Part shown: in pieces, positions 1-64,000 of the stretch | How the letters are laid out: each line of letters begins with the position of its first letter | Numbering within the stretch: the stretch's first letter is position 1 | IMG/VR virus record: IMGVR_UViG_3300037508_000348 | Strand: one strand, 5' to 3' | Source of the DNA: an uncultured virus (IMG/VR IMGVR_UViG_3300037508_000348) | Taxonomy: Duplodnaviria > Heunggongvirae > Uroviricota > Caudoviricetes | DNA: 64,000 nt | The notes under the pieces: model-generated | The model's input: only the letters and a program-made list of their open reading frames with translations | What the model was told of the DNA's origin: nothing | The model's database searches: none | Program-made: the position numbers and the translations under genes

Positions 1-1
1 G

Positions 2-3000
2 AAAGCGCTTGAGCGAATGCTCCAAGCAAAAACTCCAGCGGAAGCGGCTATTGCGCACCGTAAGTATTATGAGCGCCCCGGCGAAGCTGAAGCACGGGAT
101 GACAAACGTATCCAATATGCCAATCAGTTATTTTCTGGTGGGTATCAACCACAGCAAGAACAGGCTCAACCACAGGGGCAATTCGCTCGTAGCCCAGAGT
201 TCCAGCCTCATGTAGTCGGCGCTGGCGTAAGTAAACACCCTATTAGTCAGACTGATCCTCGCTTACAAAAAATTCTAAGCGTTGCTGCACAGAACTCTCC
301 TTTTGATGTGCAGTTCAAATCGGGCTACCGTCCCGGTGATAAGCGTCAGCACGGCAAACACAATGCTATCGACGTACAGCTTGTAGATAAGCGCACAGGA
401 GAGGCGTTCGCAGACTACCAAGACCCTCGGCATTTTAGAGATTATGAGCAGTTTGCACAAACTGCTAGGCAGGTGCAGGAACAATTATACCCCGAACTAG
501 GAGATGCTTTCCGTTGGGGTGGTTACTTCTCAGGTAAGAAAAACTATGGGGCGCTCGACCTCATGCACTTCGACATCGGGGGTGGTGAAGGTCTTGGAAT
601 GCGTGGTGGTTCTTGGGAAGGCGGTCTAAACGATCAACAACGCGCCCTTTGGAAAGGTGTTCAAAGTCAAGGCATGGGGCAACGCGCTCCTCAACTAGCT
701 TCAACTCAAGAATCCCCATACTACCCTGTTAGGCTCACTGATGGGCAGATATTCGACGTAGAGAAGGGCATGGGTCTGGATGAAGTAGATGCCATGTTAC
801 AGAAGAATGGTATCAATGCCCGCCCGCTACGCCCCTATACGGCTCCTGATGGTCGTCAGTTTGATGTCGAATATGATATGACTGATGACGAAATCATGGG
901 TATGCTGCAGAAAGCACCTCAACAGCCGGGGCAAGAGGAAGAGTCGAACTATCTAGGTGCGATGAAATACAACGCACAGCAGGCGCTTTCAGGCATAGCT
1001 CAGGGTGCGGGTACGGAGTTGGGTGAGCTAGGCAAAGCCGCTCAGGGTGCAGGGTTCCTTGGAGATTATGCTAAGCCTGTCAGTGAGTTTCTTACAGAAA
1101 AAGGAGCGCAGAGCCGCACCTATGGCGAGCAGCTAGGTAAAGACATCGAAGGCACCTACGAGCGCCCCAAGAACCTCAATGCTGTTGAGGAATACTTCTC
1201 CTATCCATTGGCTGAGACGGTGGGTGGTATCGCTCCTTATGTCGCTGCAGGCGGGCTATCTATGGTCCCCGGTGTCGGCGGTGTTCTTGGCCCTGCGGCT
1301 GTGGCTGGTGCTGTTCATGCAGGGGCTATGGGTGAGGGAGAACAACTGGCAAAGGCAGAAGGTAAAGAGTTTGTCCCTAGTGAGTATAGATTCCCCTATG
1401 CTGCGGCAGTCGACGCCGCCAATTTGGTTGGGTTGAATGTCCTTAACAAGGCACTCAAGGTTTTCGGCAAAGGAGCTATTCTGGGTTCCCGCGAAGCTAT
1501 CCAAGCTGCTGTAGAGAAAGGCGGTATAGAGGAAGCCAAGAAAGTAGTAGGCTCTCGTCTTAAAAATGTAGCGGGAGAGTTCCTAAAAGGCGAAGCAGCA
1601 TTGGTTAGCGGAGAGGTTATAGAAGATGCTATCAACCGTGAGTATCTAGGCAAACCCCTGCTGAGTGAAGAAGCGGGGCAGCAATACTTTGAGACTTTCA
1701 AACAGGTCGGTCCTCTCGGGTTAGTTACTGGCCCTATGGCTGGGCTGGGTACTCACTACAACAAAGCCATCGAAGTAGCACGGCTAGAAGAGCAGCAAGC
1801 TGTACAAGAAGCCCTTGCGCAACAAGAAGCGGAGCGTCAGAAGATTGGAGAGTTGCGTGATGTCGGCGTGTCTCCAGCGCAATTAGAGAAGTTCAAAGTT
1901 AAGAATGAGTTAGAAGGGCTCAGTGATGAAGATGCCCTTGCCGCCTACAAAGCAGACCAAGAAGCGATTGCCCAACGTAAAGCGGCTAAGATAGAAGAGC
2001 TTCCAGAAGAACTAAGGGACGTGCCTTACAAGGAAGCTAAGGTATATCAACAAATGCAGAAAGAACAAGCGGAGGTGCCTAGTGAAGAAGTATCTGGAGT
2101 ACCCGAAGAGCCTTCTGCTCCTGTTGAGCCTGTTAGTGGTGTTACCCCTCCTGCCGCTGAGATGGGTGCCGAAGAAATACCTGAGCCGTTTGTAAGAGGA
2201 AGAGCACAGGAAGTACAAGCGCCAGAACTCACAACACCAGAAGCACCAAAAGCACCGGAAGTAACAAACCCGGCAGACATCTTGGGCCTCAAGGCTAACT
2301 CTGGACTACGTAAACAACTGCAAAATCTGGATGTGAACAATGCTGCAGACCATCCAAAGATAGATGCCATACTGCAGAAGACTTCGGCTACGTTCTCCGC
2401 TGAGAATCTAGCTACCCTCGAAACCAAAATGAAGGAGGTACAGAATGCCAGCCAAGTCGAAGTCCCAAAACCGTCTGATGCAGGCCGTCGCCAACAGCCC
2501 CAAGGTGGCGAAGAAGTTGGGTATACCCCAGTCAGTGGGGAAGGAGTACGCATCAGCGACCAAGAAGGTAAAGGGATTACCGGAGAAGGTAAAGAAGGCC
2601 CGATAATCAAGGAAGTCAGAGGAGTAAGAGCACCGGAGATTGAAGTAGAGGGTGTAAAGCGCCCAACGACAGATAGCACGGGTGCTCCGATCCACACTAC
2701 TGAAGAAGGTGTGAAGAACTTCTGGAAAGGCTTTAAGGATACCAAGGTCGTTGATGCGGAAGGGCGACCACTTAAACTATATACAGGCACATCAAAAGAT
2801 GTAGATTTCACAAAGTTTAAGGCTCCCAAAAACGGGGTTTGGTTTACGCCAGATGCACAAGGGGCATCTCAGTACGCTATCGAAAACGATAGTATGGGTT
2901 ACACACAAGATGGATGGAAATTCATTCCTAAAAATACCGCCTCTCGCGTGATGCCTGTTTATGTAGCCCTTAAAAACCCTAAGCATTACGACAATATGGT

Positions 3001-6000
3001 AGATGCTATAGGGCAGGTGTCTAATTATAAAAAAGCGCAAGGGATTCTTTTTGATAGGCTAAAGGCAGAAGGGTATGATGGCGTTGTCTTTGGTGAAGGG
3101 GCCAGTGCTGTATACGTCGCTTTTTCCCCCAACCAAATCAAATCCGCTATCGGCAACAAAGGCGGGTTCGACGTAACTAAACCCGACATCAGAGAAGTCC
3201 AACCCGAAAGCCCCGATATTGGTAAGCTGCCTCTGGACGTAGCTAAATTCCAGACAGCTAAGAATGCACGGGAGCTACTGAACACCTTTTCTCAACACGG
3301 CACGGACGAGAACCTTCTGAAGAAGGCTAAGATTTTCCTAACCTCGCCTCATGCCGGAGCCGTGCGGACGCACTTTGTCTCTATGTCGGACCCTATGCCG
3401 CGAGATGTGCGGAATGCTTTTGAGAATAGAGGAGCGCTGGCTGCTACTTCTATCGGGCCAGACAAAGTAGAGATTTACTATCGCAAGGACAGCCCCGAAG
3501 CATTCAGCGAAGACAATGCGCTTCACGAAGTTACACATGCCCTAACCGAAGCTGGCCTGCAAAGGAATCCGGCGCTAAATACGGAGCTAAATTCTCTTGC
3601 TGGAACTATTGGCAAAGCCATAGAAAAGGATCATCCAGAAGCTGCAGCATTTTGGCGTGATGTTGTTAAAGAAGACGGTTCTGAAGCTCTTGCCTATGGA
3701 GCAACTTCTCCAACATTCAGGAAGATTCTTAGTCAGTACGATGAAAACGGCAATCGTATTCCAGAAGCGAAGCCGGAAATTCCCGTAGCCCAGAAACCGC
3801 GCACTCTGTGGGATAGGTTCAAGAGTTTTGTGGGTAAACTGTTTGGGGTGCCAGACAAGCAGAAAGAGAATTTCAGCAAAGCCGTAGATGAAGCACTGGC
3901 TAAAGGCACCACCCCCGTAGTAAAGCCTGTTTCGGCTAAGCTGGATGAAGCACTGGTGCAAGCCTTCAAAGACACGGCGAAGCGTGGGATCACCAAGCCT
4001 AAAGAAACCGTTGTAAAAGAAGTACGCGGTGAAACCCCCACACCCAAACCCTCCAAAGAAGAGCTAGCCGAAGCTGAGAAGCGTCTGAAAGACTCCGGTA
4101 TGGTCGGTGCTGTTAAAGACAGAACGCTGGGCACCAAGATGCGAGATGTTGTGAATGACATTTTTAAGGAAGGTAGGAACACTTCTTTTGTAGCGGAGGC
4201 TGTGGACATTAGGCAACCTATCTCCAAGGCTGTGCAGCCGTTGCCGGATATCATAGGTGAGAAGCTCAGGAGTGACTATATCTACAGCGCCTATGAGCAA
4301 CGGGGCAATGTCATTCAAGAGTCTTACCGTAAAGGCTTTGTCGCTATGGGCAGGGATGGCACGATTGAGGTTGTTAAGGACATCCAGCTTGCTTTGGCTG
4401 AAATCTTTAAGCGTGTGGGTGCCAAGAACCAAGAGATTTTCAGCAATGTGTTGGTAGCGCTTCGCGTCAGGACAATTAGAGCTCAGGATGCTGAGATCAG
4501 AGCGCAGGCCAACAAACTGCTTAATATGGCTGAGGAGATGCAGGACTATGCCAGTACCCTGAAGGATGCGGCTAAGCGTAAGAAGTTCAACGCGGCGGCT
4601 AGAAGCCTCACAAAGATAGCGGAGAAAAACCTAGAAAGAATCAACTGGGAAAAGGGCCGCACCGAGTATACAGATAAGGAAGTTAAAGATGCTGAGACTG
4701 TTATAGCAGGGCACCCAGAGCTTGCTCGTGAAGCCGAAAACGTCTATGCACTGCTGCGTAAGTCTGTTGATCTGTGGGAGAGTGAGGGGCTTGTAGATGC
4801 TGATAAAGCGAAGGAGTGGAAGGAATACCCCAACTATTTCCCTCTATATAAGGTAGCTGAGTATGATGAGCACATGGCAGACCCCTCCGAGCATATTGAT
4901 AGGTATGCTGACATGATGGGCAAGAGCCCGAAGAACCTTCCTACTGTACATGCTCAAGAACGGCACGCGCATCAGGTGTTTGTAGAAGACAACCTACTGC
5001 GACATATATCCTTTTTTGCTTCTGCGGCGGCGGAGCATTCAGCACGTAAGAACACGGCCTATAACCTTGAGATGGTAGGTAAGGCTGAGCGCATCAAGAA
5101 AGGCACCGAGAAGAAGGGCGAGCTTGTCGTTAAGTTCAGAGAGAATGGTAAGGACGTATTCTATAGAGTAGATGATGCTCCTGCGTACTATGCCATGCAG
5201 TCGGCCATGCCGTTGATGAGCCCTCTTCTGAAACGTATGCGCAGCGTGGGCAACTTCGCTCGCGGTGTGATGATTATGAACCCTCTGTTCTGGTATCGTC
5301 AGGCATTCCGTGAGCCTATTCAGGCCAGCCTCGTGGGTCGTGCGGGTGTCATCTCCACATTTGATACGTTGGGCGCTGTAAGCCGCATTGCTTCCGGTAG
5401 TGCTGTAGGTTATGAACGCCTGCGGGCTAAGGGCGTTATTGGTCCAGTGGATATCATTCCTGATCCTGCTGAGTTTATTAAAGTAGCTCAGAAAGGCAAG
5501 AGCATGGTGGCTAAGGGTCTGACGGGTATAAAGCATGTCCACGAAGCAATGGACGCTGCGACTCGTGTGGTGGTGTATGAAAAGGCTAAGGCTGACGCGC
5601 TCAGTAAGGGCTTCGATGAAGAGACGGCTGACGCTATTGGTGTGATGAAGGCACGAGAGATCATCAACTTCGCCAAACAAGGACGTAACAAGATGGTTCG
5701 GGCAGCGCGGGCTACTACTCCATTTTTCGGTGCAGCACTGAACAGTTTAGATGTTATGGCCCGTGCCGCCTTCCCCAGCAAGATAGGGCATCTGAGTAAA
5801 GCTGAGGCTATGGAGGCTAGGAGAAACTTCTACTCTACTGCATTCATGCTGGCTACGTTCTCTACGGCCTACGCTGCGGCTATGTCAGAGGATGAGGACT
5901 ATCTGAAAGAACCTGATCGTATAGGTAATTGGTTGATTCCTATCGGGGGTGGTAAGTTTATAAAAATTCCTATCCCGTTTGAAGCAGGGTGGTTTACCAA

Positions 6001-6781
6001 AGAACTGCCAGAACTTACGATGCTGCTCAACATGGGGGCTATCAATACACGCGAAGCGCTCACTGAGGCTAGAAAAGGGTTTACGGCTAACGTGCTTCCT
6101 CCGATGATAACGATCTACGCATTTCAGCCTTTCTTGGAAATTGCTGCCGACCATGACTTCTTTACGGGCTCCTCGCTTGAAGGCCGAGATGCTGAAGTGG
6201 CTGTAAGAGACAGAAATAGTAAATCCGGTGAACTCACAAAAGCCATCATCAACAAGATGGAAGACGCGGGTATTAACATTTTTGGCATGTCCGCCAACCA
6301 GCTTGAGCATCTGAATAAGAAGTTCTTGGGTCAACTATGGGCAGTGACCCGCACTGCCTCGGATGCTTATATAAATAGAGGGCGGGTTACACCAGAGAAA
6401 GAGCTTACCGAGATGCCTCTTATCAGTGGGGCCGTGACTTCAGGTACTAAGGATCGCGCTGTCGATCAGTTCTATACAGTGGCTAGGGAAGTATCGGAGG
6501 TCAATAAATCGTTTGAGCGTGCCAAGTCCCATGCAGACAAAAAGCGCTTCGATGAAATTACGACCAATCCAGAGAACGCCAAAGCCATTCAAGCTAGCAA
6601 GTCTTTGCGAGATAAAAAAGCAGAGATGGGCAAGTTAGCTACTGATATAGAGAAGATCAAAAACGATCAGTCTTTGACTTCAAAAGAGATGACCTCTCGA
6701 ATCAAGATGCTCAAAGACAGACAACGCCTTATTGCTAAGCTCGGAGTTGAGGAAGCGCGTAAGCTAGGGTTGGATATTTAG
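2..6781 (+). CDS. Giant polyvalent virion/ejection protein (5'-truncated): phage-tail-lysozyme C-terminus, M15-type peptidase, ART-PolyVal-like domain, HExxH metallopeptidase, LPD38-like C-terminus
   Basis: Frame is open from nt 2. Motifs: AAIAHRKYYERPG..RIQYA (lysozyme-like); SGYR..HGKHNAID..WGGYF..DLMHFD (M15); GRPLKLYTGT..VMPVYVALKNP..GYDGV..FSPNQIKSAIGNKGGFD (ART-PolyVal); HEVTH..SEALAY; IKIPIPFEAGW (LPD38). Confidence 0.8.
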   Translation, partial: KALERMLQAKTPAEAAIAHRKYYERPGEAEARDDKRIQYANQLFSGGYQPQQEQAQPQGQFARSPEFQPHVVGAGVSKHPISQTDPRLQKILSVAAQNSPFDVQFKSGYRPGDKRQHGKHNAIDVQLVDKRTGEAFADYQDPRHFRDYEQFAQTARQVQEQLYPELGDAFRWGGYFSGKKNYGALDLMHFDIGGGEGLGMRGGSWEGGLNDQQRALWKGVQSQGMGQRAPQLASTQESPYYPVRLTDGQIFDVEKGMGLDEVDAMLQKNGINARPLRPYTAPDGRQFDVEYDMTDDEIMGMLQKAPQQPGQEEESNYLGAMKYNAQQALSGIAQGAGTELGELGKAAQGAGFLGDYAKPVSEFLTEKGAQSRTYGEQLGKDIEGTYERPKNLNAVEEYFSYPLAETVGGIAPYVAAGGLSMVPGVGGVLGPAAVAGAVHAGAMGEGEQLAKAEGKEFVPSEYRFPYAAAVDAANLVGLNVLNKALKVFGKGAILGSREAIQAAVEKGGIEEAKKVVGSRLKNVAGEFLKGEAALVSGEVIEDAINREYLGKPLLSEEAGQQYFETFKQVGPLGLVTGPMAGLGTHYNKAIEVARLEEQQAVQEALAQQEAERQKIGELRDVGVSPAQLEKFKVKNELEGLSDEDALAAYKADQEAIAQRKAAKIEELPEELRDVPYKEAKVYQQMQKEQAEVPSEEVSGVPEEPSAPVEPVSGVTPPAAEMGAEEIPEPFVRGRAQEVQAPELTTPEAPKAPEVTNPADILGLKANSGLRKQLQNLDVNNAADHPKIDAILQKTSATFSAENLATLETKMKEVQNASQVEVPKPSDAGRRQQPQGGEEVGYTPVSGEGVRISDQEGKGITGEGKEGPIIKEVRGVRAPEIEVEGVKRPTTDSTGAPIHTTEEGVKNFWKGFKDTKVVDAEGRPLKLYTGTSKDVDFTKFKAPKNGVWFTPDAQGASQYAIENDSMGYTQDGWKFIPKNTASRVMPVYVALKNPKHYDNMVDAIGQVSNYKKAQGILFDRLKAEGYDGVVFGEGASAVYVAFSPNQIKSAIGNKGGFDVTKPDIREVQPESPDIGKLPLDVAKFQTAKNARELLNTFSQHGTDENLLKKAKIFLTSPHAGAVRTHFVSMSDPMPRDVRNAFENRGALAATSIGPDKVEIYYRKDSPEAFSEDNALHEVTHALTEAGLQRNPALNTELNSLAGTIGKAIEKDHPEAAAFWRDVVKEDGSEALAYGATSPTFRKILSQYDENGNRIPEAKPEIPVAQKPRTLWDRFKSFVGKLFGVPDKQKENFSKAVDEALAKGTTPVVKPVSAKLDEALVQAFKDTAKRGITKPKETVVKEVRGETPTPKPSKEELAEAEKRLKDSGMVGAVKDRTLGTKMRDVVNDIFKEGRNTSFVAEAVDIRQPISKAVQPLPDIIGEKLRSDYIYSAYEQRGNVIQESYRKGFVAMGRDGTIEVVKDIQLALAEIFKRVGAKNQEIFSNVLVALRVRTIRAQDAEIRAQANKLLNMAEEMQDYASTLKDAAKRKKFNAAARSLTKIAEKNLERINWEKGRTEYTDKEVKDAETVIAGHPELAREAENVYALLRKSVDLWESEGLVDADKAKEWKEYPNYFPLYKVAEYDEHMADPSEHIDRYADMMGKSPKNLPTVHAQERHAHQVFVEDNLLRHISFFASAAAEHSARKNTAYNLEMVGKAERIKKGTEKKGELVVKFRENGKDVFYRVDDAPAYYAMQSAMPLMSPLLKRMRSVGNFARGVMIMNPLFWYRQAFREPIQASLVGRAGVISTFDTLGAVSRIASGSAVGYERLRAKGVIGPVDIIPDPAEFIKVAQKGKSMVAKGLTGIKHVHEAMDAATRVVVYEKAKADALSKGFDEETADAIGVMKAREIINFAKQGRNKMVRAARATTPFFGAALNSLDVMARAAFPSKIGHLSKAEAMEARRNFYSTAFMLATFSTAYAAAMSEDEDYLKEPDRIGNWLIPIGGGKFIKIPIPFEAGWFTKELPELTMLLNMGAINTREALTEARKGFTANVLPPMITIYAFQPFLEIAADHDFFTGSSLEGRDAEVAVRDRNSKSGELTKAIINKMEDAGINIFGMSANQLEHLNKKFLGQLWAVTRTASDAYINRGRVTPEKELTEMPLISGAVTSGTKDRAVDQFYTVAREVSEVNKSFERAKSHADKKRFDEITTNPENAKAIQASKSLRDKKAEMGKLATDIEKIKNDQSLTSKEMTSRIKMLKDRQRLIAKLGVEEARKLGLDI
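2445..2606 (+). CDS. Nested 53-aa basic protein overprinted in the +1 frame of the giant gene
   Basis: AAGGAGG (2432-2438), 6 nt, then ATG. Translates as MPAKSKSQNRLMQAVANSPKVAKKLGIPQSVGKEYASATKKVKGLPEKVKKAR, resembling small phage proteins of the MPxxSKKQxxxMxAVAxxPxxAKKxGIPQSVGKE type. Confidence 0.75.
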   Translation: MPAKSKSQNRLMQAVANSPKVAKKLGIPQSVGKEYASATKKVKGLPEKVKKAR

Positions 6782-6783
6782 GC

Positions 6784-6814
6784 AAAAAGAAGCCCCTGTG
6801 GAGGATCAGGGGCT
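6784..6814 (-). terminator. Intrinsic terminator between convergent arms
   Basis: AGCCCCTG-N8-CAGGGGCT hairpin (6791-6814) followed on the minus strand by TCTTTTT. Confidence 0.7.
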
Positions 6815-6867
6815 GAGTTGGGAGAGTCCCAAGGAGCAATGAACAATGATGCGTTACGATAGCACAC

Positions 6868-9819
6868 CTAAAGAGGCGTGTCAATAGGGTCGTCCGCCTT
6901 TGACAGCATATCGACATCGAACAGGTAGCACGGGACGGGGGCTGTGGAATAGTTTGCCGTTGCTTCACCTAGATTCGTAGTCAGCTCTTCTATCAACGTG
7001 CCGGATGACGTGAGCCCTTTCATCACTTGCAGAGTAGGCATGCGCTTGGTATTCAGCCATCCTACAAAGTCGGAAACGGAGATATACAGGCGACGAGTCT
7101 GCACCTCATGCCGCCCCTTGAGAGCGCCGATGACAGGCTTGCTGACGGACTGATTCATTAACACATTATCCACGTCAGTCTGTCCACTCTGCACTACTAG
7201 AATCTGATGTATGAACTCATTCCAGTAACGGTTCACAGCGCTTGCATACGAGCTTCCCTCTTGAATCATTGAGGCTTTTTGTACTGCGGTACGAGTCTCG
7301 GTGAACAACTCTATGGCCCACTCCCATACAGGCTCAATGGGGATATCGACGATGCCCAGACGGTTAGCTATCTCTCCACCCGCAAAGGCCGCTGCCATAC
7401 ATCCAGAATAAAACCGCTCCTTGCCTTTTGAGCCCACTTCTGCGTCAAATCTACGCCGCGTGTCTAGGAGCTTTTCACGCACATTCTCAATGTTAGGCAC
7501 AACATACTGCATATAGGGCTCACACGCTAACCCGTAGTTATTTGGCAGTAGTTGACCGAATAGCTCATCCGCCTCTGCTTTAGTGAGGAGGTCATCATTC
7601 TCTACGGGCACTTGCAGTATGCGGAGCATTTCGCCTTCGACAGATTCTTTGTATTGCTTCAGCACCCCATGCAGGCTGTTGTTACCAGAGGTCAGAAAGA
7701 TCGTAGCCCATGTCGTGTCATTGGTGCGCTCCATGTTGTCATGCGTCCTTAGCCGGTTCTTGCCTCTGCCTGATGATAGGTCAAAACTAAAGCGGCTTAC
7801 CGCTTCTGGCAGCATATTGGTCACTTCGTCTATACACGCCGGGATATTGTTTAGTACCCCCGCCCTATGCAGCTTGGCGTTCGCAGTGTCGTTATCGGTC
7901 AGCATACCCCGTATAGGATCACCCCAGATGCTGGTAACAGCTTTCTGCAATGTAGACTTGCCCACACCCGATGCTACGTTAGTCAGGTGGACGATCATGC
8001 TCCCTTCACCAATGAATTTATACAACGGAGCACCAAACCCACAGAACAGAGCAAAGGCTCTAGCCTCATTTCCTTTACTAGCATAGGTGTTCACAATCTT
8101 CTGCCAATTCTCTAGCTTGCCTACTTTTGCGTAAATCTCAGCGACTGCTTGCGCTCCTTTGGTAATAGGGCTGTGGCCGATAGTGCCTGTGTCATGTACC
8201 TCTCTATTGCCAATAACAAACCGTGTGTCGTTGTCATGCCACCCGAACTGCTTACGGGCGTTTGCGGCTTTGCCGTCGTCTTGCAGCTTCTTTGTCCATG
8301 CTCCGATATAGCGACGAAGTAACTCAAGCCGTTTGTTGTTTGTAACTACATGCACTCCCTTGGCAGCAAGGATATCTCGCAGGGTGTCCATTTTGTATAG
8401 ATAGGCCAGCGGAGCCGTGACTTCAGATAACCCGTCATTCGGCAAACAAATACACAGAGTAGCATACTCCTGCTCTCCATCTTTCGATCTATCCTTTACC
8501 CACAAGTCGCGCTCGTAGACCATGAACTCGTCAGGATCATCACCACTATCAGGGTTTTCATTTTCTACGCTGCCTCTATAAGCTACCCCGCCACCTTTCG
8601 GGCGTATCCAAGGAAAAGGGTAGTCAGTAGGAATTTCTACAGAAACCGTCTCGTTCAGCCCTTCATGCTTGACCTCAATGATGTGCTCTTCTGGTAGTGC
8701 CTCTTCTATCACTACACCCAAGGATATAGGCGATGTGATTTTGCCCTTGTGGATACACCCCGTACAGAGTTGAGGGTGATTGAGCTCCTTCCATTTCTCA
8801 CAGGTGCGAGGGCCTTCTGCTTTACTCGCCTTGGCAAACCACTCGTCGGGCTCGGTGCCGGGGTAATCCCTCGACACCATATCAATCCCTTCGACTCTAT
8901 CAATACAGAACTGCGCGATGGATAGCGCAGCATGCCACATGGGTTCTTCTAGGGTTGCTCGATTAGATACACAATAGGCGATCTGCGGGCACCCAGCACT
9001 GCGCTCAACTTTTCTTTTTACCAGACGGTCAATCTTGGTGCCATCCGCCTGCTCTATCTGCTCAATAGTTTCTTCGACGCGCTCAATGGTATCAATGCTT
9101 TTTTTGTAGATTCTGCTAAACTTGAATGTGCGGCTTACCTGCATCAACTTCTCCATGACAGGATCGGTTGAGTGAACAGGAGAGTAAGCCTCGCGTGATA
9201 CATACCCCACACAGGCTGAAAAATGCGCTAGGGTTATAGGGTCTGCGACTCGTTTAAGTACGACTTTCTTATGGTTACTGTCGCGTTTTTTGTTCGTGGT
9301 GTTCGGGACTCGTAAGATTCGCGCTCCATCTGCCGTCACTACAGGATCGGCCTTTAGTTCTAATTCGTGAGTTTTGCGTTTGAATGCGTCAGCTACAGGC
9401 TTCCATGTGTTGTACTCTACAGCGACGTTTAAGCTCCAATAGGCATGTACTCCGAAACCGGAATCGACCAGTGTGGGGAGCGGGAGTTTGATCGTGTCAC
9501 AAAATTTCTGAAGAGCTTCAATAGCCTCCTTCTTGGTCTGGTAGCCGTTCTCCTTGCCGCAGTCTAGGTCAAGATAGAAGCTCTTGAGCGCTTGGATATT
9601 TTGTACGTTTTTTGGTTTGTCTTTGTTTTGGAATGTGGCACAGGCGAAGTAAACCTCTCTACCCTCTTCATCCATTGAGGCTATTGTCCTTGCTATGTCT
9701 GGATCGCCTTGCTCGAAGTAGCGCACCTTTGGCATGGCTGAGCGATCACTCCTCAAACCTGTTAAGCAGAGCAGGCCGTCCTCGGCCAATACGGTGTTAA
9801 ATAATGTTTCTGGTTCCAT
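6868..9819 (-). CDS. DNA primase-polymerase/helicase (AEP-like N-terminus, Cys/His zinc region, DUF927-like P-loop domain)
   Basis: FYLDLDCGK, SGFGVHAYW, ARILRVPNT, C..CIHKGKITSP, Walker A GVGKST, DEVT; 983 aa. Confidence 0.85.
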   Translation of the reverse strand: MEPETLFNTVLAEDGLLCLTGLRSDRSAMPKVRYFEQGDPDIARTIASMDEEGREVYFACATFQNKDKPKNVQNIQALKSFYLDLDCGKENGYQTKKEAIEALQKFCDTIKLPLPTLVDSGFGVHAYWSLNVAVEYNTWKPVADAFKRKTHELELKADPVVTADGARILRVPNTTNKKRDSNHKKVVLKRVADPITLAHFSACVGYVSREAYSPVHSTDPVMEKLMQVSRTFKFSRIYKKSIDTIERVEETIEQIEQADGTKIDRLVKRKVERSAGCPQIAYCVSNRATLEEPMWHAALSIAQFCIDRVEGIDMVSRDYPGTEPDEWFAKASKAEGPRTCEKWKELNHPQLCTGCIHKGKITSPISLGVVIEEALPEEHIIEVKHEGLNETVSVEIPTDYPFPWIRPKGGGVAYRGSVENENPDSGDDPDEFMVYERDLWVKDRSKDGEQEYATLCICLPNDGLSEVTAPLAYLYKMDTLRDILAAKGVHVVTNNKRLELLRRYIGAWTKKLQDDGKAANARKQFGWHDNDTRFVIGNREVHDTGTIGHSPITKGAQAVAEIYAKVGKLENWQKIVNTYASKGNEARAFALFCGFGAPLYKFIGEGSMIVHLTNVASGVGKSTLQKAVTSIWGDPIRGMLTDNDTANAKLHRAGVLNNIPACIDEVTNMLPEAVSRFSFDLSSGRGKNRLRTHDNMERTNDTTWATIFLTSGNNSLHGVLKQYKESVEGEMLRILQVPVENDDLLTKAEADELFGQLLPNNYGLACEPYMQYVVPNIENVREKLLDTRRRFDAEVGSKGKERFYSGCMAAAFAGGEIANRLGIVDIPIEPVWEWAIELFTETRTAVQKASMIQEGSSYASAVNRYWNEFIHQILVVQSGQTDVDNVLMNQSVSKPVIGALKGRHEVQTRRLYISVSDFVGWLNTKRMPTLQVMKGLTSSGTLIEELTTNLGEATANYSTAPVPCYLFDVDMLSKADDPIDTPL

Positions 9820-9834
9820 GCTCCCTGCCTACTA

Positions 9835-9862
9835 ACGAAAGGGGCGGTGCAGAACACCGCCC
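9835..9862 (-). terminator. Hairpin/terminator downstream of SSB-like gene
   Basis: GGGCGGTG-cagaa-CACCGCCC stem followed by TTTCGTT on the minus strand. Confidence 0.55.
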
Positions 9863-9890
9863 ATAAAAAGGATATCAACCTATCCCGTTA

Positions 9891-10784
9891 TCAATCGTCA
9901 GTAGCCCATGCGTCAATGAGGTTTTCCACCGATTCGCTTTTAACCGGCGCAGCACTTGCTTTCGACTTACGGACAACAGGCTCGTCTTCAACGGTCTCAA
10001 CCACTACGGGTTCTTCTCTGAACGGCGATGCCTTGGGTGCCGTGGCTTCAGCGGTCTTGGCTAAATCCATCTGCGCGGGGTTGAACGTGATAGCAGCTAA
10101 GGCTTCTGGGCTCTGGCCCTTTTCGACCACCGCAGCGATTTCGGCATCGGTCAAAGATCGTGCAGCGCGGAAAAATAGCTTGGGAGACTCTGCAGATTCA
10201 TCAAACCGCATCTCCGTCACGACACGAGTAATAGAGTAATTGAACCCTGCCAGATGCTTAACATACGCATCCAGTGCCATGTCGTCCTCACCCTTCGCCT
10301 TACCAAAGAGGGACGTAGCCGGAAGCGTTAGCTGGTAGACATCGCTGTTTTCTACATTGTTAGCTAATACTACCGCCAGCCTACGGCTGAAGCGACAAGC
10401 GCGCCCCTTGCCATTGGTGCCAGACCCAGCGATGTTCTTTGGGCAGTCTTCACAGGTATTACATTGAGGCGCAGGAGCTTTAGGATCAGGACGCTTGCCA
10501 TCATTCGACCAGCAATCAGGTAGGCCCACTGCGTTAGGATCAAAGGTCTTGGCATAGAAGGTACGGCTCACATCAGGAGCCGCGTTGACAATCACTACAT
10601 CCATCTCGGGCTTGGGGCTCCGCGCCGTCTCTTGACCATTGACGATCATACGGAACTTGGAACCCCGCAGAGAAATGCGCTTGTAGTTACCACCATTACC
10701 CAGCAGTTTTTTGGTTACATCGTCCAGACCTTGAGCGCTAGAAACAACAGAAGTCTGGTCACGGAAAAGCATTACATTAGACAT
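9891..10784 (-). CDS. Putative ssDNA-binding/recombination protein
   Basis: 297 aa; PDCWSNDG..C..C..N..GS...GRACRFSRRLAV motif, acidic C-terminus (WATDD), position in the replication module. Confidence 0.6.
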   Translation of the reverse strand: MSNVMLFRDQTSVVSSAQGLDDVTKKLLGNGGNYKRISLRGSKFRMIVNGQETARSPKPEMDVVIVNAAPDVSRTFYAKTFDPNAVGLPDCWSNDGKRPDPKAPAPQCNTCEDCPKNIAGSGTNGKGRACRFSRRLAVVLANNVENSDVYQLTLPATSLFGKAKGEDDMALDAYVKHLAGFNYSITRVVTEMRFDESAESPKLFFRAARSLTDAEIAAVVEKGQSPEALAAITFNPAQMDLAKTAEATAPKASPFREEPVVVETVEDEPVVRKSKASAAPVKSESVENLIDAWATDD

Positions 10785-10796
10785 GATATCTACCTA

Positions 10797-11207
10797 TTAA
10801 AGTTTTTTGGAAGGGCGGCGTACAGTGACGGAGTACGCACGGTCAGTATTCATACCCATTGGGAACACTTCGGGATTGTCCTCTAGGAAGTCCCGCATAG
10901 CCCCGTTGCTGATTCTCTTCTCAAGCAGGTATGGTGCTTGATGAGCATTGATGAACTGATACAAAGAGTCCCAGTCCGTCGTATAGTATTTAGTTGCTAC
11001 ACTCCTTATGATTGTCCCATGATTTGTTTTTATGCTTCCAGCACCTAGCTCTTCACAGAGCCTGTTCATCTCGGCTTGTAGCTCCTCCATTTTACCTTTC
11101 AGGACCGCTTCCTTCTCTTCGTTCTCTTTTTTCAAAGCGTAGTACGTGTCCCGCAGGTTCAAGAAAGCAGCAGCCAAGCTGTCCGCTGATAATTTTTCAG
11201 TCTCCAT
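10797..11207 (-). CDS. Conserved phage replication-module protein (coiled coil)
   Basis: Start moved to METEK (GAGG SD); SIKTNHGT..DWDSLYQFI..LLEKRIS pattern. Confidence 0.65.
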   Translation of the reverse strand: METEKLSADSLAAAFLNLRDTYYALKKENEEKEAVLKGKMEELQAEMNRLCEELGAGSIKTNHGTIIRSVATKYYTTDWDSLYQFINAHQAPYLLEKRISNGAMRDFLEDNPEVFPMGMNTDRAYSVTVRRPSKKL

Positions 11208-11274
11208 AATATCCTCGCGTAGTGTTGCGTGATTGCGTATCGACATCTCCCACATAACGTGTGGGGCCAGACAT

Positions 11275-11304
11275 ATTATACCAAGAATCAAAGGGTTACG
11301 TCAA
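11275..11304 (-). promoter_or_regulatory. Sigma70-like promoter
   Basis: TTGACG-N18-TATAAT with extended TG, upstream of the 11207 start. Confidence 0.65.
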
Positions 11305-12860
11305 ATATCACCTCCCAAAAAGTTTTTATACATGGACAACAAGTTGTTCTGTGCCAGTGTACGATCTTCCAGCGCCTTATACAACTGCTTCTCTACCCCG
11401 CTGCTGCAAAGGTGGACGACCAAACAAGGATTCCTCTGTCCTGCTCTGTGGACTCGGGCATTGGCTTGCAGGTACGTCTCCGCGCTAGTCGTGGGGGAGA
11501 ACCATATTACAGTATTTGCTGCCGTAAGTGTAACCCCATGCGCTGCTGCTTGTGGCTGAATGATAAGAACATGAGGCTCTGTGCTCTCTTGGAATTTTTT
11601 GAAAATCTCCGTTCTTCTCTTTGGGCTCACGCCACCATGAATGGCATCGCTAGAGACTCCGTGCTTCTTTAGAAACTCGCCTACGATGTCTATCGAATGC
11701 CGGAAAGCACAGAAGATCAGTGTCTTGTGAGAAGCCTGCTGTACAACATTTAGCATCTCGTTCAGCTTGTTGGAGGCATCGAACTGCACTGTCTCCCCCG
11801 TGTCAGCATAGACTGCTCCGCTTGAAATCTGTAATAACTTACCCAACTGTACTGCGGCATTGACTGCGGAGACTTCCTCTCCCGCCGCTTGTATTAGCAT
11901 ATCCTTACGTAGCTTCTTGTAGTATTTCTCCTGTTGTGGAGTCATCGGTACTTCGTATGTGGTATACAACTGCTCTGGCAGGTCTAGGCACTCCTCTGTT
12001 GTATAACGAATCGCCGGTTGGAGTACGCTGTGTACGATCTCCTGAGCATCAGGCTTTGGAATCCATTTGAACTGATTGATTTTTATCATCACCTTGTCTC
12101 TGAACGCACCCGCATAGGAGGGCACAGCGCTAGGATTGACGATCTTTGCCTGCCCGTATGCGTCCTCTGGCGACTGCGCTGCTGGAGTACCTGTCATGAG
12201 CCACACCCATGTGTCAGCCCCAATCAGAGAGTTAAAGGCTTTCCATCGTCTTGTCTTGGCATTCTTCAGGTAGCTCGACTCATCGGCAATAATCAGATCG
12301 AACCCGCCTACCACTAGCTCGTCTCGCACCACTTCAACCCCGTCATAGTTGATGATGACAAAATCGTAGCTGCCCTTGATTACCTGAATCCGCTGGTCTC
12401 TGGAGCCGTGAGCGATGCCTACTCTTCGGTGCATAACCGTCTTGAACAGATCAGAGCGCCATGCACAGTCCATGATAGACAGAGGGCATACGACCAACAC
12501 TCTGCGAATCGCCCCCATACTTAGCAGATAGTCAGCCGCCCACGCTGCCGCATTCGTTTTCCCGCTGCCCATAGCGTTCAAGCAAAAGGCCCGCTTGTGA
12601 ATCGTCAGAAATGCTGCTGTGTCTTTCTGATGAGCGAACGGTTTGTATACCCCCGGCCATTGATAGTGCCCCAGTATAGGCGACAGGGGTTTCTTGAAAC
12701 CAAGATTTTTGAGGATGACAGCATTGCCAAGGTCCCACGACACTAATACTTCTGAGATACCCTCTTGCTCTCCAATCACCTTGGACTTCTGTATTACCTG
12801 AGTTATTTTTTCTGGGTTACGAGTACGCACTAGTAAAGCACTGTTATGCACAATTTCCAT
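11301..12860 (-). CDS. SNF2-like SF2 DNA helicase
   Basis: GSGKT, IIADESS, LMTGTP, HGVTLT, QANARVHRAGQ. Confidence 0.9.
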   Translation of the reverse strand: MEIVHNSALLVRTRNPEKITQVIQKSKVIGEQEGISEVLVSWDLGNAVILKNLGFKKPLSPILGHYQWPGVYKPFAHQKDTAAFLTIHKRAFCLNAMGSGKTNAAAWAADYLLSMGAIRRVLVVCPLSIMDCAWRSDLFKTVMHRRVGIAHGSRDQRIQVIKGSYDFVIINYDGVEVVRDELVVGGFDLIIADESSYLKNAKTRRWKAFNSLIGADTWVWLMTGTPAAQSPEDAYGQAKIVNPSAVPSYAGAFRDKVMIKINQFKWIPKPDAQEIVHSVLQPAIRYTTEECLDLPEQLYTTYEVPMTPQQEKYYKKLRKDMLIQAAGEEVSAVNAAVQLGKLLQISSGAVYADTGETVQFDASNKLNEMLNVVQQASHKTLIFCAFRHSIDIVGEFLKKHGVSSDAIHGGVSPKRRTEIFKKFQESTEPHVLIIQPQAAAHGVTLTAANTVIWFSPTTSAETYLQANARVHRAGQRNPCLVVHLCSSGVEKQLYKALEDRTLAQNNLLSMYKNFLGGDI

Positions 12861-12910
12861 ATTCCCTTATCCACCGCTTGAGGAGCGGCAACCTGTTAAA
12901 ATCGAGACAG

Positions 12911-13150
12911 TTAGAGGATGTCGTAAGCGTCTTCTATATCCACTGTCGGCCTAAGCAGCTCTAGCACATCCAGCTTGTGTATCTCAGGGTCATGCACCCA
13001 GTTTCGTACTGTCTTATAGCAGTGTTTGCGCTCTCGCTTGGCTACAGCAAACGTAAAGTTTATGAACTGCTCTATATACCGCTCTACTACGTCATTGGGT
13101 AGCCCAGAGTTTGCGGCTATCTGTCTAACGGCTGTTGGTGTAACTCTCAT
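12911..13150 (-). CDS. Hypothetical protein
   Basis: 79-aa ORF coupled (ATGA) to the upstream gene. Confidence 0.6.
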   Translation of the reverse strand: MRVTPTAVRQIAANSGLPNDVVERYIEQFINFTFAVAKRERKHCYKTVRNWVHDPEIHKLDVLELLRPTVDIEDAYDIL

Positions 13151-13434
13151 TTTTTCTTCTTGGGTGCGTCATAAGTCGCCGCTGGCTTGTGATTGCTGGA
13201 ACGCTTGAAGCTACGGTTTTCAGAAGGAGATGCTAGGAAAAAACCATCCTCATTACCCCCGCCTTTCGAGAGGTTCTTCTTATGAGCGATGTCCTTACCT
13301 TTGCGGTTTACCCCCTCCTTGTCCAGCTTCCTACGTAGTGTCTGACGGGCCAGCTTAGCCTTCAGCACACCCCCATCTTTCTCTTGGCGGGCTTTCTCGT
13401 TTTCCCAGTCTCTTCGATAATTTCTAGCCATCAC
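13147..13434 (-). CDS. Small HNH-like protein
   Basis: GKDIAHKKNLSKGGGN..ASPSENRS minimal HNH-like pattern. Confidence 0.6.
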   Translation of the reverse strand: MMARNYRRDWENEKARQEKDGGVLKAKLARQTLRRKLDKEGVNRKGKDIAHKKNLSKGGGNEDGFFLASPSENRSFKRSSNHKPAATYDAPKKKK

Positions 13435-14108
13435 AGACTCCCATTATGAGGACATGCTGTCCTACAGAAACGCTTGCAAAGCCCATTAGGTTTAGGATTC
13501 CACACGTTTGTATTATAAGCCATTTCTCTTTGCGTCAACAGCCCATGCAGGTCAGCAAAAATCTCGAATGCCTTATCACGAGTGTATTCTGACTTGATGA
13601 AATCGCCAGACACAACGAACAGCAGGCCCGCCTTAATCTTCTCTAGCTCGGGGTACTTGGCAAACAAACACGCTGCCATCAATGCTAACTGCCGTGGGTC
13701 TGCATACCGTGCATTCTTATTGGTCTTGTAGTCTACAAGCCATCCCTTGGGTCCATCGACAATAACAAGGTCAGCAACACCGCGAAACCAAACATCTCTA
13801 TCTTTGAAACCACAAGCAACAAATCTTCCATCTTCTTTTTTCAACCCTACCTGCAACTCACATATCTTTTCGCCGGGGATAGCGTTCAGCTTTTTCAAAT
13901 AAGGAAGCACAAACTCAAACCGGGGAGGGACAGGTTTGCCATCCCTTATGTACTCTTCACACGCCAGATGAAGCTCCTTGCCGTAGATCGTAGCGTCGCT
14001 ATCTGTGTACTTTACTTCCTTGGTAACTCTCTCGCTCTCGTACTTGCGATGGCAGGTGTCGAAGAGCTTGATGCTGCTGTAGCTCCATGCTGGCGGTGTT
14101 TTACTCAT
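13431..14108 (-). CDS. Cas4-like PD-(D/E)xK exonuclease
   Basis: WSYSSIKLFDTC, G.ELH, RGVADL, VDYKT, QL, C-terminal C..FC...CPH. Confidence 0.85.
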   Translation of the reverse strand: MSKTPPAWSYSSIKLFDTCHRKYESERVTKEVKYTDSDATIYGKELHLACEEYIRDGKPVPPRFEFVLPYLKKLNAIPGEKICELQVGLKKEDGRFVACGFKDRDVWFRGVADLVIVDGPKGWLVDYKTNKNARYADPRQLALMAACLFAKYPELEKIKAGLLFVVSGDFIKSEYTRDKAFEIFADLHGLLTQREMAYNTNVWNPKPNGLCKRFCRTACPHNGSL

Positions 14109-14488
14109 TTTCCCCGTTCGCTATCTACTGTGTTTATGGCTTCAACTGTGGCTCTTAGTAGAGAATCCACAACGCCCCTTTCAAGCCTTCCTCTAACTGA
14201 TATAACTACATGATCTGAAACGGGGTACGTTGTGCCATCTATTGTTACAGATATGCTATCTTCAGCCTCAGGGTATGTTTGTTCTATGTAAAAAGCTAAA
14301 TTAGTAGGGAAGGCGGTTTGTGAATGAGAGTGATCGTAGATGCGATCAAATTTTCCTTGTATCAGACTGAATGGTGTCTTTACACGTATACACGGTGTAG
14401 ATAAAGAGGTGTTAGTTTTTGTAAGCCTGTCTATGTCGATAGTGGTTGCCCAACCATTTCTTATTATAGGTATTTCGCTCATTTTCAC
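14105..14488 (-). CDS. Hypothetical protein (AT-richer accessory gene)
   Basis: 127-aa ORF overlapping both neighbours by 4 nt. Confidence 0.55.
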   Translation of the reverse strand: MKMSEIPIIRNGWATTIDIDRLTKTNTSLSTPCIRVKTPFSLIQGKFDRIYDHSHSQTAFPTNLAFYIEQTYPEAEDSISVTIDGTTYPVSDHVVISVRGRLERGVVDSLLRATVEAINTVDSERGK

Positions 14489-17313
14489 TTCTCCAGTTTC
14501 TTCATCTTAAATGACAAGTCCTCACCGTACCCCCCTTCAGCGTCCAGCGGCATGTTAGGTAGCCATGCTGGAGCCTTGCGTAGCTCAGTGATAATATCTA
14601 TCCGCGCTTGGTCTGCCTCTTCTGCACGGACGGCACAGTATAGCGCATCATGGATCGTAAGGCCAATAGGATACCGTTTGTGGACCCTGACCATCGCCTC
14701 ACCCATCACACACCTAGCCAAAGCCTGAATGATGTTCTGATAGCACTTGGCCGGATGTATGTGGACCAACCCTTTTCTCGTGCCATATACCCATTGTTTC
14801 CGGCCTTGCTCATCTTCGGTAATCTTGAGGTCGGGGTATGCCATAAACAGGCCGGAGGGTAAGCGAATGCCCCTCCTACCCAGCACATCCAACTTCAACT
14901 CCCCTAGCCCTATCGTGATGGCTTCATTATTTACGATAGCCTCAAGTGCTCTTCCTGCATCGTACCAAGCGGCTCTGACCTGCGAGTAATCTTTGCGGTA
15001 GATGTTTACCACGTTTTGAGAGAATTCTTCTCCAATATCCCTACCTGACAGCATCTTGCATTGGGCTCTTAGCTTCTTGGCTCCCGTGCCATAAATCAAC
15101 GCCAAGCAGTTAGAAACCAGCAAATTGTTCACAGTGAATCTATGCCTTGGCCCTGCATTTAGGATGTCATAGACTCTAACCTTTCTTTCAACCCTTTCCA
15201 GTTTTTTCTCTTGTGTGCTACTGCATCCCACGCTGTTTGTATTATCTCTTCGCCAGTCAATCCCTGTTTGGCATACTTCATAACAGTGCGTATCCGGGCG
15301 TAGGGGTTTTCTTTCCATTCGGATGCCAGAATTTTCTCTCCTTTCCATAGTATGTAGAACGTATTGCGCCGATTGCTGACTTGTTCCTTCTGCGTAGCAA
15401 AACGAAGATTGCCGCGAGTGTAGTGCCCCTCGTTGTCTATGCGATCCACAGATAAATGTATGGAACAATTTGGCAGCGTCTTCAAGTAGTCCACGCACTC
15501 TGCAATCGAATCGAACTCGAATCGAATCCCACGCCCCCCATAATTTTGGAATCCCTTGTCGCGCTCGTTTTTGCAGCGTTGGTACATGGCGTTTGCCCTC
15601 TTCTGCAGTCGCGCTGTTAACTTGTCCCCAACGTGCAAATGCCCCGCATTTTGATGGACTCTTCTTAATGCACATGGCTTGCAGGAACGTGATAATCCCC
15701 GATCTAATGACCCCTGATGCAGCCATTTCACCAAGCCGCAGTCGCAGCGCGCTTGGATCAGTAAGCACTGCCTCTTGCCACTCCTTCGTATTTCGGTGCT
15801 GATTATGGTCCACGCATTGAAGCGCTTTCCCTTCATCTCCGGTGACAATGATACGCGCTCTTTTGTCGGCGGCGAACCCGAACTCGCAGGACGTACCATC
15901 TTCCAGATAAACGATATGGTCTGATGTGGCTGTGAGTCCTTGATAGCTGATGACATTTCTTTCTCCCATGTATGCCACCCCGTCGTGGCAAACCCATTCT
16001 ACCCCATCCCATACTTTATCGTCCAACAAAATGTTTTGTATCGGGATGAGTCCCCTGTCGGTCAGCACTAACTCTCCTTCCGCGATACATGCTGTTTTGC
16101 CTACAAAGCGTTGGTCATCATCTACACTCTCATAGGCCACATCAAATGCCTTAGAAGCAAAATCCTTATATAGATCAAGCCCATCACCCAGCATCTCCAG
16201 CTTATCCATCTGCCCCGCAAAAGCCAGACCCACACGTAGCTCAATGTTCGATAAGTCAGCACCGACAATGCTGTACCCCATAGGAGCGATGATAGCTTTC
16301 TTTAGCTTTGACCCCCTTGGTATGTTCTGAAGGTTAATCGAATCAATGGCACTCCAGCGCCCCGTAATTGCACCGTAGTATTTCAGCGGTACGGGCAACG
16401 CACCACCTGCCTCATGGATTCTTATGAATCTCTCGGTTCTCGTCTCTTCGATGGTGCTCTTTACCCCAAGTCTAGCGGCTACAATCGCTTGAACAAAGAT
16501 GTTTTCATGCTCCAGCAACGCCTTGAACGCTTCATCCCTCTTGGCGAAAGCATAGGTTTCCTCACCTGTTGTCGGGCTTATTTTAGTCGGAGGCTCTACA
16601 CCAAAATTCTTTAAGACCTCAGCCAGCTTGGGGTTGCTCATCAGGTCATCTTTTACGATGCCGCATTCGTCCAGTAGCTGCTCCTTTCTTTGCCTTACAT
16701 TTTGCAGATGCTCCTCAAGAATGCCTCTGTCTAGCTCGAACTGCGGCATGGTGTGCATCTTGATCGTCATGTCGATCAACGCGATCTCGGTCTTGTCAAA
16801 AGATGAAGCCAGTTGTCGAAACAAATCATAAGTAAGGGCGACATCGTTTTTACAATACTCCCCATACCGAGCCAATTCCGCTTCACTAAAGTCTGCCCTA
16901 CGCTTACCCATAGCATCGACCACTTCAGTACCCTTCACCCCTAGGTTGTAGCGTTCAGCCAACTTAGCTAGCGAACCTCCAGCATCCACGCCGTGTACAG
17001 CACGGGCCATTGAAAGGGTGCAAAGCAGAAGTTTTGGGTATATTCCGAATTTCCACGCTAAGATCGTGGCATCAAATAGAGCATTATGCATCAGAGCAAA
17101 GGAGCTCTCCCAATCAAACTGCTTCAGCCAGTCTTTAGTCTCCTCATGAGTGCCGCTAAACCATTGTGGCTCTTCGCTATTTTTCTTTACTGATACACCG
17201 ATTACCTCAAACCTCTCATCGTCAATGTAGCTCTGAGTAGTTGTGTCTTTCTTGGATAGGGAATAGTCTTTACTCCACGCCGTTTCAAAGTCAATCGAAT
17301 ATACGTCCATCAC
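14485..17313 (-). CDS. Family A DNA polymerase precursor containing an intein (mature protein about 615 aa)
   Basis: Exo motifs DFET, HNALFD, YCKND; TGRWS, NLQNIPR; motif A DLSNIELR; motif B RFVGKTA|CLALIYG split by the intein; motif C TIHDA. Confidence 0.95.
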   Translation of the reverse strand: MMDVYSIDFETAWSKDYSLSKKDTTTQSYIDDERFEVIGVSVKKNSEEPQWFSGTHEETKDWLKQFDWESSFALMHNALFDATILAWKFGIYPKLLLCTLSMARAVHGVDAGGSLAKLAERYNLGVKGTEVVDAMGKRRADFSEAELARYGEYCKNDVALTYDLFRQLASSFDKTEIALIDMTIKMHTMPQFELDRGILEEHLQNVRQRKEQLLDECGIVKDDLMSNPKLAEVLKNFGVEPPTKISPTTGEETYAFAKRDEAFKALLEHENIFVQAIVAARLGVKSTIEETRTERFIRIHEAGGALPVPLKYYGAITGRWSAIDSINLQNIPRGSKLKKAIIAPMGYSIVGADLSNIELRVGLAFAGQMDKLEMLGDGLDLYKDFASKAFDVAYESVDDDQRFVGKTACIAEGELVLTDRGLIPIQNILLDDKVWDGVEWVCHDGVAYMGERNVISYQGLTATSDHIVYLEDGTSCEFGFAADKRARIIVTGDEGKALQCVDHNQHRNTKEWQEAVLTDPSALRLRLGEMAASGVIRSGIITFLQAMCIKKSPSKCGAFARWGQVNSATAEEGKRHVPTLQKRARQGIPKLWGAWDSIRVRFDCRVRGLLEDAAKLFHTFICGSHRQRGALHSRQSSFCYAEGTSQQSAQYVLHTMERRENSGIRMERKPLRPDTHCYEVCQTGIDWRRDNTNSVGCSSTQEKKLERVERKVRVYDILNAGPRHRFTVNNLLVSNCLALIYGTGAKKLRAQCKMLSGRDIGEEFSQNVVNIYRKDYSQVRAAWYDAGRALEAIVNNEAITIGLGELKLDVLGRRGIRLPSGLFMAYPDLKITEDEQGRKQWVYGTRKGLVHIHPAKCYQNIIQALARCVMGEAMVRVHKRYPIGLTIHDALYCAVRAEEADQARIDIITELRKAPAWLPNMPLDAEGGYGEDLSFKMKKLEK
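15109..16089 (-). mobile_element. Intein, 327 aa (residues 409-735 of the polymerase precursor)
   Basis: Block A CIAEGELVLTDRG, block B LTATSDHIVY, blocks F/G VYDILNAGPRHRFTVNNLLVSN, +1 Cys; removal restores motif B. Confidence 0.92.
15159..15956 (-). CDS. HNH homing endonuclease nested in the intein in a different reading frame
   Basis: ARCDCG..SCKPC..AMYQRC..NYGGRGI..SVDRIDNEGHYTRGNLRFATQKEQVSNRRN; GGAG SD 6 nt before ATG 15956 (alternative ATGs at 15899 and 15836). Confidence 0.88.
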   Translation of the reverse strand: MSSAIKDSQPHQTISFIWKMVRPASSGSPPTKERVSLSPEMKGKRFNAWTIISTEIRRSGKRQCLLIQARCDCGLVKWLHQGSLDRGLSRSCKPCALRRVHQNAGHLHVGDKLTARLQKRANAMYQRCKNERDKGFQNYGGRGIRFEFDSIAECVDYLKTLPNCSIHLSVDRIDNEGHYTRGNLRFATQKEQVSNRRNTFYILWKGEKILASEWKENPYARIRTVMKYAKQGLTGEEIIQTAWDAVAHKRKNWKGLKERLESMTS

Positions 17314-17609
17314 ATTCTCTTCCTTACTTCTTCTTGCAGTAGTGTTTTCAATTCTCCAATGTTCTCCTCATTTATAATGAGGGCGATCCCACCAGCGTCC
17401 CTTATTCTTCGCAACTCTCTGTCCTGAAGGGCGGTCGTCTTGCCCTTTCCTGCCTTTGCTTCGATACCGAAAAAAATGCCATGTAGACATCCGACGATAT
17501 CGGGTACACCATTCTGTGAGTAAGCACCGCCAATAGGGGAGAAACTGTAGCATTGTAAGTCCTTTAGTATGTTCTTAATTTGGGCCTTGACCTTGGCTTC
17601 TGGTGTCAT
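17310..17609 (-). CDS. VRR-NUC domain nuclease (Holliday-junction resolvase-like)
   Basis: MTPEAKVK..GVPDIV..GIEAKAGKGKTTALQ. Confidence 0.85.
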   Translation of the reverse strand: MTPEAKVKAQIKNILKDLQCYSFSPIGGAYSQNGVPDIVGCLHGIFFGIEAKAGKGKTTALQDRELRRIRDAGGIALIINEENIGELKTLLQEEVRKRM

Positions 17610-17611
17610 TG

Positions 17612-18289
17612 TTATACCCCTTTCCCCATCAGCACGTCCCATGACTCAGGGAAAAGCTCATCCATTATCAAACTGATTCTCTCCGCTACATCACGGGTTT
17701 CCTTCTGGGCGTGAGGGTCGAGGCGCAGGTTACACACCCTAGCGAAGAAATACAGGCTCCCTGTCCACACCCATGAAGTCTCGCTGCACACTGGCAATAT
17801 CGCCCGCGCTTGTTCAGCGCATACACCCATCAGCAGTAAATCCTCGTACAGCAGCCTAGTCCTTTTAGCCCAGTTGTCTATCTGCTCTTGCATAGAGGGG
17901 TCTATAACAACCAACTCATCACTACTCCCCTGCTTCACATTACTTGCAGCTTTTCTCCATCTGGTCGGGGTATCAAAGACTGGCGTGTACTTTACATATC
18001 TTCTGCTAACTTCGTTCTCTGTACCGCCAACCTTGTGCTTATAGAGTTGTGACCTGACGTACAGCGGGGCCGTGATGCGAAGGGATATTTGAGGATGACT
18101 GAAGGGGGTCCAATGGTTGTTCTCTGCTAGGTAGCGCAGGAGCTTTGCATCTTTGTTGTTCAGTACGTTTTTGACGGTGCCATCGGCGTCTTTCATCATG
18201 ACCCATTCTGATTTCTTATCGAATGACACTCGTGCGGCATCAATTACGCTTAGGTCTGATCCCATGTATTCAAGAAGTTCTACATTCAT
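17612..18289 (-). CDS. thyX: Flavin-dependent thymidylate synthase
   Basis: AARVSF, HWTPF, QLYKH..NEVSRRY, EQARAILP, LRLDPHAQKETR. Confidence 0.9.
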   Translation of the reverse strand: MNVELLEYMGSDLSVIDAARVSFDKKSEWVMMKDADGTVKNVLNNKDAKLLRYLAENNHWTPFSHPQISLRITAPLYVRSQLYKHKVGGTENEVSRRYVKYTPVFDTPTRWRKAASNVKQGSSDELVVIDPSMQEQIDNWAKRTRLLYEDLLLMGVCAEQARAILPVCSETSWVWTGSLYFFARVCNLRLDPHAQKETRDVAERISLIMDELFPESWDVLMGKGV

Positions 18290-18298
18290 CTCATTCTC

Positions 18299-18520
18299 CT
18301 AGTGGACCATTACAGTTTCTTCGTCGATGTGCTCTGCTCTCCATGCAGCGATGTCTACAGCGTTGTTTACTTCGTGGGAGTTTCTACATTTAGCCACAAA
18401 AGAATCGCTCTCCACCATGATGTACAGGGTATCGCCTTCATTATCGTAGACGGGTGCAATCAACACCTCGCCTGTGAGCACAAACCTCCATCGCTTAGCA
18501 TCGGTATCATCTTCAGCCAT
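18299..18520 (-). CDS. Hypothetical protein
   Basis: ORF in a tightly packed minus-strand array. Confidence 0.55.
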   Translation of the reverse strand: MAEDDTDAKRWRFVLTGEVLIAPVYDNEGDTLYIMVESDSFVAKCRNSHEVNNAVDIAAWRAEHIDEETVMVH

Positions 18521-18728
18521 AGCGTTCTCGTATTCTTTGCTTCTGTTCTGGGGTAAGTTTAGGGAGTGGACACCAAGCCACTATAGTCTTATCCGTCTTG
18601 TCCCAGCACCCTGCGTAGCCATTTCCATATTTAGATATCAGCCATATTTTTGTACATAGCGGCGGTTTTTCGTCCTCGATCATTCTTGGTATAGGGCCAA
18701 GCTCCGCAAGATATTTAGGCGGCTCCAT
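18513..18728 (-). CDS. Hypothetical protein (DUF551-like AWCPLP ending)
   Basis: IVAWCPLPK motif; packed array. Confidence 0.55.
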   Translation of the reverse strand: MEPPKYLAELGPIPRMIEDEKPPLCTKIWLISKYGNGYAGCWDKTDKTIVAWCPLPKLTPEQKQRIRERYG

Positions 18729-18924
18729 CTTCTTCGATCTCTGTTGGCTCTGGGTTCAGCACCTTTCGCATGGCATCCACACAGGTAGCGCAGATGTTGG
18801 CATTCAATCCATTCACCAAGAAGCTACCGAACGCTTTCGACTTTGGTACACCGCAGAAGGAACAGGAAATCTCCGGGGTGGGTGTATTCTCACCCGCATC
18901 AAATTCAATTATTTCTGCTGTCAT
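18715..18924 (-). CDS. ClpX-type C4 zinc-finger protein
   Basis: CSFCG...NANICATCV; start reassigned to MTAEII. Confidence 0.7.
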   Translation of the reverse strand: MTAEIIEFDAGENTPTPEISCSFCGVPKSKAFGSFLVNGLNANICATCVDAMRKVLNPEPTEIEEDGAA

Positions 18925-19745
18925 TGTCTTGCTCTTCTTCCTCGTAATACCCGCCATCAAAGAACGCCTCGTCATTCCATGACCACCAGATGAACCGCCC
19001 AGCAAAGTACGCCAGCAACCCCACGCCTACTGCAATCGCCCACTCAATCATTTCTTTTCTCCTTCGGAACCAAATAAATACGCCCCGTCTTGGGACACCC
19101 ATAAAACTGCACAGACCTATACTGCTCGATCTTGTGCTGCTCGCCGCAGACTTTACATGTGGTCGTTGTCGGAGGCTTCATCTTTATGTATTCCATCATT
19201 TTTAGCCGCCTGATAGCCCAACATAAAGGCAATGACTAGATCATGTACCGGCTTACCAAACTCGGCTCGGATGTCGTCACACAAGTTCAAAAAGTCATTG
19301 GTAGTATCTATGCCTTCATCTAGCAGTACACCCAATGCCTGATGTATCCGTTCACGTAGGTTCATTGATTTCCCTCACTGCGGCTTTTACCGCTTCGTTC
19401 CACTGAGCGTAGTTATCGTCACGTACGTACTTCAGCATGATTGCTGTCGTCCTCTCCCGCTCCGCCTGCTGCGCGGCTTCCCACGCGGCCATCAAGCCAT
19501 CCCGTAAATTGCCCTTTAATAAGTCGCGGAGATTCTCGTCATACCATTTGTCAAAATCATTCATCATTACCTCCTATCCTGTGATTTGAAATACTACGGC
19601 GCAGCTTCAGTATTTCCATTCGGTCTTCCCTTTGCGGGCCCTGCTCAGGCGTATTTCTTTTCGGTGTACACCAGATGCAGCTGGGCATATTCGGTGCGTA
19701 AACGACTCCGCACCTCGGGCATATCCACCCCATTCTGTTACTCAT
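18905..19745 (-). CDS. Run of five small hypothetical genes (about 18905-19051, 19044-19199, 19153-19365, 19352-19567, 19557-19745)
   Basis: Overlapping small ORFs typical of phage early regions; two have CxxC motifs, one has a TM helix. Confidence 0.5.
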
Positions 19746-19866
19746 GGTTTACACCCCGCTTGTATTTTTGCTAGCTCTAGACGCACCTCTTCCGGAGGTC
19801 TGATGATTTGCTCATGTAGAACATCTGCACTGCCACAAGCGTCACAGTGGATAATGAATTTCTCGT

Positions 19867-20094
19867 TCATTCTCCCATCTCCACGATATTCTCTTTCTTA
19901 ATACACAGCCTCTCGCTACGAGAGGTCTTACCTACCATCGTGGAATACTTGCTTGGCACTCCACCTTTCGCTATACACTCTTGCGTGAATCTATTCTCCT
20001 GCTCCAGCGTTCCCGGGATGAGGGAAAGCACTGCCAAAAGGAAAACCACACTCGCAATAGTGATGCCCCACAAGGCGTATTCTATTAAGCTCAT
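19867..20094 (-). CDS. Small membrane protein
   Basis: N-terminal hydrophobic helix followed by CIAKGG..C; GGAGG SD. Confidence 0.6.
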   Translation of the reverse strand: MSLIEYALWGITIASVVFLLAVLSLIPGTLEQENRFTQECIAKGGVPSKYSTMVGKTSRSERLCIKKENIVEMGE

Positions 20095-20192
20095 TATTCC
20101 TCCACCCTTCTATACTCAACACATTCAGCTTCACCGCTCCGCGTACAAACGGGGGAACCCGCTAGTGCTTCCTCAAGGTTGAAAGGTTTCAT
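20094..20192 (-). pseudogene. 32-aa gene remnant (MKPFNLEEALAGSPVCTRSG...)
   Basis: AGGAG SD; the N-terminus resembles a common, normally longer phage protein start and then stops. Confidence 0.4.
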
Positions 20193-20193
20193 A

Positions 20194-20520
20194 TTATTCT
20201 CCTGTTGCTTTCTTTATTGCGGCACGGCCTTTTATAGCAGCGCTTTCAAGTAAAGGGGTCCAGCCGGTCGTCCCAAAATCGTGTTCCGCCAGAATCTGCA
20301 AAGCCTCTAGCAATTCCGGCGCGGAATCTCTTAACCTAGCGTCCGGTGATTTATCTCCAAAAACCCCCTGCGGCCTGTGGTTGAACAGAGAGCGCTCATA
20401 ATCTTCATACGCTTTTTCGATGCTGTAAGGCGCGCATCCATTTCCAACTTCTTGCATAACTGCGAAAAGCAAATCTGAAAGAGCCTCATCTGGTGTGTGG
20501 TTTGTCATTGCTTTCTCCAT
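20194..20520 (-). CDS. Hypothetical protein
   Basis: C-terminal part of the track ORF 20194..20835; DARL..SAPELLEAL motif common in phage early proteins. Confidence 0.6.
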   Translation of the reverse strand: MEKAMTNHTPDEALSDLLFAVMQEVGNGCAPYSIEKAYEDYERSLFNHRPQGVFGDKSPDARLRDSAPELLEALQILAEHDFGTTGWTPLLESAAIKGRAAIKKATGE

Positions 20521-20548
20521 GTAAGGCCCGCGTCGTTCGCGGAGTTCT

Positions 20549-20896
20549 TTATCTACGCCTACCACGGTTGCATACTGTGCCTTCGCCGTAGCCATACCCT
20601 TCGCCGTTGTCGTAGCCATATCCGTCACCGCCGTTGCTATACTGGTAGGCGAAGCCGTTGCCGTAGCCGTTGCCGCTCCTGTTGCCGTAGCCGTAGCCGT
20701 AGCCGTCGCCATCCCAGTAACCGTCAACGCTGTCGTGGCCTTTCTGGTAGTCGGAGCCTTTCCAGTAGCCGTAATTGAAACCGTCACCGACGCCGTAGCC
20801 GTCATTGAAACTGGGGCCGTGGGGACTGCCTTCATTGAAAGCGTGGCCGTTGCCGATGCCGAAGCCGTCGCCGAAGCCGTTGCCTATCATTTTCAT
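20549..20896 (-). CDS. Gly-rich (G-x-G-Y/D/N) low-complexity protein
   Basis: GDGYGYGYGN-type repeats; ATGA-coupled to the upstream gene. Confidence 0.65.
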   Translation of the reverse strand: MKMIGNGFGDGFGIGNGHAFNEGSPHGPSFNDGYGVGDGFNYGYWKGSDYQKGHDSVDGYWDGDGYGYGYGNRSGNGYGNGFAYQYSNGGDGYGYDNGEGYGYGEGTVCNRGRRR

Positions 20897-21183
20897 AGGC
20901 CCCAATCCTTATGAACTGGAACACAGAAAATCTCCGATATTTCCGGCAGTTCAACATCCTCGCAAGGACGTATGTCAGCATGTGATGTATCTTTAATCAT
21001 TCCGGCGAAACCTACTGAGTGCCACTTGAATACCCAAACAGCGCGAGTGAGGTATATTCGTCCATCCTTGCGCTCTACATCTCCAGCAAAAATCCAACCC
21101 TTATCTACGACTATGACAGCACGATTACCTTCGTGTTTTTTTACGGGTGCGTATTCAATGCCGTCGATTGTTATAGTGTCCAT
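20893..21183 (-). CDS. Small beta-rich protein (DUF6948-like), partner of the Gly-rich gene
   Basis: VIVVDKGWIFAG..IYLTRA..KW..G pattern; GGAG SD. Confidence 0.6.
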   Translation of the reverse strand: MDTITIDGIEYAPVKKHEGNRAVIVVDKGWIFAGDVERKDGRIYLTRAVWVFKWHSVGFAGMIKDTSHADIRPCEDVELPEISEIFCVPVHKDWGL

Positions 21184-21350
21184 TGCTTCTCCGTTTGTTT
21201 TATGTCCAGATTAGGAGCCCCGGTAGATTTTGATCGAACTCCCCATACCCAACGGATATGAAAAATAAGGACCGGGGCATTGAAAAAGGGTGGGTGCTGA
21301 AGTCGTTTGTTGAACCCCTGTTAAAAGGATTTACAACAGCACCCATAAAC

Positions 21351-21677
21351 TTAGGCTATCTTCCAAACTCCAATGGAGCCATCATCTAACATTCTTGCAA
21401 TCAGCTTGCTCGGCGTTACCGAGCGTTTTTTGTATCCCGTAATGGATGCTCGTACAGAGGCTAACCCCTTGGCAGGTACGGCATTGGAGGGGATCACGAA
21501 GGCTTGCCCCACTTCCATTTCAGCGAACGGATACTTGCTTTTCCTTGTGCGTTCTGGAACGGGAAGGTCATCAAGAATTGTGTACATTGTACTCCTCTTT
21601 TCGGTTTTGACTACAGGTTTTGCGGAAACATCTTCATTTAGTTGAGACAGGAAGTCTCTTGCGCTCATTGTTGGCAT
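21351..21677 (-). CDS. Putative small DNA-binding protein
   Basis: RKSKYPFAEMEVGQAFVIP..IGVWKI. Confidence 0.6.
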   Translation of the reverse strand: MPTMSARDFLSQLNEDVSAKPVVKTEKRSTMYTILDDLPVPERTRKSKYPFAEMEVGQAFVIPSNAVPAKGLASVRASITGYKKRSVTPSKLIARMLDDGSIGVWKIA

Positions 21678-21679
21678 CG

Positions 21680-21988
21680 TTACACCACATCTTTTACAAA
21701 AATACCATTGACCATTCGCCCTTCTCTTTTCCTAATCACTTCGTAGGCTTCTGAAAGGCAATCCACCAAATCGGTCTTGAGCAGGTCGGCTAGGATAATC
21801 AACGTCACCAGCACATCACCAAAGGCATCGTTGATCTCATCCACATCCCCCACTGCGACACCATCAGCCAACTCCCCGGCCTCTGATATAAATTTCAGGC
21901 ACTGCGTCTTGGGGTCAGACTTCTGCAAAATCCCCTTGGCCTCGGCCCAGTCGAGCACCTTGCTCTCTAACACATCATATTCACTCAT
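21680..21988 (-). CDS. MazG-like nucleotide pyrophosphohydrolase
   Basis: KFISEAGEL..DAFGDVLVTL..AYEVIRKREGRMVNGIFVK. Confidence 0.85.
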   Translation of the reverse strand: MSEYDVLESKVLDWAEAKGILQKSDPKTQCLKFISEAGELADGVAVGDVDEINDAFGDVLVTLIILADLLKTDLVDCLSEAYEVIRKREGRMVNGIFVKDVV

Positions 21989-22002
21989 TGCTCTTCTCCT
22001 GT

Positions 22003-22293
22003 TTACAACAACTCATCATCTACGAGCATGGGGATCGCAATGTCCCGCTCCATCTGCTCATCCTCTGGACCCATCTCAATGAAGGTCGGCTCTCCTTTTT
22101 CTGGAAAAATAACGTAGCCATTCCCTGATTTTGTCACTGACGTTATCTCATTTTTTCTCAAGTCGATGATGTTGAACCCACTTCCTGATGGCTGAACATC
22201 AACGATCCCGTCTGGACGATACACCATAAAAGCTGAAGCTAGTTGTCCGTAGACAGACAATGCTAACAAACACAGTCCAAATAAAGTCTTCAC
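22003..22293 (-). CDS. Putative exported protein
   Basis: Signal-peptide-like N-terminus MKTLFGLCLLALSVYGQLASA. Confidence 0.55.
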   Translation of the reverse strand: MKTLFGLCLLALSVYGQLASAFMVYRPDGIVDVQPSGSGFNIIDLRKNEITSVTKSGNGYVIFPEKGEPTFIEMGPEDEQMERDIAIPMLVDDELL

Positions 22294-22820
22294 AGTAGCA
22301 CCTCACCTTTGATATTAAGCAATTTTAGCAATCCTTTTATAACACTCTGCCTTCCAGCATTGTACGCATCCCTATGGCTGTGGAACATCGCATCGTTGTA
22401 CCCACGAGTGTAAGCCTCCTGATAGTTGAAGGGTATTTTCTCTGTGCCTAGCTCTTCTTTTATCTTATTGATATCGGACGGTGCGTTGTCCTTCTCTTCC
22501 TTCTTGGCTATGCGCTCTTCGGCTTTCGCTTTGACTATGCCCTTGTTCTTGCCTCGGCTGTGGTATGCAGGGGTGTTCTGGTCAGGTAGCTTCCCTGTCA
22601 GATAGTAACGTGGCACTCCAAGATGATCGCTCTCAATGCCAAGATAGCCCATACTCACCTGATTGTTTATGCTTTTTCTTAGCTGCTCTCTTGTCACTGT
22701 ACCCAACCGCTCTAGTATCTCCTGCCTCGTCAGCTTGTCTGACGCACTGTTAAGCACGTCCCTTGTGCGCTCGGAAATGGTTGGCGCAGCTTCTACTTTT
22801 TTCTTTGCTCGTGTACTCAT
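22290..22820 (-). CDS. Putative winged-HTH protein
   Basis: LTRQEILERL..LRKSINNQVSMGYL..RYYL. Confidence 0.5.
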   Translation of the reverse strand: MSTRAKKKVEAAPTISERTRDVLNSASDKLTRQEILERLGTVTREQLRKSINNQVSMGYLGIESDHLGVPRYYLTGKLPDQNTPAYHSRGKNKGIVKAKAEERIAKKEEKDNAPSDINKIKEELGTEKIPFNYQEAYTRGYNDAMFHSHRDAYNAGRQSVIKGLLKLLNIKGEVLL

Positions 22821-23721
22821 TCTTCTATCCTCATATTGCACTCGTCTGTGTCCTTGTCAATTAAAGTCGTTGTGTAGGAAATTCTTCTCTCTATTCCATC
22901 TGTCACCTGTCTATCCGCTTCAATCTGCGTATGCCTGCGGCATTGCTCCTTCTTGCTGCATCCTTTTCCATAGCATCTAGCCATGTCGTAAGGTAGAAAG
23001 CGGAAGTTTTTTGTACCCATAGTGGTCGCGTCCTTGGGGTTTTCTGTGTGGATGGTATCGCTCTGCTTTGATTAGCCAGCCTAGCTTGGCTGTCACCTTG
23101 TAAAAGATGTTGCGATTTTTAGACGGTCTAAAAATCTGATTTTCCTGCAAGTTCTTCTTTAGAAAATACTTTGTCATTGGTTGGTCCTCCATTTTCATGC
23201 CACTCAATACATGCCTGCCACCCCGCATAGAAAGCCTCGAACCTATTGGGTACTCTGTTCAAGTCTTTCATAGCATCGGCTCTCCACTCATCAAACGCTG
23301 CGGTGAGTTCATCCCTACTCATTTGTTTACTGTCCTTTCCATGCGTATGCACACTTGTTCTCCATCTTCTACATCATACTCAGCACAGGCCCAGTTGCGC
23401 TTGTCATAGGTGCCTGGCTTTTGATCCACTGGTATTAGGTACAAAGCTATACCGAGCACAGCCATCCATAGCACATAGCCCCATTCATTTGCTGTCATTG
23501 GGTAAGTATCCTTTGATAGTTAAATAATATACGTTGCCCTGTAGGTTGGGTTTAAGCCCTATCCCTTGTATCTCATTACCAACCCCCGCTATGTCTAGCA
23601 GGGCCATCGAGGACTGCATCCAGTCGGGTATATCCTTAGTAGATGTTTTTACAGCATCATTGAAATTATAAAGGAGGTATCTGTCTTCTAAGGACTCTAC
23701 CCGTATCCTAGCTGCTCTCAT
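22817..23721 (-). CDS. Run of small hypothetical genes (22817-23020, 22977-about 23200, 23128-23322, 23319-23498 membrane peptide, 23485-23721)
   Basis: ATGA-coupled small ORFs; the 59-aa MTANEWGYVLWMAVLGIALYLIP.. ORF is below the track cutoff. Confidence 0.5.
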
Positions 23722-24854
23722 AGCTCCATAGTCAGGCTCGTTCCAATGGGGGCGGATAGCCCTTTTGTTGTTATTGCCCATAGTGTTGGATGCTCTATAG
23801 TTTCCGGGAAAGGTGTGTAGCCATCTGTTAGTACGATAATTGCTTCTGGTTTAAGATTGTTTTTCTGCACGTACTTTAATATCTCACGCATGTCTGTGCC
23901 ACCGCCACCATGCAACTCTGTAATAGCCCCTAGCTGGTCTAGGGAACCTTGGTCGAAGACCTTGTGTGACTGTATGATGGCATCGCATTCGATAAAATGC
24001 AACAGCTCAGGCGAAACATTTTGGCAGATGCCCACCACCTCAGATAGAAACTCTGACACCATCGGGCCCGACACACTACCACTTGTGTCCACACCTATCA
24101 CCAAAGCACCCATAGACTCAGAGATGGATGACGACATATACATATCCTCACCCAGCCATCTGCGGTTCGGCCTGCGCCATGTAGAGTCATCATGCCCCTG
24201 AGATACAGTACTCATGAACTCCTGCAACTGCTCACGCCAGTCGATCTTGGGGGCAGTCAACTCACCTATCACACGGCTCTCGTCACCACCCATCTTGCCA
24301 GCCATGAGCGCACCTTGACGTATGGCCTGCTCTATCTCTTTACCTAGTTGGGCCTTGTCCTCCTCAGATAGCTGGTCGAACTCATGCTCATCAAAGCCAC
24401 CCGTACCCCCATCCTCACCCTCTTCCTTGAGCCTGCGATACACCTCACCTGTGTCCATACCTCTGAAGTCCTTACGATACAGCCCACTCTTAGGTAAAGC
24501 GATGAAGCCGGGATGCTCCTTCTCTAAATCCTTGATCTCTATGTTGATGACATAATCTGCGGATTGGTTAGCCAGCTTGGGGTTCTCCTTCCATAGATGC
24601 TTCCACAACCACGCATGTTGATACGCCTTGTGCAAGTTCTCATGCAGCACCACCCCCGCCAACTCCTGATCCGTTAAGCTCTCAACGAAAGCTCTTCCAT
24701 ACAACACATCACGACCATTGGTACACGCGGTAGGTATTGTGTCCTCTATCTTGGAATCACCCACCATAATCAAGCCAGAGTAAGCCATCGTTGCCTTGTG
24801 TCCCATGAGCCTGACGTGGGACTTCTGTATGCGTTGCTCTGCTGTTAGGTTCAT
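23718..24854 (-). CDS. Metallopeptidase-like plus vWA domain protein (DUF2201-like)
   Basis: TACTNG, LHENLH, RRPNRR, MIDAS DTSGS, GGGGTD, LTDGY. Confidence 0.85.
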   Translation of the reverse strand: MNLTAEQRIQKSHVRLMGHKATMAYSGLIMVGDSKIEDTIPTACTNGRDVLYGRAFVESLTDQELAGVVLHENLHKAYQHAWLWKHLWKENPKLANQSADYVINIEIKDLEKEHPGFIALPKSGLYRKDFRGMDTGEVYRRLKEEGEDGGTGGFDEHEFDQLSEEDKAQLGKEIEQAIRQGALMAGKMGGDESRVIGELTAPKIDWREQLQEFMSTVSQGHDDSTWRRPNRRWLGEDMYMSSSISESMGALVIGVDTSGSVSGPMVSEFLSEVVGICQNVSPELLHFIECDAIIQSHKVFDQGSLDQLGAITELHGGGGTDMREILKYVQKNNLKPEAIIVLTDGYTPFPETIEHPTLWAITTKGLSAPIGTSLTMEL

Positions 24855-24869
24855 GTTTGTTATCTCTCC

Positions 24870-25716
24870 TTATTTATCTATCGTTGCGAAAAACTTGCCA
24901 GCACGTTCTGTCCACACTTCTGTTGGTTTTCCTTGCTTGGCCTTAGCTGCTGGCTTTAAGTTATTCTTTGTCCATGCCGAGCAAACGGCGCTTTCTTTCT
25001 TGGTGTGCATACGCCTCACTTTACCGCAGTTGGGGCATATACACGTCGTTGGTAAAATACGCATCACTCACCTCCTCAATAAAGCAAACTCATTAGGCTC
25101 CATGATCGGCGCGCCCTCTGGCCTTTCTCTCACTGCGTCACTCCACGCCTTGAAGTCCACATCGTTCATACTCTCGCAGTCAAAGTCTGGTGTTTTAGAT
25201 ATCTCTACTGGCCCCACTACCCAAGGGCGTACACAATGCACAGGGGGGTTGCGCTGCCCACAATAGATAAATTCGACCTTCACGGCGTGCTCAGCGAGCA
25301 GCGCCTGAACCTTATGCGCTACATCCAACGGCATAGCCAGCGTGTAGTAACTGAATGTCATCGCGCCATATACTTCTTTCTTACTTTTCATTTGTCTCCC
25401 CTTTTTATACGTCTAAAAATCAACAATCCAGTACGTAAAAAACATAACTGAACCTAGCCACCTTACTGTATGCGCTCTTTACCCAACCCACCCTGCACCC
25501 TATACCTTCTACCCAGTCGCCTATGTCCATGATACGGAGTAGATTGACAGCATTCTGTTGACACTCGGTCAGCTCGTCCACGTATTGCTCCTTGGCTTTG
25601 TAGTAGCGAGATAACATGCAGTAGTAGGGGTCGAGGTGTAGCGGTTTTGACCTGTCCCTTTCTTCTGCCGTCGTCACATACACAAACAATCTCTCTCGCT
25701 CCATATCACACCTCAA
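24870..25716 (-). CDS. Three hypothetical genes (24870-25067, 25068-25391, 25420-25716)
   Basis: Packed ORFs with SDs; the first has CPNC. Confidence 0.5.
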
Positions 25717-26792
25717 GAAAAGAGGAAGCTATTTCTGGCAGCCCACGCACTAAATTCTGTGTTAGTCGTCGCTATGCCTAGTTTTTGAGACCGCATGATG
25801 CTTCTGGCAAACAGGGCTTGGGCTTCTTTGCTCAGCCGATTTATATAGGTGAACGCTCTGTCGAAGTCTTCCCGCTCGACTCTTTGAATCACCTTGGATA
25901 TGACCATGCACGAGGCGGCGGCACCCTTGGGAACCTTGGCTACATCTGGGTTCTTAATCACTTGCTCCCATGTTGGGAGTTCTTCATCGAGCTTGACCAG
26001 CGTCAGTATATCCATCGCTGCGGCTTCGCCTACTGTACCCATCAGTGCATGAATGCGTACCTCGTCCGACAGATGCTCCGTACTCTTCAGTATATCCGAG
26101 GCTTTCTCTAACGATCTTGGAGTGACACACGCTGTCCTTGGCTGCTTAGGATGGTTGATATAGTGGTTAGAGTTGGGGTCTTCTACTTCCTCAAAGCTCT
26201 GGAACATGGCGGGGAACTCAATCGCTGCGCCTAATATAACCGGATGCACCCCGGCATTAAGAGCGTAACCTTCTACCCATTCCATCGCCGTCGGTTTGCG
26301 TATCTTGGCTTGGCACAGTCGGTTCCTAGCATGGGGCGGTATGTTATCGCCCAGCCCTTCGATGGATAGGTTAGTCGTAGCAAACACCATACTGCCCTCG
26401 GGCAAGTCATACTCCCCGATCTTGCGCTCCAACATAATCCTCAACAGCGCATTCAGCACAGACTTGCTTGCCTTACCTAGCTCGTCCAACATGAGGATCA
26501 ACGGTTTATTCAAGTGAACACCCAGCGCCTCGTTGGGTACGAACGACACCACCTCCTTACCCTCAATAATCCTAAACTTCGGCATCTGTAAGTCACCCAA
26601 GTCGAGCATCTGTGCCTCAAGGTATACCGGCTTATGGTCAGGGTACCTCCCTGCCAGCGTCTTCAACATCGAACTCTTGCCTATCCCGAGCTCCCCCGTA
26701 AACAGGCACGTCACCTTACCCCCCACCGCAGCTATTAAATCCGTAGCCTGAGCCAGTGTCAGGGAACCGTATGTTTTGTTGATCTTGCTCAT
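25713..26792 (-). CDS. MoxR-like AAA+ ATPase
   Basis: Walker A GELGIGKS, Walker B LMLDE, ATTN, NRL, TPRSLE. Confidence 0.85.
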   Translation of the reverse strand: MSKINKTYGSLTLAQATDLIAAVGGKVTCLFTGELGIGKSSMLKTLAGRYPDHKPVYLEAQMLDLGDLQMPKFRIIEGKEVVSFVPNEALGVHLNKPLILMLDELGKASKSVLNALLRIMLERKIGEYDLPEGSMVFATTNLSIEGLGDNIPPHARNRLCQAKIRKPTAMEWVEGYALNAGVHPVILGAAIEFPAMFQSFEEVEDPNSNHYINHPKQPRTACVTPRSLEKASDILKSTEHLSDEVRIHALMGTVGEAAAMDILTLVKLDEELPTWEQVIKNPDVAKVPKGAAASCMVISKVIQRVEREDFDRAFTYINRLSKEAQALFARSIMRSQKLGIATTNTEFSAWAARNSFLFS

Positions 26793-27016
26793 TATAGCTC
26801 TCCTTTTATTACTGCCATTAAATTGTTTAGTGTGTACCTAGCTCCATCTGGTGTATGGGTAACACCCGCGTCATTGAGAAGCCCTAGCATCCTAGCCGCT
26901 GCCACGCTAGCTTTTCTCCTCTTTGCTATACACTGCATCATCAGTAGGTATAGGGCTTCGTCATTTAGTATCCATGAACGCACATTATCCTCCGTCCACC
27001 CTGCTGGATTTCTCAT
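26792..27016 (-). CDS. Hypothetical protein
   Basis: WILNDEALY..TPDGARYT; SD present. Confidence 0.6.
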   Translation of the reverse strand: MRNPAGWTEDNVRSWILNDEALYLLMMQCIAKRRKASVAAARMLGLLNDAGVTHTPDGARYTLNNLMAVIKGEL

Positions 27017-27036
27017 TGCTCTCTCCTTTTAGACGT

Positions 27037-27909
27037 CTAAAAATTCAACTGGAATTTACTCAAAAGATCATCCAAGTCCTGCTTCACCATCTCTCTCGCA
27101 CCTGTGTCCTTGCGCAAGTCCTTAACATCCAAGCCCAGTACAATGCCGCGTAGCTCCTTACGCAGGTCGTCAATCTCCTGATCTTTGGTTAGGTTCAAAC
27201 CATTTATGGCATCGCATAGCTCCACACAAGTCTCCAATGTGCTCTCGTGTACGCGCCCCTTCTTACCATCCGGCTCAGTGCGTAGCTGATTACTAAGCTT
27301 TTCTACAGAGTCTTTAACCCTATTCCTTATGTCCTGCATTGCCTCTGTGATTCTAGTTTGTTGGGCGTTCTCAAAGGTTTTTCTCAACTCCTCAAGCCCT
27401 TCGTTTCCGATGTCAATGCGGAAGTCTCCTGATTCTGGCAGGGGGTACATGTTGTACGTAAAGGTGAATTTGTGTCTGATCTCAGTCACATCGGGGTAGT
27501 CATCTATGTCGAACAACGCGCCCAGCTCAAACTGAGCGGCTTGAATAATCTGCGTGTATTCCTTCTCGAACTCTGTCACCAATACTTCTCTTGCTTGGCT
27601 ATGGTGCTGGAGCTCTTGAAGGTATTGGAAATAATTTGCGGTCGGCAGCAAGCGCGGCCCTCGATCAGACCAAGGCAAAGTACGCGAGGCGTGCCACTGG
27701 CGAATCAAAACATCATAGCTCTGAATAGAAGCTAGCTCTTTGCAACCGGCGAATAAGTTCTTTTGGTAGGTGCCCGCACGAGCCTGCGCTCCTTTATCTA
27801 AGCTGACTTCCTCCGCCACATGGCGGTCCTGCTTCTTGCCTGTGTATCCCTTGAGTGTGAGGTCTACTAACATAGCGCTACTGCTAATCGTTACGTTGCT
27901 CATTGTCAT
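27037..27909 (-). CDS. DUF3150-like protein
   Basis: TLPWSDRGPRLLP, LFDIDDYP, LNLTKD; adjacent to the AAA/vWA genes. Confidence 0.65.
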   Translation of the reverse strand: MTMSNVTISSSAMLVDLTLKGYTGKKQDRHVAEEVSLDKGAQARAGTYQKNLFAGCKELASIQSYDVLIRQWHASRTLPWSDRGPRLLPTANYFQYLQELQHHSQAREVLVTEFEKEYTQIIQAAQFELGALFDIDDYPDVTEIRHKFTFTYNMYPLPESGDFRIDIGNEGLEELRKTFENAQQTRITEAMQDIRNRVKDSVEKLSNQLRTEPDGKKGRVHESTLETCVELCDAINGLNLTKDQEIDDLRKELRGIVLGLDVKDLRKDTGAREMVKQDLDDLLSKFQLNF

Positions 27910-27918
27910 TCTCCTTTT

Positions 27919-28410
27919 TTATACGTCTAAAAATTCACTGTGTAGTACGTTGTCTTGTACTCTGTTCCCTTCAGCCATAGTGTTAACTATAGCCATCCAA
28001 TACCCTACATCTTTAAGCATCGACCGATCTGCTAATGCCCCAATGTATCCGGTCATGTAGGTCGCGTTGTCTCGCGTTGGGCTACGCGCTAGGTTCTTGA
28101 GGGCTTGTTTAGTGCTGCAGTCAAGCTCTCGCCAGTGGTTAATAAACTCCTCGTCGCTCATTGTTGTTCTCCATTAGGTTAAAAATTCAGAAGCAACTCC
28201 AACCTTATACTCTTTGGTAAGTAGCAGGTCATACTCTTCTAGGCTCTTCTCTGCTTTGCTCAAATCAAAGGCATCGTCGGATATTTCATACTCATAGTGC
28301 TTCTTCAATATCTCTTCCCATTGCCCTTTCGATTCAGCGATGATGGTTATCATGCCACCATACTCTGAGAGGGGGAAAGTAATAGGGGTGTTGCTTACAA
28401 ACAATTTCAT
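27919..28410 (-). CDS. Two hypothetical genes (27919-28161, 28174-28410)
   Basis: ORFs with GGAG SDs downstream of the promoter at 28484-28513. Confidence 0.55.
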
Positions 28411-28483
28411 CGTTAACTCCCGGTCAAAAATTAGACCGTCTAAAAACCACCGCATAAGGTGCGGCTCCTAAAACTGAGGGTAT

Positions 28484-28513
28484 ATTATACTACTAAAACT
28501 TACATAATGTCAA
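28484..28513 (-). promoter_or_regulatory. Consensus sigma70 early promoter
   Basis: TTGACA-N18-TATAAT. Confidence 0.8.
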
Positions 28514-28652
28514 TACGTAATTAGGTGGGGTTAACCTGCACCCCAAGGGCTAAAGCTACAATGAGAGAGGCGGGCGTATAGCCCATCGGAGTTTTGCACT
28601 TTAGCTGCGCCCGTTATTCAGCAAGTGGGCCACGGTACGCTTACGCCCTTTT

Positions 28653-29123
28653 TTAATCAATGATGTGGAGTTTTTCTTTAGCCGCCATATACGCAGCGTT
28701 TGCGGCTTCGGGTGTATTGAAAAGCCCTAGGTGCATCTGTTTTCCGGATACCGTTATTTTGGCGCGCCATTTTTTGCTCCGCTTGTCCCAGCTTACTCCC
28801 GGATAGCCTGATGTGTTGTTACTATGTTTATCCCTATTCCAATCGTTTTTATCTGTATCTCTAAGATTCTCAATCCTGTTATCCGTCTTCATTCTGTTGA
28901 TATGGACTATATCCTTGTCGGGCCAGCATCCATAGGTATACAGCCATGCAAGTCTATGCGCTTGGTGAAGTTTTCTCTCTATCTTTATATGCACGTATCC
29001 ATTGTTATTAACTGTGCCAGCTACACTGCCTGCCTTGCACGGTCCTTTACTAACTCTCCACACAAACACACCCGTCTCTGGGTTGTAGTCCAGCAGTTCC
29101 TTCAGTCGTTCTTGCGTCAGCAT
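28653..29123 (-). CDS. HNH-AP2 homing endonuclease (possibly degenerate)
   Basis: MLTQERLKELLDYNPETG, AHRLAW, HIN..DNRIENLR, NNTSGYPGVSW, HLGLF; the usual DH is VH. Confidence 0.85.
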   Translation of the reverse strand: MLTQERLKELLDYNPETGVFVWRVSKGPCKAGSVAGTVNNNGYVHIKIERKLHQAHRLAWLYTYGCWPDKDIVHINRMKTDNRIENLRDTDKNDWNRDKHSNNTSGYPGVSWDKRSKKWRAKITVSGKQMHLGLFNTPEAANAAYMAAKEKLHIID

Positions 29124-29157
29124 AAAACTCTCCCTCTTTCTTGAAGCTAGTTGTCTA

Positions 29158-29631
29158 TCAAAACCACCAAGGCTTGGCTATGCCTTTTTCCCAACGTGCG
29201 AAGTCTTTGGTTCTGTAATACGCGCGGTACGCTGTGACCGCATCTGGGTTTTTATATTCTTCGGGCATCGCCTGAGCAAACGGCGTGGGGCCTATATCTG
29301 GCAGCGTACGTATCACTTCTTTATTATTTTTCACTACGTCCTTAATCACCTCCCACGACTTATGATTCACCTGCCTACCATATCGCCATCGGTATTGGTA
29401 GTTCATTTCCTTAGCGTGTTCAGTGAGCCAATGGAAATTCTCCTGACTGGCACGGGTCCAGATGGTGCATGGGTGAGAAACGTGTGTGGTTTTGTAGGGT
29501 GTGCTGCCTCCTCTCTCGTTGATCGTTGCACATATCATTTGGGCAGACTCAAGGATCATCTTCGATATGTGTTTATCACATAGCATAATCGCGGCCAGCC
29601 TAGGATCAGCGTCAAGGACAAATATATTCAC
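29158..29631 (-). CDS. Pyrimidine-dimer DNA glycosylase (DenV-like) family protein
   Basis: MNIFVLD..DKHISKMILESAQM..HPCTIW..AQAMP..AYRAYY. Confidence 0.8.
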   Translation of the reverse strand: MNIFVLDADPRLAAIMLCDKHISKMILESAQMICATINERGGSTPYKTTHVSHPCTIWTRASQENFHWLTEHAKEMNYQYRWRYGRQVNHKSWEVIKDVVKNNKEVIRTLPDIGPTPFAQAMPEEYKNPDAVTAYRAYYRTKDFARWEKGIAKPWWF

Positions 29632-29658
29632 AGCACACCTCTCTCATTATTTAGACGT

Positions 29659-31292
29659 CTAAAAATCTAACTTTTCTCCCCGTATGGCGCTATTGTACCG
29701 CTCAATCACCCACTCCTGCGCCAGCCTATCAAGCGTAGCTTGCTCCAAGTACCCTCTCACATCCGTCCCATCACGGCAATCCCTTACACTGATTACATAC
29801 ACATCTCCATACACTACCTCACACCGCACCGTGCACCGCTTCTCTTCAATGCCGATTAAAGCTTTCATTTCAGTTCCTCCGGTATATCTATCTCATCGCC
29901 TAATTTACTCTCCACGAAGCTCCGCATGGCTGCGATCAGTGGGGTTGGTCCTGTACTCCATGAGTGCCCGTTTAGTCGAGCAGCCCAATGAAATCGGCAT
30001 TCAATATCCAACTTCTCTCGCTCAATGATCGGCCCGCCATGCGCCCAGTCTGAGGAGTAGTAAGGCCACGTCTGGATCATCACCCCGCCAGTGGGCACCA
30101 GATCGCCTTCCAACATAGCCACTGCCCAGTCGAGGGCGGGGCCAATTAGTTCACTGGTTTTCATACCACCTCTCCCATGTTTAGACCGTCTAATTTCTTA
30201 ACCCACTCATCTATATCTTCCTGTGGCACCTGCACCACGTGCGGGTAGCCGTTGCGGTTCCTCCACTGGGTGATGTGCTTGCTTGTCGTCCTTGAGTATT
30301 TTGTAGTTGTCTCCATCCATCCTAGGCCCGGAATGTATGCGGCCACGCTTTCAATGTAGGAAACTAAAATCACAGCGCCGTTCTCGTATCTATGCTCGGC
30401 AGCGGATTGCTGCCCTATCTTTTTAATTTGCTTATTCATCATCTTTCTCCTACTTTGTGTTGGTTATGTGGCGCAGCGCCGTGTCTATGTGGTCGTCATT
30501 GAGATATGAGTACAGAGTGTCACACATATAGGTAATCAGTCCTGCACGCCTAGCCACACACCATCTGTACGCCTTGCCGCTCATACCTTCGGGTTGGGGA
30601 ATAGCCTCCATTATTGGTTGCATGGTGGCTCGCATGTGTTCGAGATGTTCTGGCTTGATCTTCATTGCTGTTCTCCATAAGCTGATTCGATTGGCTCTTC
30701 ACAGTGGGCGCAGTGCAGGGCTGCATCCTCATAATTTATTTCATGGGCGATCACTCTGAACATATCGCCCTGCTTGGGTTTGTGCATCTCCCATAGCACA
30801 GACTTGAACCCCCTCCTCACACACTTGTGGCACAATGGCTCGCCGTCAGCAGCAAGGAAAAATGTAGGATACCCACCCGGCCAAGCATAGGGGCCAGCCC
30901 GCAGTGCTTGCTTTAGCTCTTGTGTGTTCGTGATTTGCATTGTCTTACCCTCTCAAAAATTAGACCGTCTAAAAAGACTCGTCATCAAATCCAAAGTTGA
31001 ACTTCTCTTCCGCTGTCATGAGGTCATAGCACAGTGCCCATAAGTCACCATCTTGATGCAAGAACCATGTGTTCCCACCTTTAGTGTATTTAGCCTCGTT
31101 TATTATCTGGTCCCATGCGTCCCAATAGCCCTCTTCATCCGGTCCAGCAGCGCAGGTGTCTAATGCCCACTTGTCTCGTTCATAGTCCAACCCCCACTCA
31201 GCCATATCGAAGTTAGCAACAAAGTCACGCGGAATGTATTGACCACGCGCACTGCTCAACAAGCACTCAACTGCATCTAACTTGCTCATCAC
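29659..31292 (-). CDS. Six small early genes (29659-29868, 29865-30164 DUF2591-like, 30161-30442, 30450-30665, 30662-30940, 30969-31292)
   Basis: Packed ORFs with SDs; LDWAVA..YSSDWAHGGPIIERE..GPTPLIAAMR; YSRTTSKH; YAWPGGYP. Confidence 0.65.
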
Positions 31293-31378
31293 CTTTCTCC
31301 CAAAATTAGACCGTCTAAAAATGTCGGTCTGTGTCTACTGCATGGGGTGCAGCGCCCTGTCTTCTCAACTTGGTATAT

Positions 31379-31408
31379 ATTATATACCTATTTCCTATCT
31401 TTTGTCAA
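31379..31408 (-). promoter_or_regulatory. Consensus sigma70 early promoter
   Basis: TTGACA-N18-TATAAT. Confidence 0.8.
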
Positions 31409-31478
31409 TCCCTTGTGCTTTTTAGACCGTCTAAAAACTCGCCATCCTTGGCGTTAGTTCTCTTACTTACTGAGGTAT

Positions 31479-31508
31479 ATTATACACTATTTTTATGTGT
31501 GTTGTCAA
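31479..31508 (-). promoter_or_regulatory. Consensus sigma70 early promoter (tandem, 100 bp upstream of the previous one)
   Basis: TTGACA-N18-TATAAT. Confidence 0.8.
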
Positions 31509-31519
31509 CCCTCCTCCTG

Positions 31520-32299
31520 TTATCCTTTCGCTATACTTATCTTTTTGGGAGTGATTAGACCGTCGACATGCGTCTCTGTCATGGGTTTGTTGACCACTTG
31601 CCCACTGTTTGACACGTCTACCCACCACGGTATCTGTCCCGGCACAAACTCTCCCAACTCCATGCGGTCCAGTAGCTCCATCATGGTAGCTTTCGTCACG
31701 ATGCTATTGCCTCCATCGTCTGGCATGGACTCCCAATACACGCGCGTCGCGTCGATCACCTCTCTGTCTATGGGTGCAGTCCAGTTTATGACTCTCGCGC
31801 TCAGGTTTCTTTTGACGGGCATATTGCCCTTAGTACGATCAATCACTCCCGGCATATACACGGTACGCGCTCCCGCCTTAACTCTGTAGTCGTAATCGAA
31901 CCGCGTGTTGTACGGCTCGGATACGTCCATCTTCAAAGCTCCAGACGGAATGTATACGTGGTGCTGCCATGTGCCTTGCACCTTGCCCTGTATGTCAAAC
32001 CCAAGCCAAGGATTCAATATGTCGTAAGCGTCCATGTGGTTTGGCACTCGCACCTCACCGCTCGCCATGAACCCGCACTGCCTAAGCTGCCGATTCTGCT
32101 GACAGACTCTAATAAAGAAGTCTAGCTCAGGCAAAAAGAGAGTGTGTTTGGTGCTGTTTATGCGACTAGCTGCTAACTTATGTGGTTTTGGCCCCGTCTT
32201 TTGTACGAAAACACCATCGTTTTTTAGACGGTCTAAAAATAATGGGTATAATTTTTCCAGTATTTTGTGTAACTTTTCGTCCTGTGGGTCTGCTGACAT
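31520..32299 (-). CDS. Hypothetical early protein (259 aa)
   Basis: Long ORF with its own promoter; no recognised motif. Confidence 0.65.
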   Translation of the reverse strand: MSADPQDEKLHKILEKLYPLFLDRLKNDGVFVQKTGPKPHKLAASRINSTKHTLFLPELDFFIRVCQQNRQLRQCGFMASGEVRVPNHMDAYDILNPWLGFDIQGKVQGTWQHHVYIPSGALKMDVSEPYNTRFDYDYRVKAGARTVYMPGVIDRTKGNMPVKRNLSARVINWTAPIDREVIDATRVYWESMPDDGGNSIVTKATMMELLDRMELGEFVPGQIPWWVDVSNSGQVVNKPMTETHVDGLITPKKISIAKG

Positions 32300-32335
32300 A
32301 GGTGTAATCCGTGTATTAAAGTTGAAGGAGGTGAA

Positions 32336-32364
32336 ATTTTAATCGAATTTTGAGGGGGCGTCAA
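32336..32364 (-). promoter_or_regulatory. Sigma70-like promoter
   Basis: TTGACG-N17-TAAAAT. Confidence 0.6.
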
Positions 32365-32933
32365 CTGTTTGAGACAAGAATCGTCGGTTAGCTTCGGTTT
32401 TAAGGAACGAAAACGGAACTTTTACAAATAAATCGGTTGTGGGAAGACGGAAAAACAAGGGAAAATTTCATGTACCGAACAAAGACGTTCAGAAAGAAAA
32501 ACAAGGATTAGTCGGATGAGATGGAGGGGGGAGCGGATAAGAAAAAGCTAATATCAGGCGGGGCGCGGGCTGTGGGTGTAAGGAAAGAGGAATTTCAAAG
32601 TATGAGAGAAATGACATTACATACACGGTAACAACGTACTACCCTAGAGTGCTTTTGGTTTTCCCCTCCCTCCCTCCTCCCAAAAAAACTCGCCTGGGGA
32701 AGTAGTAGTAGTGTATGTAATATAATTATTATTATTAGTCTATAAAACAACTAGAGGCGAAAACTTAGGCAAACCCCTAGCAAGGCCCATGCCAAAACCC
32801 GCGCGGCAAAAGTCCTGAGTCCTAGGTCCTAGTAAACAGAACTAGCTTCATTTTTTAGACGGTCTAAAAAATGGTGATGCCCGTGCGCCGACTCGATGCA
32901 ATGTTATAACGTCACAACAAAAACGACGGGCAC

Positions 32934-32959
32934 AAAAAAGCCGCCCACATGGGCGGCTT
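32934..32959 (-). terminator. Intrinsic terminator
   Basis: AAGCCGCCC-N4-GGGCGGCTT with a T tract on the minus strand. Confidence 0.8.
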
Positions 32960-33038
32960 AGGGGTTTTGTAGGTTAGGCTAGCTTATCAACCAATGCCGG
33001 AAGTAGTAACAGCAAAGCTAAGATTGTGTAAGGGTGCA

Positions 33039-33857
33039 TCACTTGCCCCCCTTGCAAAACAGATCCCTAGACTCAACCAAACAGCGCGTAACTATCCCTA
33101 CGTTAGAATCTAACATCGTGGCAAGGATGGGCGCGAACTCGCCTCTAAAAGCGTCATTCTTAAAAAGTTGATCCAACAGGAGCGCACAGTGCTCATGAGG
33201 GCTGAGGGGCTCCTCAGTCGACGATATATTAGGCCTCGCTATCTCGCCCTTGGCTGTGGCCTTTTGTGGCGTGGCGGGCTTTGTAGACGCCGCTTTGGGG
33301 GCTTCTGGCGTGGTGGGTGGGATTAGACTATCCACGGCCTTTTGGAAAGCCTCCAGCTTAGTTGCGGGTGCGGGTGCGGGTTTTTCCTCGCTGGCGGGCG
33401 TGGTGGGGGCTATCGTCGACGCTTTCGGGTCCACCCAGTTAGGATTGACTTTCCCGTGGCCGTTTAGCGCAGTCCACGTTCTAGCTTTCCTCAGCCGGTC
33501 AGCGTTCCTGTCCGTTGGCAGTATCTGGTATTCAAGGCATGTGCGGATTACTCCGAGCCATGCCGCTATCCTTGCCTCCGCTCTTTTTTTAGCTTCCGCG
33601 TCCTCCTCTCCGGGGATATCGTCGTCGTCTCGTATAGGCCACTCCAGCTCTTTGACAATTGGATAGAACAATACCCGCTTCTCTTTCCATGCTTTGTTAT
33701 CACCAACAGGGATTTTGTTTGCCTTAATGACGGGTTCCAATACTAGTCGCGCATTCTCTAGACGCGTTTTTAGTTCACTAACAGCTTTCGAATCGTTGGC
33801 ATACGATTCGAAAGCATCCATAAAGGTGCCGTCCACCCCGTTCGTTTCATTGCTCAT
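33039..33857 (-). CDS. Hypothetical early protein with Pro/Ala/Thr linker
   Basis: About 272 aa; GAGAGG SD. Confidence 0.7.
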   Translation of the reverse strand: MSNETNGVDGTFMDAFESYANDSKAVSELKTRLENARLVLEPVIKANKIPVGDNKAWKEKRVLFYPIVKELEWPIRDDDDIPGEEDAEAKKRAEARIAAWLGVIRTCLEYQILPTDRNADRLRKARTWTALNGHGKVNPNWVDPKASTIAPTTPASEEKPAPAPATKLEAFQKAVDSLIPPTTPEAPKAASTKPATPQKATAKGEIARPNISSTEEPLSPHEHCALLLDQLFKNDAFRGEFAPILATMLDSNVGIVTRCLVESRDLFCKGGK

Positions 33858-33880
33858 GATTATCACCTCTCGTTAAAAGT

Positions 33881-34135
33881 TTAATTGTTACCAAGCAGGG
33901 CTACCGCCTCCGCTTGGGTTAATGCCACCAATGCGGCTTTGTCGTGAGTGTCTGCGAATTGTTCAAAGTGTCTTTCGTCCGCTCCGAACGCCCATAAATT
34001 AGCCTTGTGGGCCTCCACCTTACGGAACGCGCTCAGCAACTCACGTTTGTCTGCTTTCTCCCATCGTCTGTAAACCGTACCCGATATGGGTACGTCGTGT
34101 CCAAACACGCTATTTATCATGATATCTATATCCAT
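33881..34135 (-). CDS. Hypothetical first early protein
   Basis: GAGAGG SD; downstream of the promoter at 34278-34307. Confidence 0.6.
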   Translation of the reverse strand: MDIDIMINSVFGHDVPISGTVYRRWEKADKRELLSAFRKVEAHKANLWAFGADERHFEQFADTHDKAALVALTQAEAVALLGNN

Positions 34136-34277
34136 TTTCGTCACCTCTCATTAAACCCCGGTCAGCGTGGCCGGTAACGTGGGAATAGGCTAACACTCTA
34201 AAATCATACAAGGCAACAACTTTTTTAGACTGTCCAATAAGCCGAAAACATCCGCATATAAGCAATATAATACTTAT

Positions 34278-34307
34278 ATTATACCACACTGACAGCGATC
34301 AGAGCAA
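34278..34307 (-). promoter_or_regulatory. Extended -10 promoter
   Basis: TTGCTC-N18-TATAAT with TG extension. Confidence 0.6.
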
Positions 34308-34333
34308 GCTAAGTGACTGATTTATAAGGGGGT

Positions 34334-34455
34334 GATGTCAAGCGATGTCAAGCGATGTCAAGCGATGTCAAGCGATGTCAAGCGATGTCAAGCGATGTCA
34401 AGCGATGTCAAGCGATGTCAAGCGATGTCAAGCGATGTCAAGCGATGTCAAGCGA
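34334..34455. repeat. Perfect tandem repeat (GATGTCAAGC)x12
   Basis: Twelve identical 10-bp units plus GA, read directly. Confidence 0.97.
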
Positions 34456-34741
34456 AGCCGTAAGCGTTGACCCACCGGGCGGGGGGAGCCCCGTTGTAGA
34501 GCGGGACTCCTACGGAATATATAGACTATGTTCTTGACTGTGATCCGCCAAATTTTTCTAAGAATTACGAAAAGTAACAATGCTTTAATTTTTATAAAAA
34601 TTTTCCCCCGCTAATTAGTATCGACTCGACGTACCCCCTCTTTTCCTTTTTTCTCAGCTTGGGTCCCCTCTACCTCCCCTTGCGCTATTGTTTCCACTAT
34701 GCTACTTTCTTGTTTCTGGTCCTTTGGCCTGCTGAAAATTT

Positions 34742-35299
34742 ATGGAAGATTTTTTTCTTTTAGATGATATCGTCGAGGCAGATGCTGATCTGCTGTCTTT
34801 TCCGCTTGTGCTGGAGTTTGAAGGCTCTGTGCCTAATGCTGCGTTATTTTTAACGCCTGAACCTAACCGCCCACTGAAGAAAGGAGAGAAGGAGTGGGTG
34901 CGAGAAGCTGTAAAAAACCCCACCAACCAAGAGATCATCAACGCTCCGCCCTCTGCCCCTGCCCTCCGTGCGTTAGAAAAGCAACTTGAAAACTACAGCG
35001 GCACCATGCCGGTCACAAAGGAGCAGTGGCAGAACTATGTGATGAAGCAGTATTTTCTGCAGTCACGCGACCCCGACCCAAAAGTTTCCAAGCCCGCGCT
35101 GGATGCCATAGCCAAGACAAATTTAGTAGGGCTTCACAATGATGTGCAAGAGATCAACATCAACACAAAAAGTACGATAGAGCTCGAAGCCACCCTCGCA
35201 CAAAAGCTGCAGCAAATACTGACAAAAAAGAAAACCCCCGCCGAGGAAGAACCCATTGAAGCGGAGTGGAGCGAAGCGGAGTGGAGCGAAGCAGAGTGA
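34742..35299 (+). CDS. Putative terminase small subunit
   Basis: Directly upstream of and coupled to TerL; helical protein with ALDAIAK..VGL pattern. Confidence 0.6.
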   Translation: MEDFFLLDDIVEADADLLSFPLVLEFEGSVPNAALFLTPEPNRPLKKGEKEWVREAVKNPTNQEIINAPPSAPALRALEKQLENYSGTMPVTKEQWQNYVMKQYFLQSRDPDPKVSKPALDAIAKTNLVGLHNDVQEININTKSTIELEATLAQKLQQILTKKKTPAEEEPIEAEWSEAEWSEAE

Positions 35300-36807
35300 A
35301 CGAAGAAGACATCACAAAAGCGCTGGCGCTAGCCTCTCCAAAGGAAAAAACAGAACTCCTCACACTGCTGGATGAGCTCGAAAAGCGCAAAATCCGCGAA
35401 GAGGCACAAGAAGACTTTTTAGCATTCGTGCGTTCACAATGGCCTGAATTTGTTAGCGGCTCACATCACAGGCGCATTGCCAAACTCTTCGAGGACGTAG
35501 CGGCAGGTAGAAAGAAACGTATAATAATAAATCTCGCTCCTCGACATACAAAATCGGAGTTTGCATCGTATCTGTTCCCTGCATGGTTCCTCGGCAAGCA
35601 CCCCAAGAAGAAGGTCATGCAGGTGTCGAATACGGGTGAGTTGGCTGAGGGCTTTGGGCGTAAGGTGCGAAATCTGTTTGAGAAGGAAGAGTTTAGAAGT
35701 ATTTTTCCCGACGTAGAGCTACGCGCCGACTCCAAGGCGGCAGGGCGGTGGAACACCAATTACGGAGGTGACTATTATGCTACGGGTGTGGGTGCAGCTC
35801 TGGCTGGCCGTGGTGCTGATCTATGTATTATCGACGACCCTCACACGGAATCAGAAGCGCTTTCGGCAGCTTTTAACCCCGGAATATACGATAAGGTTTA
35901 TGAGTGGTTCACTACGGGACCCCGCCAGCGACTCCAGCCGGGAGGAGCCATAATCATTGTTCAAACGCGGTGGTCCCTCCGAGACTTGACAGGGCAGATC
36001 ATCGACCATGCTGCCAAAGATGCAAAAGCCGATCAGTGGGAGGTGTTTGAGTTCCCCGCCATTCTCCCGAGTGGCAACCCACTGTGGCCTGAGTTTTGGG
36101 TGATTGAAGAGTTAGAGGCTACCCGAGCGACGATCAACAACGCAGCAAAGTGGAGCGCTCAGTACCAACAAAACCCTACGTCAGACGAGAGCGCCATAAT
36201 AAAACGCGCAGACTGGCAGATATGGACAAAGGACAAACCACCGCCGATGGACTACCTCATCATGGCGATGGACACTGCATTTGAAGCGAAGAAGAGCGCC
36301 GACTACAGCGCAGCCGTTATCTTTGGGGTGTGGACAAACGATGAAGATGGTGGACAGCCTAACCTCATGCTGTTGGAGGCTTGGAGAGACAAACTAGAGT
36401 TCCCGGAGCTAAAACAGAAAACGAAAGAGTTGTACAAGGAGTGGGAGCCAGACAGTGTGATTATCGAAAAGAAGGCATCCGGGGCTCCGCTGATATATGA
36501 GCTGAGAAGGATGGGCATCCCCGTGCAGGAGTACACACCGAGTCGAGGGAATGATAAGATAACGAGACTGAATGCGATTGCAGACATTTTCGCTTCAGGT
36601 AAGGTCTGGGCTCCAGATAGGCGATGGGCAGATGAGTTGATAGAAGAAGTAGCGAGTTTCCCTGCGGGGCGTTACGATGATTTTGTAGACTGTACCAGCC
36701 TTGCCCTTGCACGTTATCGTGCGGGTGGTTTTATTGGAACGCGGAATGACCAGAGCGACGAGGAGTATAATGGTGGTTTTTATCGGCGTAGAGCCGCGTA
36801 TTATTAA
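35296..36807 (+). CDS. terL: Terminase large subunit
   Basis: APRHTKSE, GRGADLCIIDDPH, QTRW, YQQNP, DTA..ADYSA, IEKKASG, DDFVD; GTG start overlapping the terS stop. Confidence 0.95.
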   Translation: MNEEDITKALALASPKEKTELLTLLDELEKRKIREEAQEDFLAFVRSQWPEFVSGSHHRRIAKLFEDVAAGRKKRIIINLAPRHTKSEFASYLFPAWFLGKHPKKKVMQVSNTGELAEGFGRKVRNLFEKEEFRSIFPDVELRADSKAAGRWNTNYGGDYYATGVGAALAGRGADLCIIDDPHTESEALSAAFNPGIYDKVYEWFTTGPRQRLQPGGAIIIVQTRWSLRDLTGQIIDHAAKDAKADQWEVFEFPAILPSGNPLWPEFWVIEELEATRATINNAAKWSAQYQQNPTSDESAIIKRADWQIWTKDKPPPMDYLIMAMDTAFEAKKSADYSAAVIFGVWTNDEDGGQPNLMLLEAWRDKLEFPELKQKTKELYKEWEPDSVIIEKKASGAPLIYELRRMGIPVQEYTPSRGNDKITRLNAIADIFASGKVWAPDRRWADELIEEVASFPAGRYDDFVDCTSLALARYRAGGFIGTRNDQSDEEYNGGFYRRRAAYY

Positions 36808-36819
36808 GGAGGAGAGAGT

Positions 36820-37314
36820 ATGGTAGCTGGTATAGTGGAAGCGATAGCGGGGCAGGTAGAAAGAGCGCTTAAACAACAAGAGGAAGAGAAAATGATACAC
36901 GCAGAAATACCGAGAATATACGCAGAATTAGAGAACGAAATGGTAAAAGGACCAACGAAACCGCTCCGGCAAAATGAGACGATGGGGTTAAAGCCAGAAC
37001 AATACAGCGCATGGGAGAAGCACATTATAGAAGAGTACGCCGATGCAGAGAACGAATTAGTAAAAGAAACAGAAAAAAGAGAAAGCGCAGAGAAAAAAGC
37101 AAATGACAGGCAGGTTGGCGAAACGCAACACTATAAAAAGCTATCAATCCAACCGTGGGACGCTATGGAGGAGTGGCTTAGTCCCGATGAGTTTAGGGGC
37201 TATCTTATCGGTAACAGTTTGAAATATCTGGCAAGAGCAGGCAAAAAAGGGTCCTATAGGGAAGATATCCAAAAAGCCCACCATTATCTTGAGAAGCTCC
37301 TAGAAGTGCTATAA
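36820..37314 (+). CDS. DUF3310 domain protein
   Basis: QVGETQHY..IQPWD..GYLIGNSLKYLARAGKKG..EDIQKAHHYL. Confidence 0.8.
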   Translation: MVAGIVEAIAGQVERALKQQEEEKMIHAEIPRIYAELENEMVKGPTKPLRQNETMGLKPEQYSAWEKHIIEEYADAENELVKETEKRESAEKKANDRQVGETQHYKKLSIQPWDAMEEWLSPDEFRGYLIGNSLKYLARAGKKGSYREDIQKAHHYLEKLLEVL

Positions 37315-37359
37315 TACGCAAACACCAAAACTGGGCACACATTTTATAGGACACACCAC

Positions 37360-39870
37360 ATGGCAATCGAAAGAATACCGCAACCCGGTCTGCTAGGCGC
37401 ATATCTTGAGAAGCAGGGGGAGATAAATAACCCGCTGCAGCAGGACGACCAAGACGAGCCTATTGAGATTGTCATTGGCCCTGAAGATGGCGAAACGCTG
37501 TTTGAGATCGAGGTGACTGAGGAGGAAACGCCTAGCTTTGAAGCAAATCTTGCTGAGTTTATTGACGACTCTGAGCTTGAAGCGATATCCAGTGATTTGC
37601 TGGACGATTTCGATAACGACAAGAATGCGCGTAAAGAGTGGGAAAGGACCTACATTGATGGTCTGGATTTGTTGGGGCTCTCCATAGAAGAGAGGACTGA
37701 GCCGTGGGACGGTGCCTGTGGTGTATATCATCCCATGCTGACGGAAGCAGCGATCAAGTTCCAGTCGGAGATGATTTCGGAGACTTTCCCGGCGCAAGGT
37801 CCTGTCAAAGCGCGGTTGGTGGGTAAAGCTGACAGAGAGACAGAAGAAGCCGCAGCACGAGTGGTAGCCGATATGAACTACCAACTCACGGAGAAAATGC
37901 CTGAGTTTCGTACCGAGCATGAAAAGATGCTGTGGAGCCTTGCGCTGGCAGGCGCTGCCTTTAAGAAGGTGTATTTCGATCCCACACTCAACCGCCAGAC
38001 CTCAGTCTTTGTACCCGCAGAGGACATCTATATTCCTTATGGAGCGTCCAGTGTTGCTACATCGGAGAGGATTACGCACTCCATGCGTAAGACCAAGAAT
38101 GAGATCAAGAAGCTACAGTATGCTGGGTTCTACAGAGACGTGGACTTGGGTGAGCCGACCAAGCAGATTGATGAGATACAGAAGAGAAAGGACGATGACT
38201 CTGGGTTCTCCTCCTCTTATGATGATCGGTTCAACATTCTTGAGATGCAGGTCGAGCTCGACTTGCCGGGGTTTGAGGATACCGATGAAAAAGGGGAGCC
38301 TACGGGCATTGCCCTGCCCTACGTTATAACGCTCGAAAAGTCCTCTGGCACCGTGTTGGCTATCAGAAGGAATTGGGACGAGTATGACGACTTCAAAAAC
38401 CCAAGACAGCACATCGTACAGTACAACTACATCACGGGGTTCGGTGCTTACGGTTACGGTCTGATTCATCTTATCGGTGGCTTTGCTAAGTCAGCTACCA
38501 GCATCGTAAGACAGCTTGTAGATGCAGGCACGTTGTCCAATCTTCCCGGTGGGTTGAAGACTAACGGTATGAGAATCAAGGGAGACGACACTCCTATCAT
38601 GCCGGGTGAATGGAGAGATGTAGACGTAGCGAGTGGCACTGTCAGAGATAACATCATGCCGCTCCCCTATAAGGAGCCCAGCGCGACGCTGTTCCAACTC
38701 CTGCAGAATGTGGTGGATGAAGGACGCAGGCTGGCGGCGGTAGCCGATGTAAAGTTTGACTCCATGAATGGTGAGGCCCCTGTGGGCACCACGTTGGCAA
38801 TTCTTGAGCGCACCATGAAGGTCATGAGTGCAGTACAGGCGCGGGTCCATGCGTCCATGTCTCAGGAGTTCAAACTTATCGCGGCTCTCATACGCGACTA
38901 CACTGCACCTGACTACAACTACGTCCCAGACAGTAAATCAGAGCCCAGCGCGAAAAAGTCAGACTACGAGCAGACGGACATCATCCCCGTCAGTGATCCA
39001 AATGCCACAACGATGGCACAGAGGATTTTGCAGTATCAGGCAGCGATTCAGTTGGCACAGCAGGCTCCACAAATCTATAACCTTTCAATGCTGCATCGGC
39101 AGATGCTTGAGGTCATGGGTGTCAAGGATGCCGATAAGATTGTAGAAACGGAAGAAGACCTCTTACCGACAGACCCGGTTACAGAGAATATGGACGTTCT
39201 CAACATGAAACCTGTGAAGGCATTCTACGAACAAGACCATGAAGCCCATATTCAGGTCCACCAAGCCTTTATGCAAGACCCCAATGTAGCGCAGATTATG
39301 GGGCAGAATCAGAACGCTCAAGCTATTATGCAGGCAGCACAGGCACACTTGGCGCAGCATCTTGGGTTTGCCTATAGAAAGAGAATTGAAGCTCAGTTGG
39401 GTGTTCCTCTGCCTCCTCCTGACCAAAAGATGTCGCCAGAAATGGAAGCTCACGTCTCTGGATTGTTGGCGCAAGCGGCTCTTCAGGTACAGCAGCAGTC
39501 TCAGATTGAAGCACAGGCGGCACAGGCACAACAAGCGGCTCAGGACCCGATTGTACAGCGGCAAATGATGGAGATGCAGCTAAAACAGCAAGAATTGCAG
39601 GCCAAAGTACAGATCGAAATGGCTAAAATTCAGACGCAAAAGGAGATTGCGGAGCTTGATAATCAGACGAAAATCCAGCTTCAACAGCAAAAAGACGGTG
39701 CTGAAGGCGTAAAACTTGGCTTTAACGCAGCAAAAGAATACATCTTCAAGGAAGACGAGCGGGTACAAGGAGGTATGGCTAAGCAAGAGGATCGCGCACA
39801 CTCAAGCGCAGAAAAGGACAAGGACCGAGCGTTCAACGCGATGCAAAAACAGGAGAAGGTAAATGACTGA
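37360..39870 (+). CDS. Portal protein
   Basis: 836 aa after TerL; HPML, FKKVY, GFGAYGYGLIH, Gln-rich helical C-terminus. Confidence 0.85.
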   Translation: MAIERIPQPGLLGAYLEKQGEINNPLQQDDQDEPIEIVIGPEDGETLFEIEVTEEETPSFEANLAEFIDDSELEAISSDLLDDFDNDKNARKEWERTYIDGLDLLGLSIEERTEPWDGACGVYHPMLTEAAIKFQSEMISETFPAQGPVKARLVGKADRETEEAAARVVADMNYQLTEKMPEFRTEHEKMLWSLALAGAAFKKVYFDPTLNRQTSVFVPAEDIYIPYGASSVATSERITHSMRKTKNEIKKLQYAGFYRDVDLGEPTKQIDEIQKRKDDDSGFSSSYDDRFNILEMQVELDLPGFEDTDEKGEPTGIALPYVITLEKSSGTVLAIRRNWDEYDDFKNPRQHIVQYNYITGFGAYGYGLIHLIGGFAKSATSIVRQLVDAGTLSNLPGGLKTNGMRIKGDDTPIMPGEWRDVDVASGTVRDNIMPLPYKEPSATLFQLLQNVVDEGRRLAAVADVKFDSMNGEAPVGTTLAILERTMKVMSAVQARVHASMSQEFKLIAALIRDYTAPDYNYVPDSKSEPSAKKSDYEQTDIIPVSDPNATTMAQRILQYQAAIQLAQQAPQIYNLSMLHRQMLEVMGVKDADKIVETEEDLLPTDPVTENMDVLNMKPVKAFYEQDHEAHIQVHQAFMQDPNVAQIMGQNQNAQAIMQAAQAHLAQHLGFAYRKRIEAQLGVPLPPPDQKMSPEMEAHVSGLLAQAALQVQQQSQIEAQAAQAQQAAQDPIVQRQMMEMQLKQQELQAKVQIEMAKIQTQKEIAELDNQTKIQLQQQKDGAEGVKLGFNAAKEYIFKEDERVQGGMAKQEDRAHSSAEKDKDRAFNAMQKQEKVND

Positions 39871-40045
39871 GCTAGAACTGCTTAGCAAAAAGTTAAAAGA
39901 GGCCATTATCCCGCGACGAGACGCACTGACTAAAGGAGCCCTTGCTTCTTGGGAAGATTACAAATACCTGACCGGAGTGATCGCTGGGCTTCAGGCGGCA
40001 TTGGATGCTGTAGAAGAAGCGCAGAAGAGGTACATCGAAGACTAA
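39863..40045 (+). CDS. Conserved small hypothetical protein
   Basis: G...SWEDYKYLTGVIAGL; AGGAG SD. Confidence 0.7.
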   Translation: MTELELLSKKLKEAIIPRRDALTKGALASWEDYKYLTGVIAGLQAALDAVEEAQKRYIED

Positions 40046-40053
40046 GACTTCAC

Positions 40054-40097
40054 GGGAGTAGAGGATTCAGGCCGCTCTACTCCCTCTTAACGGCCTG
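40054..40097 (+). promoter_or_regulatory. Candidate H-type RNA pseudoknot in the 5' UTR of the GroES-like gene
   Basis: 10-bp stem 40054-63/40075-84 and 7-bp loop-to-3' stem 40068-74/40091-97. Confidence 0.55.
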
Positions 40098-40112
40098 CTA
40101 ATAGAGGACATC

Positions 40113-40505
40113 ATGACGTTTCATGCAAATGTAGACATAGAAGCCACGCTTAAAACAGCGGAGGAATTGGGCGATAAACTTCCCGATCCGGTTGGCTACC
40201 AAATGCTGGTCATCAAACCAAAAATAGAAGAAGTCACAGCGGGAGGTATCATCAAACCTTCTGAGTTTCTTCGTAAGGAAGAAGCGGGGTCTGTTCTCGG
40301 CCTTGTGCTTAAAATGGGTGATTTGGCTTACCGAGATGAAGCTAAATTTCCTACCGGAGCTTGGTGCAAAGTTCATGACTTTGTGTTGATTGGAGCGTAT
40401 CGCGGTTCACGTTTCAGTGTCGATGGAGAAGAGTTCACGATCATAAACGACGACATGATCTTGGGCACTATCAAGGACCCGTCAGGGATTAACCGTGCTT
40501 ATTAA
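40113..40505 (+). CDS. GroES-like co-chaperonin
   Basis: PVGYQMLV..VTAGGIIKP..VLKMG..YRGSRF..IINDDMILG. Confidence 0.85.
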   Translation: MTFHANVDIEATLKTAEELGDKLPDPVGYQMLVIKPKIEEVTAGGIIKPSEFLRKEEAGSVLGLVLKMGDLAYRDEAKFPTGAWCKVHDFVLIGAYRGSRFSVDGEEFTIINDDMILGTIKDPSGINRAY

Positions 40506-40514
40506 GAGGTAGTT

Positions 40515-41438
40515 ATGAGTATAGAAGAAGGCGTACCTGTAGAAGTTGGGATTGAGGACGAAACTCCCGAAATCGAGATTATTGACGATACCCCTGAAGA
40601 AGACCGAGGTCGAAAGCCCCTGCCAGAGTCTGAAAATGACCAGCAGGAAGAAGAGCTCGATACGATCTCTGCGGGTGTTAAGAAGAGGATCAATCAACTA
40701 AGCCACCGTTACCACGATGAGCGTAGGGCCAAAGAAGCGTTAGAGAGGCAGAACCAAGAAGCCATAACGCTAGCGCAGACCATCCTCGCTGAAAATCAGA
40801 AGTTAAAGCAGACGCTCACTTGGGGTCAAAAAGAGTACCTTAACGAAGCCAATGCCAAGATTGAGTACGCAGAAAAACTTGCGGAAGATAGGTACCGTAA
40901 GGCGTATGAATCAGGTGACACAGAAGGTGTGCTTAACGCACAGAAAGAGCTGCAACAGGCAGGACTTCAAAGAGAGCGCTTGGCAAACTTTTCGCCACCT
41001 ATCCCAGAACCTGAAGAAAATACTTTACAAACGTACCAACAGCCTGTATATAATGCGCCACAACCTGCTTACACACAGCCTAGCTCTCCCCCTGTAGACG
41101 CAAAAGCTGAAGAATGGGCAGCGAGAAATCCTTGGTTTGGAGAAGACACAGAGATGACCTCTCTTGCTTATGGTCTCCATTCCAAATTGGTAAATTCGGG
41201 TGTCGATACGCAGTCAGATGAATACTATGCGGCTATCGACAAACGCATGAGGGAAGTGTATCCAGAACATTTTGGTAAGGCTAAGAAGTCGTCGCCCGTA
41301 GCCCCAGCCGGTAGGAGCACCTCAGTTAAAAAAGTGACGCTAACCGCTACTCAGGTAGCACTTGCAAAAAGACTCGGAGTGAGCTTGGAAGATTACGCCA
41401 AGCATGCCGCTAAATTGGAGAAACGCGCAAATGGCTAA
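40515..41438 (+). CDS. Putative capsid scaffolding protein
   Basis: Acidic N-terminus, coiled coil, WAARNPWFG, C-terminal AKRLGVSLEDYAK; position before the capsid genes. Confidence 0.7.
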   Translation: MSIEEGVPVEVGIEDETPEIEIIDDTPEEDRGRKPLPESENDQQEEELDTISAGVKKRINQLSHRYHDERRAKEALERQNQEAITLAQTILAENQKLKQTLTWGQKEYLNEANAKIEYAEKLAEDRYRKAYESGDTEGVLNAQKELQQAGLQRERLANFSPPIPEPEENTLQTYQQPVYNAPQPAYTQPSSPPVDAKAEEWAARNPWFGEDTEMTSLAYGLHSKLVNSGVDTQSDEYYAAIDKRMREVYPEHFGKAKKSSPVAPAGRSTSVKKVTLTATQVALAKRLGVSLEDYAKHAAKLEKRANG

Positions 41439-41889
41439 TGTTATGGACAGAACCCAAAGAACCAATGAGACACGGGAAAAAGAGGTACGACCAGTATCTT
41501 GGAAGCCTGCTCACGATCTGCCAACCCCTGCTCCGCAGGATGGTTACGTCTTTCATTGGAAGCGTGTTTCTATGATGGGCACCGCTGACCCCGCTAATAT
41601 GGCTAAAGCTCGACGTGAAGGATGGGAGCCTTGCAAAGCTGAGGATCATCCAGAAATGTTGTCAGATTTCGCTGCATTCGGTCTGAAACCGCAGGGTCTT
41701 ATTGAGATTGGCGGTCTGGTGCTCTGTAAGTCTACTCTTGAGAACGCTAAAGCTCGTAAAGCCTACTATGAAGGGCAGACAGCCGCGCAGACTCAAGCTG
41801 TAGATCAAAACTTTATGCGTGAAAACGACCCGCGTATGCCTCTCTTCAAAGAAAGCAAGTCGCGTGTTTCTTTCGGTAGCGGTTCCTAA
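41431..41889 (+). CDS. Conserved head-module hypothetical protein
   Basis: Start MANV with GGAG SD; REGWEP..IGGLVLC. Confidence 0.7.
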   Translation: MANVMDRTQRTNETREKEVRPVSWKPAHDLPTPAPQDGYVFHWKRVSMMGTADPANMAKARREGWEPCKAEDHPEMLSDFAAFGLKPQGLIEIGGLVLCKSTLENAKARKAYYEGQTAAQTQAVDQNFMRENDPRMPLFKESKSRVSFGSGS

Positions 41890-41928
41890 ATGGCTAGGGG
41901 CCGCGATTACAACTTTTAGGAGTTATTT

Positions 41929-42558
41929 ATGTCTAGTGTTTTTAATCCCGGTCCCACTGGCTTTTTGCCGGTAAACCTTCTGGGTGGCCGTGTCTACTCA
42001 GGCGCTACTCGCTCTATTCCGATTGTCTCTGGCTATGCTCAGAACATTGGTTTTGGCGATCTGGTGACTGTTGCTAACACCGGCACCATTGCTCGTGTTG
42101 ATACCGCTTCTGGTGCTAAGGCAGCTTTTGCTCTGGCTCCTGTTGGTATTTTCCTTGGATGCAGCTTCACCGATCCTACCTTGAAGTACAAGCTATTCGA
42201 TCAGAATTGGGCTTCTGGTACCGTAGCTTCTGATGCAGTTGCTGTCATTGTTGACGATCCCGATGCTATTTTCGAGATCACTCTGACCAATGCTTCTGGG
42301 GACCGCTACACCGCAAGTGCAGCGACTCAGTCCACTGTTGGCAACAACATCGGCTACTATCAGCCTGCTACTTTTGTAAATGCAGGCGGCAACAGCACCG
42401 TGTCCGCTAACTTTGCTTCAGTCAACACTACCAACACACTGCCCTTCCGGGTTGTCTCTATTGTGCCGGAAAGTGTTCTGCCTGATGGCACCTTTACGCG
42501 GGTTCAGGTTATCTACAATGCCGCGATGCACTTCTACCGTCAGGCTACTGGAATCTAA
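41929..42558 (+). CDS. Putative capsid-associated (decoration) protein
   Basis: Strongly biased codon usage; immediately upstream of the capsid gene. Confidence 0.6.
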   Translation: MSSVFNPGPTGFLPVNLLGGRVYSGATRSIPIVSGYAQNIGFGDLVTVANTGTIARVDTASGAKAAFALAPVGIFLGCSFTDPTLKYKLFDQNWASGTVASDAVAVIVDDPDAIFEITLTNASGDRYTASAATQSTVGNNIGYYQPATFVNAGGNSTVSANFASVNTTNTLPFRVVSIVPESVLPDGTFTRVQVIYNAAMHFYRQATGI

Positions 42559-42571
42559 GGAGATATAATCA

Positions 42572-43480
42572 ATGGCTGCTATTTCACGCGCTCAGTTACT
42601 TAAAGAGCTACTCCCCGGCCTCAACGCCCTCTTCGGTCTGGAATATGATCGTTATGGCGAAGAGTGGAAAGAACTGTTTGAAGTTGAAAGCTCTGACCGT
42701 TCCTTTGAAGAAGAACAGAAGCTCTCCGGTTTCGGTGCTGCTCCTGTTAAGAACGAAGGTTCTGCCATTTCTTATGACACCGCACAGGAAGCATGGTCTA
42801 CTCGCTATACCCATGAAACCATCGCTCTGGGCTTCTCCCTGACCGAAGAAGCTGTGGAAGATAACCTGTATGACTCTCTGTCTGCTCGTTATACCAAGGC
42901 GCTGGCTCGTGCTATGTCCTACACCAAGGAAGTCAAGGGTGCCAACATCCTGAATAACGGCTTCAACAGCAATTACGCTGGTGGTGATGGCAAGGAACTG
43001 TTCTCTAACGCTCACCCGTTGGTCAATGGCTCTACCCTGTCTAACGTCCCGTCTACTCCGACTGATCTTAACGAAACCTCTCTTGAGAATGCCGTTATCC
43101 AGATCAGCCTGTGGACTGACGAGCGTGGTCTGCTGATTGCAGCAAAGCCGAAGAAGTTGGTAATCCCGCCAGCCCTTCAGTTCGTGGCTACTCGTCTGTT
43201 GGAAACCCAGCTTCGTGTCGGCACCACCGACAACGACGTGAACGCTATCGTGAACAACGGCAGCATTCCGGGTGGTTACACCATTAACCACTTCTTGACC
43301 GACACTAACGCTTGGTTCCTGCAGACCGATGTTCCGAACGGCATGAAGCATTTTGTACGTGCTGCGTTGAGTACTTCGATGGACAGTGATTTCGACACCG
43401 GAAACGCTCGCTACAAGGCTCGAGAGAGGTACAGCTACGGCTGGAGCGATCCCCTGTCGATGTTCGGTAGCCAAGGCTAA
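42572..43480 (+). CDS. Major capsid protein
   Basis: MAAISRAQLLKELLPGLNALFG, LFSNAHP, PKKLVIPP, KARERYSYGWSDP; AAGGAG SD; followed by a terminator. Confidence 0.9.
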   Translation: MAAISRAQLLKELLPGLNALFGLEYDRYGEEWKELFEVESSDRSFEEEQKLSGFGAAPVKNEGSAISYDTAQEAWSTRYTHETIALGFSLTEEAVEDNLYDSLSARYTKALARAMSYTKEVKGANILNNGFNSNYAGGDGKELFSNAHPLVNGSTLSNVPSTPTDLNETSLENAVIQISLWTDERGLLIAAKPKKLVIPPALQFVATRLLETQLRVGTTDNDVNAIVNNGSIPGGYTINHFLTDTNAWFLQTDVPNGMKHFVRAALSTSMDSDFDTGNARYKARERYSYGWSDPLSMFGSQG

Positions 43481-43504
43481 ACCCAGCAAAATCAAGGGTT
43501 TGAG

Positions 43505-43530
43505 AGGGGCTTCGGCCCCTTTCTTTTTGT
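43505..43530 (+). terminator. Intrinsic terminator after the capsid gene
   Basis: AGGGGC-TTCG-GCCCCT followed by TTCTTTTT. Confidence 0.9.
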
Positions 43531-43603
43531 TTGCGAAAAGGCTTGTGATTTAATCACAAAGAGCGTAATATAACCTTCGTCAACTAAATAACGGAGGTTT
43601 CCA

Positions 43604-44551
43604 GTGAAAAACGTAATCTATGTGATTCGTAATGTGGTCAACGGTAAATTCTATGTAGGCAGCACTGTTGATGCTCGTGTGAGGTTCCAAGCGCACAAAA
43701 GGCGGTTAAAAAAAGGAACGCACCAAAGCCCTCATCTGCAAGCCGCATGGAATAAGTACGGCGAGGAATGTTTTAAGTTTGAGGTAGTGGCTAGCGTTGA
43801 GGATAGGGATGAGTTACTCGCCGTTGAGCAAGTTTGGTTAGACGAACACGCGGGAAAGACCCATTGCTACAACTGGGCTGCAGATGCTAGCGCCCCAATG
43901 CGAGGAAAAAAACATACTTCTGAAGCCGTAGCTAAAATGTCGCTAAAACATGTGCCCAAAGGTGAAGAGCACTACCGTTTTGGTAAATCGCTAGAGGAAG
44001 AAGTTAGGAAGAAAATAGGAGACACGCAGAGGGGTGTACCTAAAGCGCCGGGGCGAAAAGTTTCGGAAGAAGGCAGAGCCAACATAGCGGCTGCAGCAAA
44101 GAGAGGTAAAGAGTGCCATTTTTATGGCAAGCGGCCCACAAACGCCGACGACCTACAGAAAGCTGTTCATGCGGTACTTCCAGATAGGACAACCAAGGTG
44201 TATAGCAGCCTTACGGAAATGCGAGACACACTGGGGCTAGCTATAGGAACAATCATTCGCGCCTGTAAGTCGGGTAAACCTATTGTGTTTGGCCTCCACG
44301 CCGGTTGGGTGCTGTCGTATGTGGATGGAGAAAGAAACTTAGCTCCAGAAATCCCAAAGGAATACTTAGCCTATCCACGCACTAGACAAGAGGCTAAAGC
44401 TACCGGGGCCAAACACTATTTCACAGGTATTCCCTGCGATAGAGGCCATATCTCTCCACGTAAAACAAAAGGCACATGCGTTGCTTGTATGAAAGAAGAC
44501 TACAAAAAGGACAATGACAGGCGCAAACAGAAGACGCTTGACACTCCCTAA
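43604..44551 (+). CDS. Free-standing GIY-YIG homing endonuclease with NUMOD3-like repeats
   Basis: VIYVIRN..FYVGST..R..H..LQAAWNKYG..EQ..YN; GKKHTSEA; C-terminal HYFTGIPC..GH..CVAC. Confidence 0.9.
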   Translation: MKNVIYVIRNVVNGKFYVGSTVDARVRFQAHKRRLKKGTHQSPHLQAAWNKYGEECFKFEVVASVEDRDELLAVEQVWLDEHAGKTHCYNWAADASAPMRGKKHTSEAVAKMSLKHVPKGEEHYRFGKSLEEEVRKKIGDTQRGVPKAPGRKVSEEGRANIAAAAKRGKECHFYGKRPTNADDLQKAVHAVLPDRTTKVYSSLTEMRDTLGLAIGTIIRACKSGKPIVFGLHAGWVLSYVDGERNLAPEIPKEYLAYPRTRQEAKATGAKHYFTGIPCDRGHISPRKTKGTCVACMKEDYKKDNDRRKQKTLDTP

Positions 44552-44566
44552 AAAGTCGTTTATAAG
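44538..44566 (+). promoter_or_regulatory. Sigma70-like promoter
   Basis: TTGACA-N17-TATAAG. Confidence 0.65.
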
Positions 44567-44654
44567 TACCCTAAATCTGGGATTTCTTTAATTGCCTACT
44601 CGACTGACCCAGCAGATTCGCACAAGACGATAGGCGCAAGTGCATGAGGTTCTT

Positions 44655-45095
44655 ATGAGCTTTTCAACCTTTTCCGGGCCAATTCGTTCCGGTACTATCC
44701 GTGAAGGATCAGCCAATAACTGCGGCGTAGCCGTACTGGTTCAGACCAAAGCCCTGCCTGCTGCTGCAGGTGCTACCACCGTCGCCGTTCTTCCGGCAGG
44801 TTCACAGATTCTGGATGTCATCGTTGATACCACCACGGTATTCAATGCAGCGACCACGCTGAAGATTGGTACTTCGTCTAACGACGACGAGTTTGTAACC
44901 TCGACAACCATCACCACTGCAGGCCGTAACGACCTGTCCTCTACCTATCAGCCTCTGACTTTTATCAACATCGGCACTTCTGATGTTGCTGTGATTGCGA
45001 CCACCGCTGGCACCGCTGCTACTGGCGCGGCCCATGTAACGATCATGTATGCACAGAAGGCTTCCAATGGCGCTGAAGACCCTGCCACTCCGTAA
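44655..45095 (+). CDS. Putative virion structural protein
   Basis: Start MSFSTFSGPIRSG with GAGG SD; Ala/Thr-rich beta protein. Confidence 0.65.
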   Translation: MSFSTFSGPIRSGTIREGSANNCGVAVLVQTKALPAAAGATTVAVLPAGSQILDVIVDTTTVFNAATTLKIGTSSNDDEFVTSTTITTAGRNDLSSTYQPLTFINIGTSDVAVIATTAGTAATGAAHVTIMYAQKASNGAEDPATP

Positions 45096-45105
45096 GGAGG
45101 TTTGG

Positions 45106-45339
45106 GTGGATTTACAATCAATAATTGACGTTGTTGTTGGTACGGCAGGAGTCATATTCGGTTGGTTGTTCAAGATCGTTTGGGATGCCATCAGGGAACT
45201 CAAGGATGATATGAAAGAGACCAACCGATTGATCCATGAAACATACGTGCGTAAGGACGACTACCGCATAGAGATGGCAAAAATCGAAAATATGTTTCAG
45301 CGTATTATGGACAAATTGGACGAGAAGGCTGACAAATGA
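45106..45339 (+). CDS. Small membrane-anchored coiled-coil protein
   Basis: AAGGAGG SD plus GTG; TM helix followed by a coiled coil ending KLDEKADK. Confidence 0.65.
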   Translation: MDLQSIIDVVVGTAGVIFGWLFKIVWDAIRELKDDMKETNRLIHETYVRKDDYRIEMAKIENMFQRIMDKLDEKADK

Positions 45340-45644
45340 CCATGCCCTCTCGTGGTGTTGCTAAAATTCAAACTAAAGCTACAGGTGATGCTATGAAATG
45401 TGGAATGAAAAAAGGCGGTGAAGCTATGCCTATGGGCAAGAAAGACCCCCGCAAAACCGCTCCTTCTAACTCCAAGAAGAAGAGCTCTAAGATGTCTCTA
45501 AAGGGCAACCCTATGGACAAGGCCAGCTTGGGCCGTGCTGAGTCTGCGAGTGGTATCCCCGGTATGATGGGTAAAGGCTACGCCAAAGGCGGTATGATCG
45601 ACGGTTGTGCTAAGAAAGGCAAAACCAAAGGTAAAATTTGCTGA
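45336..45644 (+). CDS. Small basic hypothetical protein
   Basis: MKKGG, YAKGG..DGCAKKGKTKG. Confidence 0.6.
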   Translation: MTMPSRGVAKIQTKATGDAMKCGMKKGGEAMPMGKKDPRKTAPSNSKKKSSKMSLKGNPMDKASLGRAESASGIPGMMGKGYAKGGMIDGCAKKGKTKGKIC

Positions 45645-45653
45645 GGCACTATT

Positions 45654-46280
45654 ATGGCCGGTAGACCACAGGGGGGCGGTGCCCCCCAACAAATGCAGAA
45701 CCAAATGCAGGGAATGCGTCAAGGGATGGCAGGTATGCCCTCTCAGTATCCGGGAGCTAATATGGCCGCTCCGGGGGGTATGACTAAGCCTGCTGTTATG
45801 CCTCAAGGTTTTATGGACGCCCCGAATGGCCCGGGGGGTATGCAGCAAGGTATGACTAAGCCCGCTGTTATGCCACAGGGTTTTATGGACGCACCTAACG
45901 GTCCGGGTGCTCCTCAGATGTCACAAGGGATGGCTCGGCCAATGCCTATGCCGGGTCCAGTAGACCCCTATACAGGTGTAGTCGCGCCTCCGCCGCAGAT
46001 GCCCCAAGGCCAAGGTTTGATAAATCCAGACCCCGCTCAGGTACAGGCGATGTTTCAGCAAGCGCAGGCACAGCAGGGTATGAATGTAGGAGCGTATCAG
46101 CCCCAGATATCTCAGCCCTTACCACCCGCTGCTCCGCAGCCCCAGATGTCGCAGCCTCTTCCACAAGCGCAGCCTATGCCGCGCCCGATGCCGCGCCCGA
46201 TGCCACAAGGTAGACCGCAGATTATGGGTAATCCCACTGCTATGCCGTTGCAGCGTTCACAGTTTAAGGGTAGGCGATAG
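45654..46280 (+). CDS. Pro/Gln/Met-rich disordered protein with an internal duplication
   Basis: GMTKPAVMPQGFMDAPNGPG occurs twice; GAGG SD. Confidence 0.6.
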   Translation: MAGRPQGGGAPQQMQNQMQGMRQGMAGMPSQYPGANMAAPGGMTKPAVMPQGFMDAPNGPGGMQQGMTKPAVMPQGFMDAPNGPGAPQMSQGMARPMPMPGPVDPYTGVVAPPPQMPQGQGLINPDPAQVQAMFQQAQAQQGMNVGAYQPQISQPLPPAAPQPQMSQPLPQAQPMPRPMPRPMPQGRPQIMGNPTAMPLQRSQFKGRR

Positions 46281-46282
46281 TC

Positions 46283-46543
46283 ATGGCTAAGTCTCCAGCT
46301 TGGCAGCGCAAGGAAGGTAAATCGGAATCCGGTGGCCTTAATGCAAAAGGACGCGCTTCTGCCAAGAAGCAAGGGATGAACTTAAAGCCTCCTGCTCCAA
46401 ACCCTAAAACGGATAAAGATGCAGCGAGGCGTAAGTCATTTTGTGCGAGAATGACAGGTATGAAGAAGGCTAACACCTCCGCTAAAACCGCTAAAGACCC
46501 GAATAGCAGAATTAACAAAAGCCTGCGGGCTTGGAATTGTTGA
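46283..46543 (+). CDS. Small basic conserved phage protein (DUF6321-like)
   Basis: GGLNAKGRAS..RRKSFCARM..DPNSRINKSLRAWNC. Confidence 0.7.
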   Translation: MAKSPAWQRKEGKSESGGLNAKGRASAKKQGMNLKPPAPNPKTDKDAARRKSFCARMTGMKKANTSAKTAKDPNSRINKSLRAWNC

Positions 46544-46553
46544 GTAAAAAATC

Positions 46554-47345
46554 ATGGCAAATACCAGTGTAGTTTCTTCCGTCAGTCGTCTGGGCAAATA
46601 CGAGCCATTTCATATACAGGTCTCTCGTGGGCAGATCACGATGCACTCGCCTGTTATTGTCTTTGGGTACAACCCGGATGTAGACACCACTGAAGAGTCC
46701 ATTTGGCCTAATGGGGGCACGGTTCCTCATCCAACAGCCGCCTCAGTGCTTAAAGTTAGCTCATCTAGTGCGGACGATGCGTCTGCAGGTACGGGGGCAA
46801 GAACGGTAATGCTCGTCGGGATCGACGGCGACTACAACGAGAAAAGCGAATCTGTAATCCTAAACGGGCAGACAGCGGTAAACACGACCAACAGCTATCT
46901 CTATGTGAACCAATTATATGTAATCTCTGTTGGGTCTGGCGGCGTAAATGCGGGGAATATCAACGTAGGTACCGGTACAGTCACTTCGGGTGTTCCAGCC
47001 GTGCTGTATGACATGATTGCAATTGGATTCAACAACCGCACTACGGGTCATTATTGCGTTCCAGCAGGGTACACAGGATACATGCTACAGGGGCTTTTTT
47101 CTGCTGGGCAGGCATCTGGTAACACCTCCGTTACTGGGTTTTTGAAGCAGCTTGGGCCTGATGACATCCTTCGCGTGGGTGCCGTGGCAACCGTCAACAA
47201 TGGTACGGCAGATTACCTGTTTGAACTTCCTTACAGAATCCCTGAAAAGAATTGCGTCGGGGCCACAGCGATAGGTGCAGCGGCAAACAACTCGGTCAGT
47301 TCGTACTTCAATATCCTGTTGATTAAGAACAACGGTCAAACCTAA
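46554..47345 (+). CDS. Putative structural protein
   Basis: 263 aa beta-rich; SSSADD..GTGARTV..G.D. Confidence 0.6.
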   Translation: MANTSVVSSVSRLGKYEPFHIQVSRGQITMHSPVIVFGYNPDVDTTEESIWPNGGTVPHPTAASVLKVSSSSADDASAGTGARTVMLVGIDGDYNEKSESVILNGQTAVNTTNSYLYVNQLYVISVGSGGVNAGNINVGTGTVTSGVPAVLYDMIAIGFNNRTTGHYCVPAGYTGYMLQGLFSAGQASGNTSVTGFLKQLGPDDILRVGAVATVNNGTADYLFELPYRIPEKNCVGATAIGAAANNSVSSYFNILLIKNNGQT

Positions 47346-47503
47346 TGGCTAAAGAAATTTGGGATAAGGAGCGCCCTAAAGGGCTAGGCAAACCAAAGAA
47401 GCTAAGTTCTGCCAAGAAAGCCTCAGCTAAAGCTGCAGCGAAGAAAGCAGGGCGACCTTACCCGAATCTCGTTGATAACTTAAGAGCGGCTAGGCAAAAA
47501 TGA
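47345..47503 (+). CDS. 52-aa basic protein
   Basis: MAKEIWDK..AKKAGRPYPNLVDNLRAARQK; coupled on both sides; below the track cutoff. Confidence 0.65.
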   Translation: MAKEIWDKERPKGLGKPKKLSSAKKASAKAAAKKAGRPYPNLVDNLRAARQK

Positions 47504-48204
47504 CCACTTCAGGCACAGCGACTTGGACTCCTGACTTTGCCGAAATCATCGAAGAAGCCTTTGAGAGAGTCGGGGTTGAGGTACGCACGGGTTATCAGTT
47601 CAAAACGGCGAGGCGCAGCCTCAATTTGCTGTTTCAAGAGTGGGCTTCGCGTGGTCTGAATCTATGGACACTCGAACAGGGCGCTTTGAATTTGAGCGTG
47701 GGTGTAAACAATTATCCTCTTCCTGCAGACACCATAGACCTGATTGAAACCGTTGTACGGCAGAATGATGGCAATCCCACCACGCAAGTAGACCTGCAGA
47801 TAGCTAGAATCAGTGTCTCTACTTATGCCACAATCCCCAACAAATTGGCTACAGGCAGACCCATTCAGATTTTTGTAGACCGCCAAACGGATGCACCGAT
47901 AGCGAGAATCTGGCCTGCTCCAAATATAGATGGGTACAAGCTGGTGTATTGGAAGCTCCGTAGAATGGATGATACCGGTTCTGCGGGTACGAATACCGCC
48001 GATATGCCGTTCAGATTTGTTCCCGCTTTGATCGCTGGGTTGGCTTATTATCTGTCCATCAAGACTCCTGAAGCTGAAGGTCGAATCCCGATGCTGAAAC
48101 AGATATACGACGAAGCCTTCCAGTTAGCCGCTGATGAAGACAGACAGAGAGCTTCGGTAAGATTCGTTCCCGGTATTAGCTACGTAGGTGGCGGAGGCTG
48201 GTAA
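47500..48204 (+). CDS. Putative head-tail adaptor/tail tubular protein
   Basis: IIEEAFER..ARRSLNLLFQEW..GRP..IWPAP..GLAYYL. Confidence 0.65.
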   Translation: MTTSGTATWTPDFAEIIEEAFERVGVEVRTGYQFKTARRSLNLLFQEWASRGLNLWTLEQGALNLSVGVNNYPLPADTIDLIETVVRQNDGNPTTQVDLQIARISVSTYATIPNKLATGRPIQIFVDRQTDAPIARIWPAPNIDGYKLVYWKLRRMDDTGSAGTNTADMPFRFVPALIAGLAYYLSIKTPEAEGRIPMLKQIYDEAFQLAADEDRQRASVRFVPGISYVGGGGW

Positions 48205-48880
48205 TGGCTCAGCGTTTTGCATCGGAGAAGCGGAGCTTTGGATTTTGTGATCGTTGCGCCTTTCGCTACCCACTGAAAAAGCTCAAGCAGTATGTGGTTT
48301 TCGGCAAGATCATCAATCAGAGAGTTTGCCCTACCTGTTGGGAAATAGACCACCCGCAAAATTGGGTCGGAGTTATAGGCGCACAGAAGGTAGCTAACGA
48401 TCCGCAGGCACTGCGTAATCCAAGACCCGATACTAATTTGAACGATTCCAGAGGGTTATTTGCATGGAACCCTATCGCTTCACAACAGGCCGATTTTACG
48501 CTTAACAGCGTTTTTGTTACAATTAGCTAGAGGTTACAGATGAAGTACGATGACGTTTCTCAGGATAAGAAAATGATTAAGAAGGCCGTGCGTATGCACG
48601 ACGATCAACTACACGAAGGAAAAAAGACACGCCTGAAGGGTCTCAAGAAAGGTGGAGTCACCTCTGCTGAAATGAAAAAGATGGGCCGGAATAGGGCTCG
48701 TGCCAAGAACCAAAAGAGTAAGTAATCATGAGTACACGTAAAACGGGCGGTACCGCCGAAAAAGTCCCGACTCCAAACACCGCTGGCTACCCAAATGAGA
48801 AGCCCAACACTCAGACCGTAAAAGTACGCGGCACGGGTGCAGCCGTCAAAGGCGATAAGTCTTCTACCAAGCTGGGTTAA
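48204..48880 (+). CDS. Three small late genes (48204-48530 Cys-rich, 48540-48725, 48728-48880)
   Basis: CDRC..CPTC..HPQ..DPQALRNPRPD; two small basic ORFs. Confidence 0.6.
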
Positions 48881-48900
48881 AAAGTTAAGGGATATTTGAC

Positions 48901-49542
48901 ATGAGCCTGACGTACCAGCAGCTTTACGATGCCATTCAGCAATATAGTGAAGTTGACGAGCCCACGTTCAACGCAAACATCCCTAACTTTGTAAAGAATA
49001 CAGAGCTACTGGTCAACAACACCGTTCAACTCCCAGCATTCAGACGTAATGTTACGGGCGAAGCCACTCAGTTGTTTCAGTACCTCAACATGCCATCAGA
49101 CTTTTTGTCTGTGTTTTCAATGGCAACCATTGACGCTAGCGGTAACTACACTTACCTCCTGCAGAAAGATGTGAACTACATCCGTGAAGCCTACCCGTTT
49201 CCAACGGCTATCGGTGAGCCAAAATACTACGGTCTGTTTAGTTCTACTGCGTTTATTCTAGGCCCGACTCCAGACGTGAATTACACGATGGAGCTTCATT
49301 ACTACGCGGCTCCGCAGTCTATTGTTGACGCAGGGACTAGCTGGTTGGGCCAGAACTACCCCTCTGTGCTGTTGTGGGGCTCTTTGGTAGAAGCCTCTGT
49401 CTTTCTGAAAGGCGAAGCGGATATGACGCAGAACTACCAGAACAAGTATAATGAAGCGATGATGTTGCTCAAGCAGCTTGGAGATGGTAAGAACCGCGAA
49501 GACAATTTCAGAACAACCCAAGTTAGAGATCAAGTCGTATGA
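48901..49542 (+). CDS. Putative adaptor/connector protein
   Basis: LTYQQL..P.DFL..PKYY..GPTPD..WL..YP.VLLWGSLVEA. Confidence 0.65.
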   Translation: MSLTYQQLYDAIQQYSEVDEPTFNANIPNFVKNTELLVNNTVQLPAFRRNVTGEATQLFQYLNMPSDFLSVFSMATIDASGNYTYLLQKDVNYIREAYPFPTAIGEPKYYGLFSSTAFILGPTPDVNYTMELHYYAAPQSIVDAGTSWLGQNYPSVLLWGSLVEASVFLKGEADMTQNYQNKYNEAMMLLKQLGDGKNREDNFRTTQVRDQVV

Positions 49543-49655
49543 ACGAAGAAAACGAAGCGAACCAGAATATAGAATTTACCCTCAATAGTGTCGCTGTAAT
49601 GGCAGATCACTTTGAGCCCGACGCAGAATTTGAAATTTCCGAAGAGGTATAAATC

Positions 49656-50084
49656 ATGGCGATCACCCAAGCCTTAGCATCAGCGTTCAAAAGTGAGGTT
49701 CTACAAGGCATTCATAACTTCGCCGCTGCGGGTGGCGATACCTTCAAACTTGCTCTTTACACTTCGGCAGCTAACCTAGACTCCACGACTACGGTTTATA
49801 CGACTTCTGGGGAATCTTCAGGACCGGGGTATACGGCGGGTGGGCAGACGCTGACTAATGTAGGTGTGAGTCTCTCGGGCACCACCGCATTTCTGGATTT
49901 TGATGACGTGACATGGACCTCTGCTTCTATCTCTGCGGCGGGCGCTCTGATTTACAATTCTACTGATTCCAATAAGGCAGTAGCGATTCTGAGCTTCGGA
50001 GGGACGTACACCTCCACTAACGGTAATTTTACGGTCACGTTCCCTGCAGCTACGTCTAGTACGGCCATTATCATTTTGAACTAA
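49656..50084 (+). CDS. Putative tail structural protein
   Basis: FKLALYT..GYTAGGQTL..GALIYN..FTVTFP. Confidence 0.65.
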   Translation: MAITQALASAFKSEVLQGIHNFAAAGGDTFKLALYTSAANLDSTTTVYTTSGESSGPGYTAGGQTLTNVGVSLSGTTAFLDFDDVTWTSASISAAGALIYNSTDSNKAVAILSFGGTYTSTNGNFTVTFPAATSSTAIIILN

Positions 50085-50154
50085 CCTAAACGCACAAGGG
50101 GCAGCGACAACTGCCCCGAAGTGCTACACCACCAATCTGAGAAGGAGATTGAAG

Positions 50155-50655
50155 ATGCAAAACGATACTATCATCATAGAAAATGCAGCGCAACTACTTG
50201 ACTATGACCCAGAAACGGGGGAGATGGTGTGGAAAGTCCGCAAAAAAGGAAGTCGCGGGCGGGGTAAAAAAGCCGGCTACGCCAGTCACGGCTATATCGT
50301 AGTAGGGTTAACCGGGAAGCGCTTATTCGGGCATAGGATAGCGTGGTTTTTACATTATGGGAATTTACCAGAACAGCAGATAGACCACAAAGACAGAGAT
50401 CGCTCAAACAATAAAATATACAACCTGCGAATAGCCGAGAATAATTGGTTCGATAATCATCAGAATAGGTCGCTACCGTCAAACAACACTTCCGGTGTAA
50501 TAGGCGTAAAATGGCATAAAGTTAGTGGCAAATGGGTGGCGCAGATACAGGTCAATAAGAAACAGATACATTTAGGGCTTTTTGAATCTTTTGAAGACGC
50601 AGTTGCCGCACGTAGAGCCGCTGAGTTAAAATATTTTACGTTTGCTAATCCATAG
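50155..50655 (+). CDS. HNH-AP2 homing endonuclease
   Basis: YDPETG, HRIAW, IDHKDRDRSNNKIYNLR, NNTSGVIGV, IHLGLF; AAGGAG SD. Confidence 0.88.
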   Translation: MQNDTIIIENAAQLLDYDPETGEMVWKVRKKGSRGRGKKAGYASHGYIVVGLTGKRLFGHRIAWFLHYGNLPEQQIDHKDRDRSNNKIYNLRIAENNWFDNHQNRSLPSNNTSGVIGVKWHKVSGKWVAQIQVNKKQIHLGLFESFEDAVAARRAAELKYFTFANP

Positions 50656-50667
50656 AGAATAGACACC

Positions 50668-51864
50668 ATGCCTAAGATGCAAAATCGGGTCCAAGAGACC
50701 ACTACTACTGGCGGTACCGGCACGATTACTTTGGCTGGTGCTGTTACTGGGTACATTACATTCGCTGCGGGATTCACTACGGGCGATGTGCTCTTTTACA
50801 CTATAGATAACGGCATTGGCGAGTGGGAAATTGGCATAGGTACACTGGTTACTACAGGTACACTATCTCGTACTACGGTCATCGCCTCGTCTAATAGCGG
50901 TGCGCTAGTCAACTTTTCTTCTGGTACTAAACGAGTATTTTGCTCCGCGCCCACGCGCTCACTGGTGCCCGACCAAGACAGCAAAAGCGGCTACGTCCTC
51001 ACTACAGACGGCACGAACCCAAGCTGGACTCAGACGCTAAACAGCGTCAACATCGGCAACACAACCGCAGGCACAGGGGCCTTTACTACTCTTTCGGCTT
51101 CTTCTACCGTCTCCGGCACGGGCTTCAGTAACTATCTCGCTTCTCCTCCCGCCATTGGCGGCTCATCCCCTGCGGCGGGTAACTTCACTAATCTTGGCTA
51201 TACCGGCACACTCACGGGCGGCACGGGTGTTATCAATATCGGATCGGGGCAGATAGTTAAGAATGCGTCCGGCGTAGTCACCATAGGCAGCGCCATCAGC
51301 CTCGACCCCACGACAGCCAATGCGCTGGTGGTAAATAGCAGTGGGAATGTGGGGATTGGTACTGCAAGTTCTTCAGGTAGATTTACATTAAAAGGCTCAG
51401 GGGCGACAGCGGGGACTTCTTCTATATACGTTACAAATAGTACTCCCGTATATACATTTGTAGTTAATGATGATGGTTCATTTTATACAGGTGCATCACC
51501 AGCGGGTGCTCCATATAACGTAACAACAGGCACAGGCGCAAATTTAGTTGTTACATCCGCTGGACAATTGCAAAGGTCTACATCATCACTTAAATATAAG
51601 ACAGATGTACAAGATGCTACCCATGGGCTTGCTGATGCTTTGAAGCTAAGAGCAGTTACATACAAAGGCAAGAATGATGGAAGCACTGTTTTTGGCGGCT
51701 TAATTGCCGAAGAAGTGCATGAGGCTGGTTTAACAGAGTTTGTGCAATATGCTGAAGATGGTTCTCCTGATGCGTTGAGCTATGGAAATATGGTTTCCCT
51801 TGCATTCAAAGCCATCCAAGAACTCCACGCCGAAATCGAATCACTCAAACAGAGGACACACTAA
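50668..51864 (+). CDS. Tail fibre-like protein with C-terminal S74-type intramolecular chaperone
   Basis: RVQETTTTGGTG..WEIGIGT; SSLKYKTDV..GLIAEEV..AIQEL. Confidence 0.8.
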   Translation: MPKMQNRVQETTTTGGTGTITLAGAVTGYITFAAGFTTGDVLFYTIDNGIGEWEIGIGTLVTTGTLSRTTVIASSNSGALVNFSSGTKRVFCSAPTRSLVPDQDSKSGYVLTTDGTNPSWTQTLNSVNIGNTTAGTGAFTTLSASSTVSGTGFSNYLASPPAIGGSSPAAGNFTNLGYTGTLTGGTGVINIGSGQIVKNASGVVTIGSAISLDPTTANALVVNSSGNVGIGTASSSGRFTLKGSGATAGTSSIYVTNSTPVYTFVVNDDGSFYTGASPAGAPYNVTTGTGANLVVTSAGQLQRSTSSLKYKTDVQDATHGLADALKLRAVTYKGKNDGSTVFGGLIAEEVHEAGLTEFVQYAEDGSPDALSYGNMVSLAFKAIQELHAEIESLKQRTH

Positions 51865-52408
51865 TGGCCGATTACAAAGAAACTGACGTATCCGGTGTCG
51901 CATGGCAACGCGCTTACCAAATCCTGATTCTTAATCCTCTGGGTCAAGTGCCAACAGTGAGGTATGACGAGGAACAGGTAATCAACCTAAACAATGAGCA
52001 GATCAAGCAATTTGTCGGCAATCTGGGCTACACGGTAGACCCGCTCGGCATCATCGAACTGCGCGATCCAGAAACCTTGGAACTGACCGGCGAAAGTATC
52101 CCGGTGGCGACGGTGCATGAAGCGCTATTCTCGGACTACATTAACAGAGCGATGGCCCGTGATGATGGGGCTAACTTGGTCCCTCCTGTTGAGCCGGAAG
52201 AATAAAACCTGCTACACTACGCGCTCCTATCAACAACAACTCATAGACAACTATGCAGCCTAAAATTGAAATCAGTATAGAGCTTTTGAACGCGGTCCTG
52301 AACTATCTGGGCACCAAGCCTTTCGTGGAAGTCGCAGGACTCATCAACGGCATTCAGGAGCAGGCCAAAGGGCAGTTGCCAGAGGCAACGGAAGCGGTAG
52401 AGGAATAA
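51864..52408 (+). CDS. Two hypothetical tail-module genes (51864-52205, 52253-52408)
   Basis: Coupled ORFs; the second reads LNYLGTKPFVEVAGLI. Confidence 0.55.
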
Positions 52409-52426
52409 GGATAAGAGGAGGTAGGT

Positions 52427-52855
52427 ATGGTTACATCGAGACAGTGCTTTGCTAAGTGGGGCGACCCTAACACTCGGGAAGACGAGGGCAAATATATGGT
52501 GCTGTGGGACGTACCTACCTCGCTTGAAATCGGCGTGATCCCCAAAAGGCTGTACTGCAATCGCGCAATGATCGAACCATTAACCAAAGCATTCAACAAC
52601 ATCATTAGCCGGGGTCTCATTAACCATCTTAAAACGTGGGACGGGTGCTTCAATATCCGTAAAAAGAGAGGGGCAACCTCTCAGTCCCTTCATGCGTGGG
52701 GTATCGCTATTGATATCAATGCCGCGTGGAATCCCTTCGGGAAAAAGGGCAATATGAGTCCTGAATTGGTGAAATGCTTCACAGACGCGGGTTTTGATTG
52801 GGGAGGTACGTGGAGTAAGCCAGATTCAATGCACTTCCAACTAGCGAAAATATGA
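52427..52855 (+). CDS. Endolysin, M15-family peptidase
   Basis: GCFNIR..SLHAWGIAIDIN..WGGTW..DSMHFQ. Confidence 0.88.
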   Translation: MVTSRQCFAKWGDPNTREDEGKYMVLWDVPTSLEIGVIPKRLYCNRAMIEPLTKAFNNIISRGLINHLKTWDGCFNIRKKRGATSQSLHAWGIAIDINAAWNPFGKKGNMSPELVKCFTDAGFDWGGTWSKPDSMHFQLAKI

Positions 52856-52980
52856 AACCCCGCAACCCAAAAGATAAATCGCCTACTGAACTGCTGGCTG
52901 AAGGGTTAGTGTATGCCTGTCTGACGGTCTCTTTTCTGTTGGTGTTTATGTATGGTGTTGTGACTTACTTTTGGGATTAG
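52852..52980 (+). CDS. 42-aa membrane peptide in the lysis cassette
   Basis: One TM helix; ATGA-coupled to the endolysin. Confidence 0.5.
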   Translation: MKPRNPKDKSPTELLAEGLVYACLTVSFLLVFMYGVVTYFWD

Positions 52981-52989
52981 GAGAATACA

Positions 52990-53178
52990 ATGGGTGCTTT
53001 AGTAGACAGATTTGGTATTGCATTAGGCGAGGCGAGTACGTGGCGCGGGATTGTAATGCTGTTGACTGCAGTGGGACTGCAGATTGATCCTGCTCAGCAG
53101 ACGGCTATTATTCAAGCGGGCCTTGCCGTTGTTGGTGTTATCAGCGTTTTCACAAAGCGCAAACCGTCCGTAGGCTAG
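52990..53178 (+). CDS. Putative holin
   Basis: EASTWRG plus two TM segments and a basic C-terminus. Confidence 0.7.
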   Translation: MGALVDRFGIALGEASTWRGIVMLLTAVGLQIDPAQQTAIIQAGLAVVGVISVFTKRKPSVG

Positions 53179-53194
53179 CTGACAGAGACTCGGG

Positions 53195-54508
53195 GTGTTA
53201 GGCTTCTCGGCTATTGCAGACTCGCCCATTGCGGCACCACGCATTGATGCCTATTTACTCCTAACTTCTCAGAGTCTTAGCCTCTCTCTTTCTTCGGCTG
53301 CAGTCACGGCTGCAGCTAACTACGCGCTCTCTTCTCAGTCACTTGTAACGACACTCAACAGCCCCACTATTCAGGCAGGGGCACAATACGCGCTTGACTC
53401 GCAGACACTCACTACTACACTCAACGCTCCCTCTGTTACTGCCGCCAGTGCAGTCACTCTCACTTCTCAATCTCTCACGCTGACGCTCAATAGCGTCACG
53501 GCTACGGCCATCACCTACGTACCCCTCGTAGGCCAAACACTCAACTTGACGCTCAACAGCGTTACGGTTACAGCAGATGCGCTCTATACCCTTGATTCTC
53601 AGAGCCTTACGACAACGCTCAGCAGTGTCGTCATTGAAGTTCAGCCGCCGACGTTTGACTCCCAGAGCCTTACCAGCACACTCAATAGCGTAGCGCTAGA
53701 GACCAACAATGACATAACCCTCACGGGGCAGAATCTAATTGCCTCCCTAAACTCCGTTGCTCTATCTGTTGGCCAGACGGTTGATCTTACGGGGCAAACC
53801 CTCACCACTACGCTCAATTCGGTTACTGTCTCTGCGGCAGCGGGTATAACACCCACGGGGCTGTCCTTCTATGGATATGTTTCGCCGGTTATTCTGAGTG
53901 TAGGGGCTACGGTCCCCACTACGGGGTTGATGCTCACATCGACGCTCAATAGTTTCAGAAAGTTCTGGGTAGATATTTATACGCCGCAGACACCTGAGAT
54001 TCCCTATGATGACTGCTCGATTGGCTCAACGCCGATATGCTACACCCCACCAGAGCCTACAACGCAGGCGACGATTCAGGGAAATTGGAACGAGATAACG
54101 CTTGATGCGGTGGTAGATGGTCAGGACTGCTCGATTGGGTCACAGCCTATCTGTGTGGGAGTCAACTATACGAATACCGAATTGCTGGTGACAGCAGTGA
54201 ATGGTGGTGGAGCCATCACGGGAATTTCGATAAAGCACACCTCGCTCTACGATGAAGTCCCGCCCAACCCAGCCATTGTGGTAGCAACAAACGGTGGAGC
54301 AAATGCCACGTTCAATATACAATACTCCCAAAATGTAGCGATCAGCGTAGCGATTGCCAACGGCGGCTCTGGGTATGTAGTAGGTGATACACTCTTCGTA
54401 TTAGGAGGAATCGGATACAATCTACCCTCTACTGGAAAATATCCTGCCGCATTGTGGTCCAACATTACAACCGCCCAGACCAGCAACTGGGCCAATATAC
54501 CGACATAA
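53195..54508 (+). CDS. Repetitive Ser/Thr-rich tail-associated protein
   Basis: MLGFSAIADSPIA start; repeated L.SQSLTTTLNSV units. Confidence 0.65.
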   Translation: MLGFSAIADSPIAAPRIDAYLLLTSQSLSLSLSSAAVTAAANYALSSQSLVTTLNSPTIQAGAQYALDSQTLTTTLNAPSVTAASAVTLTSQSLTLTLNSVTATAITYVPLVGQTLNLTLNSVTVTADALYTLDSQSLTTTLSSVVIEVQPPTFDSQSLTSTLNSVALETNNDITLTGQNLIASLNSVALSVGQTVDLTGQTLTTTLNSVTVSAAAGITPTGLSFYGYVSPVILSVGATVPTTGLMLTSTLNSFRKFWVDIYTPQTPEIPYDDCSIGSTPICYTPPEPTTQATIQGNWNEITLDAVVDGQDCSIGSQPICVGVNYTNTELLVTAVNGGGAITGISIKHTSLYDEVPPNPAIVVATNGGANATFNIQYSQNVAISVAIANGGSGYVVGDTLFVLGGIGYNLPSTGKYPAALWSNITTAQTSNWANIPT

Positions 54509-54520
54509 AGGTGCGTAACC

Positions 54521-56446
54521 ATGCCTGCAACATATTCATCTAACCTCAGACTTGAACTCATCGGCCCCGGTGAGCAGGCCAACACATGGGGCAACACCAC
54601 CAGCAACAATTTAGGCACGCTGATGGAAAGCGCTGTTGCGGGGCGTATAGAGCTCTCTTCGGGTTGGGTAGCTAACTCGCTTACACTGACGGCGTTCAAT
54701 GGTGCTAACGATCAGTCGAGGCAGATGTGTCTGGTGGTCCCGGCTATTACGATCAGCGCGAACTCAAACATCGTGGTTCCCGCCAGTGCGGTTACAGCCT
54801 CATCGGGCAAGCTCTATACCGTCATCAACCGATCAACGTCCTATGCGGTCACGATCAAACTCCCATCAACTACGGGCATAACGATTCCAGCCAATACAAC
54901 GAAGACGGTTATCTATAACGGCACGGACTTTCAAGAAACCATTACTGCGCTGGACTTCCTTACACTGACAGGCACCCCCACGGTCAACGCACATGCCGTA
55001 AACAAAGGCTATGTAGATGGGAAATTTTTCATCAATGCAGGGGCCAATACCGTCACGGGCAACACTACATTTACAGGCACCGTCACTCTGCCCGTAGCGA
55101 CACCCACAGGCAACCAAGCCACCTCGTACAACTACGTCAATAGCAACTATTTGTGGAAAGCGGCGGGTGAAAGCACTCAGACCATGATCCCTAGGCTGAA
55201 ATTAACCCAAGCGGCTGTTGATAATGATGATGTAATCACTAAAGGATACGCAGACAGTAACTTTGTAGGGCTCACCACTGTCCAGACGATTTCTGGCACT
55301 AAGACATTTTCTACAAATGTCTCCCTAAGTGGCTCCGCGCAGCTTATTCTCCCCAACGCTCCCTTGAGTGGCACTCAGGCTACCAATAAGAGCTATGTAG
55401 ATGGAGAGATAGCGGCGGCGTCATCTCTAGCCGCGAGCACTTTTGTCCCCCAGACGAGGACCATTACAGTAGGCACGGGGCTTCAGGTCAATGGCACGGC
55501 GAGTGCGGATTTGAGTGGAAATATCAATCTTCAGCTTGTTGGAGGAGGTACGGTCACTTCGGTTACGGCAACTTCTCCTTTGACCGCTACAGGCACTACG
55601 GCGGTTAATTTGTCCATGAATATAGCCAGCACTTCACAAAACGGCTATTTAACCTCCACGGACTGGAACACGTTTAACGGCAAATGCAATGCTAATGGTT
55701 CCAACGCTTCGGGTACTTGGGCCATCAGTATTGCAGGCAATGCCGCTACCGCTACGAATGCAACAAACGCTACGAATGCAACAACAGCCACGACAGCTAC
55801 AAACGCCACGAATGCTACGAATGCGACAAACGCTACGAATGCAAATGCTTTGGGCGGTGTAGCCGCTAGCGGTTACGTACTAAAAACCGGCTCCACGATG
55901 ACTGGGGCGTTAAATGTTCAGAATAGCGGTTCTCCATCAGGGTATGTTAGTGTAGACACTGTCTTTAATGGCTCTGACTATTTCCCCGCTATTTTGTCTG
56001 TTAATACAGCCGCTTCTACATATAGGCCATTAGTATTAGCGCAATTAAGCACTTTAGGCACTTATGAAGTTAGATTAGCCATAGGCACAGGGGGCGCTGT
56101 AACGATATCTAACTTAGCTGCTGGCGGTACTGTCTCTGCAGGGGCGGGCACAGGCACACTAACGGTATCCTCAGACCAAAACTTAAAAATAGCTGACGGT
56201 TTCATAGAAGATGGCCTCTCTAAAATAGATGCGCTGCAACCTCGTTACTTTTATTGGAAAGATGAAGAAGGTAATGCTAACCTTGAAGAAGGAAGGCAAC
56301 TAGGTTTTTATGCTCAAGAGGTGCAAGCAGTTAGCCAAGAAGCCTCTCCAACGGGGCAAGGCATATACGATAGAGCGATAATTGCTATGCTGGTTAAAGC
56401 CGTGCAAGAACTCAAAACCGAAGTAGAAGCTCTTAAAGGAGCATAA
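54521..56446 (+). CDS. Tail fibre protein with S74-like C-terminus
   Basis: YSSNLRLEL..GEQANTWG; NK.YVD repeats; (ATN)n tract at about 55745-55845; SDQNLK..GFYAQEV..LVKAVQEL. Confidence 0.8.
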   Translation: MPATYSSNLRLELIGPGEQANTWGNTTSNNLGTLMESAVAGRIELSSGWVANSLTLTAFNGANDQSRQMCLVVPAITISANSNIVVPASAVTASSGKLYTVINRSTSYAVTIKLPSTTGITIPANTTKTVIYNGTDFQETITALDFLTLTGTPTVNAHAVNKGYVDGKFFINAGANTVTGNTTFTGTVTLPVATPTGNQATSYNYVNSNYLWKAAGESTQTMIPRLKLTQAAVDNDDVITKGYADSNFVGLTTVQTISGTKTFSTNVSLSGSAQLILPNAPLSGTQATNKSYVDGEIAAASSLAASTFVPQTRTITVGTGLQVNGTASADLSGNINLQLVGGGTVTSVTATSPLTATGTTAVNLSMNIASTSQNGYLTSTDWNTFNGKCNANGSNASGTWAISIAGNAATATNATNATNATTATTATNATNATNATNATNANALGGVAASGYVLKTGSTMTGALNVQNSGSPSGYVSVDTVFNGSDYFPAILSVNTAASTYRPLVLAQLSTLGTYEVRLAIGTGGAVTISNLAAGGTVSAGAGTGTLTVSSDQNLKIADGFIEDGLSKIDALQPRYFYWKDEEGNANLEEGRQLGFYAQEVQAVSQEASPTGQGIYDRAIIAMLVKAVQELKTEVEALKGA

Positions 56447-56453
56447 CCGTGCC

Positions 56454-57176
56454 CTATTCGCTAGCCGCTTTACGCTTAGCCCATACCTCTTTCATAATAG
56501 CTGAGGTCTTAGCCCTAGCCTCTGGAGTACGCTTTGCGGCATTGCGTTTTTCGCGTATAGTTGGGTCGGTATTCAAATGCTTGTGCGTTTCACGCATTGG
56601 GTTATTTGGGTCTAACAGGCGCTGTCTACGTTTTTCTTTTGTCTCTTCCGAGTGTATAGGTCTACCTATCTTTTCTGCTATCCTAGCCGCTCTGTACTCG
56701 GGATCGGCCCATTTGTCCTTTATCTTTTTTCGCACTTCAGCCCTCTTAGCAGGGTTGTTTTCCCCAGAGTATCTAGCGACTATATGGGGCGCATTCATTC
56801 GTTCGATGGCCTTTGCTTTTATTTCTGGGTTGTGCATTGGGTTATTTGCCTTCATTCGTTCTCTAGTTTTTTCCCTAGCGGATTCGGGCATTGTTTCTAG
56901 GCCCTCGCCACCTTTACGCATATTTGCTAAAGTGCCTGTACCTTGGGTTATGCGCCCATATTTTTCTATCAACGCTGCTTCCAGAGTTTGGGCCTCGCCT
57001 AAAGATGTTACTTTTATCACTTCTACGATAACATTATGAGCGCCTACCTCCTTAACCAGAGTTTTACAAAATGCACTCCTAGGGCTGGGGCCGGTCGGGT
57101 CAGTACGCCGTGTGTCTTTAGTGGCTCCAACGTAAAAGGGTACGCCATTAGGGTGCTTCCAAATGTAGACGAACAT
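56454..57176 (-). CDS. GIY-YIG-like homing endonuclease, antisense to the late operon
   Basis: FVYIW..PFYVG..R..E..LI..G.LAN..GGEG plus NPM/NPA basic repeats; AGGAG SD before ATG 57176. Confidence 0.8.
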   Translation of the reverse strand: MFVYIWKHPNGVPFYVGATKDTRRTDPTGPSPRSAFCKTLVKEVGAHNVIVEVIKVTSLGEAQTLEAALIEKYGRITQGTGTLANMRKGGEGLETMPESAREKTRERMKANNPMHNPEIKAKAIERMNAPHIVARYSGENNPAKRAEVRKKIKDKWADPEYRAARIAEKIGRPIHSEETKEKRRQRLLDPNNPMRETHKHLNTDPTIREKRNAAKRTPEARAKTSAIMKEVWAKRKAASE

Positions 57177-57216
57177 CGTAGTCTCCTGATTAACGCCAGA
57201 GCAAGAGTGTAACAAA

Positions 57217-59595
57217 ATGCTTCAGAAATTGCAAATGAGGCCCGGAGTTAATAGGGAGTCAACATCTCTTGCTAACGAAGGGGGGTGGTATGCCTGCGAT
57301 AAGATTCGCTTCCGTTCAGGTCAGCCGGAAAACATCGGTGGGTGGACGTTTGCTTCAGATGATGTATATCTAGGGGCTTGTCGTGATCTGACTGAGTGGG
57401 AGTCTCTAGCCAATTCCGGGGTGTCTTTCACTCTGCTGGGCATGGGGACTAACCTCAAATACTACATCGACTCCAACCAAGTCTTTTACGATATCACACC
57501 CATAGCAGACTCTTTTGCTGCGGGCACGGTGTCCCTTGATACCATCTATTCAACGCTCGCTTCCTCGATCAGTGCTACTAGCACGGACATTACTCTTGTC
57601 TCGGGTACGTCTTTTCAAAGAGCTTATCCTTTGGTCATCACCATTGGTTCAGAAGATATCTTTGTTCAGAATGTCAGTGGCAATACTCTCACTGGCTGCT
57701 CACGAGGCTATAACGGCACTACAGCGGCGGCGTACAATTCAGGCGTTGCTGTCACCAGTCGATGGTTGATCCTTGCGGCTACGGCTCATGGCTCGGGTAC
57801 AAATAACTTCGTCACTATAGGTGGGGCGACTGCGTTTGGGCCTTACACTGCCGCGCAGTTAAACAAGAACTTTCAGATCAAAGCGTTTACTACCAATTAC
57901 GTAGCCGTAGATGTTGGGGTACTGGCAACGTCGGCTTTAACGGGGCAGGGCGGTGCGGCTATCACCGCAGAGTTTGAGATCGACACGGGGGCTGAGTTTT
58001 CTACCCAAGGCGCAGGGTGGGGTGCGGGGGTTTGGAATGCTATGGTCTACAACGCGGGGCTCAGCACGGTAGCGGAAGAAGTAGATAACACTGAGACGAC
58101 AATCACTCTAGCCGATGCTTCGACCTTTCCGACTTCGGGGTATGCACTGCTCGAATCTGAAATTATTCAATACTCCGGTAAAAGTGGCAATGACCTGACC
58201 GGGTGCATACGCGGAGCGCCTTCAAGCACAGCGACCTTCCACCAGAACGGTACGACGATAAGAGGCTTGGTCTATCAGTCAACAACACCTAGTGCAACGA
58301 ATCCTGTTCGTGGTTGGAACACCCCCGCAGAGTTCGGCATCAACATTCCCATGCGCCTATGGAGCTCTGACTCGTTTGGTCAAGACTTGGTTTATAACAT
58401 TCGCAACGGCGGAGTGTACTACTGGGCGGCAGCGGCCAATCTTGATCCTACGGGCGAGGTTACGCTGCATAGTGGTGTGAACATTATTGATCTTCCCGGC
58501 GCGGATAGTTGGTCTCCTGAAGTGGGTGCCTATGCCTTTGTTTCTGAAGAACGACATATTGTGGTGCTAGGCACCAACGACCCCACAGCCACGGAACCTA
58601 GCGCTCAAGACCCATTGTTGCTTCGCTGGTGCGAACAGGAAGACCCGTTGATCTGGGAGCCAACACCTGTCAACACGGCTGGGTTTCAACGCATGGCCTA
58701 TGGCAGTAAGCTGATTACGGCTGAAAAGACTCGACAGGAAGTGCTGATTTGGAGCGATAGCGCGCTGTATTCCATGCGCTATCTAGGCCCGCCCTACACC
58801 TTTGGGTTCAACACGATCTCAAACGAAGTCACTCTCGCCGGTCCTAATGCAGTCGTCACTGCCAGCAACATCACGTACTGGATGGGCTTGGAAAAATTCT
58901 ATGTGTATTCTGGGCGTGTTGACACGCTCCCCTGCAGTCTGCGGCAGTACGTTTTTGATGATATTAACGAGTCGCAGTTGGATCAGGTCTATGCGGGCAC
59001 CAACGAAAAGTTTAATGAGGTATGGTGGTTCTACCCTTCGGCTTCCACTATCGGCGTGGACAATCCCACAAACGACCGCTATGTAGTCTACAACTACCTT
59101 GAGAAAGTCTGGTACTACGGTCAAATGCCGCGCACCGCTTGGTACGATTCACATATCAGAGCTTTTCCGCTGGCGACCAGTGGAGGCAGACTTTTGCTTC
59201 ATGAGAACGGTGTAGATGACTACACCACCAACCCTCCAACACCCGTTGACTCCTTTATTGAATCTTCGGATTTCGACATCGGTGAGGGTGACAACTTCTC
59301 GTTCATAAAGCGCATCATACCGGACGTAGACTTTATTGGGTCACTAACAAACACACCTTCTGTGACGATGACGGTATCGACGAGGAATTTCCCCGGTCAA
59401 GGCACTTTCACCTCCACAGATAGCGAAATAGTCTCCAGTAACAGAGTGTCACTGCAAGTGTACGATTACACGCACCAAGAATGGATTCGCCTGAGAGGAA
59501 GGCAGGTAGCCTTTAAGATTAGCAATAACTCTTTGGGTGTAAAATGGCAGTTGGGAGTCCCAAGAATCCAAGTGCAGCCAGACGGACGTAGATAA
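57217..59595 (+). CDS. Tail tubular/packaged-DNA stabilisation protein (P22 gp10-like)
   Basis: 792 aa; RPGVNRE..W..DKIRFR.G.PE..GGW; EVWWFYPS..RYVVYNY..R.RGRQ..DGRR. Confidence 0.7.
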   Translation: MLQKLQMRPGVNRESTSLANEGGWYACDKIRFRSGQPENIGGWTFASDDVYLGACRDLTEWESLANSGVSFTLLGMGTNLKYYIDSNQVFYDITPIADSFAAGTVSLDTIYSTLASSISATSTDITLVSGTSFQRAYPLVITIGSEDIFVQNVSGNTLTGCSRGYNGTTAAAYNSGVAVTSRWLILAATAHGSGTNNFVTIGGATAFGPYTAAQLNKNFQIKAFTTNYVAVDVGVLATSALTGQGGAAITAEFEIDTGAEFSTQGAGWGAGVWNAMVYNAGLSTVAEEVDNTETTITLADASTFPTSGYALLESEIIQYSGKSGNDLTGCIRGAPSSTATFHQNGTTIRGLVYQSTTPSATNPVRGWNTPAEFGINIPMRLWSSDSFGQDLVYNIRNGGVYYWAAAANLDPTGEVTLHSGVNIIDLPGADSWSPEVGAYAFVSEERHIVVLGTNDPTATEPSAQDPLLLRWCEQEDPLIWEPTPVNTAGFQRMAYGSKLITAEKTRQEVLIWSDSALYSMRYLGPPYTFGFNTISNEVTLAGPNAVVTASNITYWMGLEKFYVYSGRVDTLPCSLRQYVFDDINESQLDQVYAGTNEKFNEVWWFYPSASTIGVDNPTNDRYVVYNYLEKVWYYGQMPRTAWYDSHIRAFPLATSGGRLLLHENGVDDYTTNPPTPVDSFIESSDFDIGEGDNFSFIKRIIPDVDFIGSLTNTPSVTMTVSTRNFPGQGTFTSTDSEIVSSNRVSLQVYDYTHQEWIRLRGRQVAFKISNNSLGVKWQLGVPRIQVQPDGRR

Positions 59596-59599
59596 ATAG

Positions 59600-60022
59600 A
59601 TGAGTAAGTCAGGCAACGTCCCTCCCGCTCCGGTACTCCCGCTAGCTCCGCTAGAGTACGACATTCAGTTCCAGAATAATCTGGTGCGGCTGGTCAATTA
59701 CTTCATCGAACAGGTCAATAACCCCGGCGATGTGCGGTGCTCGTCGCTGGTTGTGGCTAACTTCAACCCGGATGGGAATGCGTTCTCTGCGGCTCTTCCA
59801 ACACCTATTGCAGCCACAGCTATGGTGGCGCTTTCGTACTATACTATCGTCACGGTAGGCACTACAAATTTCACACTGGTTGGCGCAGCAGACAACAACA
59901 TAGGCACCACATTCAAAGCCACAGGTGCAGCGACAGGCACAGGTCGAGTGATTACAGGCTCACCCCACGGCACGGTATGGCGGGACACCGCTGCAGACAA
60001 CACCCTAAAAATTATTCCTTGA
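59600..60022 (+). CDS. Hypothetical tail-module protein
   Basis: 140-aa ORF; P.LPLAP.EYD. Confidence 0.6.
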   Translation: MSKSGNVPPAPVLPLAPLEYDIQFQNNLVRLVNYFIEQVNNPGDVRCSSLVVANFNPDGNAFSAALPTPIAATAMVALSYYTIVTVGTTNFTLVGAADNNIGTTFKATGAATGTGRVITGSPHGTVWRDTAADNTLKIIP

Positions 60023-60032
60023 GGTTACGATT

Positions 60033-61256
60033 ATGAGTTACGGTGGCATAGGCGGTCTTCTTAGTTCAGTAGGTGGCATGGCCTTGACTCCTGCTTTGGA
60101 GACGTATATTCAGGATTATTTGAGTAAGTCTTTGGTAGATGCGGATTTACTTAAAGACTTAGACCCAGAAGAAAGAGAGATGTTAGGGAATGTCGCTGGC
60201 GGCACTCTAGGCACTCTACTCAGTACCGGACTCAATGCGGGCTTAGGATACGCTACGGGGGGTAAAGAAGGCGCAGCAGCAGGCGCAGCGCAAGGACTCA
60301 TTATGGGTGGCGGTGCAGCCCTTCAGCACGACAAGTTCAAAGAAACTATGGGCATGGGAGCAGCGCCTAATAAACCTGCACCCGGAACGGCTATGGCTAG
60401 CACCTACGGTATAAACGAAGACCCCACAAAGATCACAGGTGCTGAAGCATGGAATGAAGCTGCTAGGAAAGCGCCTGTACAAATAGGAAACACCTCGACA
60501 GCAGCCTCCGTACCAGAGGTTTCAAAAACGGTGGCGGTAACAGATAACACGAAGCCGGAAACGTCCGTAGGCGACAAGCCCGGCTATTTTGAATTAGCAG
60601 GCAAACTGGGGCTACCGGCTTGGACTATTGGTGCTGGGATCGGCAGTTCTATGGCCCGCTCAAACAAAATGCAGCAACTCGAAGAAGAGCGTAGGCGCAA
60701 AAAGCTCCAAGAAGAGCAGTACATGCAGAGCTTAATGGCCTCGCTGTATCCGGCGCAGCGCTTTAGCGAAGGGGGTATGACCGTCTCTTCCAATGCGGGG
60801 GCTCCTGCTTCTGTAACCTTTCCTGATTGGTTTATAGATGAGTTTGCGGGTACGGGCGGGTTAGGTAGTTATGCTTCAGGAGGGTATATCAACACCGAGC
60901 CGATGGACCCTGATACTGCTTATCCTCAGTCGATGATTCATAGGGCACGTCCCTATCCAGCCGCATCTCCCATACCGCACGAAGTTGTCAGTATGGAGAA
61001 AGGAGGTTTGCTAGAAGGCGAAGGCGATGGAATGAGTGACCATATCCCTGCCAATATAGATGGAAAAGAGCCTGTACGAGTAGCCGATGGGGAGTATGTA
61101 GTGCCTGCGAATATCGCGGAACGCTTTGGTGAAGAACGCTTACATGCTATGATGAACAAAGTCCGTAGCGCAGCCCATGCTAAAAAAGGTAAGCAAATTG
61201 TCGAGAATGCAGGCAAGCGGGCATTCATTCAAACCATGAGCCGAGTCAAAGCGTAA
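60033..61256 (+). CDS. Putative internal virion/ejection protein
   Basis: Gly/Ala hydrophobic segments; GEGDGMSDHIPA..VADGEYVVPA. Confidence 0.6.
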   Translation: MSYGGIGGLLSSVGGMALTPALETYIQDYLSKSLVDADLLKDLDPEEREMLGNVAGGTLGTLLSTGLNAGLGYATGGKEGAAAGAAQGLIMGGGAALQHDKFKETMGMGAAPNKPAPGTAMASTYGINEDPTKITGAEAWNEAARKAPVQIGNTSTAASVPEVSKTVAVTDNTKPETSVGDKPGYFELAGKLGLPAWTIGAGIGSSMARSNKMQQLEEERRRKKLQEEQYMQSLMASLYPAQRFSEGGMTVSSNAGAPASVTFPDWFIDEFAGTGGLGSYASGGYINTEPMDPDTAYPQSMIHRARPYPAASPIPHEVVSMEKGGLLEGEGDGMSDHIPANIDGKEPVRVADGEYVVPANIAERFGEERLHAMMNKVRSAAHAKKGKQIVENAGKRAFIQTMSRVKA

Positions 61257-61690
61257 TGAGCACAGAAGTTGCACCCGGATATATTATCCATGAGTTTGAT
61301 CTAAAACTCCAAGAGGCGCTTGCTAATGGAGAAGTCGCTCCGGGTGTACAAGAGATAACCCACTACCAGACTGATGACCTCTATGGCAGGCGATGCCGCA
61401 TACCTTCGGGCACCGTTGGAGCTACACTCGTTCACAAATATGACCACATAGCCATCTGCTTGTCGGGGACTGTGGTGCTAGTAGATCAAAACGGCGAGAA
61501 GCAAACTATCACCGCTCCTGCTGTAGTCATCACAAAAAAAGGCACACAACGGGCAGTCCTCGCTGTTACAGATGTTGATTGGGTAACTGTCCATCACTGC
61601 GAGAACCAAGACTTGGACAACATTGAGAGTATTCTGGGGTGTAAGACAATGGCCGAGTACCAGAATCTACTGACGCATACGGAGCACTAA
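61256..61690 (+). CDS. Cupin-like protein
   Basis: HY..LYGR..IPSG..HKYDH..G.QRAV..WVTVH. Confidence 0.6.
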   Translation: MSTEVAPGYIIHEFDLKLQEALANGEVAPGVQEITHYQTDDLYGRRCRIPSGTVGATLVHKYDHIAICLSGTVVLVDQNGEKQTITAPAVVITKKGTQRAVLAVTDVDWVTVHHCENQDLDNIESILGCKTMAEYQNLLTHTEH

Positions 61691-61691
61691 C

Positions 61692-62552
61692 ATGTCGCTA
61701 TTTGGAACATTAACCGCTATTGGGGGCGCTATTGCTTCTGCTGCTTCGGCTATCGGGGCACCTGTCGCTGGTCTTGCTTCTGCTATGGGGGCTTCTACAG
61801 CCACAGCGGGTACTATCGGATCAGTAGCAGGTTCAGCGGCATTAGGCTCGGCTTCAGGTGCTGCACTCACGGCTGCTACGGGGGGCGATCCGGGGCAAGG
61901 GGCTCTTTTGGGGGCACTCACTGGTGGCGCTACAGCGGGTCTTGGGGCATTGGGCGGCGCAGCCGCACCTGCGGGGGGTATAACAGGTCAAGCGGGTCAA
62001 GCGGCCACTGCAGCGCAACCGGCAGTCAGTGAGATCACTAAGGGAGTAGCCACTCCAGCATTTCAACAGGCAGCGGGCGGTATTCCCGGCGCGGCTCAAG
62101 TCGCAGCGGCAGAGCCTTCTGTTAGTGCTATAACTCAGGGTGTAGCTACTCCAGCATTCCAACAAGCATCTCAAACAGCGGCGGCTAATGCTGCAGGCAG
62201 CGGAGGTATTGGTTCTCTTCTTAGCAATAACACCGTTAAAGGTGTCGGCATGGACCTCGCCAAAGAAGGGATCGGAACGGGAATGGATAATATGCAACAA
62301 GCGCAGCGATCAGAAGAAGGGAGAAAACTTGCTCAGCAGGCAAGCATGGACTTTCAAGCGGAGCGAGATCAGCAGAGTGCTGATATACGAAACAAAGTGG
62401 GTAAGACTTTTAGCGGTATGAACTTTGCTCAGGGCGGAGAAGTCGGTTTGAAAGAGGGACAGTTCATTATTCCAGCCGATGTTGTCAGTGCGTTGGGCAA
62501 TGGGTCCACTAAAGCGGGTGCTAACTTCTTGGATGAGTTCTTCGGTGTATGA
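61692..62552 (+). CDS. Putative Ala/Gly-rich ejection (pilot) protein
   Basis: Long GA-rich hydrophobic N-terminus; duplicated P.VS.IT.GVATPAFQQA; FIIPADVVSALGNGST.AG. Confidence 0.6.
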   Translation: MSLFGTLTAIGGAIASAASAIGAPVAGLASAMGASTATAGTIGSVAGSAALGSASGAALTAATGGDPGQGALLGALTGGATAGLGALGGAAAPAGGITGQAGQAATAAQPAVSEITKGVATPAFQQAAGGIPGAAQVAAAEPSVSAITQGVATPAFQQASQTAAANAAGSGGIGSLLSNNTVKGVGMDLAKEGIGTGMDNMQQAQRSEEGRKLAQQASMDFQAERDQQSADIRNKVGKTFSGMNFAQGGEVGLKEGQFIIPADVVSALGNGSTKAGANFLDEFFGV

Positions 62553-62962
62553 GTTGGAAAGCTAAAGTCGTCCCTGCTGACTTTGCAAACGTAGTGTGGG
62601 ATGAGGTTGAAGGTTTCCTAGAGAGGTCCGTTCAGTATTCTTATGGGGAATTGACGCTAGAGGAGATTAAAATGCGTGTGCTAGATGGTACATGGCTTTT
62701 GATTGTGGCTATTGACGATTCTGATATAATTCGTGGAGCTTCTACTGTTACATTTTTTAACAGAACAGACAATCGCGTTGCTTATGTAACCAGCATTGGA
62801 GGGCGGCTTTTAGCTAACCTCGACACTTTTTCGCAATACTGTGACATTCTCAGACAGCATGGTGCTACTTGTATTGAAGGTGCTGTAAGAGATTCCCTGA
62901 TGCGCTTATGGGCTAGGCTTGGTGCCCATAAAAAAACCACCATTGTACAGATAGCGCTATAA
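62549..62962 (+). CDS. Hypothetical protein (possible acetyltransferase-like fold)
   Basis: 137 aa, ATGA-coupled; IEGAVRDSLMRLW pattern. Confidence 0.5.
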   Translation: MSWKAKVVPADFANVVWDEVEGFLERSVQYSYGELTLEEIKMRVLDGTWLLIVAIDDSDIIRGASTVTFFNRTDNRVAYVTSIGGRLLANLDTFSQYCDILRQHGATCIEGAVRDSLMRLWARLGAHKKTTIVQIAL

Positions 62963-62980
62963 ATTTACGAGGTCACTATT

Positions 62981-64000
62981 ATGGGCGGTCCTGCTATGTC
63001 TCCGGGTTCGAGAACCGAAACTACGGAAAAACCAAGTCCCTATCAAGAATGGTTGTTCAACGTCATGTCCAACCCCGGCTCCGCCCCTTCTACGGGGTTA
63101 CGGGTGTCAGCACGAGATGCAGCCCTTGGAGAGCAAGTTAACCTAGGCAATAAAAGTGCTATAAATAAAATGTGGGGGCGTAATGTTACCCCCGCTGATT
63201 TTGCTGCAATGCAGCGAGGCAGCACCGACTTTTATACCGGAAGAAAAGCCGCACAAGGCGGGCTGATGGCTCTGCGGGGGTACTCTTCGGGCGGTTCTCC
63301 AAAAGCAACAAATGCGCCCAAAAAGGACGCACCCAAAAAGAATGCCCCTGAAAAACAAAAACCCCCTGCTAAACCCAAGCTAGCCCCTCCTCCTAAAAAT
63401 GAAACCGCGCAGCAGCGTACTGATCGGTTGATGGCCTTTGAAAATGCGGGCGGAAAGCTAAACAAGCAGCAGAAAGACTACGTATCAAATTACACTGAGT
63501 ACGCCGGTAAAGGCTATCCCATAAACCCAAAGACGGGTATGCCCACTCCACCCAAACTTCCTTCCAACGCTACCAAAAAGCAGAAAGAAGAGGCGATGAA
63601 AAAGTTCACTGAGGCTACTCAGCTCGACGTGAATGATAAAGGCAAGTTAACTCCCAGTACGGGGGGCGATCCAAACAAAACAAGCTATACTATGGCCGAT
63701 GCCATGTTTGGGCAAACGGCTGGGTTTGACCCCGCGCTGTTAAGTGAAAACCCCGAAGTGCGCGATGCGGCTATGAAAAAGCACGGGATGACTTCTCCCT
63801 CTGGCGGCATAACCAACGAGTTTGGGCGAAAGGCCATTGATATGGCCCAGAATATGAAAATGCCCGGTGAGTTTGGGCAAGCCTCTGATATGTATCGAAC
63901 GGCTGGGGCTGGATTAGAGAGTCTGGCCGGATACAAACCGCAAGATGTCTCCTACCAAAATGCTTCGGCGGAAAGAGCCAGTGCAGAAAAAGCCGCCGCC
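62981..64000 (+). CDS. Putative ejection protein, 3'-truncated
   Basis: GAGG SD plus ATG 62981 (MGGPAMSPGSRTETTEKPSPYQ...). No stop was found in the parts translated, and its absence from the ORF track is consistent with running off the window end. Confidence 0.65.
   Translation, partial: MGGPAMSPGSRTETTEKPSPYQEWLFNVMSNPGSAPSTGLRVSARDAALGEQVNLGNKSAINKMWGRNVTPADFAAMQRGSTDFYTGRKAAQGGLMALRGYSSGGSPKATNAPKKDAPKKNAPEKQKPPAKPKLAPPPKNETAQQRTDRLMAFENAGGKLNKQQKDYVSNYTEYAGKGYPINPKTGMPTPPKLPSNATKKQKEEAMKKFTEATQLDVNDKGKLTPSTGGDPNKTSYTMADAMFGQTAGFDPALLSENPEVRDAAMKKHGMTSPSGGITNEFGRKAIDMAQNMKMPGEFGQASDMYRTAGAGLESLAGYKPQDVSYQNASAERASAEKAAA

Follow-up and report, generated by a model that had tools for sequence, protein, structure and literature searches.

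A conserved small phage protein gene that is probably nested in the +1 frame of a giant polyvalent virion-type protein gene of an uncultured virus

The window analysed here, the whole 64,000-nucleotide stretch of DNA from an uncultured lake-water virus of the Caudoviricetes (IMG/VR record IMGVR_UViG_3300037508_000348), opens with a gene for a giant polyvalent virion-type protein (Table 1). Because the giant frame is open from base 2, the N-terminus of the protein may lie outside the window. The gene comes after the tail module, in synteny with a related contig (L100), and its product shares with phage-type polyvalent proteins the presence of several effector and LPD domains in one polypeptide encoded beside virion genes. 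When compared to isolated phages, the giant protein gave domain-level matches alone, in 12 records. The helical mini-domain preceding the nested gene is conserved in L086 and L102, and relatives carry other modules in place of the ART-PolyVal domain that follows it.

Table 1. Features of the nested locus (positions are those of the window).
Feature	Position	Strand	Remarks
Giant polyvalent virion-type protein gene	2..6781	+	first ATG at 17, giving 17..6781, 2254 aa
Mosaic central segment	2182..4029	+	contains the nested gene; no nucleotide similarity to L100, which is otherwise 89-96% identical
Helical mini-domain, giant residues ~750-811	2264..2449	+	ends at the Shine-Dalgarno/start of the small gene; block-mean pLDDT 71-84 (fragment residues 111-170)
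Shine-Dalgarno AAGGAGG	2432..2438	+	spacer tacaga, 6 nt, to the small-gene ATG; giant-frame codons there read K-E-V
Giant-frame codons 810-863 ("linker" reading over the small gene)	2444..2605	+	looks unconstrained, stop-free
Nested gene, 53-aa basic protein P0001	2445..2606	+	PHROG 16759; +1 in the giant gene; predicted three short helices and Lys-rich tail
ART-PolyVal, giant residues 913-1051	2753..3169	+	3' of the nested gene; E 8e-19, 69 bits vs. cut-off 31
LPD38, giant residues 1960-2136	5894..6424	+	E 2e-16, 61 bits vs. cut-off 27

In the ORF listing of the window, the small ORF runs from an ATG (2445-2447) to a TAA (2604-2606) on the same strand as the giant ORF and wholly inside it, and it is in the +1 frame since (2445-17) mod 3 = 1. 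The first-pass annotation had singled out this arrangement of AAGGAGG, a 6-nt spacer, the ATG at 2445 and a 53-aa +1 ORF, and the peptide is exactly as quoted there. It had also noted no free-standing copy of the gene in the 45-49 kb cluster; indeed, the family HMM run in six frames over the whole window matched 2433-2603 only (E 1.6e-30), the next best hit having E ~1. The description of the site as a "featureless linker" was correct in that giant residues 810-863 match no Pfam domain, but a helical mini-domain predicted with confidence ends where the Shine-Dalgarno motif and the start lie. The AF2 model of the linker lacked secondary structure (block-mean pLDDT ~24-51); this is a weak test of disorder, because the known ART domain was likewise modelled with low confidence.

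Taken alone, the ORF length and the Shine-Dalgarno/ATG motif are within chance. The giant gene contains three alternative-frame plus-strand ORFs of at least 53 aa (85, 53 and 66 aa), and the window has 6 matches to AGGAGG-N4-9-ATG vs. 3.3 expected, 6 being reached in 13 of 100 shuffles, with four of the five other matches opening ORFs of 64-164 aa. What places the small ORF beyond chance is its homology (to phrog_16759) and its conservation among relatives. In the five lineages tested, the start region is more weakly structured than 86-95% of giant-gene positions. A small-frame stop precedes the start by 3-28 codons, and in L084 it falls within the spacer that separates the Shine-Dalgarno motif from the ATG. 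The promoter/terminator scan of 1800-3000 found none on the plus strand. An antisense ORF (2047-2829, 260 aa) was also considered and rejected, as no antisense frame is consistently conserved among relatives.

Homologues of the peptide, on whose existence the first-pass annotation had made its proposal depend, were readily found: a profile search aligned residues 1-45 with positions 1-45 of the 58 in phrog_16759 (E 1.8e-17). A further profile search retrieved 2,987 cluster representatives with E<=1e-3, of which 1,356 reached E<=1e-10, and tblastn with the small peptide gave 112 phage records, among them annotated genes that are free-standing in BUCT555, phiKZ and Eowyn. Of 184 relatives found in IMG/VR, 80 were kept. 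The family members are usually either free-standing proteins of 50-60 aa or in-frame modules at the very N-terminus of longer, virion-associated proteins, whereas the window gene lies out of frame within a different gene. The free-standing members are small basic proteins encoded in late/structural clusters (beside the portal gene in BUCT555, 165.1 in phiKZ, and many IMG/VR contigs). The likeness to free-standing small basic late-gene proteins of related phages that the first-pass annotation had proposed thus pointed to a real and widespread family, but the free-standing copies sit in unrelated phages and not in related ones. The start M-P-x-x-S-x-x-Q is strongly preserved, with M1, P2, S5 and Q8 invariant in 33 aligned family sequences, and of the 150 proteins listed in the profile search, about 133 are matched from residue 1 onward.

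In the fused homologues, the module forms the first ~45 residues of proteins labelled as virion structural in PHROGs, or of proteins with head-maturation-protease or, weakly, tail-lysin and tape-measure matches. The N-terminal module of the "virion structural proteins" of phrog_25121 and phrog_22033 (e.g., 121Q gp51) belongs to the same family as the small protein, the label "structural protein" for 121Q gp51 and Eowyn gene 51 being a database annotation without a traced experiment. Two long fused homologues (P0113, P0060), when compared with the giant protein by BLASTP, showed no significant similarity to it. A nucleotide search of 1800-3400 against isolated phages gave no match, and the nearest virus record (G001, a 52%-complete fragment) matched neither the small nor the giant protein. 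The close free-standing homologues L005-L008 have no other gene in common with the window (tblastx 1e-8), apart from fragments in L005, where three tblastx fragments of ~17 residues match the minus strand of the window near 30.0-30.2 kb. The names PHIKZ165.1, gp165.1 and DUF3008 were not found in the literature.

The AF2 model of the small protein (mean pLDDT 88.8) has helices at residues 6-17, 19-25 and 29-38, and agrees with the predicted structures of the Phabio and 201phi2-1 family members (TM 0.89 and 0.88). The PHROG 16759 proteins of phiKZ (PHIKZ165.1) and BUCT555 (QQM14872.1) belong to the same family and have the same predicted three-helix fold. Beyond the family, no Pfam family was found for the protein, the match to Ribosomal_L11_N being rejected as below threshold (E 0.005, 17 bits vs. 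the 32.9 cut-off). The profile search against solved structures gave nothing below E 0.36, Foldseek on the PDB gave weak helix-turn-helix-type rows alone (E ~4-9), and the best Z in VIA-align wide was 3.2, so that no fold was assigned. The proteins labelled DUF3008 or DUF6321 come closest: an ESM Atlas neighbour cluster (score 0.93) has 37% DUF3008 members, the Foldseek probability is 0.97-0.99, DUF6321 lies C-terminal to the family module in some fused homologues, and the N-terminal sequence style is similar to that of the small protein. At the same time, hmmscan for DUF3008 (PF11450) and DUF6321 (PF19846) gave no match to the small protein (E<=0.1) or to the 33 aligned members (E<=0.05). These groups are distant relatives at best.

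Synteny in relatives, named in the first-pass annotation as a check, supported the nested gene. An embedded homologue was present at the same place, in the +1 frame, in all six distinct giant lineages found to cover the site, that is, the window and five lineages on 12 contigs (L004/L109; L084/L085; L086; L092/L093/L097; L104-L108). Every true giant-gene relative covering the site has the small gene embedded; three more distant giant proteins are without it. A GAGG/GGAGG core is located 6-9 nt upstream of the start in each of the six lineages, the start codon being ATG in four and GTG in two, and the ORFs encode 53-55 aa. The six lineages are kin and hence do not represent six independent tests.

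Over 15 pairs of sequences, substitutions at small-frame codon positions 1, 2 and 3 numbered 239, 181 and 317, respectively. The small-frame dN/dS was 0.07-0.55 (14 pairs with defined dS) vs. an apparent giant-frame dN/dS of 0.88-32 over the overlap, both being simple Nei-Gojobori values that ignore the overlap, with dS near saturation in most pairs. Frame-specific constraint, the absence of which would have spoken against the first-pass proposal, is therefore present. Over the overlap, the amino-acid identity in the giant frame is no better than in the unused third frame (e.g., 0.51 vs. 0.56); outside it, the giant frame has the pattern of an ordinary coding frame, 21 of 27 strain variants falling at its third codon positions. 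Stop codons are nevertheless kept out of the giant frame. T was found at 0 of 65 stop-prone dicodon sites in five embedded genes vs. 233 of 761 in 58 distinct non-embedded homologues, and at third positions it makes up 0-4% in embedded genes vs. 4-38% in the 15 non-embedded PHROG 16759 relatives listed, a reshaping of codon usage. The frame equivalent to the giant one is open in just two of the 58 non-embedded homologues and in none of 19 free-standing genes of <=70 aa. These patterns indicate that the small frame is under purifying selection in the six lineages, and that the giant frame, which looks like an unconstrained passenger over the overlap, is actively kept stop-free there. Both frames are thus maintained by selection at the overlap, the small one as judged by dN/dS and the giant one by stop avoidance.

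Taken together, the best explanation of the data as a whole is that 2445-2606 is a functional nested protein-coding gene, to which we assign a probability of about 85%; that relatives keep both readings intact argues for a real nested gene. One alternative is programmed ribosomal frameshifting, in which the small domain would never be made alone, either by a +1 shift near 2440 that adds a C-terminal extension to an N-terminal fragment of the giant protein, or by a start at 2445 followed by a -1 shift near 2600, which would make it the N-terminus of the downstream two-thirds of the giant protein. Long proteins (100-1245 aa) of many other phages begin with the family domain in frame, the Lys-rich tail contains A-AAG-type strings, and Shine-Dalgarno-like motifs stimulate frameshifting in prfB and dnaX, all of which would suit such a mechanism. 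However, the 3' ends of four lineages, inspected by eye, have no slippery heptamer at a conserved position, the ATG/GTG start coincides exactly with the family Met1, and the embedded ORFs match complete free-standing homologues in both length and basic tail. Moreover, the small-frame stop just upstream would confine a +1 shift in L084 to 2 codons, and the two variants, even jointly, are very unlikely. Slightly less probable still is a dead relic, the unexpressed fossil of a formerly free-standing gene taken in by the giant gene. Such a fossil would agree with the ORF being uncalled in its own genome (no 100% match in the protein collection) and with its site in an apparently disordered linker (AF2, low confidence throughout), but it should show decay together with constraint on the giant frame, and the small-frame dN/dS values are the opposite of this expectation. 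The start, Shine-Dalgarno motif, length and frame have stayed intact in all six lineages despite near-saturated synonymous sites.

The two remaining alternatives are both highly improbable. According to one of them, the giant ORF is in fact two genes flanking the small gene, with chance or misassembly accounting for the open through-frame. Although the lack of constraint on the giant-frame sequence over the overlap and the position of the region at a mosaic junction between modules would fit, the two halves are in the same frame with a stop-free link in six lineages on 13 independent assemblies, contigs of four further runs span the site without indels, and the linking frame is, as noted above, hardly ever open in non-embedded homologues. 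The giant frame also has no Met within 20 codons after the small stop, nor for many codons beyond. The other ascribes the conservation to the nucleic acid itself, as a recombination joint or an RNA element with an incidental protein reading; here, the segment does form an island of nucleotide identity in diverged genes (80% vs. L109) at a border where downstream modules swap. Against this, the substitutions are distributed as in a coding small frame (position 3 > 1 > 2), the amino-acid sequence places the peptide in a family with thousands of members, and the start region is weakly, not strongly, structured.

The setting of the nested gene is mosaic. Strain contigs diverge at ~2170 and ~2639, and the sole strong nucleotide match between the window and L109 in the 6.8-kb gene is 2428-2594 (80%, E 1.5e-38); essentially, the two have ~170 nt in common, the small-gene cassette. 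Among 83 loci around small-gene homologues (from the 80 relatives kept of 184), similarity to the giant protein was found in L004 alone, and none showed a split intermediate of the type N-part, small gene, C-part. In a tree of 52 domain sequences (45 columns), which lacked resolution, the embedded genes fell in three pairs, a single clade not being rejected (p-AU 0.216). The nesting may have arisen by absorption, through fusion of the flanking genes, or by insertion into an existing linker. The first-pass annotation had called the gene "overprinted", which is the wrong term: the small gene, a member of an old widespread family, is the old partner, and it is the giant frame that is new here, reading across the small gene as a linker free of constraint on its sequence.

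We propose that the small gene did not originate de novo by overprinting but is an old one of wide distribution, which the giant protein reads through as a linker, the sole requirement for which would be the lack of stop codons, achieved by shunning T at third codon positions of the small gene. The small protein would most likely be made from its own start, ribosomes initiating independently at the Shine-Dalgarno motif and ATG of the small gene on a late mRNA also encoding the giant protein, and is predicted to be a three-helix mini-protein with a Lys-rich tail. Since its relatives are encoded in head/portal/tail clusters or fused to virion-type proteins, it may be virion-associated, acting as a small internal or DNA-contacting protein or as a handle for virion incorporation; this suggestion, based on gene neighbourhoods, fusion partners and database labels, is made with low confidence. 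More speculatively, the ~45-residue module might be a general virion-incorporation handle, supplied here in trans, while the segment doubles as a homology patch for swapping effector modules, which we regard as rather unlikely.

As compared with known systems, the nesting in the window would represent a new variant beside those of Rz/Rz1 and comS/srfAB. In lambda Rz/Rz1, a small same-strand +1 gene likewise lies wholly inside a larger one, has its own start and is usually missed by gene callers. According to one study (PMC6139136), 182 of 528 two-component spanin systems are embedded, with previously reported o-spanins in the +1 frame. Unlike an o-spanin, the small protein is not a lipoprotein, being without Cys, lipobox, signal sequence or lysis context, and its host gene encodes not an i-spanin but a polyvalent virion-type protein of >2,250 aa. 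Both spanin frames encode functional sequence, whereas the host frame here appears to be a passenger linker, and in other phages the widespread family of the nested gene occurs as free-standing genes. The comS gene in srfAB of Bacillus subtilis is likewise nested out of frame on the same strand; comS is a lineage-restricted peptide and a cellular regulator, in contrast to the window gene, a member of a widespread phage family shuffled as a cassette among giant genes. As for polyvalent proteins, the main text of Iyer et al. 2017 (PMC5512222) uses the words "overlapping", "out-of-frame" and "frameshift" 0 times and describes no nested gene in them.

As a route to gene overlap, the arrangement runs opposite to classical overprinting: a new reading frame has come to enclose a gene that is old and widespread, and the host protein would tolerate an arbitrary linker sequence provided that stop codons stay absent. 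It represents a clean comparative-genomics case of a real protein gene overlooked by standard annotation, which misses it because it lies inside another gene, and it brings to notice ~3,000 clusters of uncharacterised small phage proteins and N-terminal modules linked to virion proteins. The nested gene also serves as a marker of a recombination junction in polyvalent injected proteins, which are relevant to the phage-host conflict. If the handle reading is true, cargo and handle would be co-transcribed and co-inherited, with the handle encoded inside the giant cargo gene.

The first-pass annotation had described, inside the reading frame of a giant virion protein, a perfect AAGGAGG followed after 6 nt by an ATG that opens a 53-aa ORF, and the window sequence bears this out with an identical peptide (coordinates are collected in the table below). 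By themselves, the ORF and its motif are not beyond chance: the giant gene holds three plus-strand alternative-frame ORFs of at least 53 aa, and AGGAGG-N4-9-ATG occurs 6 times in the window vs. 3.3 expected (13 of 100 shuffles get to 6), with four of the five other matches starting ORFs of 64–164 aa. It is homology and conservation that raise the small ORF above chance.

The small protein (P0001) matches phrog_16759, a 58-position profile of PHROG function unknown, at E 1.8e-17, as well as the first ~45 positions of phrog_25121 (263 positions) and phrog_22033 (845), both labelled 'virion structural protein'; the peptide thus has the homologues that the annotation had expected, and the family members number in the thousands. 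Against 1.84 billion cluster representatives, the profile of A1, our alignment of 33 members, had 2,987 matches with E<=1e-3, 1,356 of them with E<=1e-10; among the matches listed, the match starts from residue 1 in about 133 of 150 proteins, whose lengths are 54–1245 aa. The small protein found 112 isolated-phage records by tblastn and 184 relatives in IMG/VR, where the 80 loci kept have ORFs of 49–396 aa from the homologous Met. Among annotated homologues, those of BUCT555 (52 aa), phiKZ (PHIKZ165.1, 58 aa) and Eowyn (gene '51', 52 aa, with the label structural protein) are free-standing genes; the BUCT555 one shares 11 nt with the end of a 687-aa gene that has a portal PHROG match (E 2.6e-124). 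Free-standing members also lie upstream of the terminase and portal genes (L005), immediately upstream of the portal and scaffold genes (L008), and a few kb upstream of tail-fibre genes at the same locus in L063, L066 and L078. In the window itself, the family HMM run in all six frames matched only 2433–2603 (E 1.6e-30; second-best E about 1), which extends to the whole window the earlier remark that a free-standing copy was absent.

In Escherichia phage 121Q gp51 (263 aa, labelled structural protein), the small-protein module forms the N-terminus. The longer members P0028, P0098 and P0074 bear a C-terminal DUF6321 (P0074 with NUDIX too), the C-terminal part of P0141 is head-maturation-protease-like (phrog_530 E 6e-15, DUF2213), and those of P0060 and P0113 weakly resemble tail lysins or tape-measure-like glycine-zipper regions (E about 1e-6). 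Two near relatives, P0003 (92 aa, 504-bp contig) and P0026 (135 aa, 533-bp contig), with 96% and 86% identity, were called with different ends, one being extended upstream by 38 residues of the small frame, while the C-terminal continuation of the other is different and longer. AlphaFold2 on A1 predicted a mini-protein (mean pLDDT 88.8) with helices 6–17, 19–25 and 29–38 and a basic tail, which superposes on the predictions for the Phabio and 201phi2-1 members (TM 0.88–0.89); no solved structure gave a convincing match. Pfam gave no hit for the window protein or any of the 33 A1 members. The N-terminus presumably resembles DUF3008; 37% of its ESM Atlas neighbour cluster are DUF3008 members (score 0.93), and Foldseek gave a probability of 0.97 to a protein labelled DUF3008, a relationship that we regard as only a lead.

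Giant-gene relatives were sought with the giant protein (P0002) and two alignments, A2 for its N-terminal and A3 for its C-terminal part. Five further distinct lineages on 12 contigs cover the site, with giant-protein identities to the window of 75–79% (L084/L085, the same as L100/L101), 58–59% (L092/L093/L097, the same as L102/L103), 39–46% (L104–L108), 26–47% (L086, the same as L096; 34% over the longest aligned stretch) and 31–38% (L004, the same as L109). All five carry the small-gene homologue at this same site, +1 relative to the giant ORF; the synteny proposed as a check held in these lineages. In each lineage GAGG or GGAGG stands 6–9 nt upstream of the start (ATG in the window, L004, L084 and L104; GTG in L086 and L092), and the small ORF has 53–55 codons with a Lys/Arg-rich tail at its end. 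A small-frame stop lies 3–28 codons upstream of the start, in L084 between the Shine-Dalgarno motif and the ATG. The family-HMM scan covered 12 giant-gene loci (L101 and L103 were omitted as duplicates of scanned lineages) and found the small gene in 8, the four lacking it being L110, a truncated contig, and L111–L113, with more distant giant proteins (1844–2289 codons, 23–24% identity in the C-terminal part; L112 shares the ART region too). No family member was found on either strand within 10 kb of the L111–L113 giant genes at E<0.5.

Substitutions over the first 45 codons in 15 lineage pairs numbered 239, 181 and 317 at small-frame codon positions 1, 2 and 3, so the most variable position is the giant-frame first and the least variable the giant-frame third. 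Small-frame dN/dS was 0.08 for window–L004, 0.07 for L084–L104, 0.20 for L086–L092, and 0.07–0.55 over all 14 pairs with a defined dS; these Nei-Gojobori estimates ignore the overlap and come from related lineages, and are indicative rather than a formal test. For window–L084 dS was undefined because of saturation. In the same columns the apparent giant-frame dN/dS was 0.88–32, and the frame-specific constraint that the annotation had asked about lies on the small frame. Between the window and L004, amino-acid identity was 0.89 in the small, 0.51 in the giant and 0.56 in the third frame; giant-frame identity over the overlap is not above that of the unused third frame. Elsewhere, giant-frame variation is that of a normal gene: 21 of 27 variable places in contigs from four lake runs fall at its third codon positions (9/13 at 1942–2138, 12/14 at 2670–2719), and none was listed between 2172 and 2669.

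The giant frame acquires a stop wherever T closes a small-frame codon and AA, AG or GA opens the next one, and such sites are frequent in a Lys-rich protein. T was found at 0 of 65 stop-prone sites over 45 codons in five embedded genes (0/87 over full ORFs) vs. 233 of 761 in 58 distinct non-embedded homologues; third-position T in the embedded genes amounts to 0–4%. The giant-equivalent frame is open in only two of the 58 (L027, L055) and in no free-standing gene of up to 70 aa (0/19). Since both giant-gene halves share one frame in all lineages, and no giant-frame Met follows soon after the small-gene stop, the giant ORF is a single gene and the overlap genuinely codes in two frames. The comparisons show that both frames are maintained, the small one under protein-level constraint and the giant one free of stops, in line with the dual coding that had been claimed.

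That the giant ORF is two genes misread as one is contradicted by this connecting frame, selectively kept open on 13 assemblies. Were the small ORF a dead relic, its frames would hardly be intact, with dN/dS low although dS is near saturation; a purely nucleic-acid element is likewise contradicted, by the codon-position pattern of substitutions and the existence of a protein family. Entry into or exit from the small frame by ribosomal frameshifting is argued against by the complete length of the small ORFs, the small-frame stop adjoining the start, and inspection of four lineages, where no conserved slippery site was seen.

The alignments further show a conserved Shine-Dalgarno motif and start, the start corresponding to Met1 of the family, and full-length embedded ORFs. 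Most probably, the small protein would be made by internal initiation on the late transcript encoding the giant protein. The region −30..+20 around the small start is less structured than 86–95% of giant-gene positions in the five lineages tested, which is consistent with an accessible start; no sigma-70-like promoter was found near it on the plus strand, a negative that carries little weight. Because of the late-gene neighbourhoods, the fusion partners (protease-like, lysin/TMP-like and 'structural' proteins) and the database labels, we tentatively regard the small protein as a virion-associated basic one, with low confidence; no experiment behind any of these lines could be traced.

The giant gene is a mosaic. 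It is 96% identical to L100 over 687–2181 and 88.6% over 4030–6798, with no nucleotide match in between, and its only strong match to L109 in 6.8 kb is 2428–2594 (80%, E 1.5e-38), that is, the Shine-Dalgarno motif and the small gene. Near 2170 and 2639 strain contigs part from the window, and the modules downstream of the small gene differ between lineages. The window small protein is 88% identical to that of L004, 74% to free-standing L005 and 53% to those of the closest giant-gene relatives. This pattern makes the small gene a constant feature of an otherwise variable junction, exchanged among giant genes. In a 45-column tree the embedded genes fall into three pairs and a single clade is not rejected (p-AU 0.216), compatible with one capture or several. 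Loss of the upstream gene's stop codon is discussed as a possible route to embedding in PMC6139136, and this is the absorption proposed at first; insertion into an existing linker would fit the absence from the three more distant giant proteins equally well.

In the giant protein, the helical mini-domain stops exactly where the small-gene Shine-Dalgarno motif and start lie; L086 and L102 keep it, L100 and L104 have a variant form, and in L109 it is strongly reduced. Within the Pro/Glu-rich part, strain contigs of two lake runs have three extra bases (AGC), in frame, after 2067. Each relative has one antisense frame open over 79–283 codons, in inconsistent register and length, and the antisense ORF of the window is probably a by-product of skewed codon composition.

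Features of the window around and beyond the nested gene
Feature	Position	Strand	Remarks
Giant ORF	17..6781 (first ATG)	+	2254 aa; open from base 2
Antisense ORF	2047-2829	-	260 aa; covers nested gene
Helical mini-domain	2264-2449		giant residues ~750-811; confidently predicted
Shine-Dalgarno motif	2432-2438	+	AAGGAGG; 6-nt spacer tacaga
Small gene	2445-2606	+	ATG 2445, TAA 2604-2606; 53 aa; +1 frame of giant ORF
ART-PolyVal	giant residues 913-1051		69 bits, above Pfam cut-off
LPD38	giant residues 1960-2136		61 bits, above Pfam cut-off
Family A DNA polymerase ORF	14485-17313	-	942 aa; profile matches at residues 1-408 and 737-927
ORF inside polymerase ORF	15159-15956	-	265 aa; different frame
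HNH homing-type endonuclease gene	23718-24854	-	in replication module
GroES-like co-chaperonin gene	40113-40505	+	phrog_3188, E 5e-13; between portal and capsid genes
Capsid gene	42572-43480		looks complete: Phage_capsid_4 positions 26-256 of 262
GIY-YIG-like homing-type endonuclease gene	43604-44551	+	directly after capsid gene
HNH homing-type endonuclease gene	50149-50655	+	in tail module
Last ORF	62981-64000		exits 3' end

The window is a phage genome, with a replication module on the minus strand (primase/helicase, helicase, family A polymerase) and a late module on the plus strand (large terminase, portal, capsid and tail proteins). The nearest isolates by large terminase, at about 53% identity, are Phage DSL-LC04, phage 023Pt_psg01 and Pelagibacter phages HTVC027P and HTVC023P, and lake and freshwater metagenome contigs carry the stretch (20 rows listed, 20 studies, with 7 of the rows being possible sources of the DNA). 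Both window ends (1–60 and 62981–64000) cut genes, and with the giant frame open to base 2, its true N-terminus may be outside. L100 1–1819 corresponds to window 62220–64000 and L100 from 5842 onward to the window from 655 onward, the L100 giant gene beginning about 3.4 kb beyond the former stretch. This synteny supports an N-terminus that may lie beyond the window, in agreement with a sub-threshold Phage_lysozyme2 match (giant residues 3–39 on profile positions 101–137 of 140, E 0.006), and suggests about 3.4 kb of genome between window end and start, or ~67 kb in total if circular or permuted. In the polymerase ORF, especially at 15106–16124, about 1 kb is absent from the close relative L100; Pfam showed neither an intein nor an endonuclease domain, and the internal ORF may be the other dual-coding locus of the first-pass annotation.

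Small genes nested in a larger one are known from lambda Rz1, embedded in the +1 frame of Rz, and embedding is counted in 182 of 528 two-component spanin systems (PMC6139136); Rz1/Rz and comS in srfAB (PMC8160284) have a similar architecture. Here, in contrast, it is an ancient and widespread gene that is nested, and the host reads across it as an unconstrained linker, the opposite of classical overprinting; the host protein is of the giant polyvalent virion type, and the nested gene sits at, and travels with, a module-swapping junction. Polyvalent proteins are predicted to be capsid-packaged (Iyer et al., PMC5512222), and the main text of that paper has no occurrence of 'overlapping', 'out-of-frame' or 'frameshift'; in a limited literature check we found no description of a nested gene in them. 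The segment stands as a well-supported hidden gene that opens the way to an uncharacterised family of about 3,000 clusters.

Follow-up and report, generated by a model that had tools for sequence, protein, structure and literature searches.

Inteins whose endonucleases are encoded out of frame or antisense have been described in other genes in two preprints from the Gogarten laboratory (bioRxiv 10.1101/2025.01.02.630785 and 10.64898/2026.09.14.751524), and the out-of-frame layout, as presented there in 2025-26 for other genes, is not new in kind. The dual-coding arrangement that a sequence-only reading of the locus analyzed here had put forward is borne out, but it is not unprecedented. In the forms described in the first preprint, the endonuclease region is open and unstructured in the intein frame, and the nuclease ORF occupies another frame of the same strand; the origin proposed, in which a free-standing endonuclease gene invaded an intein, is common to both cases. 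The differences, as far as the systems presented in that preprint are concerned, involve the nuclease family (endonuclease VII-like there versus a zinc ribbon with a DRID...Y...N core here), the frame ('frame 3' versus mostly +1), the hosts (actinophages versus environmental, Streptococcus, and Gardnerella phages), and the host gene, the sole polymerase in the host list of the preprint being the pol III alpha subunit, whereas the present element resides in motif B of a family A polymerase. The system of the second preprint is located in a cellular gene, dnaX, rather than in a phage polymerase. Related arrangements have been reported outside this group. The ShiLan insertion (PMC11855218) is an HNH-type gene with an internal start overprinted on an open phage methylase ORF, described as being without detectable splicing domains, whereas our element is flanked by a complete HINT domain. 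In the fractured genes described by Dassa et al. 2009 (PMC2677866), a separate endonuclease gene lies between intein halves, a form that two relatives of our element (L075 and L079) display; in the locus under study, by contrast, the intein is contiguous, the polymerase is a single ORF, and the nuclease is not VSR-like.

In the window (the whole stretch of 64,000 nucleotides analyzed here, DNA of a lake-water phage), the nuclease ORF lies in the endonuclease-insertion region of the intein, in another frame of the same strand, and the intein frame across it is open and unstructured (Table 1). The offset of the nested ORF from the polymerase frame is +1 (17313-15956 = 1357, remainder 1 mod 3).

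Table 1. Features of the intein-bearing polymerase locus; positions are those of the window, and the putative functions are predicted.
Feature	Position	Strand	Basis or remark
Family A DNA polymerase (PolA) precursor ORF, 942 aa	14485..17313	-	3'-5' exonuclease and polymerase domains, interrupted by the intein
Intein, 327 aa / 981 nt	15109..16089	-	Motif B coding region, GKTA/C...N/CLALIYG
N-terminal HINT splicing subdomain, intein residues 1 to ~88, blocks A and B	15826..16089	-	AF2 pLDDT 95-98 for residues 1-80
Intein-frame linker, intein residues ~89-300, stop-free shadow frame	15190..15825	-	No predicted fold, pLDDT 33-61
C-terminal HINT subdomain, intein residues ~301-327, blocks F and G, VSN then Cys+1	15109..15189	-	pLDDT 95-96
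GGAG Shine-Dalgarno-like motif, from intein Gly-Glu codons	15963..15966	-	6-nt spacer to ATG
Nested +1-frame gene, 265 aa, HNH-like (His-Me-finger-like) homing-endonuclease candidate	15159..15956	-	ORF and PHROG
Nested-gene ATG, spanning intein Asn-Val codons (within M-G-E-R-N)	15954..15956	-	Sequence
Second in-frame ATG, Met41 (MKGKRF...), alternative start	15834..15836	-	Homology to free-standing relatives begins here
Four-Cys zinc-ribbon-like motif, C71, C73, C92, C95	15672..15746	-	Alignment A2
Nuclease-like core, YGGRGI ... D171-R172-I-D ... Y179 ... N183-L-R ... N195	15360..15542	-	Alignment A2 and PacI match
Nested-gene TAA stop, inside block F codons D-I-L-N	15159..15161	-	Sequence

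The polymerase ORF matched PF00476 (3e-21) and PF01612 (3.2e-9) in Pfam and phrog_17 (9.6e-73) in PHROG, with the first PF00476 (DNA_pol_A) stretch ending at residue 408, directly N-terminal of the intein; a megablast search of phage records with the polymerase gave zero matches. The intein, CIAEG...TATSDH...VYDI...VSN/C, had been placed in motif B by the sequence-only reading, and both its size and its coordinates were confirmed from the ORF listing and the sequence. It displays the features of class 1 inteins, namely, Cys1, T-x-x-H, the block F Asp, the terminal Asn, and Cys+1. Across an alignment of 42 inteins (A3), C1, T55, H58, D308, and N327 are invariant, as are G313 and P314 of the C-terminal HINT subdomain, and the first C-extein residue across the related loci is C, S, or T. 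Intein models in Pfam or NCBIfam gave zero matches to either frame at E up to 1, and the N-terminal part of the intein matched phrog_26005, a family of unknown function (5.9e-9). In the AF2 model, the ends of the intein are predicted with a pLDDT of 95-98 and the middle with 33-61. The top Foldseek matches of the confident ends were all inteins or HINT domains, the best being the NpuDnaE intein (4kl5_A; E 1.0e-3, probability 1.00, rmsd 2.4 over 99 columns, TM(target) 0.53), and the Ssp DnaE, DnaB, gp41-1, and RecA inteins and the hedgehog HINT domain were matched as well. Profile searches with each frame separately, a check suggested along with the sequence-only reading, agreed with its description of the ~220-aa middle as a shadow-like frame lacking a recognizable endonuclease: the middle of the intein frame had zero family matches in Pfam, PHROG, or NCBIfam and no predicted fold, and the +1 frame over the same bases matched PHROG HNH families.

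Specifically, the nested ORF matched phrog_374 (2.8e-26) and phrog_3377 (2.6e-23), both annotated 'HNH endonuclease', and its AF2 model reached a pLDDT of 91.9; the Pfam HNH models gave zero matches at E up to 1, and NCBIfam likewise yielded nothing relevant. The earlier description of an intact-looking HNH endonuclease goes too far, as no Pfam HNH model recognizes the protein and an invariant Arg replaces the catalytic His. In an alignment of 37 sequences (A2), the core residues G143, F148, R172, Y179, and N183 show no variation, and at least 90% of the sequences retain D171 and N195; of the zinc-ribbon cysteines, C71 is present throughout, whereas C73 and C92 are each retained in at least 90%. 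All 37 sequences have R172 where the catalytic His would be expected, at the end of the first strand, and in a weak profile alignment to the HNH motif of I-HmuI (E 0.4), R172 lies opposite the His, N183 corresponds to the motif Asn, and D171 and N195 to the metal-ligand Asp/Asn positions; Y179 is located between D171-R172 and N183.

Comparison of the model with 48,161 chains identified PacI (3m7k_A) as the top match, albeit a modest one (Z 5.8, rmsd 2.9 over 80 residues, model residues 107-199). Foldseek with the whole model returned nothing at E up to 1e-3, the weak rows including Gme HNH (4h9d, E 0.15) and PacI (3ldy, E 1.3), and a sequence-profile search of solved structures produced chance-level rows along with I-HmuI at E 0.4 and PacI at E 1.5. 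In the protein atlas, the nested protein falls among unnamed viral clusters, and the nearest named clusters carry I-HmuI_NUMOD-like or NUMOD1 domains on a minority of their members, which we treat as a lead only. PacI is a His-Me finger enzyme in which a loop tyrosine takes the place of the catalytic histidine (PMC5714182). With PacI (3m7k/3ldy), the nested protein appears to have in common zinc-bound Cys motifs, the lack of a catalytic His, and a conserved Tyr that probably lies in the loop, the role of Y179 being predicted; PacI differs in being a restriction enzyme, not a homing endonuclease, and the sequence similarity between the two proteins is not significant. The invariant Tyr suggests a PacI-like active site.

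These features bear on the possibility that, within an otherwise real layout, the nested protein has ceased to act as a nuclease, having lost the His and become a DNA-binding or otherwise co-opted protein, with the intein persisting through vertical descent and occasional recombination. The invariant R172 where I-HmuI has the catalytic His, the lack of a Pfam HNH match, and the view that His-Me-finger groups without both the His and an equivalent Tyr are inactive, as stated in the account of these enzymes (PMC5714182), point in this direction. However, an invariant Tyr, Y179, probably occupies the loop that joins the two strands, as in the best structural match, PacI, with its loop Tyr for His; D171, N183, and N195 are kept, and the frame is under strong purifying selection. 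We consider loss of nuclease activity unlikely and a homing-nuclease function moderately likely.

A scan of viral contigs with the nested ORF as a single protein found no relative; an alignment-based scan succeeded. Relatives of the nested protein are present in 759 phage records, the best seven lying inside annotated polymerase genes, and Streptococcus Javan phages and Gardnerella phage AB1 have the same +1 layout inside annotated polymerase genes. Related loci were fetched by patterns in the splicing blocks only, and the counts refer to related loci, hence not to independent events: among 78 sequences with a whole intein, the gene is at +1 in 56, at +2 in 8, in frame in none, absent in 12, and split in 2, and the 64 distinct inteins comprise 47 with the gene at +1, 8 at +2, 0 in frame, 8 mini-inteins, and 1 split 'fractured' gene. 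In the preprint on actinophages, out-of-frame forms are described as rare and possibly drifting into frame, whereas not one of our 64 distinct homologous inteins carries the nuclease in frame.

The same data address the concern that an ordinary HNH intein, with its nuclease in frame, only looks shifted because of a sequencing or assembly artefact, a reading in favor of which we found nothing. The offset recurs in 47 distinct +1 inteins that come from independent metagenomes, and isolate phage genomes display it as well; both frames are open with a specific codon-choice signature, and contigs from other runs cover the intein without a net frame change, the only two indels listed inside the intein canceling within 4 nt. 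As argued in the sequence-only reading, a sequencing frameshift would not leave both frames open, and as far as the sequence data show, the artefact is refuted and can be practically dismissed.

The family also includes variants in which the element is relocated, split, or reduced. It was found at several motif B positions, in motif A, and in a helicase. In the split forms L075 and L079, the host gene consists of two ORFs, each with one intein half, and in L075, the nuclease gene is an ORF of its own. Three loci (L009, L010, and L063) have one stop in the nuclease frame, with the intein frame still open, five retain only remnants of the nuclease gene, and twelve are mini-inteins; in P0087, from the same polymerase lineage and site, a mini-intein of ~108 aa lacks the middle altogether. 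Given such decay, the copy in the window could itself be a decaying relic, that is, a working mini-intein with a junk tether in which the +1 ORF is intact simply because it has not yet been hit. We consider this highly unlikely, because the ORF in the window is full length, with all invariant residues of alignment A2 present, the GGAG motif and the ATG kept, and a confidently predicted fold, and because near-identical DNA recurs in lake metagenomes from several studies.

The claim that both frames are open beyond chance was confirmed. The intein frame of the window contains no stops in the 225 codons of the nuclease-homologous stretch, whereas synonymous-codon shuffles of the nuclease frame yielded a mean of 8.3 intein-frame stops and 0 of 2000 stop-free sequences, and the third frame contains 16 stops; the original chance estimate, 1e-4 to 1e-5, has the correct order of magnitude. 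Homologous inteins were tested for openness and dN/dS, as had been proposed. The intein frame is stop-free in 47 of the 47 distinct loci tested, against an expected mean of 6.3 stops and an average of 10.7 in the third frame, and in each of five free-standing relatives, the equivalent frame is broken by 5-27 stops. Two stretches tried as free-standing controls (L037 4199-4630 and L056 16-471) were rejected and left out of these per-locus counts, both being nested in further inteins. Stops were evidently purged from the intein frame, as previously suggested, through codon choice in the nuclease frame: in the window, T occupies the third position before AA, AG, or GA codons in 0 of 64 cases and elsewhere in 36 of 160, and across the family, a T-ending codon precedes such a codon in 0 of 1944 cases compared to 1136 of 5197 elsewhere. 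Over seven control stretches, two of which turned out to be nested after all, the frequency of T before these codons is 25%.

Variability by codon position followed the nuclease frame in the intein centre (0.481/0.432/0.633) and the intein frame in the splicing blocks (0.322/0.249/0.615), the third position being the most variable in each case, and amino acid identity across the relatives is 21.0% in the shadow frame versus 39.6% in the nuclease frame. NG86 estimates were finite for 7 pairs, in all of which dN/dS is 0.07-0.12 (~0.09) for the nuclease frame and 1.0-3.3 (~2.2) for the intein frame, values that are subject to the bias from overlapping frames and that come from other family members because no fetched locus lies at 70-98.5% nucleotide identity to the window. 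Judging from these substitution patterns, the nuclease frame is under purifying selection, and the middle of the intein frame is not.

The putative start signals point the same way. The GGAG motif and the ATG within M-G-E-R-N, as well as the stop inside block F, had been noted from the outset and are read directly from the sequence. The start solution of the window, 'GGA GAA ARA NAT GTC', is present in 9 of 42 distinct +1-class loci and an alternative, 'GAG GTN ... TAT G', in 30, with an ATG at one of the two fixed places in 39 of the 42. Codon choice at these places is biased, with TAT for Tyr in 28 of 29 loci, compared to 34% in the extein background, and GAG for Glu in 26 of 28, compared to a background of 61%. 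By these counts, a Shine-Dalgarno-like motif and an ATG are kept inside the intein codons across the family. Mini-inteins failed as a control for the start signals: among 8 distinct ones, the Tyr-codon ATG persists in 4 and the other ATG in 4, probably as a legacy of descent from full forms. The codon aligned to Met41 is ATG in 19 of 39 loci, TTG in 5, and a non-start codon in 15, so that it cannot be the general start. No extra constraint was seen in the ~40-codon 5' part of the nested ORF that overlaps HINT (intein third-position variability, 0.612 in the overlap versus 0.626 upstream), although AF2 predicts its strands confidently; this stretch could simply act as a passive leader, and the upstream ATG is a putative start.

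Alternatively, the nested frame might be reached by programmed ribosomal frameshifting, producing a fusion of the N-extein, N-intein, and nuclease. Both genes are on one mRNA and strand, and the nested frame is open 5' of the ATG (from locus position 2816, with the ATG at 2858), as would suit such a mechanism. It appears very improbable, however, given the ATG and Shine-Dalgarno-like motif conserved at fixed places with the synonymous bias toward TAT and GAG, the opposite shifts that the 47 distinct +1 and 8 distinct +2 inteins would need, and the independent ORF of the split form L075. Separate initiation is thus preferred, and with the fold, family, stop, codon, selection, and start-signal tests all supporting the dual-coding reading originally put forward, we regard a dual-coding layout under selection as nearly certain.

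Bearing on mobility are contigs of two kinds, from two metagenome runs, that lack exactly the 981 nt of the intein. In one kind, position 15096 is joined to 16097 with 19 other letters; in the other, 15098 is joined to 16133 with 53 letters, the net loss likewise being 981 nt. Read by hand, the 19 replacing letters translate to K-T-A-S-L-S-L-I-Y-G, a motif B of unchanged length in which Ser replaces Cys+1. The flanks of one intein-less contig are 98% identical to the window, with differences at only 6 of 293 bases. Such exact presence/absence alleles between nearly identical flanks, together with the occupation of several polymerase sites and a helicase, fit active mobility and further argue against a nested protein that has ceased to be a nuclease. 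Among the matches listed, none of the RNA runs contained the window stretch.

Taken as a whole, we consider it likely that the locus harbors a mobile intein in which a homing-endonuclease-like gene is nested and translated on its own. Under this scenario, the polymerase mRNA would be read through the intein frame, and the HINT halves (~88 and 27 residues) would fold around an unstructured tether of ~210 residues that is merely the shadow frame of the nested gene, following which class 1 protein splicing would remove all 327 residues and restore motif B of the polymerase. On the same mRNA, internal initiation at the GGAG and ATG made of intein codons would yield the 265-aa product, predicted to combine a zinc ribbon and a His-Me-finger-like core with helical tail modules for DNA binding. 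This protein would presumably cut intein-less polymerase alleles of co-infecting phages, and repair would then copy the intein and the gene together. The polymerase frame is kept open, at little cost, by the exclusion of T-ending codons before AA-, AG-, and GA-starting codons in the nuclease frame, as the codon counts show.

For this pairing of HINT with a zinc-ribbon, Tyr-type His-Me-finger nuclease, we tentatively suggest, with slightly less than even confidence, that out-of-frame nesting is a stable end state rather than an intermediate, having lasted down to nuclease identities of ~27% with the gene never once moved into frame; on the same proposal, the arrangement has spread over several polymerase sites and helicases, with conserved intein codons doubling as the ribosome-binding site and start of the nested gene. 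This might be so because the HINT loop can accommodate an unstructured tether but not an elongated nuclease of several domains in its folded form.

For annotation, the consequence is that gene callers miss the nested gene, the whole ORF being labeled 'DNA polymerase I', and that intein and HNH profile libraries miss both parts. The codon pattern amounts to a simple, checkable rule by which a long second frame stays open at almost no cost to the first. The findings support the 'splicing first, endonuclease invaded later' view of intein origins, because one family includes an intein-less allele, a mini-intein, +1 and +2 nested forms, decaying forms, and a split fractured gene. If active with Tyr for His, the nested nucleases would constitute a large phage group of unusual His-Me-finger enzymes.

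Pfam searches matched the family A polymerase ORF of the window to PF00476 (3e-21) and PF01612 (3.2e-9), with the polymerase match interrupted at residue 408, where the intein starts. When joined, the intein flanks, ...QRFVGKTA and CLALIYGTG..., look like polymerase motif B, which has the pattern R-x-x-x-K...Y-G. Inspection of the ORFs and of the sequence confirmed every element of the sequence-only reading, namely, the coordinates, the intein, the +1-frame ORF, its GGAG and ATG, and its stop within block F. The polymerase neighborhood is a phage-type replication module. Neither the intein nor the nested gene has a second copy in the window, the DNA of which is present in lake-water metagenomes from several studies.

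Coordinates of the polymerase, its intein, the nested gene, and neighboring genes in the window, and of the split locus L075
Feature	Position	Strand	Description
Polymerase ORF, 942 aa	14485..17313	minus	Family A polymerase and 3'-5' exonuclease domains
Intein, 327 aa	15109..16089	minus	Starts CIAEG; contains TATSDH and VYDI; ends VSN, then Cys
Nested ORF, 265 aa	15159..15956	minus	One base off the intein frame
GGAG	15966-15963		Upstream of the nested ATG, followed by six bases
Nested ATG	15956-15954		With GGAG and spacer, all within intein Met-Gly-Glu-Arg-Asn codons
Nested residues 1-40	15836-15956		Overlap with the HINT (splicing) domain
Nested TAA stop	15161-15159		Within block F codons
PD-(D/E)XK nuclease gene	13431-14108		Neighbor of polymerase
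ThyX gene	17612-18289		Neighbor of polymerase
L075, polymerase-N and intein-N	1090-2790
L075, nuclease	2408-3253
L075, intein-C and polymerase-C	3009-3863

The middle of the intein frame had no family match in Pfam, PHROG, or NCBIfam, and in the AF2 model of the intein, built from a 42-sequence alignment, the pLDDT was 95-98 for residues 1-80, 95-96 for residues 301-327, and 33-61 between them, so that the folded domain that would have refuted the sequence-only reading is not evident there. The confident parts matched only solved inteins and hedgehog HINT domains in structure comparisons, the closest being the NpuDnaE intein (4kl5_A; E 1.0e-3, prob 1.00, rmsd 2.4 Å, 99 columns). The nested +1 frame matched PHROG 'HNH endonuclease' families (phrog_374, 2.8e-26; phrog_3377, 2.6e-23), and its product was modeled with a mean pLDDT of 91.9 from a 37-sequence alignment.

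A tblastn search of phage records with the nested protein recovered relatives in 759 records, and the best seven of these (~35% identity, 98-99% coverage), from Streptococcus Javan-type phages and Gardnerella phage AB1, lie inside annotated 'DNA polymerase (I)' genes. At both loci inspected (Javan and AB1), the homologue is an intact +1-frame ORF within an open polymerase-intein ORF. GenBank annotates the entire intein-containing ORF as DNA polymerase (I) in Streptococcus phage Javan113 (locus L001, 979-3876) and Gardnerella phage vB_Gva_AB1 (locus L002, 979-3882), without any entry for the nested ORFs of 257 and 267 aa. A region search with the intein yielded 1028 proteins, and a DNA scan of viral contigs, using two splicing-block peptide patterns only, gave 402 confirmed stretches, with 79 loci kept. 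Adding the window and the Javan113 and AB1 loci gives a comparison set of 82 sequences, four of which run off the locus end; the whole-intein set comprises 78 sequences, 64 of them distinct at the DNA level. The nuclease homologue occupies the +1 frame in 56 of the 78 sequences (47 of 64 distinct) and the +2 frame in eight (8 of 64 distinct), but is never in frame with the intein (0/78 and 0/64); an in-frame HNH in homologues, which would have spoken against the earlier claim of a separate, overprinted gene, was thus not found. Twelve sequences (8/64 distinct) are mini-inteins of 133-150 aa with no nuclease homologue, and in two (1/64 distinct), the N and C blocks are in different frames. Five inteins of the +1 class, 171-187 aa in length, retain only a remnant of the gene, and at three loci (L009, L010, and L063), the nuclease frame contains one stop each, with the intein frame still open.

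The proposal that stops have been purged from the intein frame, leaving both frames open, was borne out by the homologous loci. The test set was the 47 distinct loci in which the nuclease homology spans 120 codons or more and the nuclease frame is free of stops over that span. In all 47, the intein frame contains zero stops, compared with a mean of 6.3 expected from synonymous-codon shuffles within the nuclease frame; for the window, the expectation is 8.3, and none of 2000 shuffles was stop-free. In the third frame, stops average 10.7 per locus and number 16 in the window. For a gene at +1, a stop in the intein frame requires a T-ending nuclease codon followed by a codon starting with AA, AG, or GA. 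Across 39 loci, T-ending codons were found at 0 of 1944 positions preceding such codons vs 1136 of 5197 preceding other codons, the corresponding figures for the window being 0/64 and 36/160. In five free-standing relatives, those not nested in an intein, the equivalent frame has 5, 12, 24, 27, and 27 stops, and T-ending codons make up 25% of those before AA, AG, or GA when pooled over seven stretches, two of which are actually nested.

Selection at the protein level was compared between the two frames. In the centre, the mean pairwise nucleotide differences at nuclease-frame codon positions 1/2/3 are 0.481/0.432/0.633, the least variable of all being position 3 of the intein frame; for the splicing blocks, read in the intein frame, the values are 0.322/0.249/0.615 (N) and 0.280/0.225/0.645 (C). 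Over the same central columns, amino acid identity is 39.6% in the nuclease frame vs 21.0% in the intein frame. The dN/dS comparison suggested by the sequence-only reading gave NG86 estimates of 0.07-0.12 (median 0.09) for the nuclease frame vs 1.0-3.3 (median 2.2) for the intein frame of the centre. These come from eight pairs at 70-98.5% nucleotide identity (seven finite estimates, one saturated), none of which includes the window because pairs above 98.5% or below 70% identity were left out. Overlap of the frames biases such estimates, and the pairs lack independence, but the contrast between the frames is large and consistent.

The start region of the nested frame bears on how it is translated. 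Homology with free-standing relatives starts at Met41 of the window protein, where the aligned codon is ATG in 19 of 39 loci, TTG in five, and a non-start codon in 15; therefore, Met41 is not the general start. The block B region of 39 of 42 distinct +1 loci has an ATG at either of two constant positions: 30 carry 'GAG GTN nnn nnn TAT G', that is, GAGGT, nine bases, and an ATG spanning a Tyr codon, and nine, the window among them, carry 'GGA GAA ARA NAT GTC'. TAT encodes the start-site Tyr in 28 of 29 loci vs 34% in the exteins, the flanking polymerase parts (binomial p 2e-12), and GAG encodes the start-site Glu in 26 of 28 loci vs 61% (p 1.6e-4), with related loci counted as independent in both tests; the Tyr-codon ATG is found in none of the eight +2-class loci. 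These synonymous codon choices fit selection for start signals, and the fixed ATG places together with the codon bias lead us to favor internal initiation, rather than frameshifting, as the probable mode of translation. The ~40 codons from the start to Met41 show no constraint beyond that of the intein (third intein position, 0.612 vs 0.626 upstream) and may be a mere leader, although AF2 predicts two confident strands there despite the absent codon-position constraint (nested residues 16-22 and 31-37, pLDDT 81-94).

Alignment of the nested proteins revealed a conserved zinc-ribbon-like four-Cys motif (C71, C73, C92, and C95), a YGGRGI segment, and a core, D171-R172-I-D...Y179...N183-L-R...N195, containing the invariant residues R172, Y179, and N183. 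The core shows a weak profile match (E 0.4) to the homing endonuclease I-HmuI at its D-H...N...N motif, with the invariant Arg falling on the position of the catalytic His. Among 48,161 chains, the restriction enzyme PacI (3m7k_A) was the top structural match (Z 5.8, rmsd 2.9 Å over 80 residues, model residues 107-199), a modest score by the standards of the search tool, with the second-ranked match at Z 4.7. According to the His-Me-finger classification (PMC5714182), PacI lacks the catalytic His, the role of which is assumed by a loop tyrosine, and groups without both His and Tyr are thought to be inactive. By analogy, the invariant loop Tyr of the nested protein would fit the PacI solution. 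In a protein atlas, the nested protein falls among viral clusters without names, and in the nearest named ones, a minority of members bear I-HmuI_NUMOD-like or NUMOD1 modules, a lead only. Thus, given the Arg in place of the catalytic His, the weak I-HmuI match, and the modest PacI match, we label the protein HNH-like, a candidate enzyme, instead of assigning it as an HNH endonuclease, as was done earlier.

Contigs from four metagenome runs aligned to positions 14700-16500 include intein-less alleles. Two contig types occur in two runs of different studies, one joining 15096 to 16097 via 19 other letters and the other joining 15098 to 16133 via 53 letters; the side of the first joint spans only 30 letters and those of the second 93 and 176, and in both types, the net loss of 981 nt equals the intein length exactly. 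In one intein-less contig, only 6 of 293 flanking bases differ from the window. Translated by hand together with the neighboring codons, the 19-letter segment reads K-T-A-S-L-S-L-I-Y-G, a motif B of unchanged length and free of any insert, in which Ser replaces the window Cys+1. The protein match P0087 (723 aa; 10 contigs, the longest of 64,933 bases) belongs to the window polymerase lineage, with 65% identity in the N-extein and the same insertion site; compared with window residues 409-735, it contains a mini-intein of ~108 aa, with everything between ...CEFG and RVYD..., including the nested gene, deleted. The intein middle is therefore dispensable for the polymerase, alleles of which occur with a full intein, with a mini-intein, and with none. 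Separately, contigs from runs X9 and X10 differ from the window by one extra base after 15376 and one missing base at 15380, a compensating pair that restores both frames within one or two codons.

The intein family extends well beyond one insertion site. Across the loci, inteins occupy at least four adjacent motif B positions (K+1, K+2, K+5, and K+6) and, in L021 and L049, an apparent motif A (D-x-S-Q-I-E|C; ...SQIE|CR...), and the +1 residue across L003-L081 is Cys in most and Ser or Thr in a few. The L037 polymerase (ORF 1375-5037) carries a second intein (borders …IYGGLL|CLGAKT…IVHN|CENIV…) with its own +1 nuclease gene at about 4031-4735 and no host-frame stops. In L056 (1-1220), the gene upstream of the polymerase, a helicase as judged by eye from the translation, has a related intein C-terminal end (…IVHN|SGAVYD…; the start lies beyond the locus), also with a +1 nuclease gene and no host-frame stops; helicase Pfam domains characterize the protein match P0021, with 99% of the query region matched. 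In L075 (1090-3863) and identically in L079, three overlapping ORFs in three frames represent fractured genes, with 13 stops in the former intein frame, the arrangement described by Dassa et al. 2009. A further nuclease homologue in L071 (1029-1595) lies upstream of the intein and inside a polymerase-matching stretch. Its two alternative frames contain 24 and 6 stops, so that no open host frame surrounds it, and it may be a free-standing or intron-borne copy.

Out-of-frame intein endonucleases as a kind are already in the literature. A recent preprint (bioRxiv 10.1101/2025.01.02.630785) reports that endonucleases of actinophage inteins can be encoded antisense (LAGLIDADG or VSR-like) or, in an endonuclease VII-like case, in 'frame 3' of the same strand; it notes that antisense cases have been known since 1998 and proposes that free-standing endonuclease genes invade inteins. 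Two other sources concern a dnaX intein (bioRxiv 10.64898/2026.09.14.751524) and a hidden HNH within a methylase gene, with no intein (PMC11855218). A keyword-limited literature search found no family A polymerase intein with this zinc-ribbon HNH-like nuclease family. The intein frame, open but with no predicted fold in its middle, the stop avoidance, the purifying dN/dS of the nuclease frame, and the embedded start signal all support the dual-coding interpretation first put forward from the sequence, and the arrangement is real, selected, and part of a large lineage. The contributions of the present analysis to the known kind are the codon rule by which the host frame stays open, the start signal built into intein codons, the absence of in-frame members among the loci compared, the exact intein-less allele, and an active-site pattern in which Arg replaces His and Tyr is invariant.
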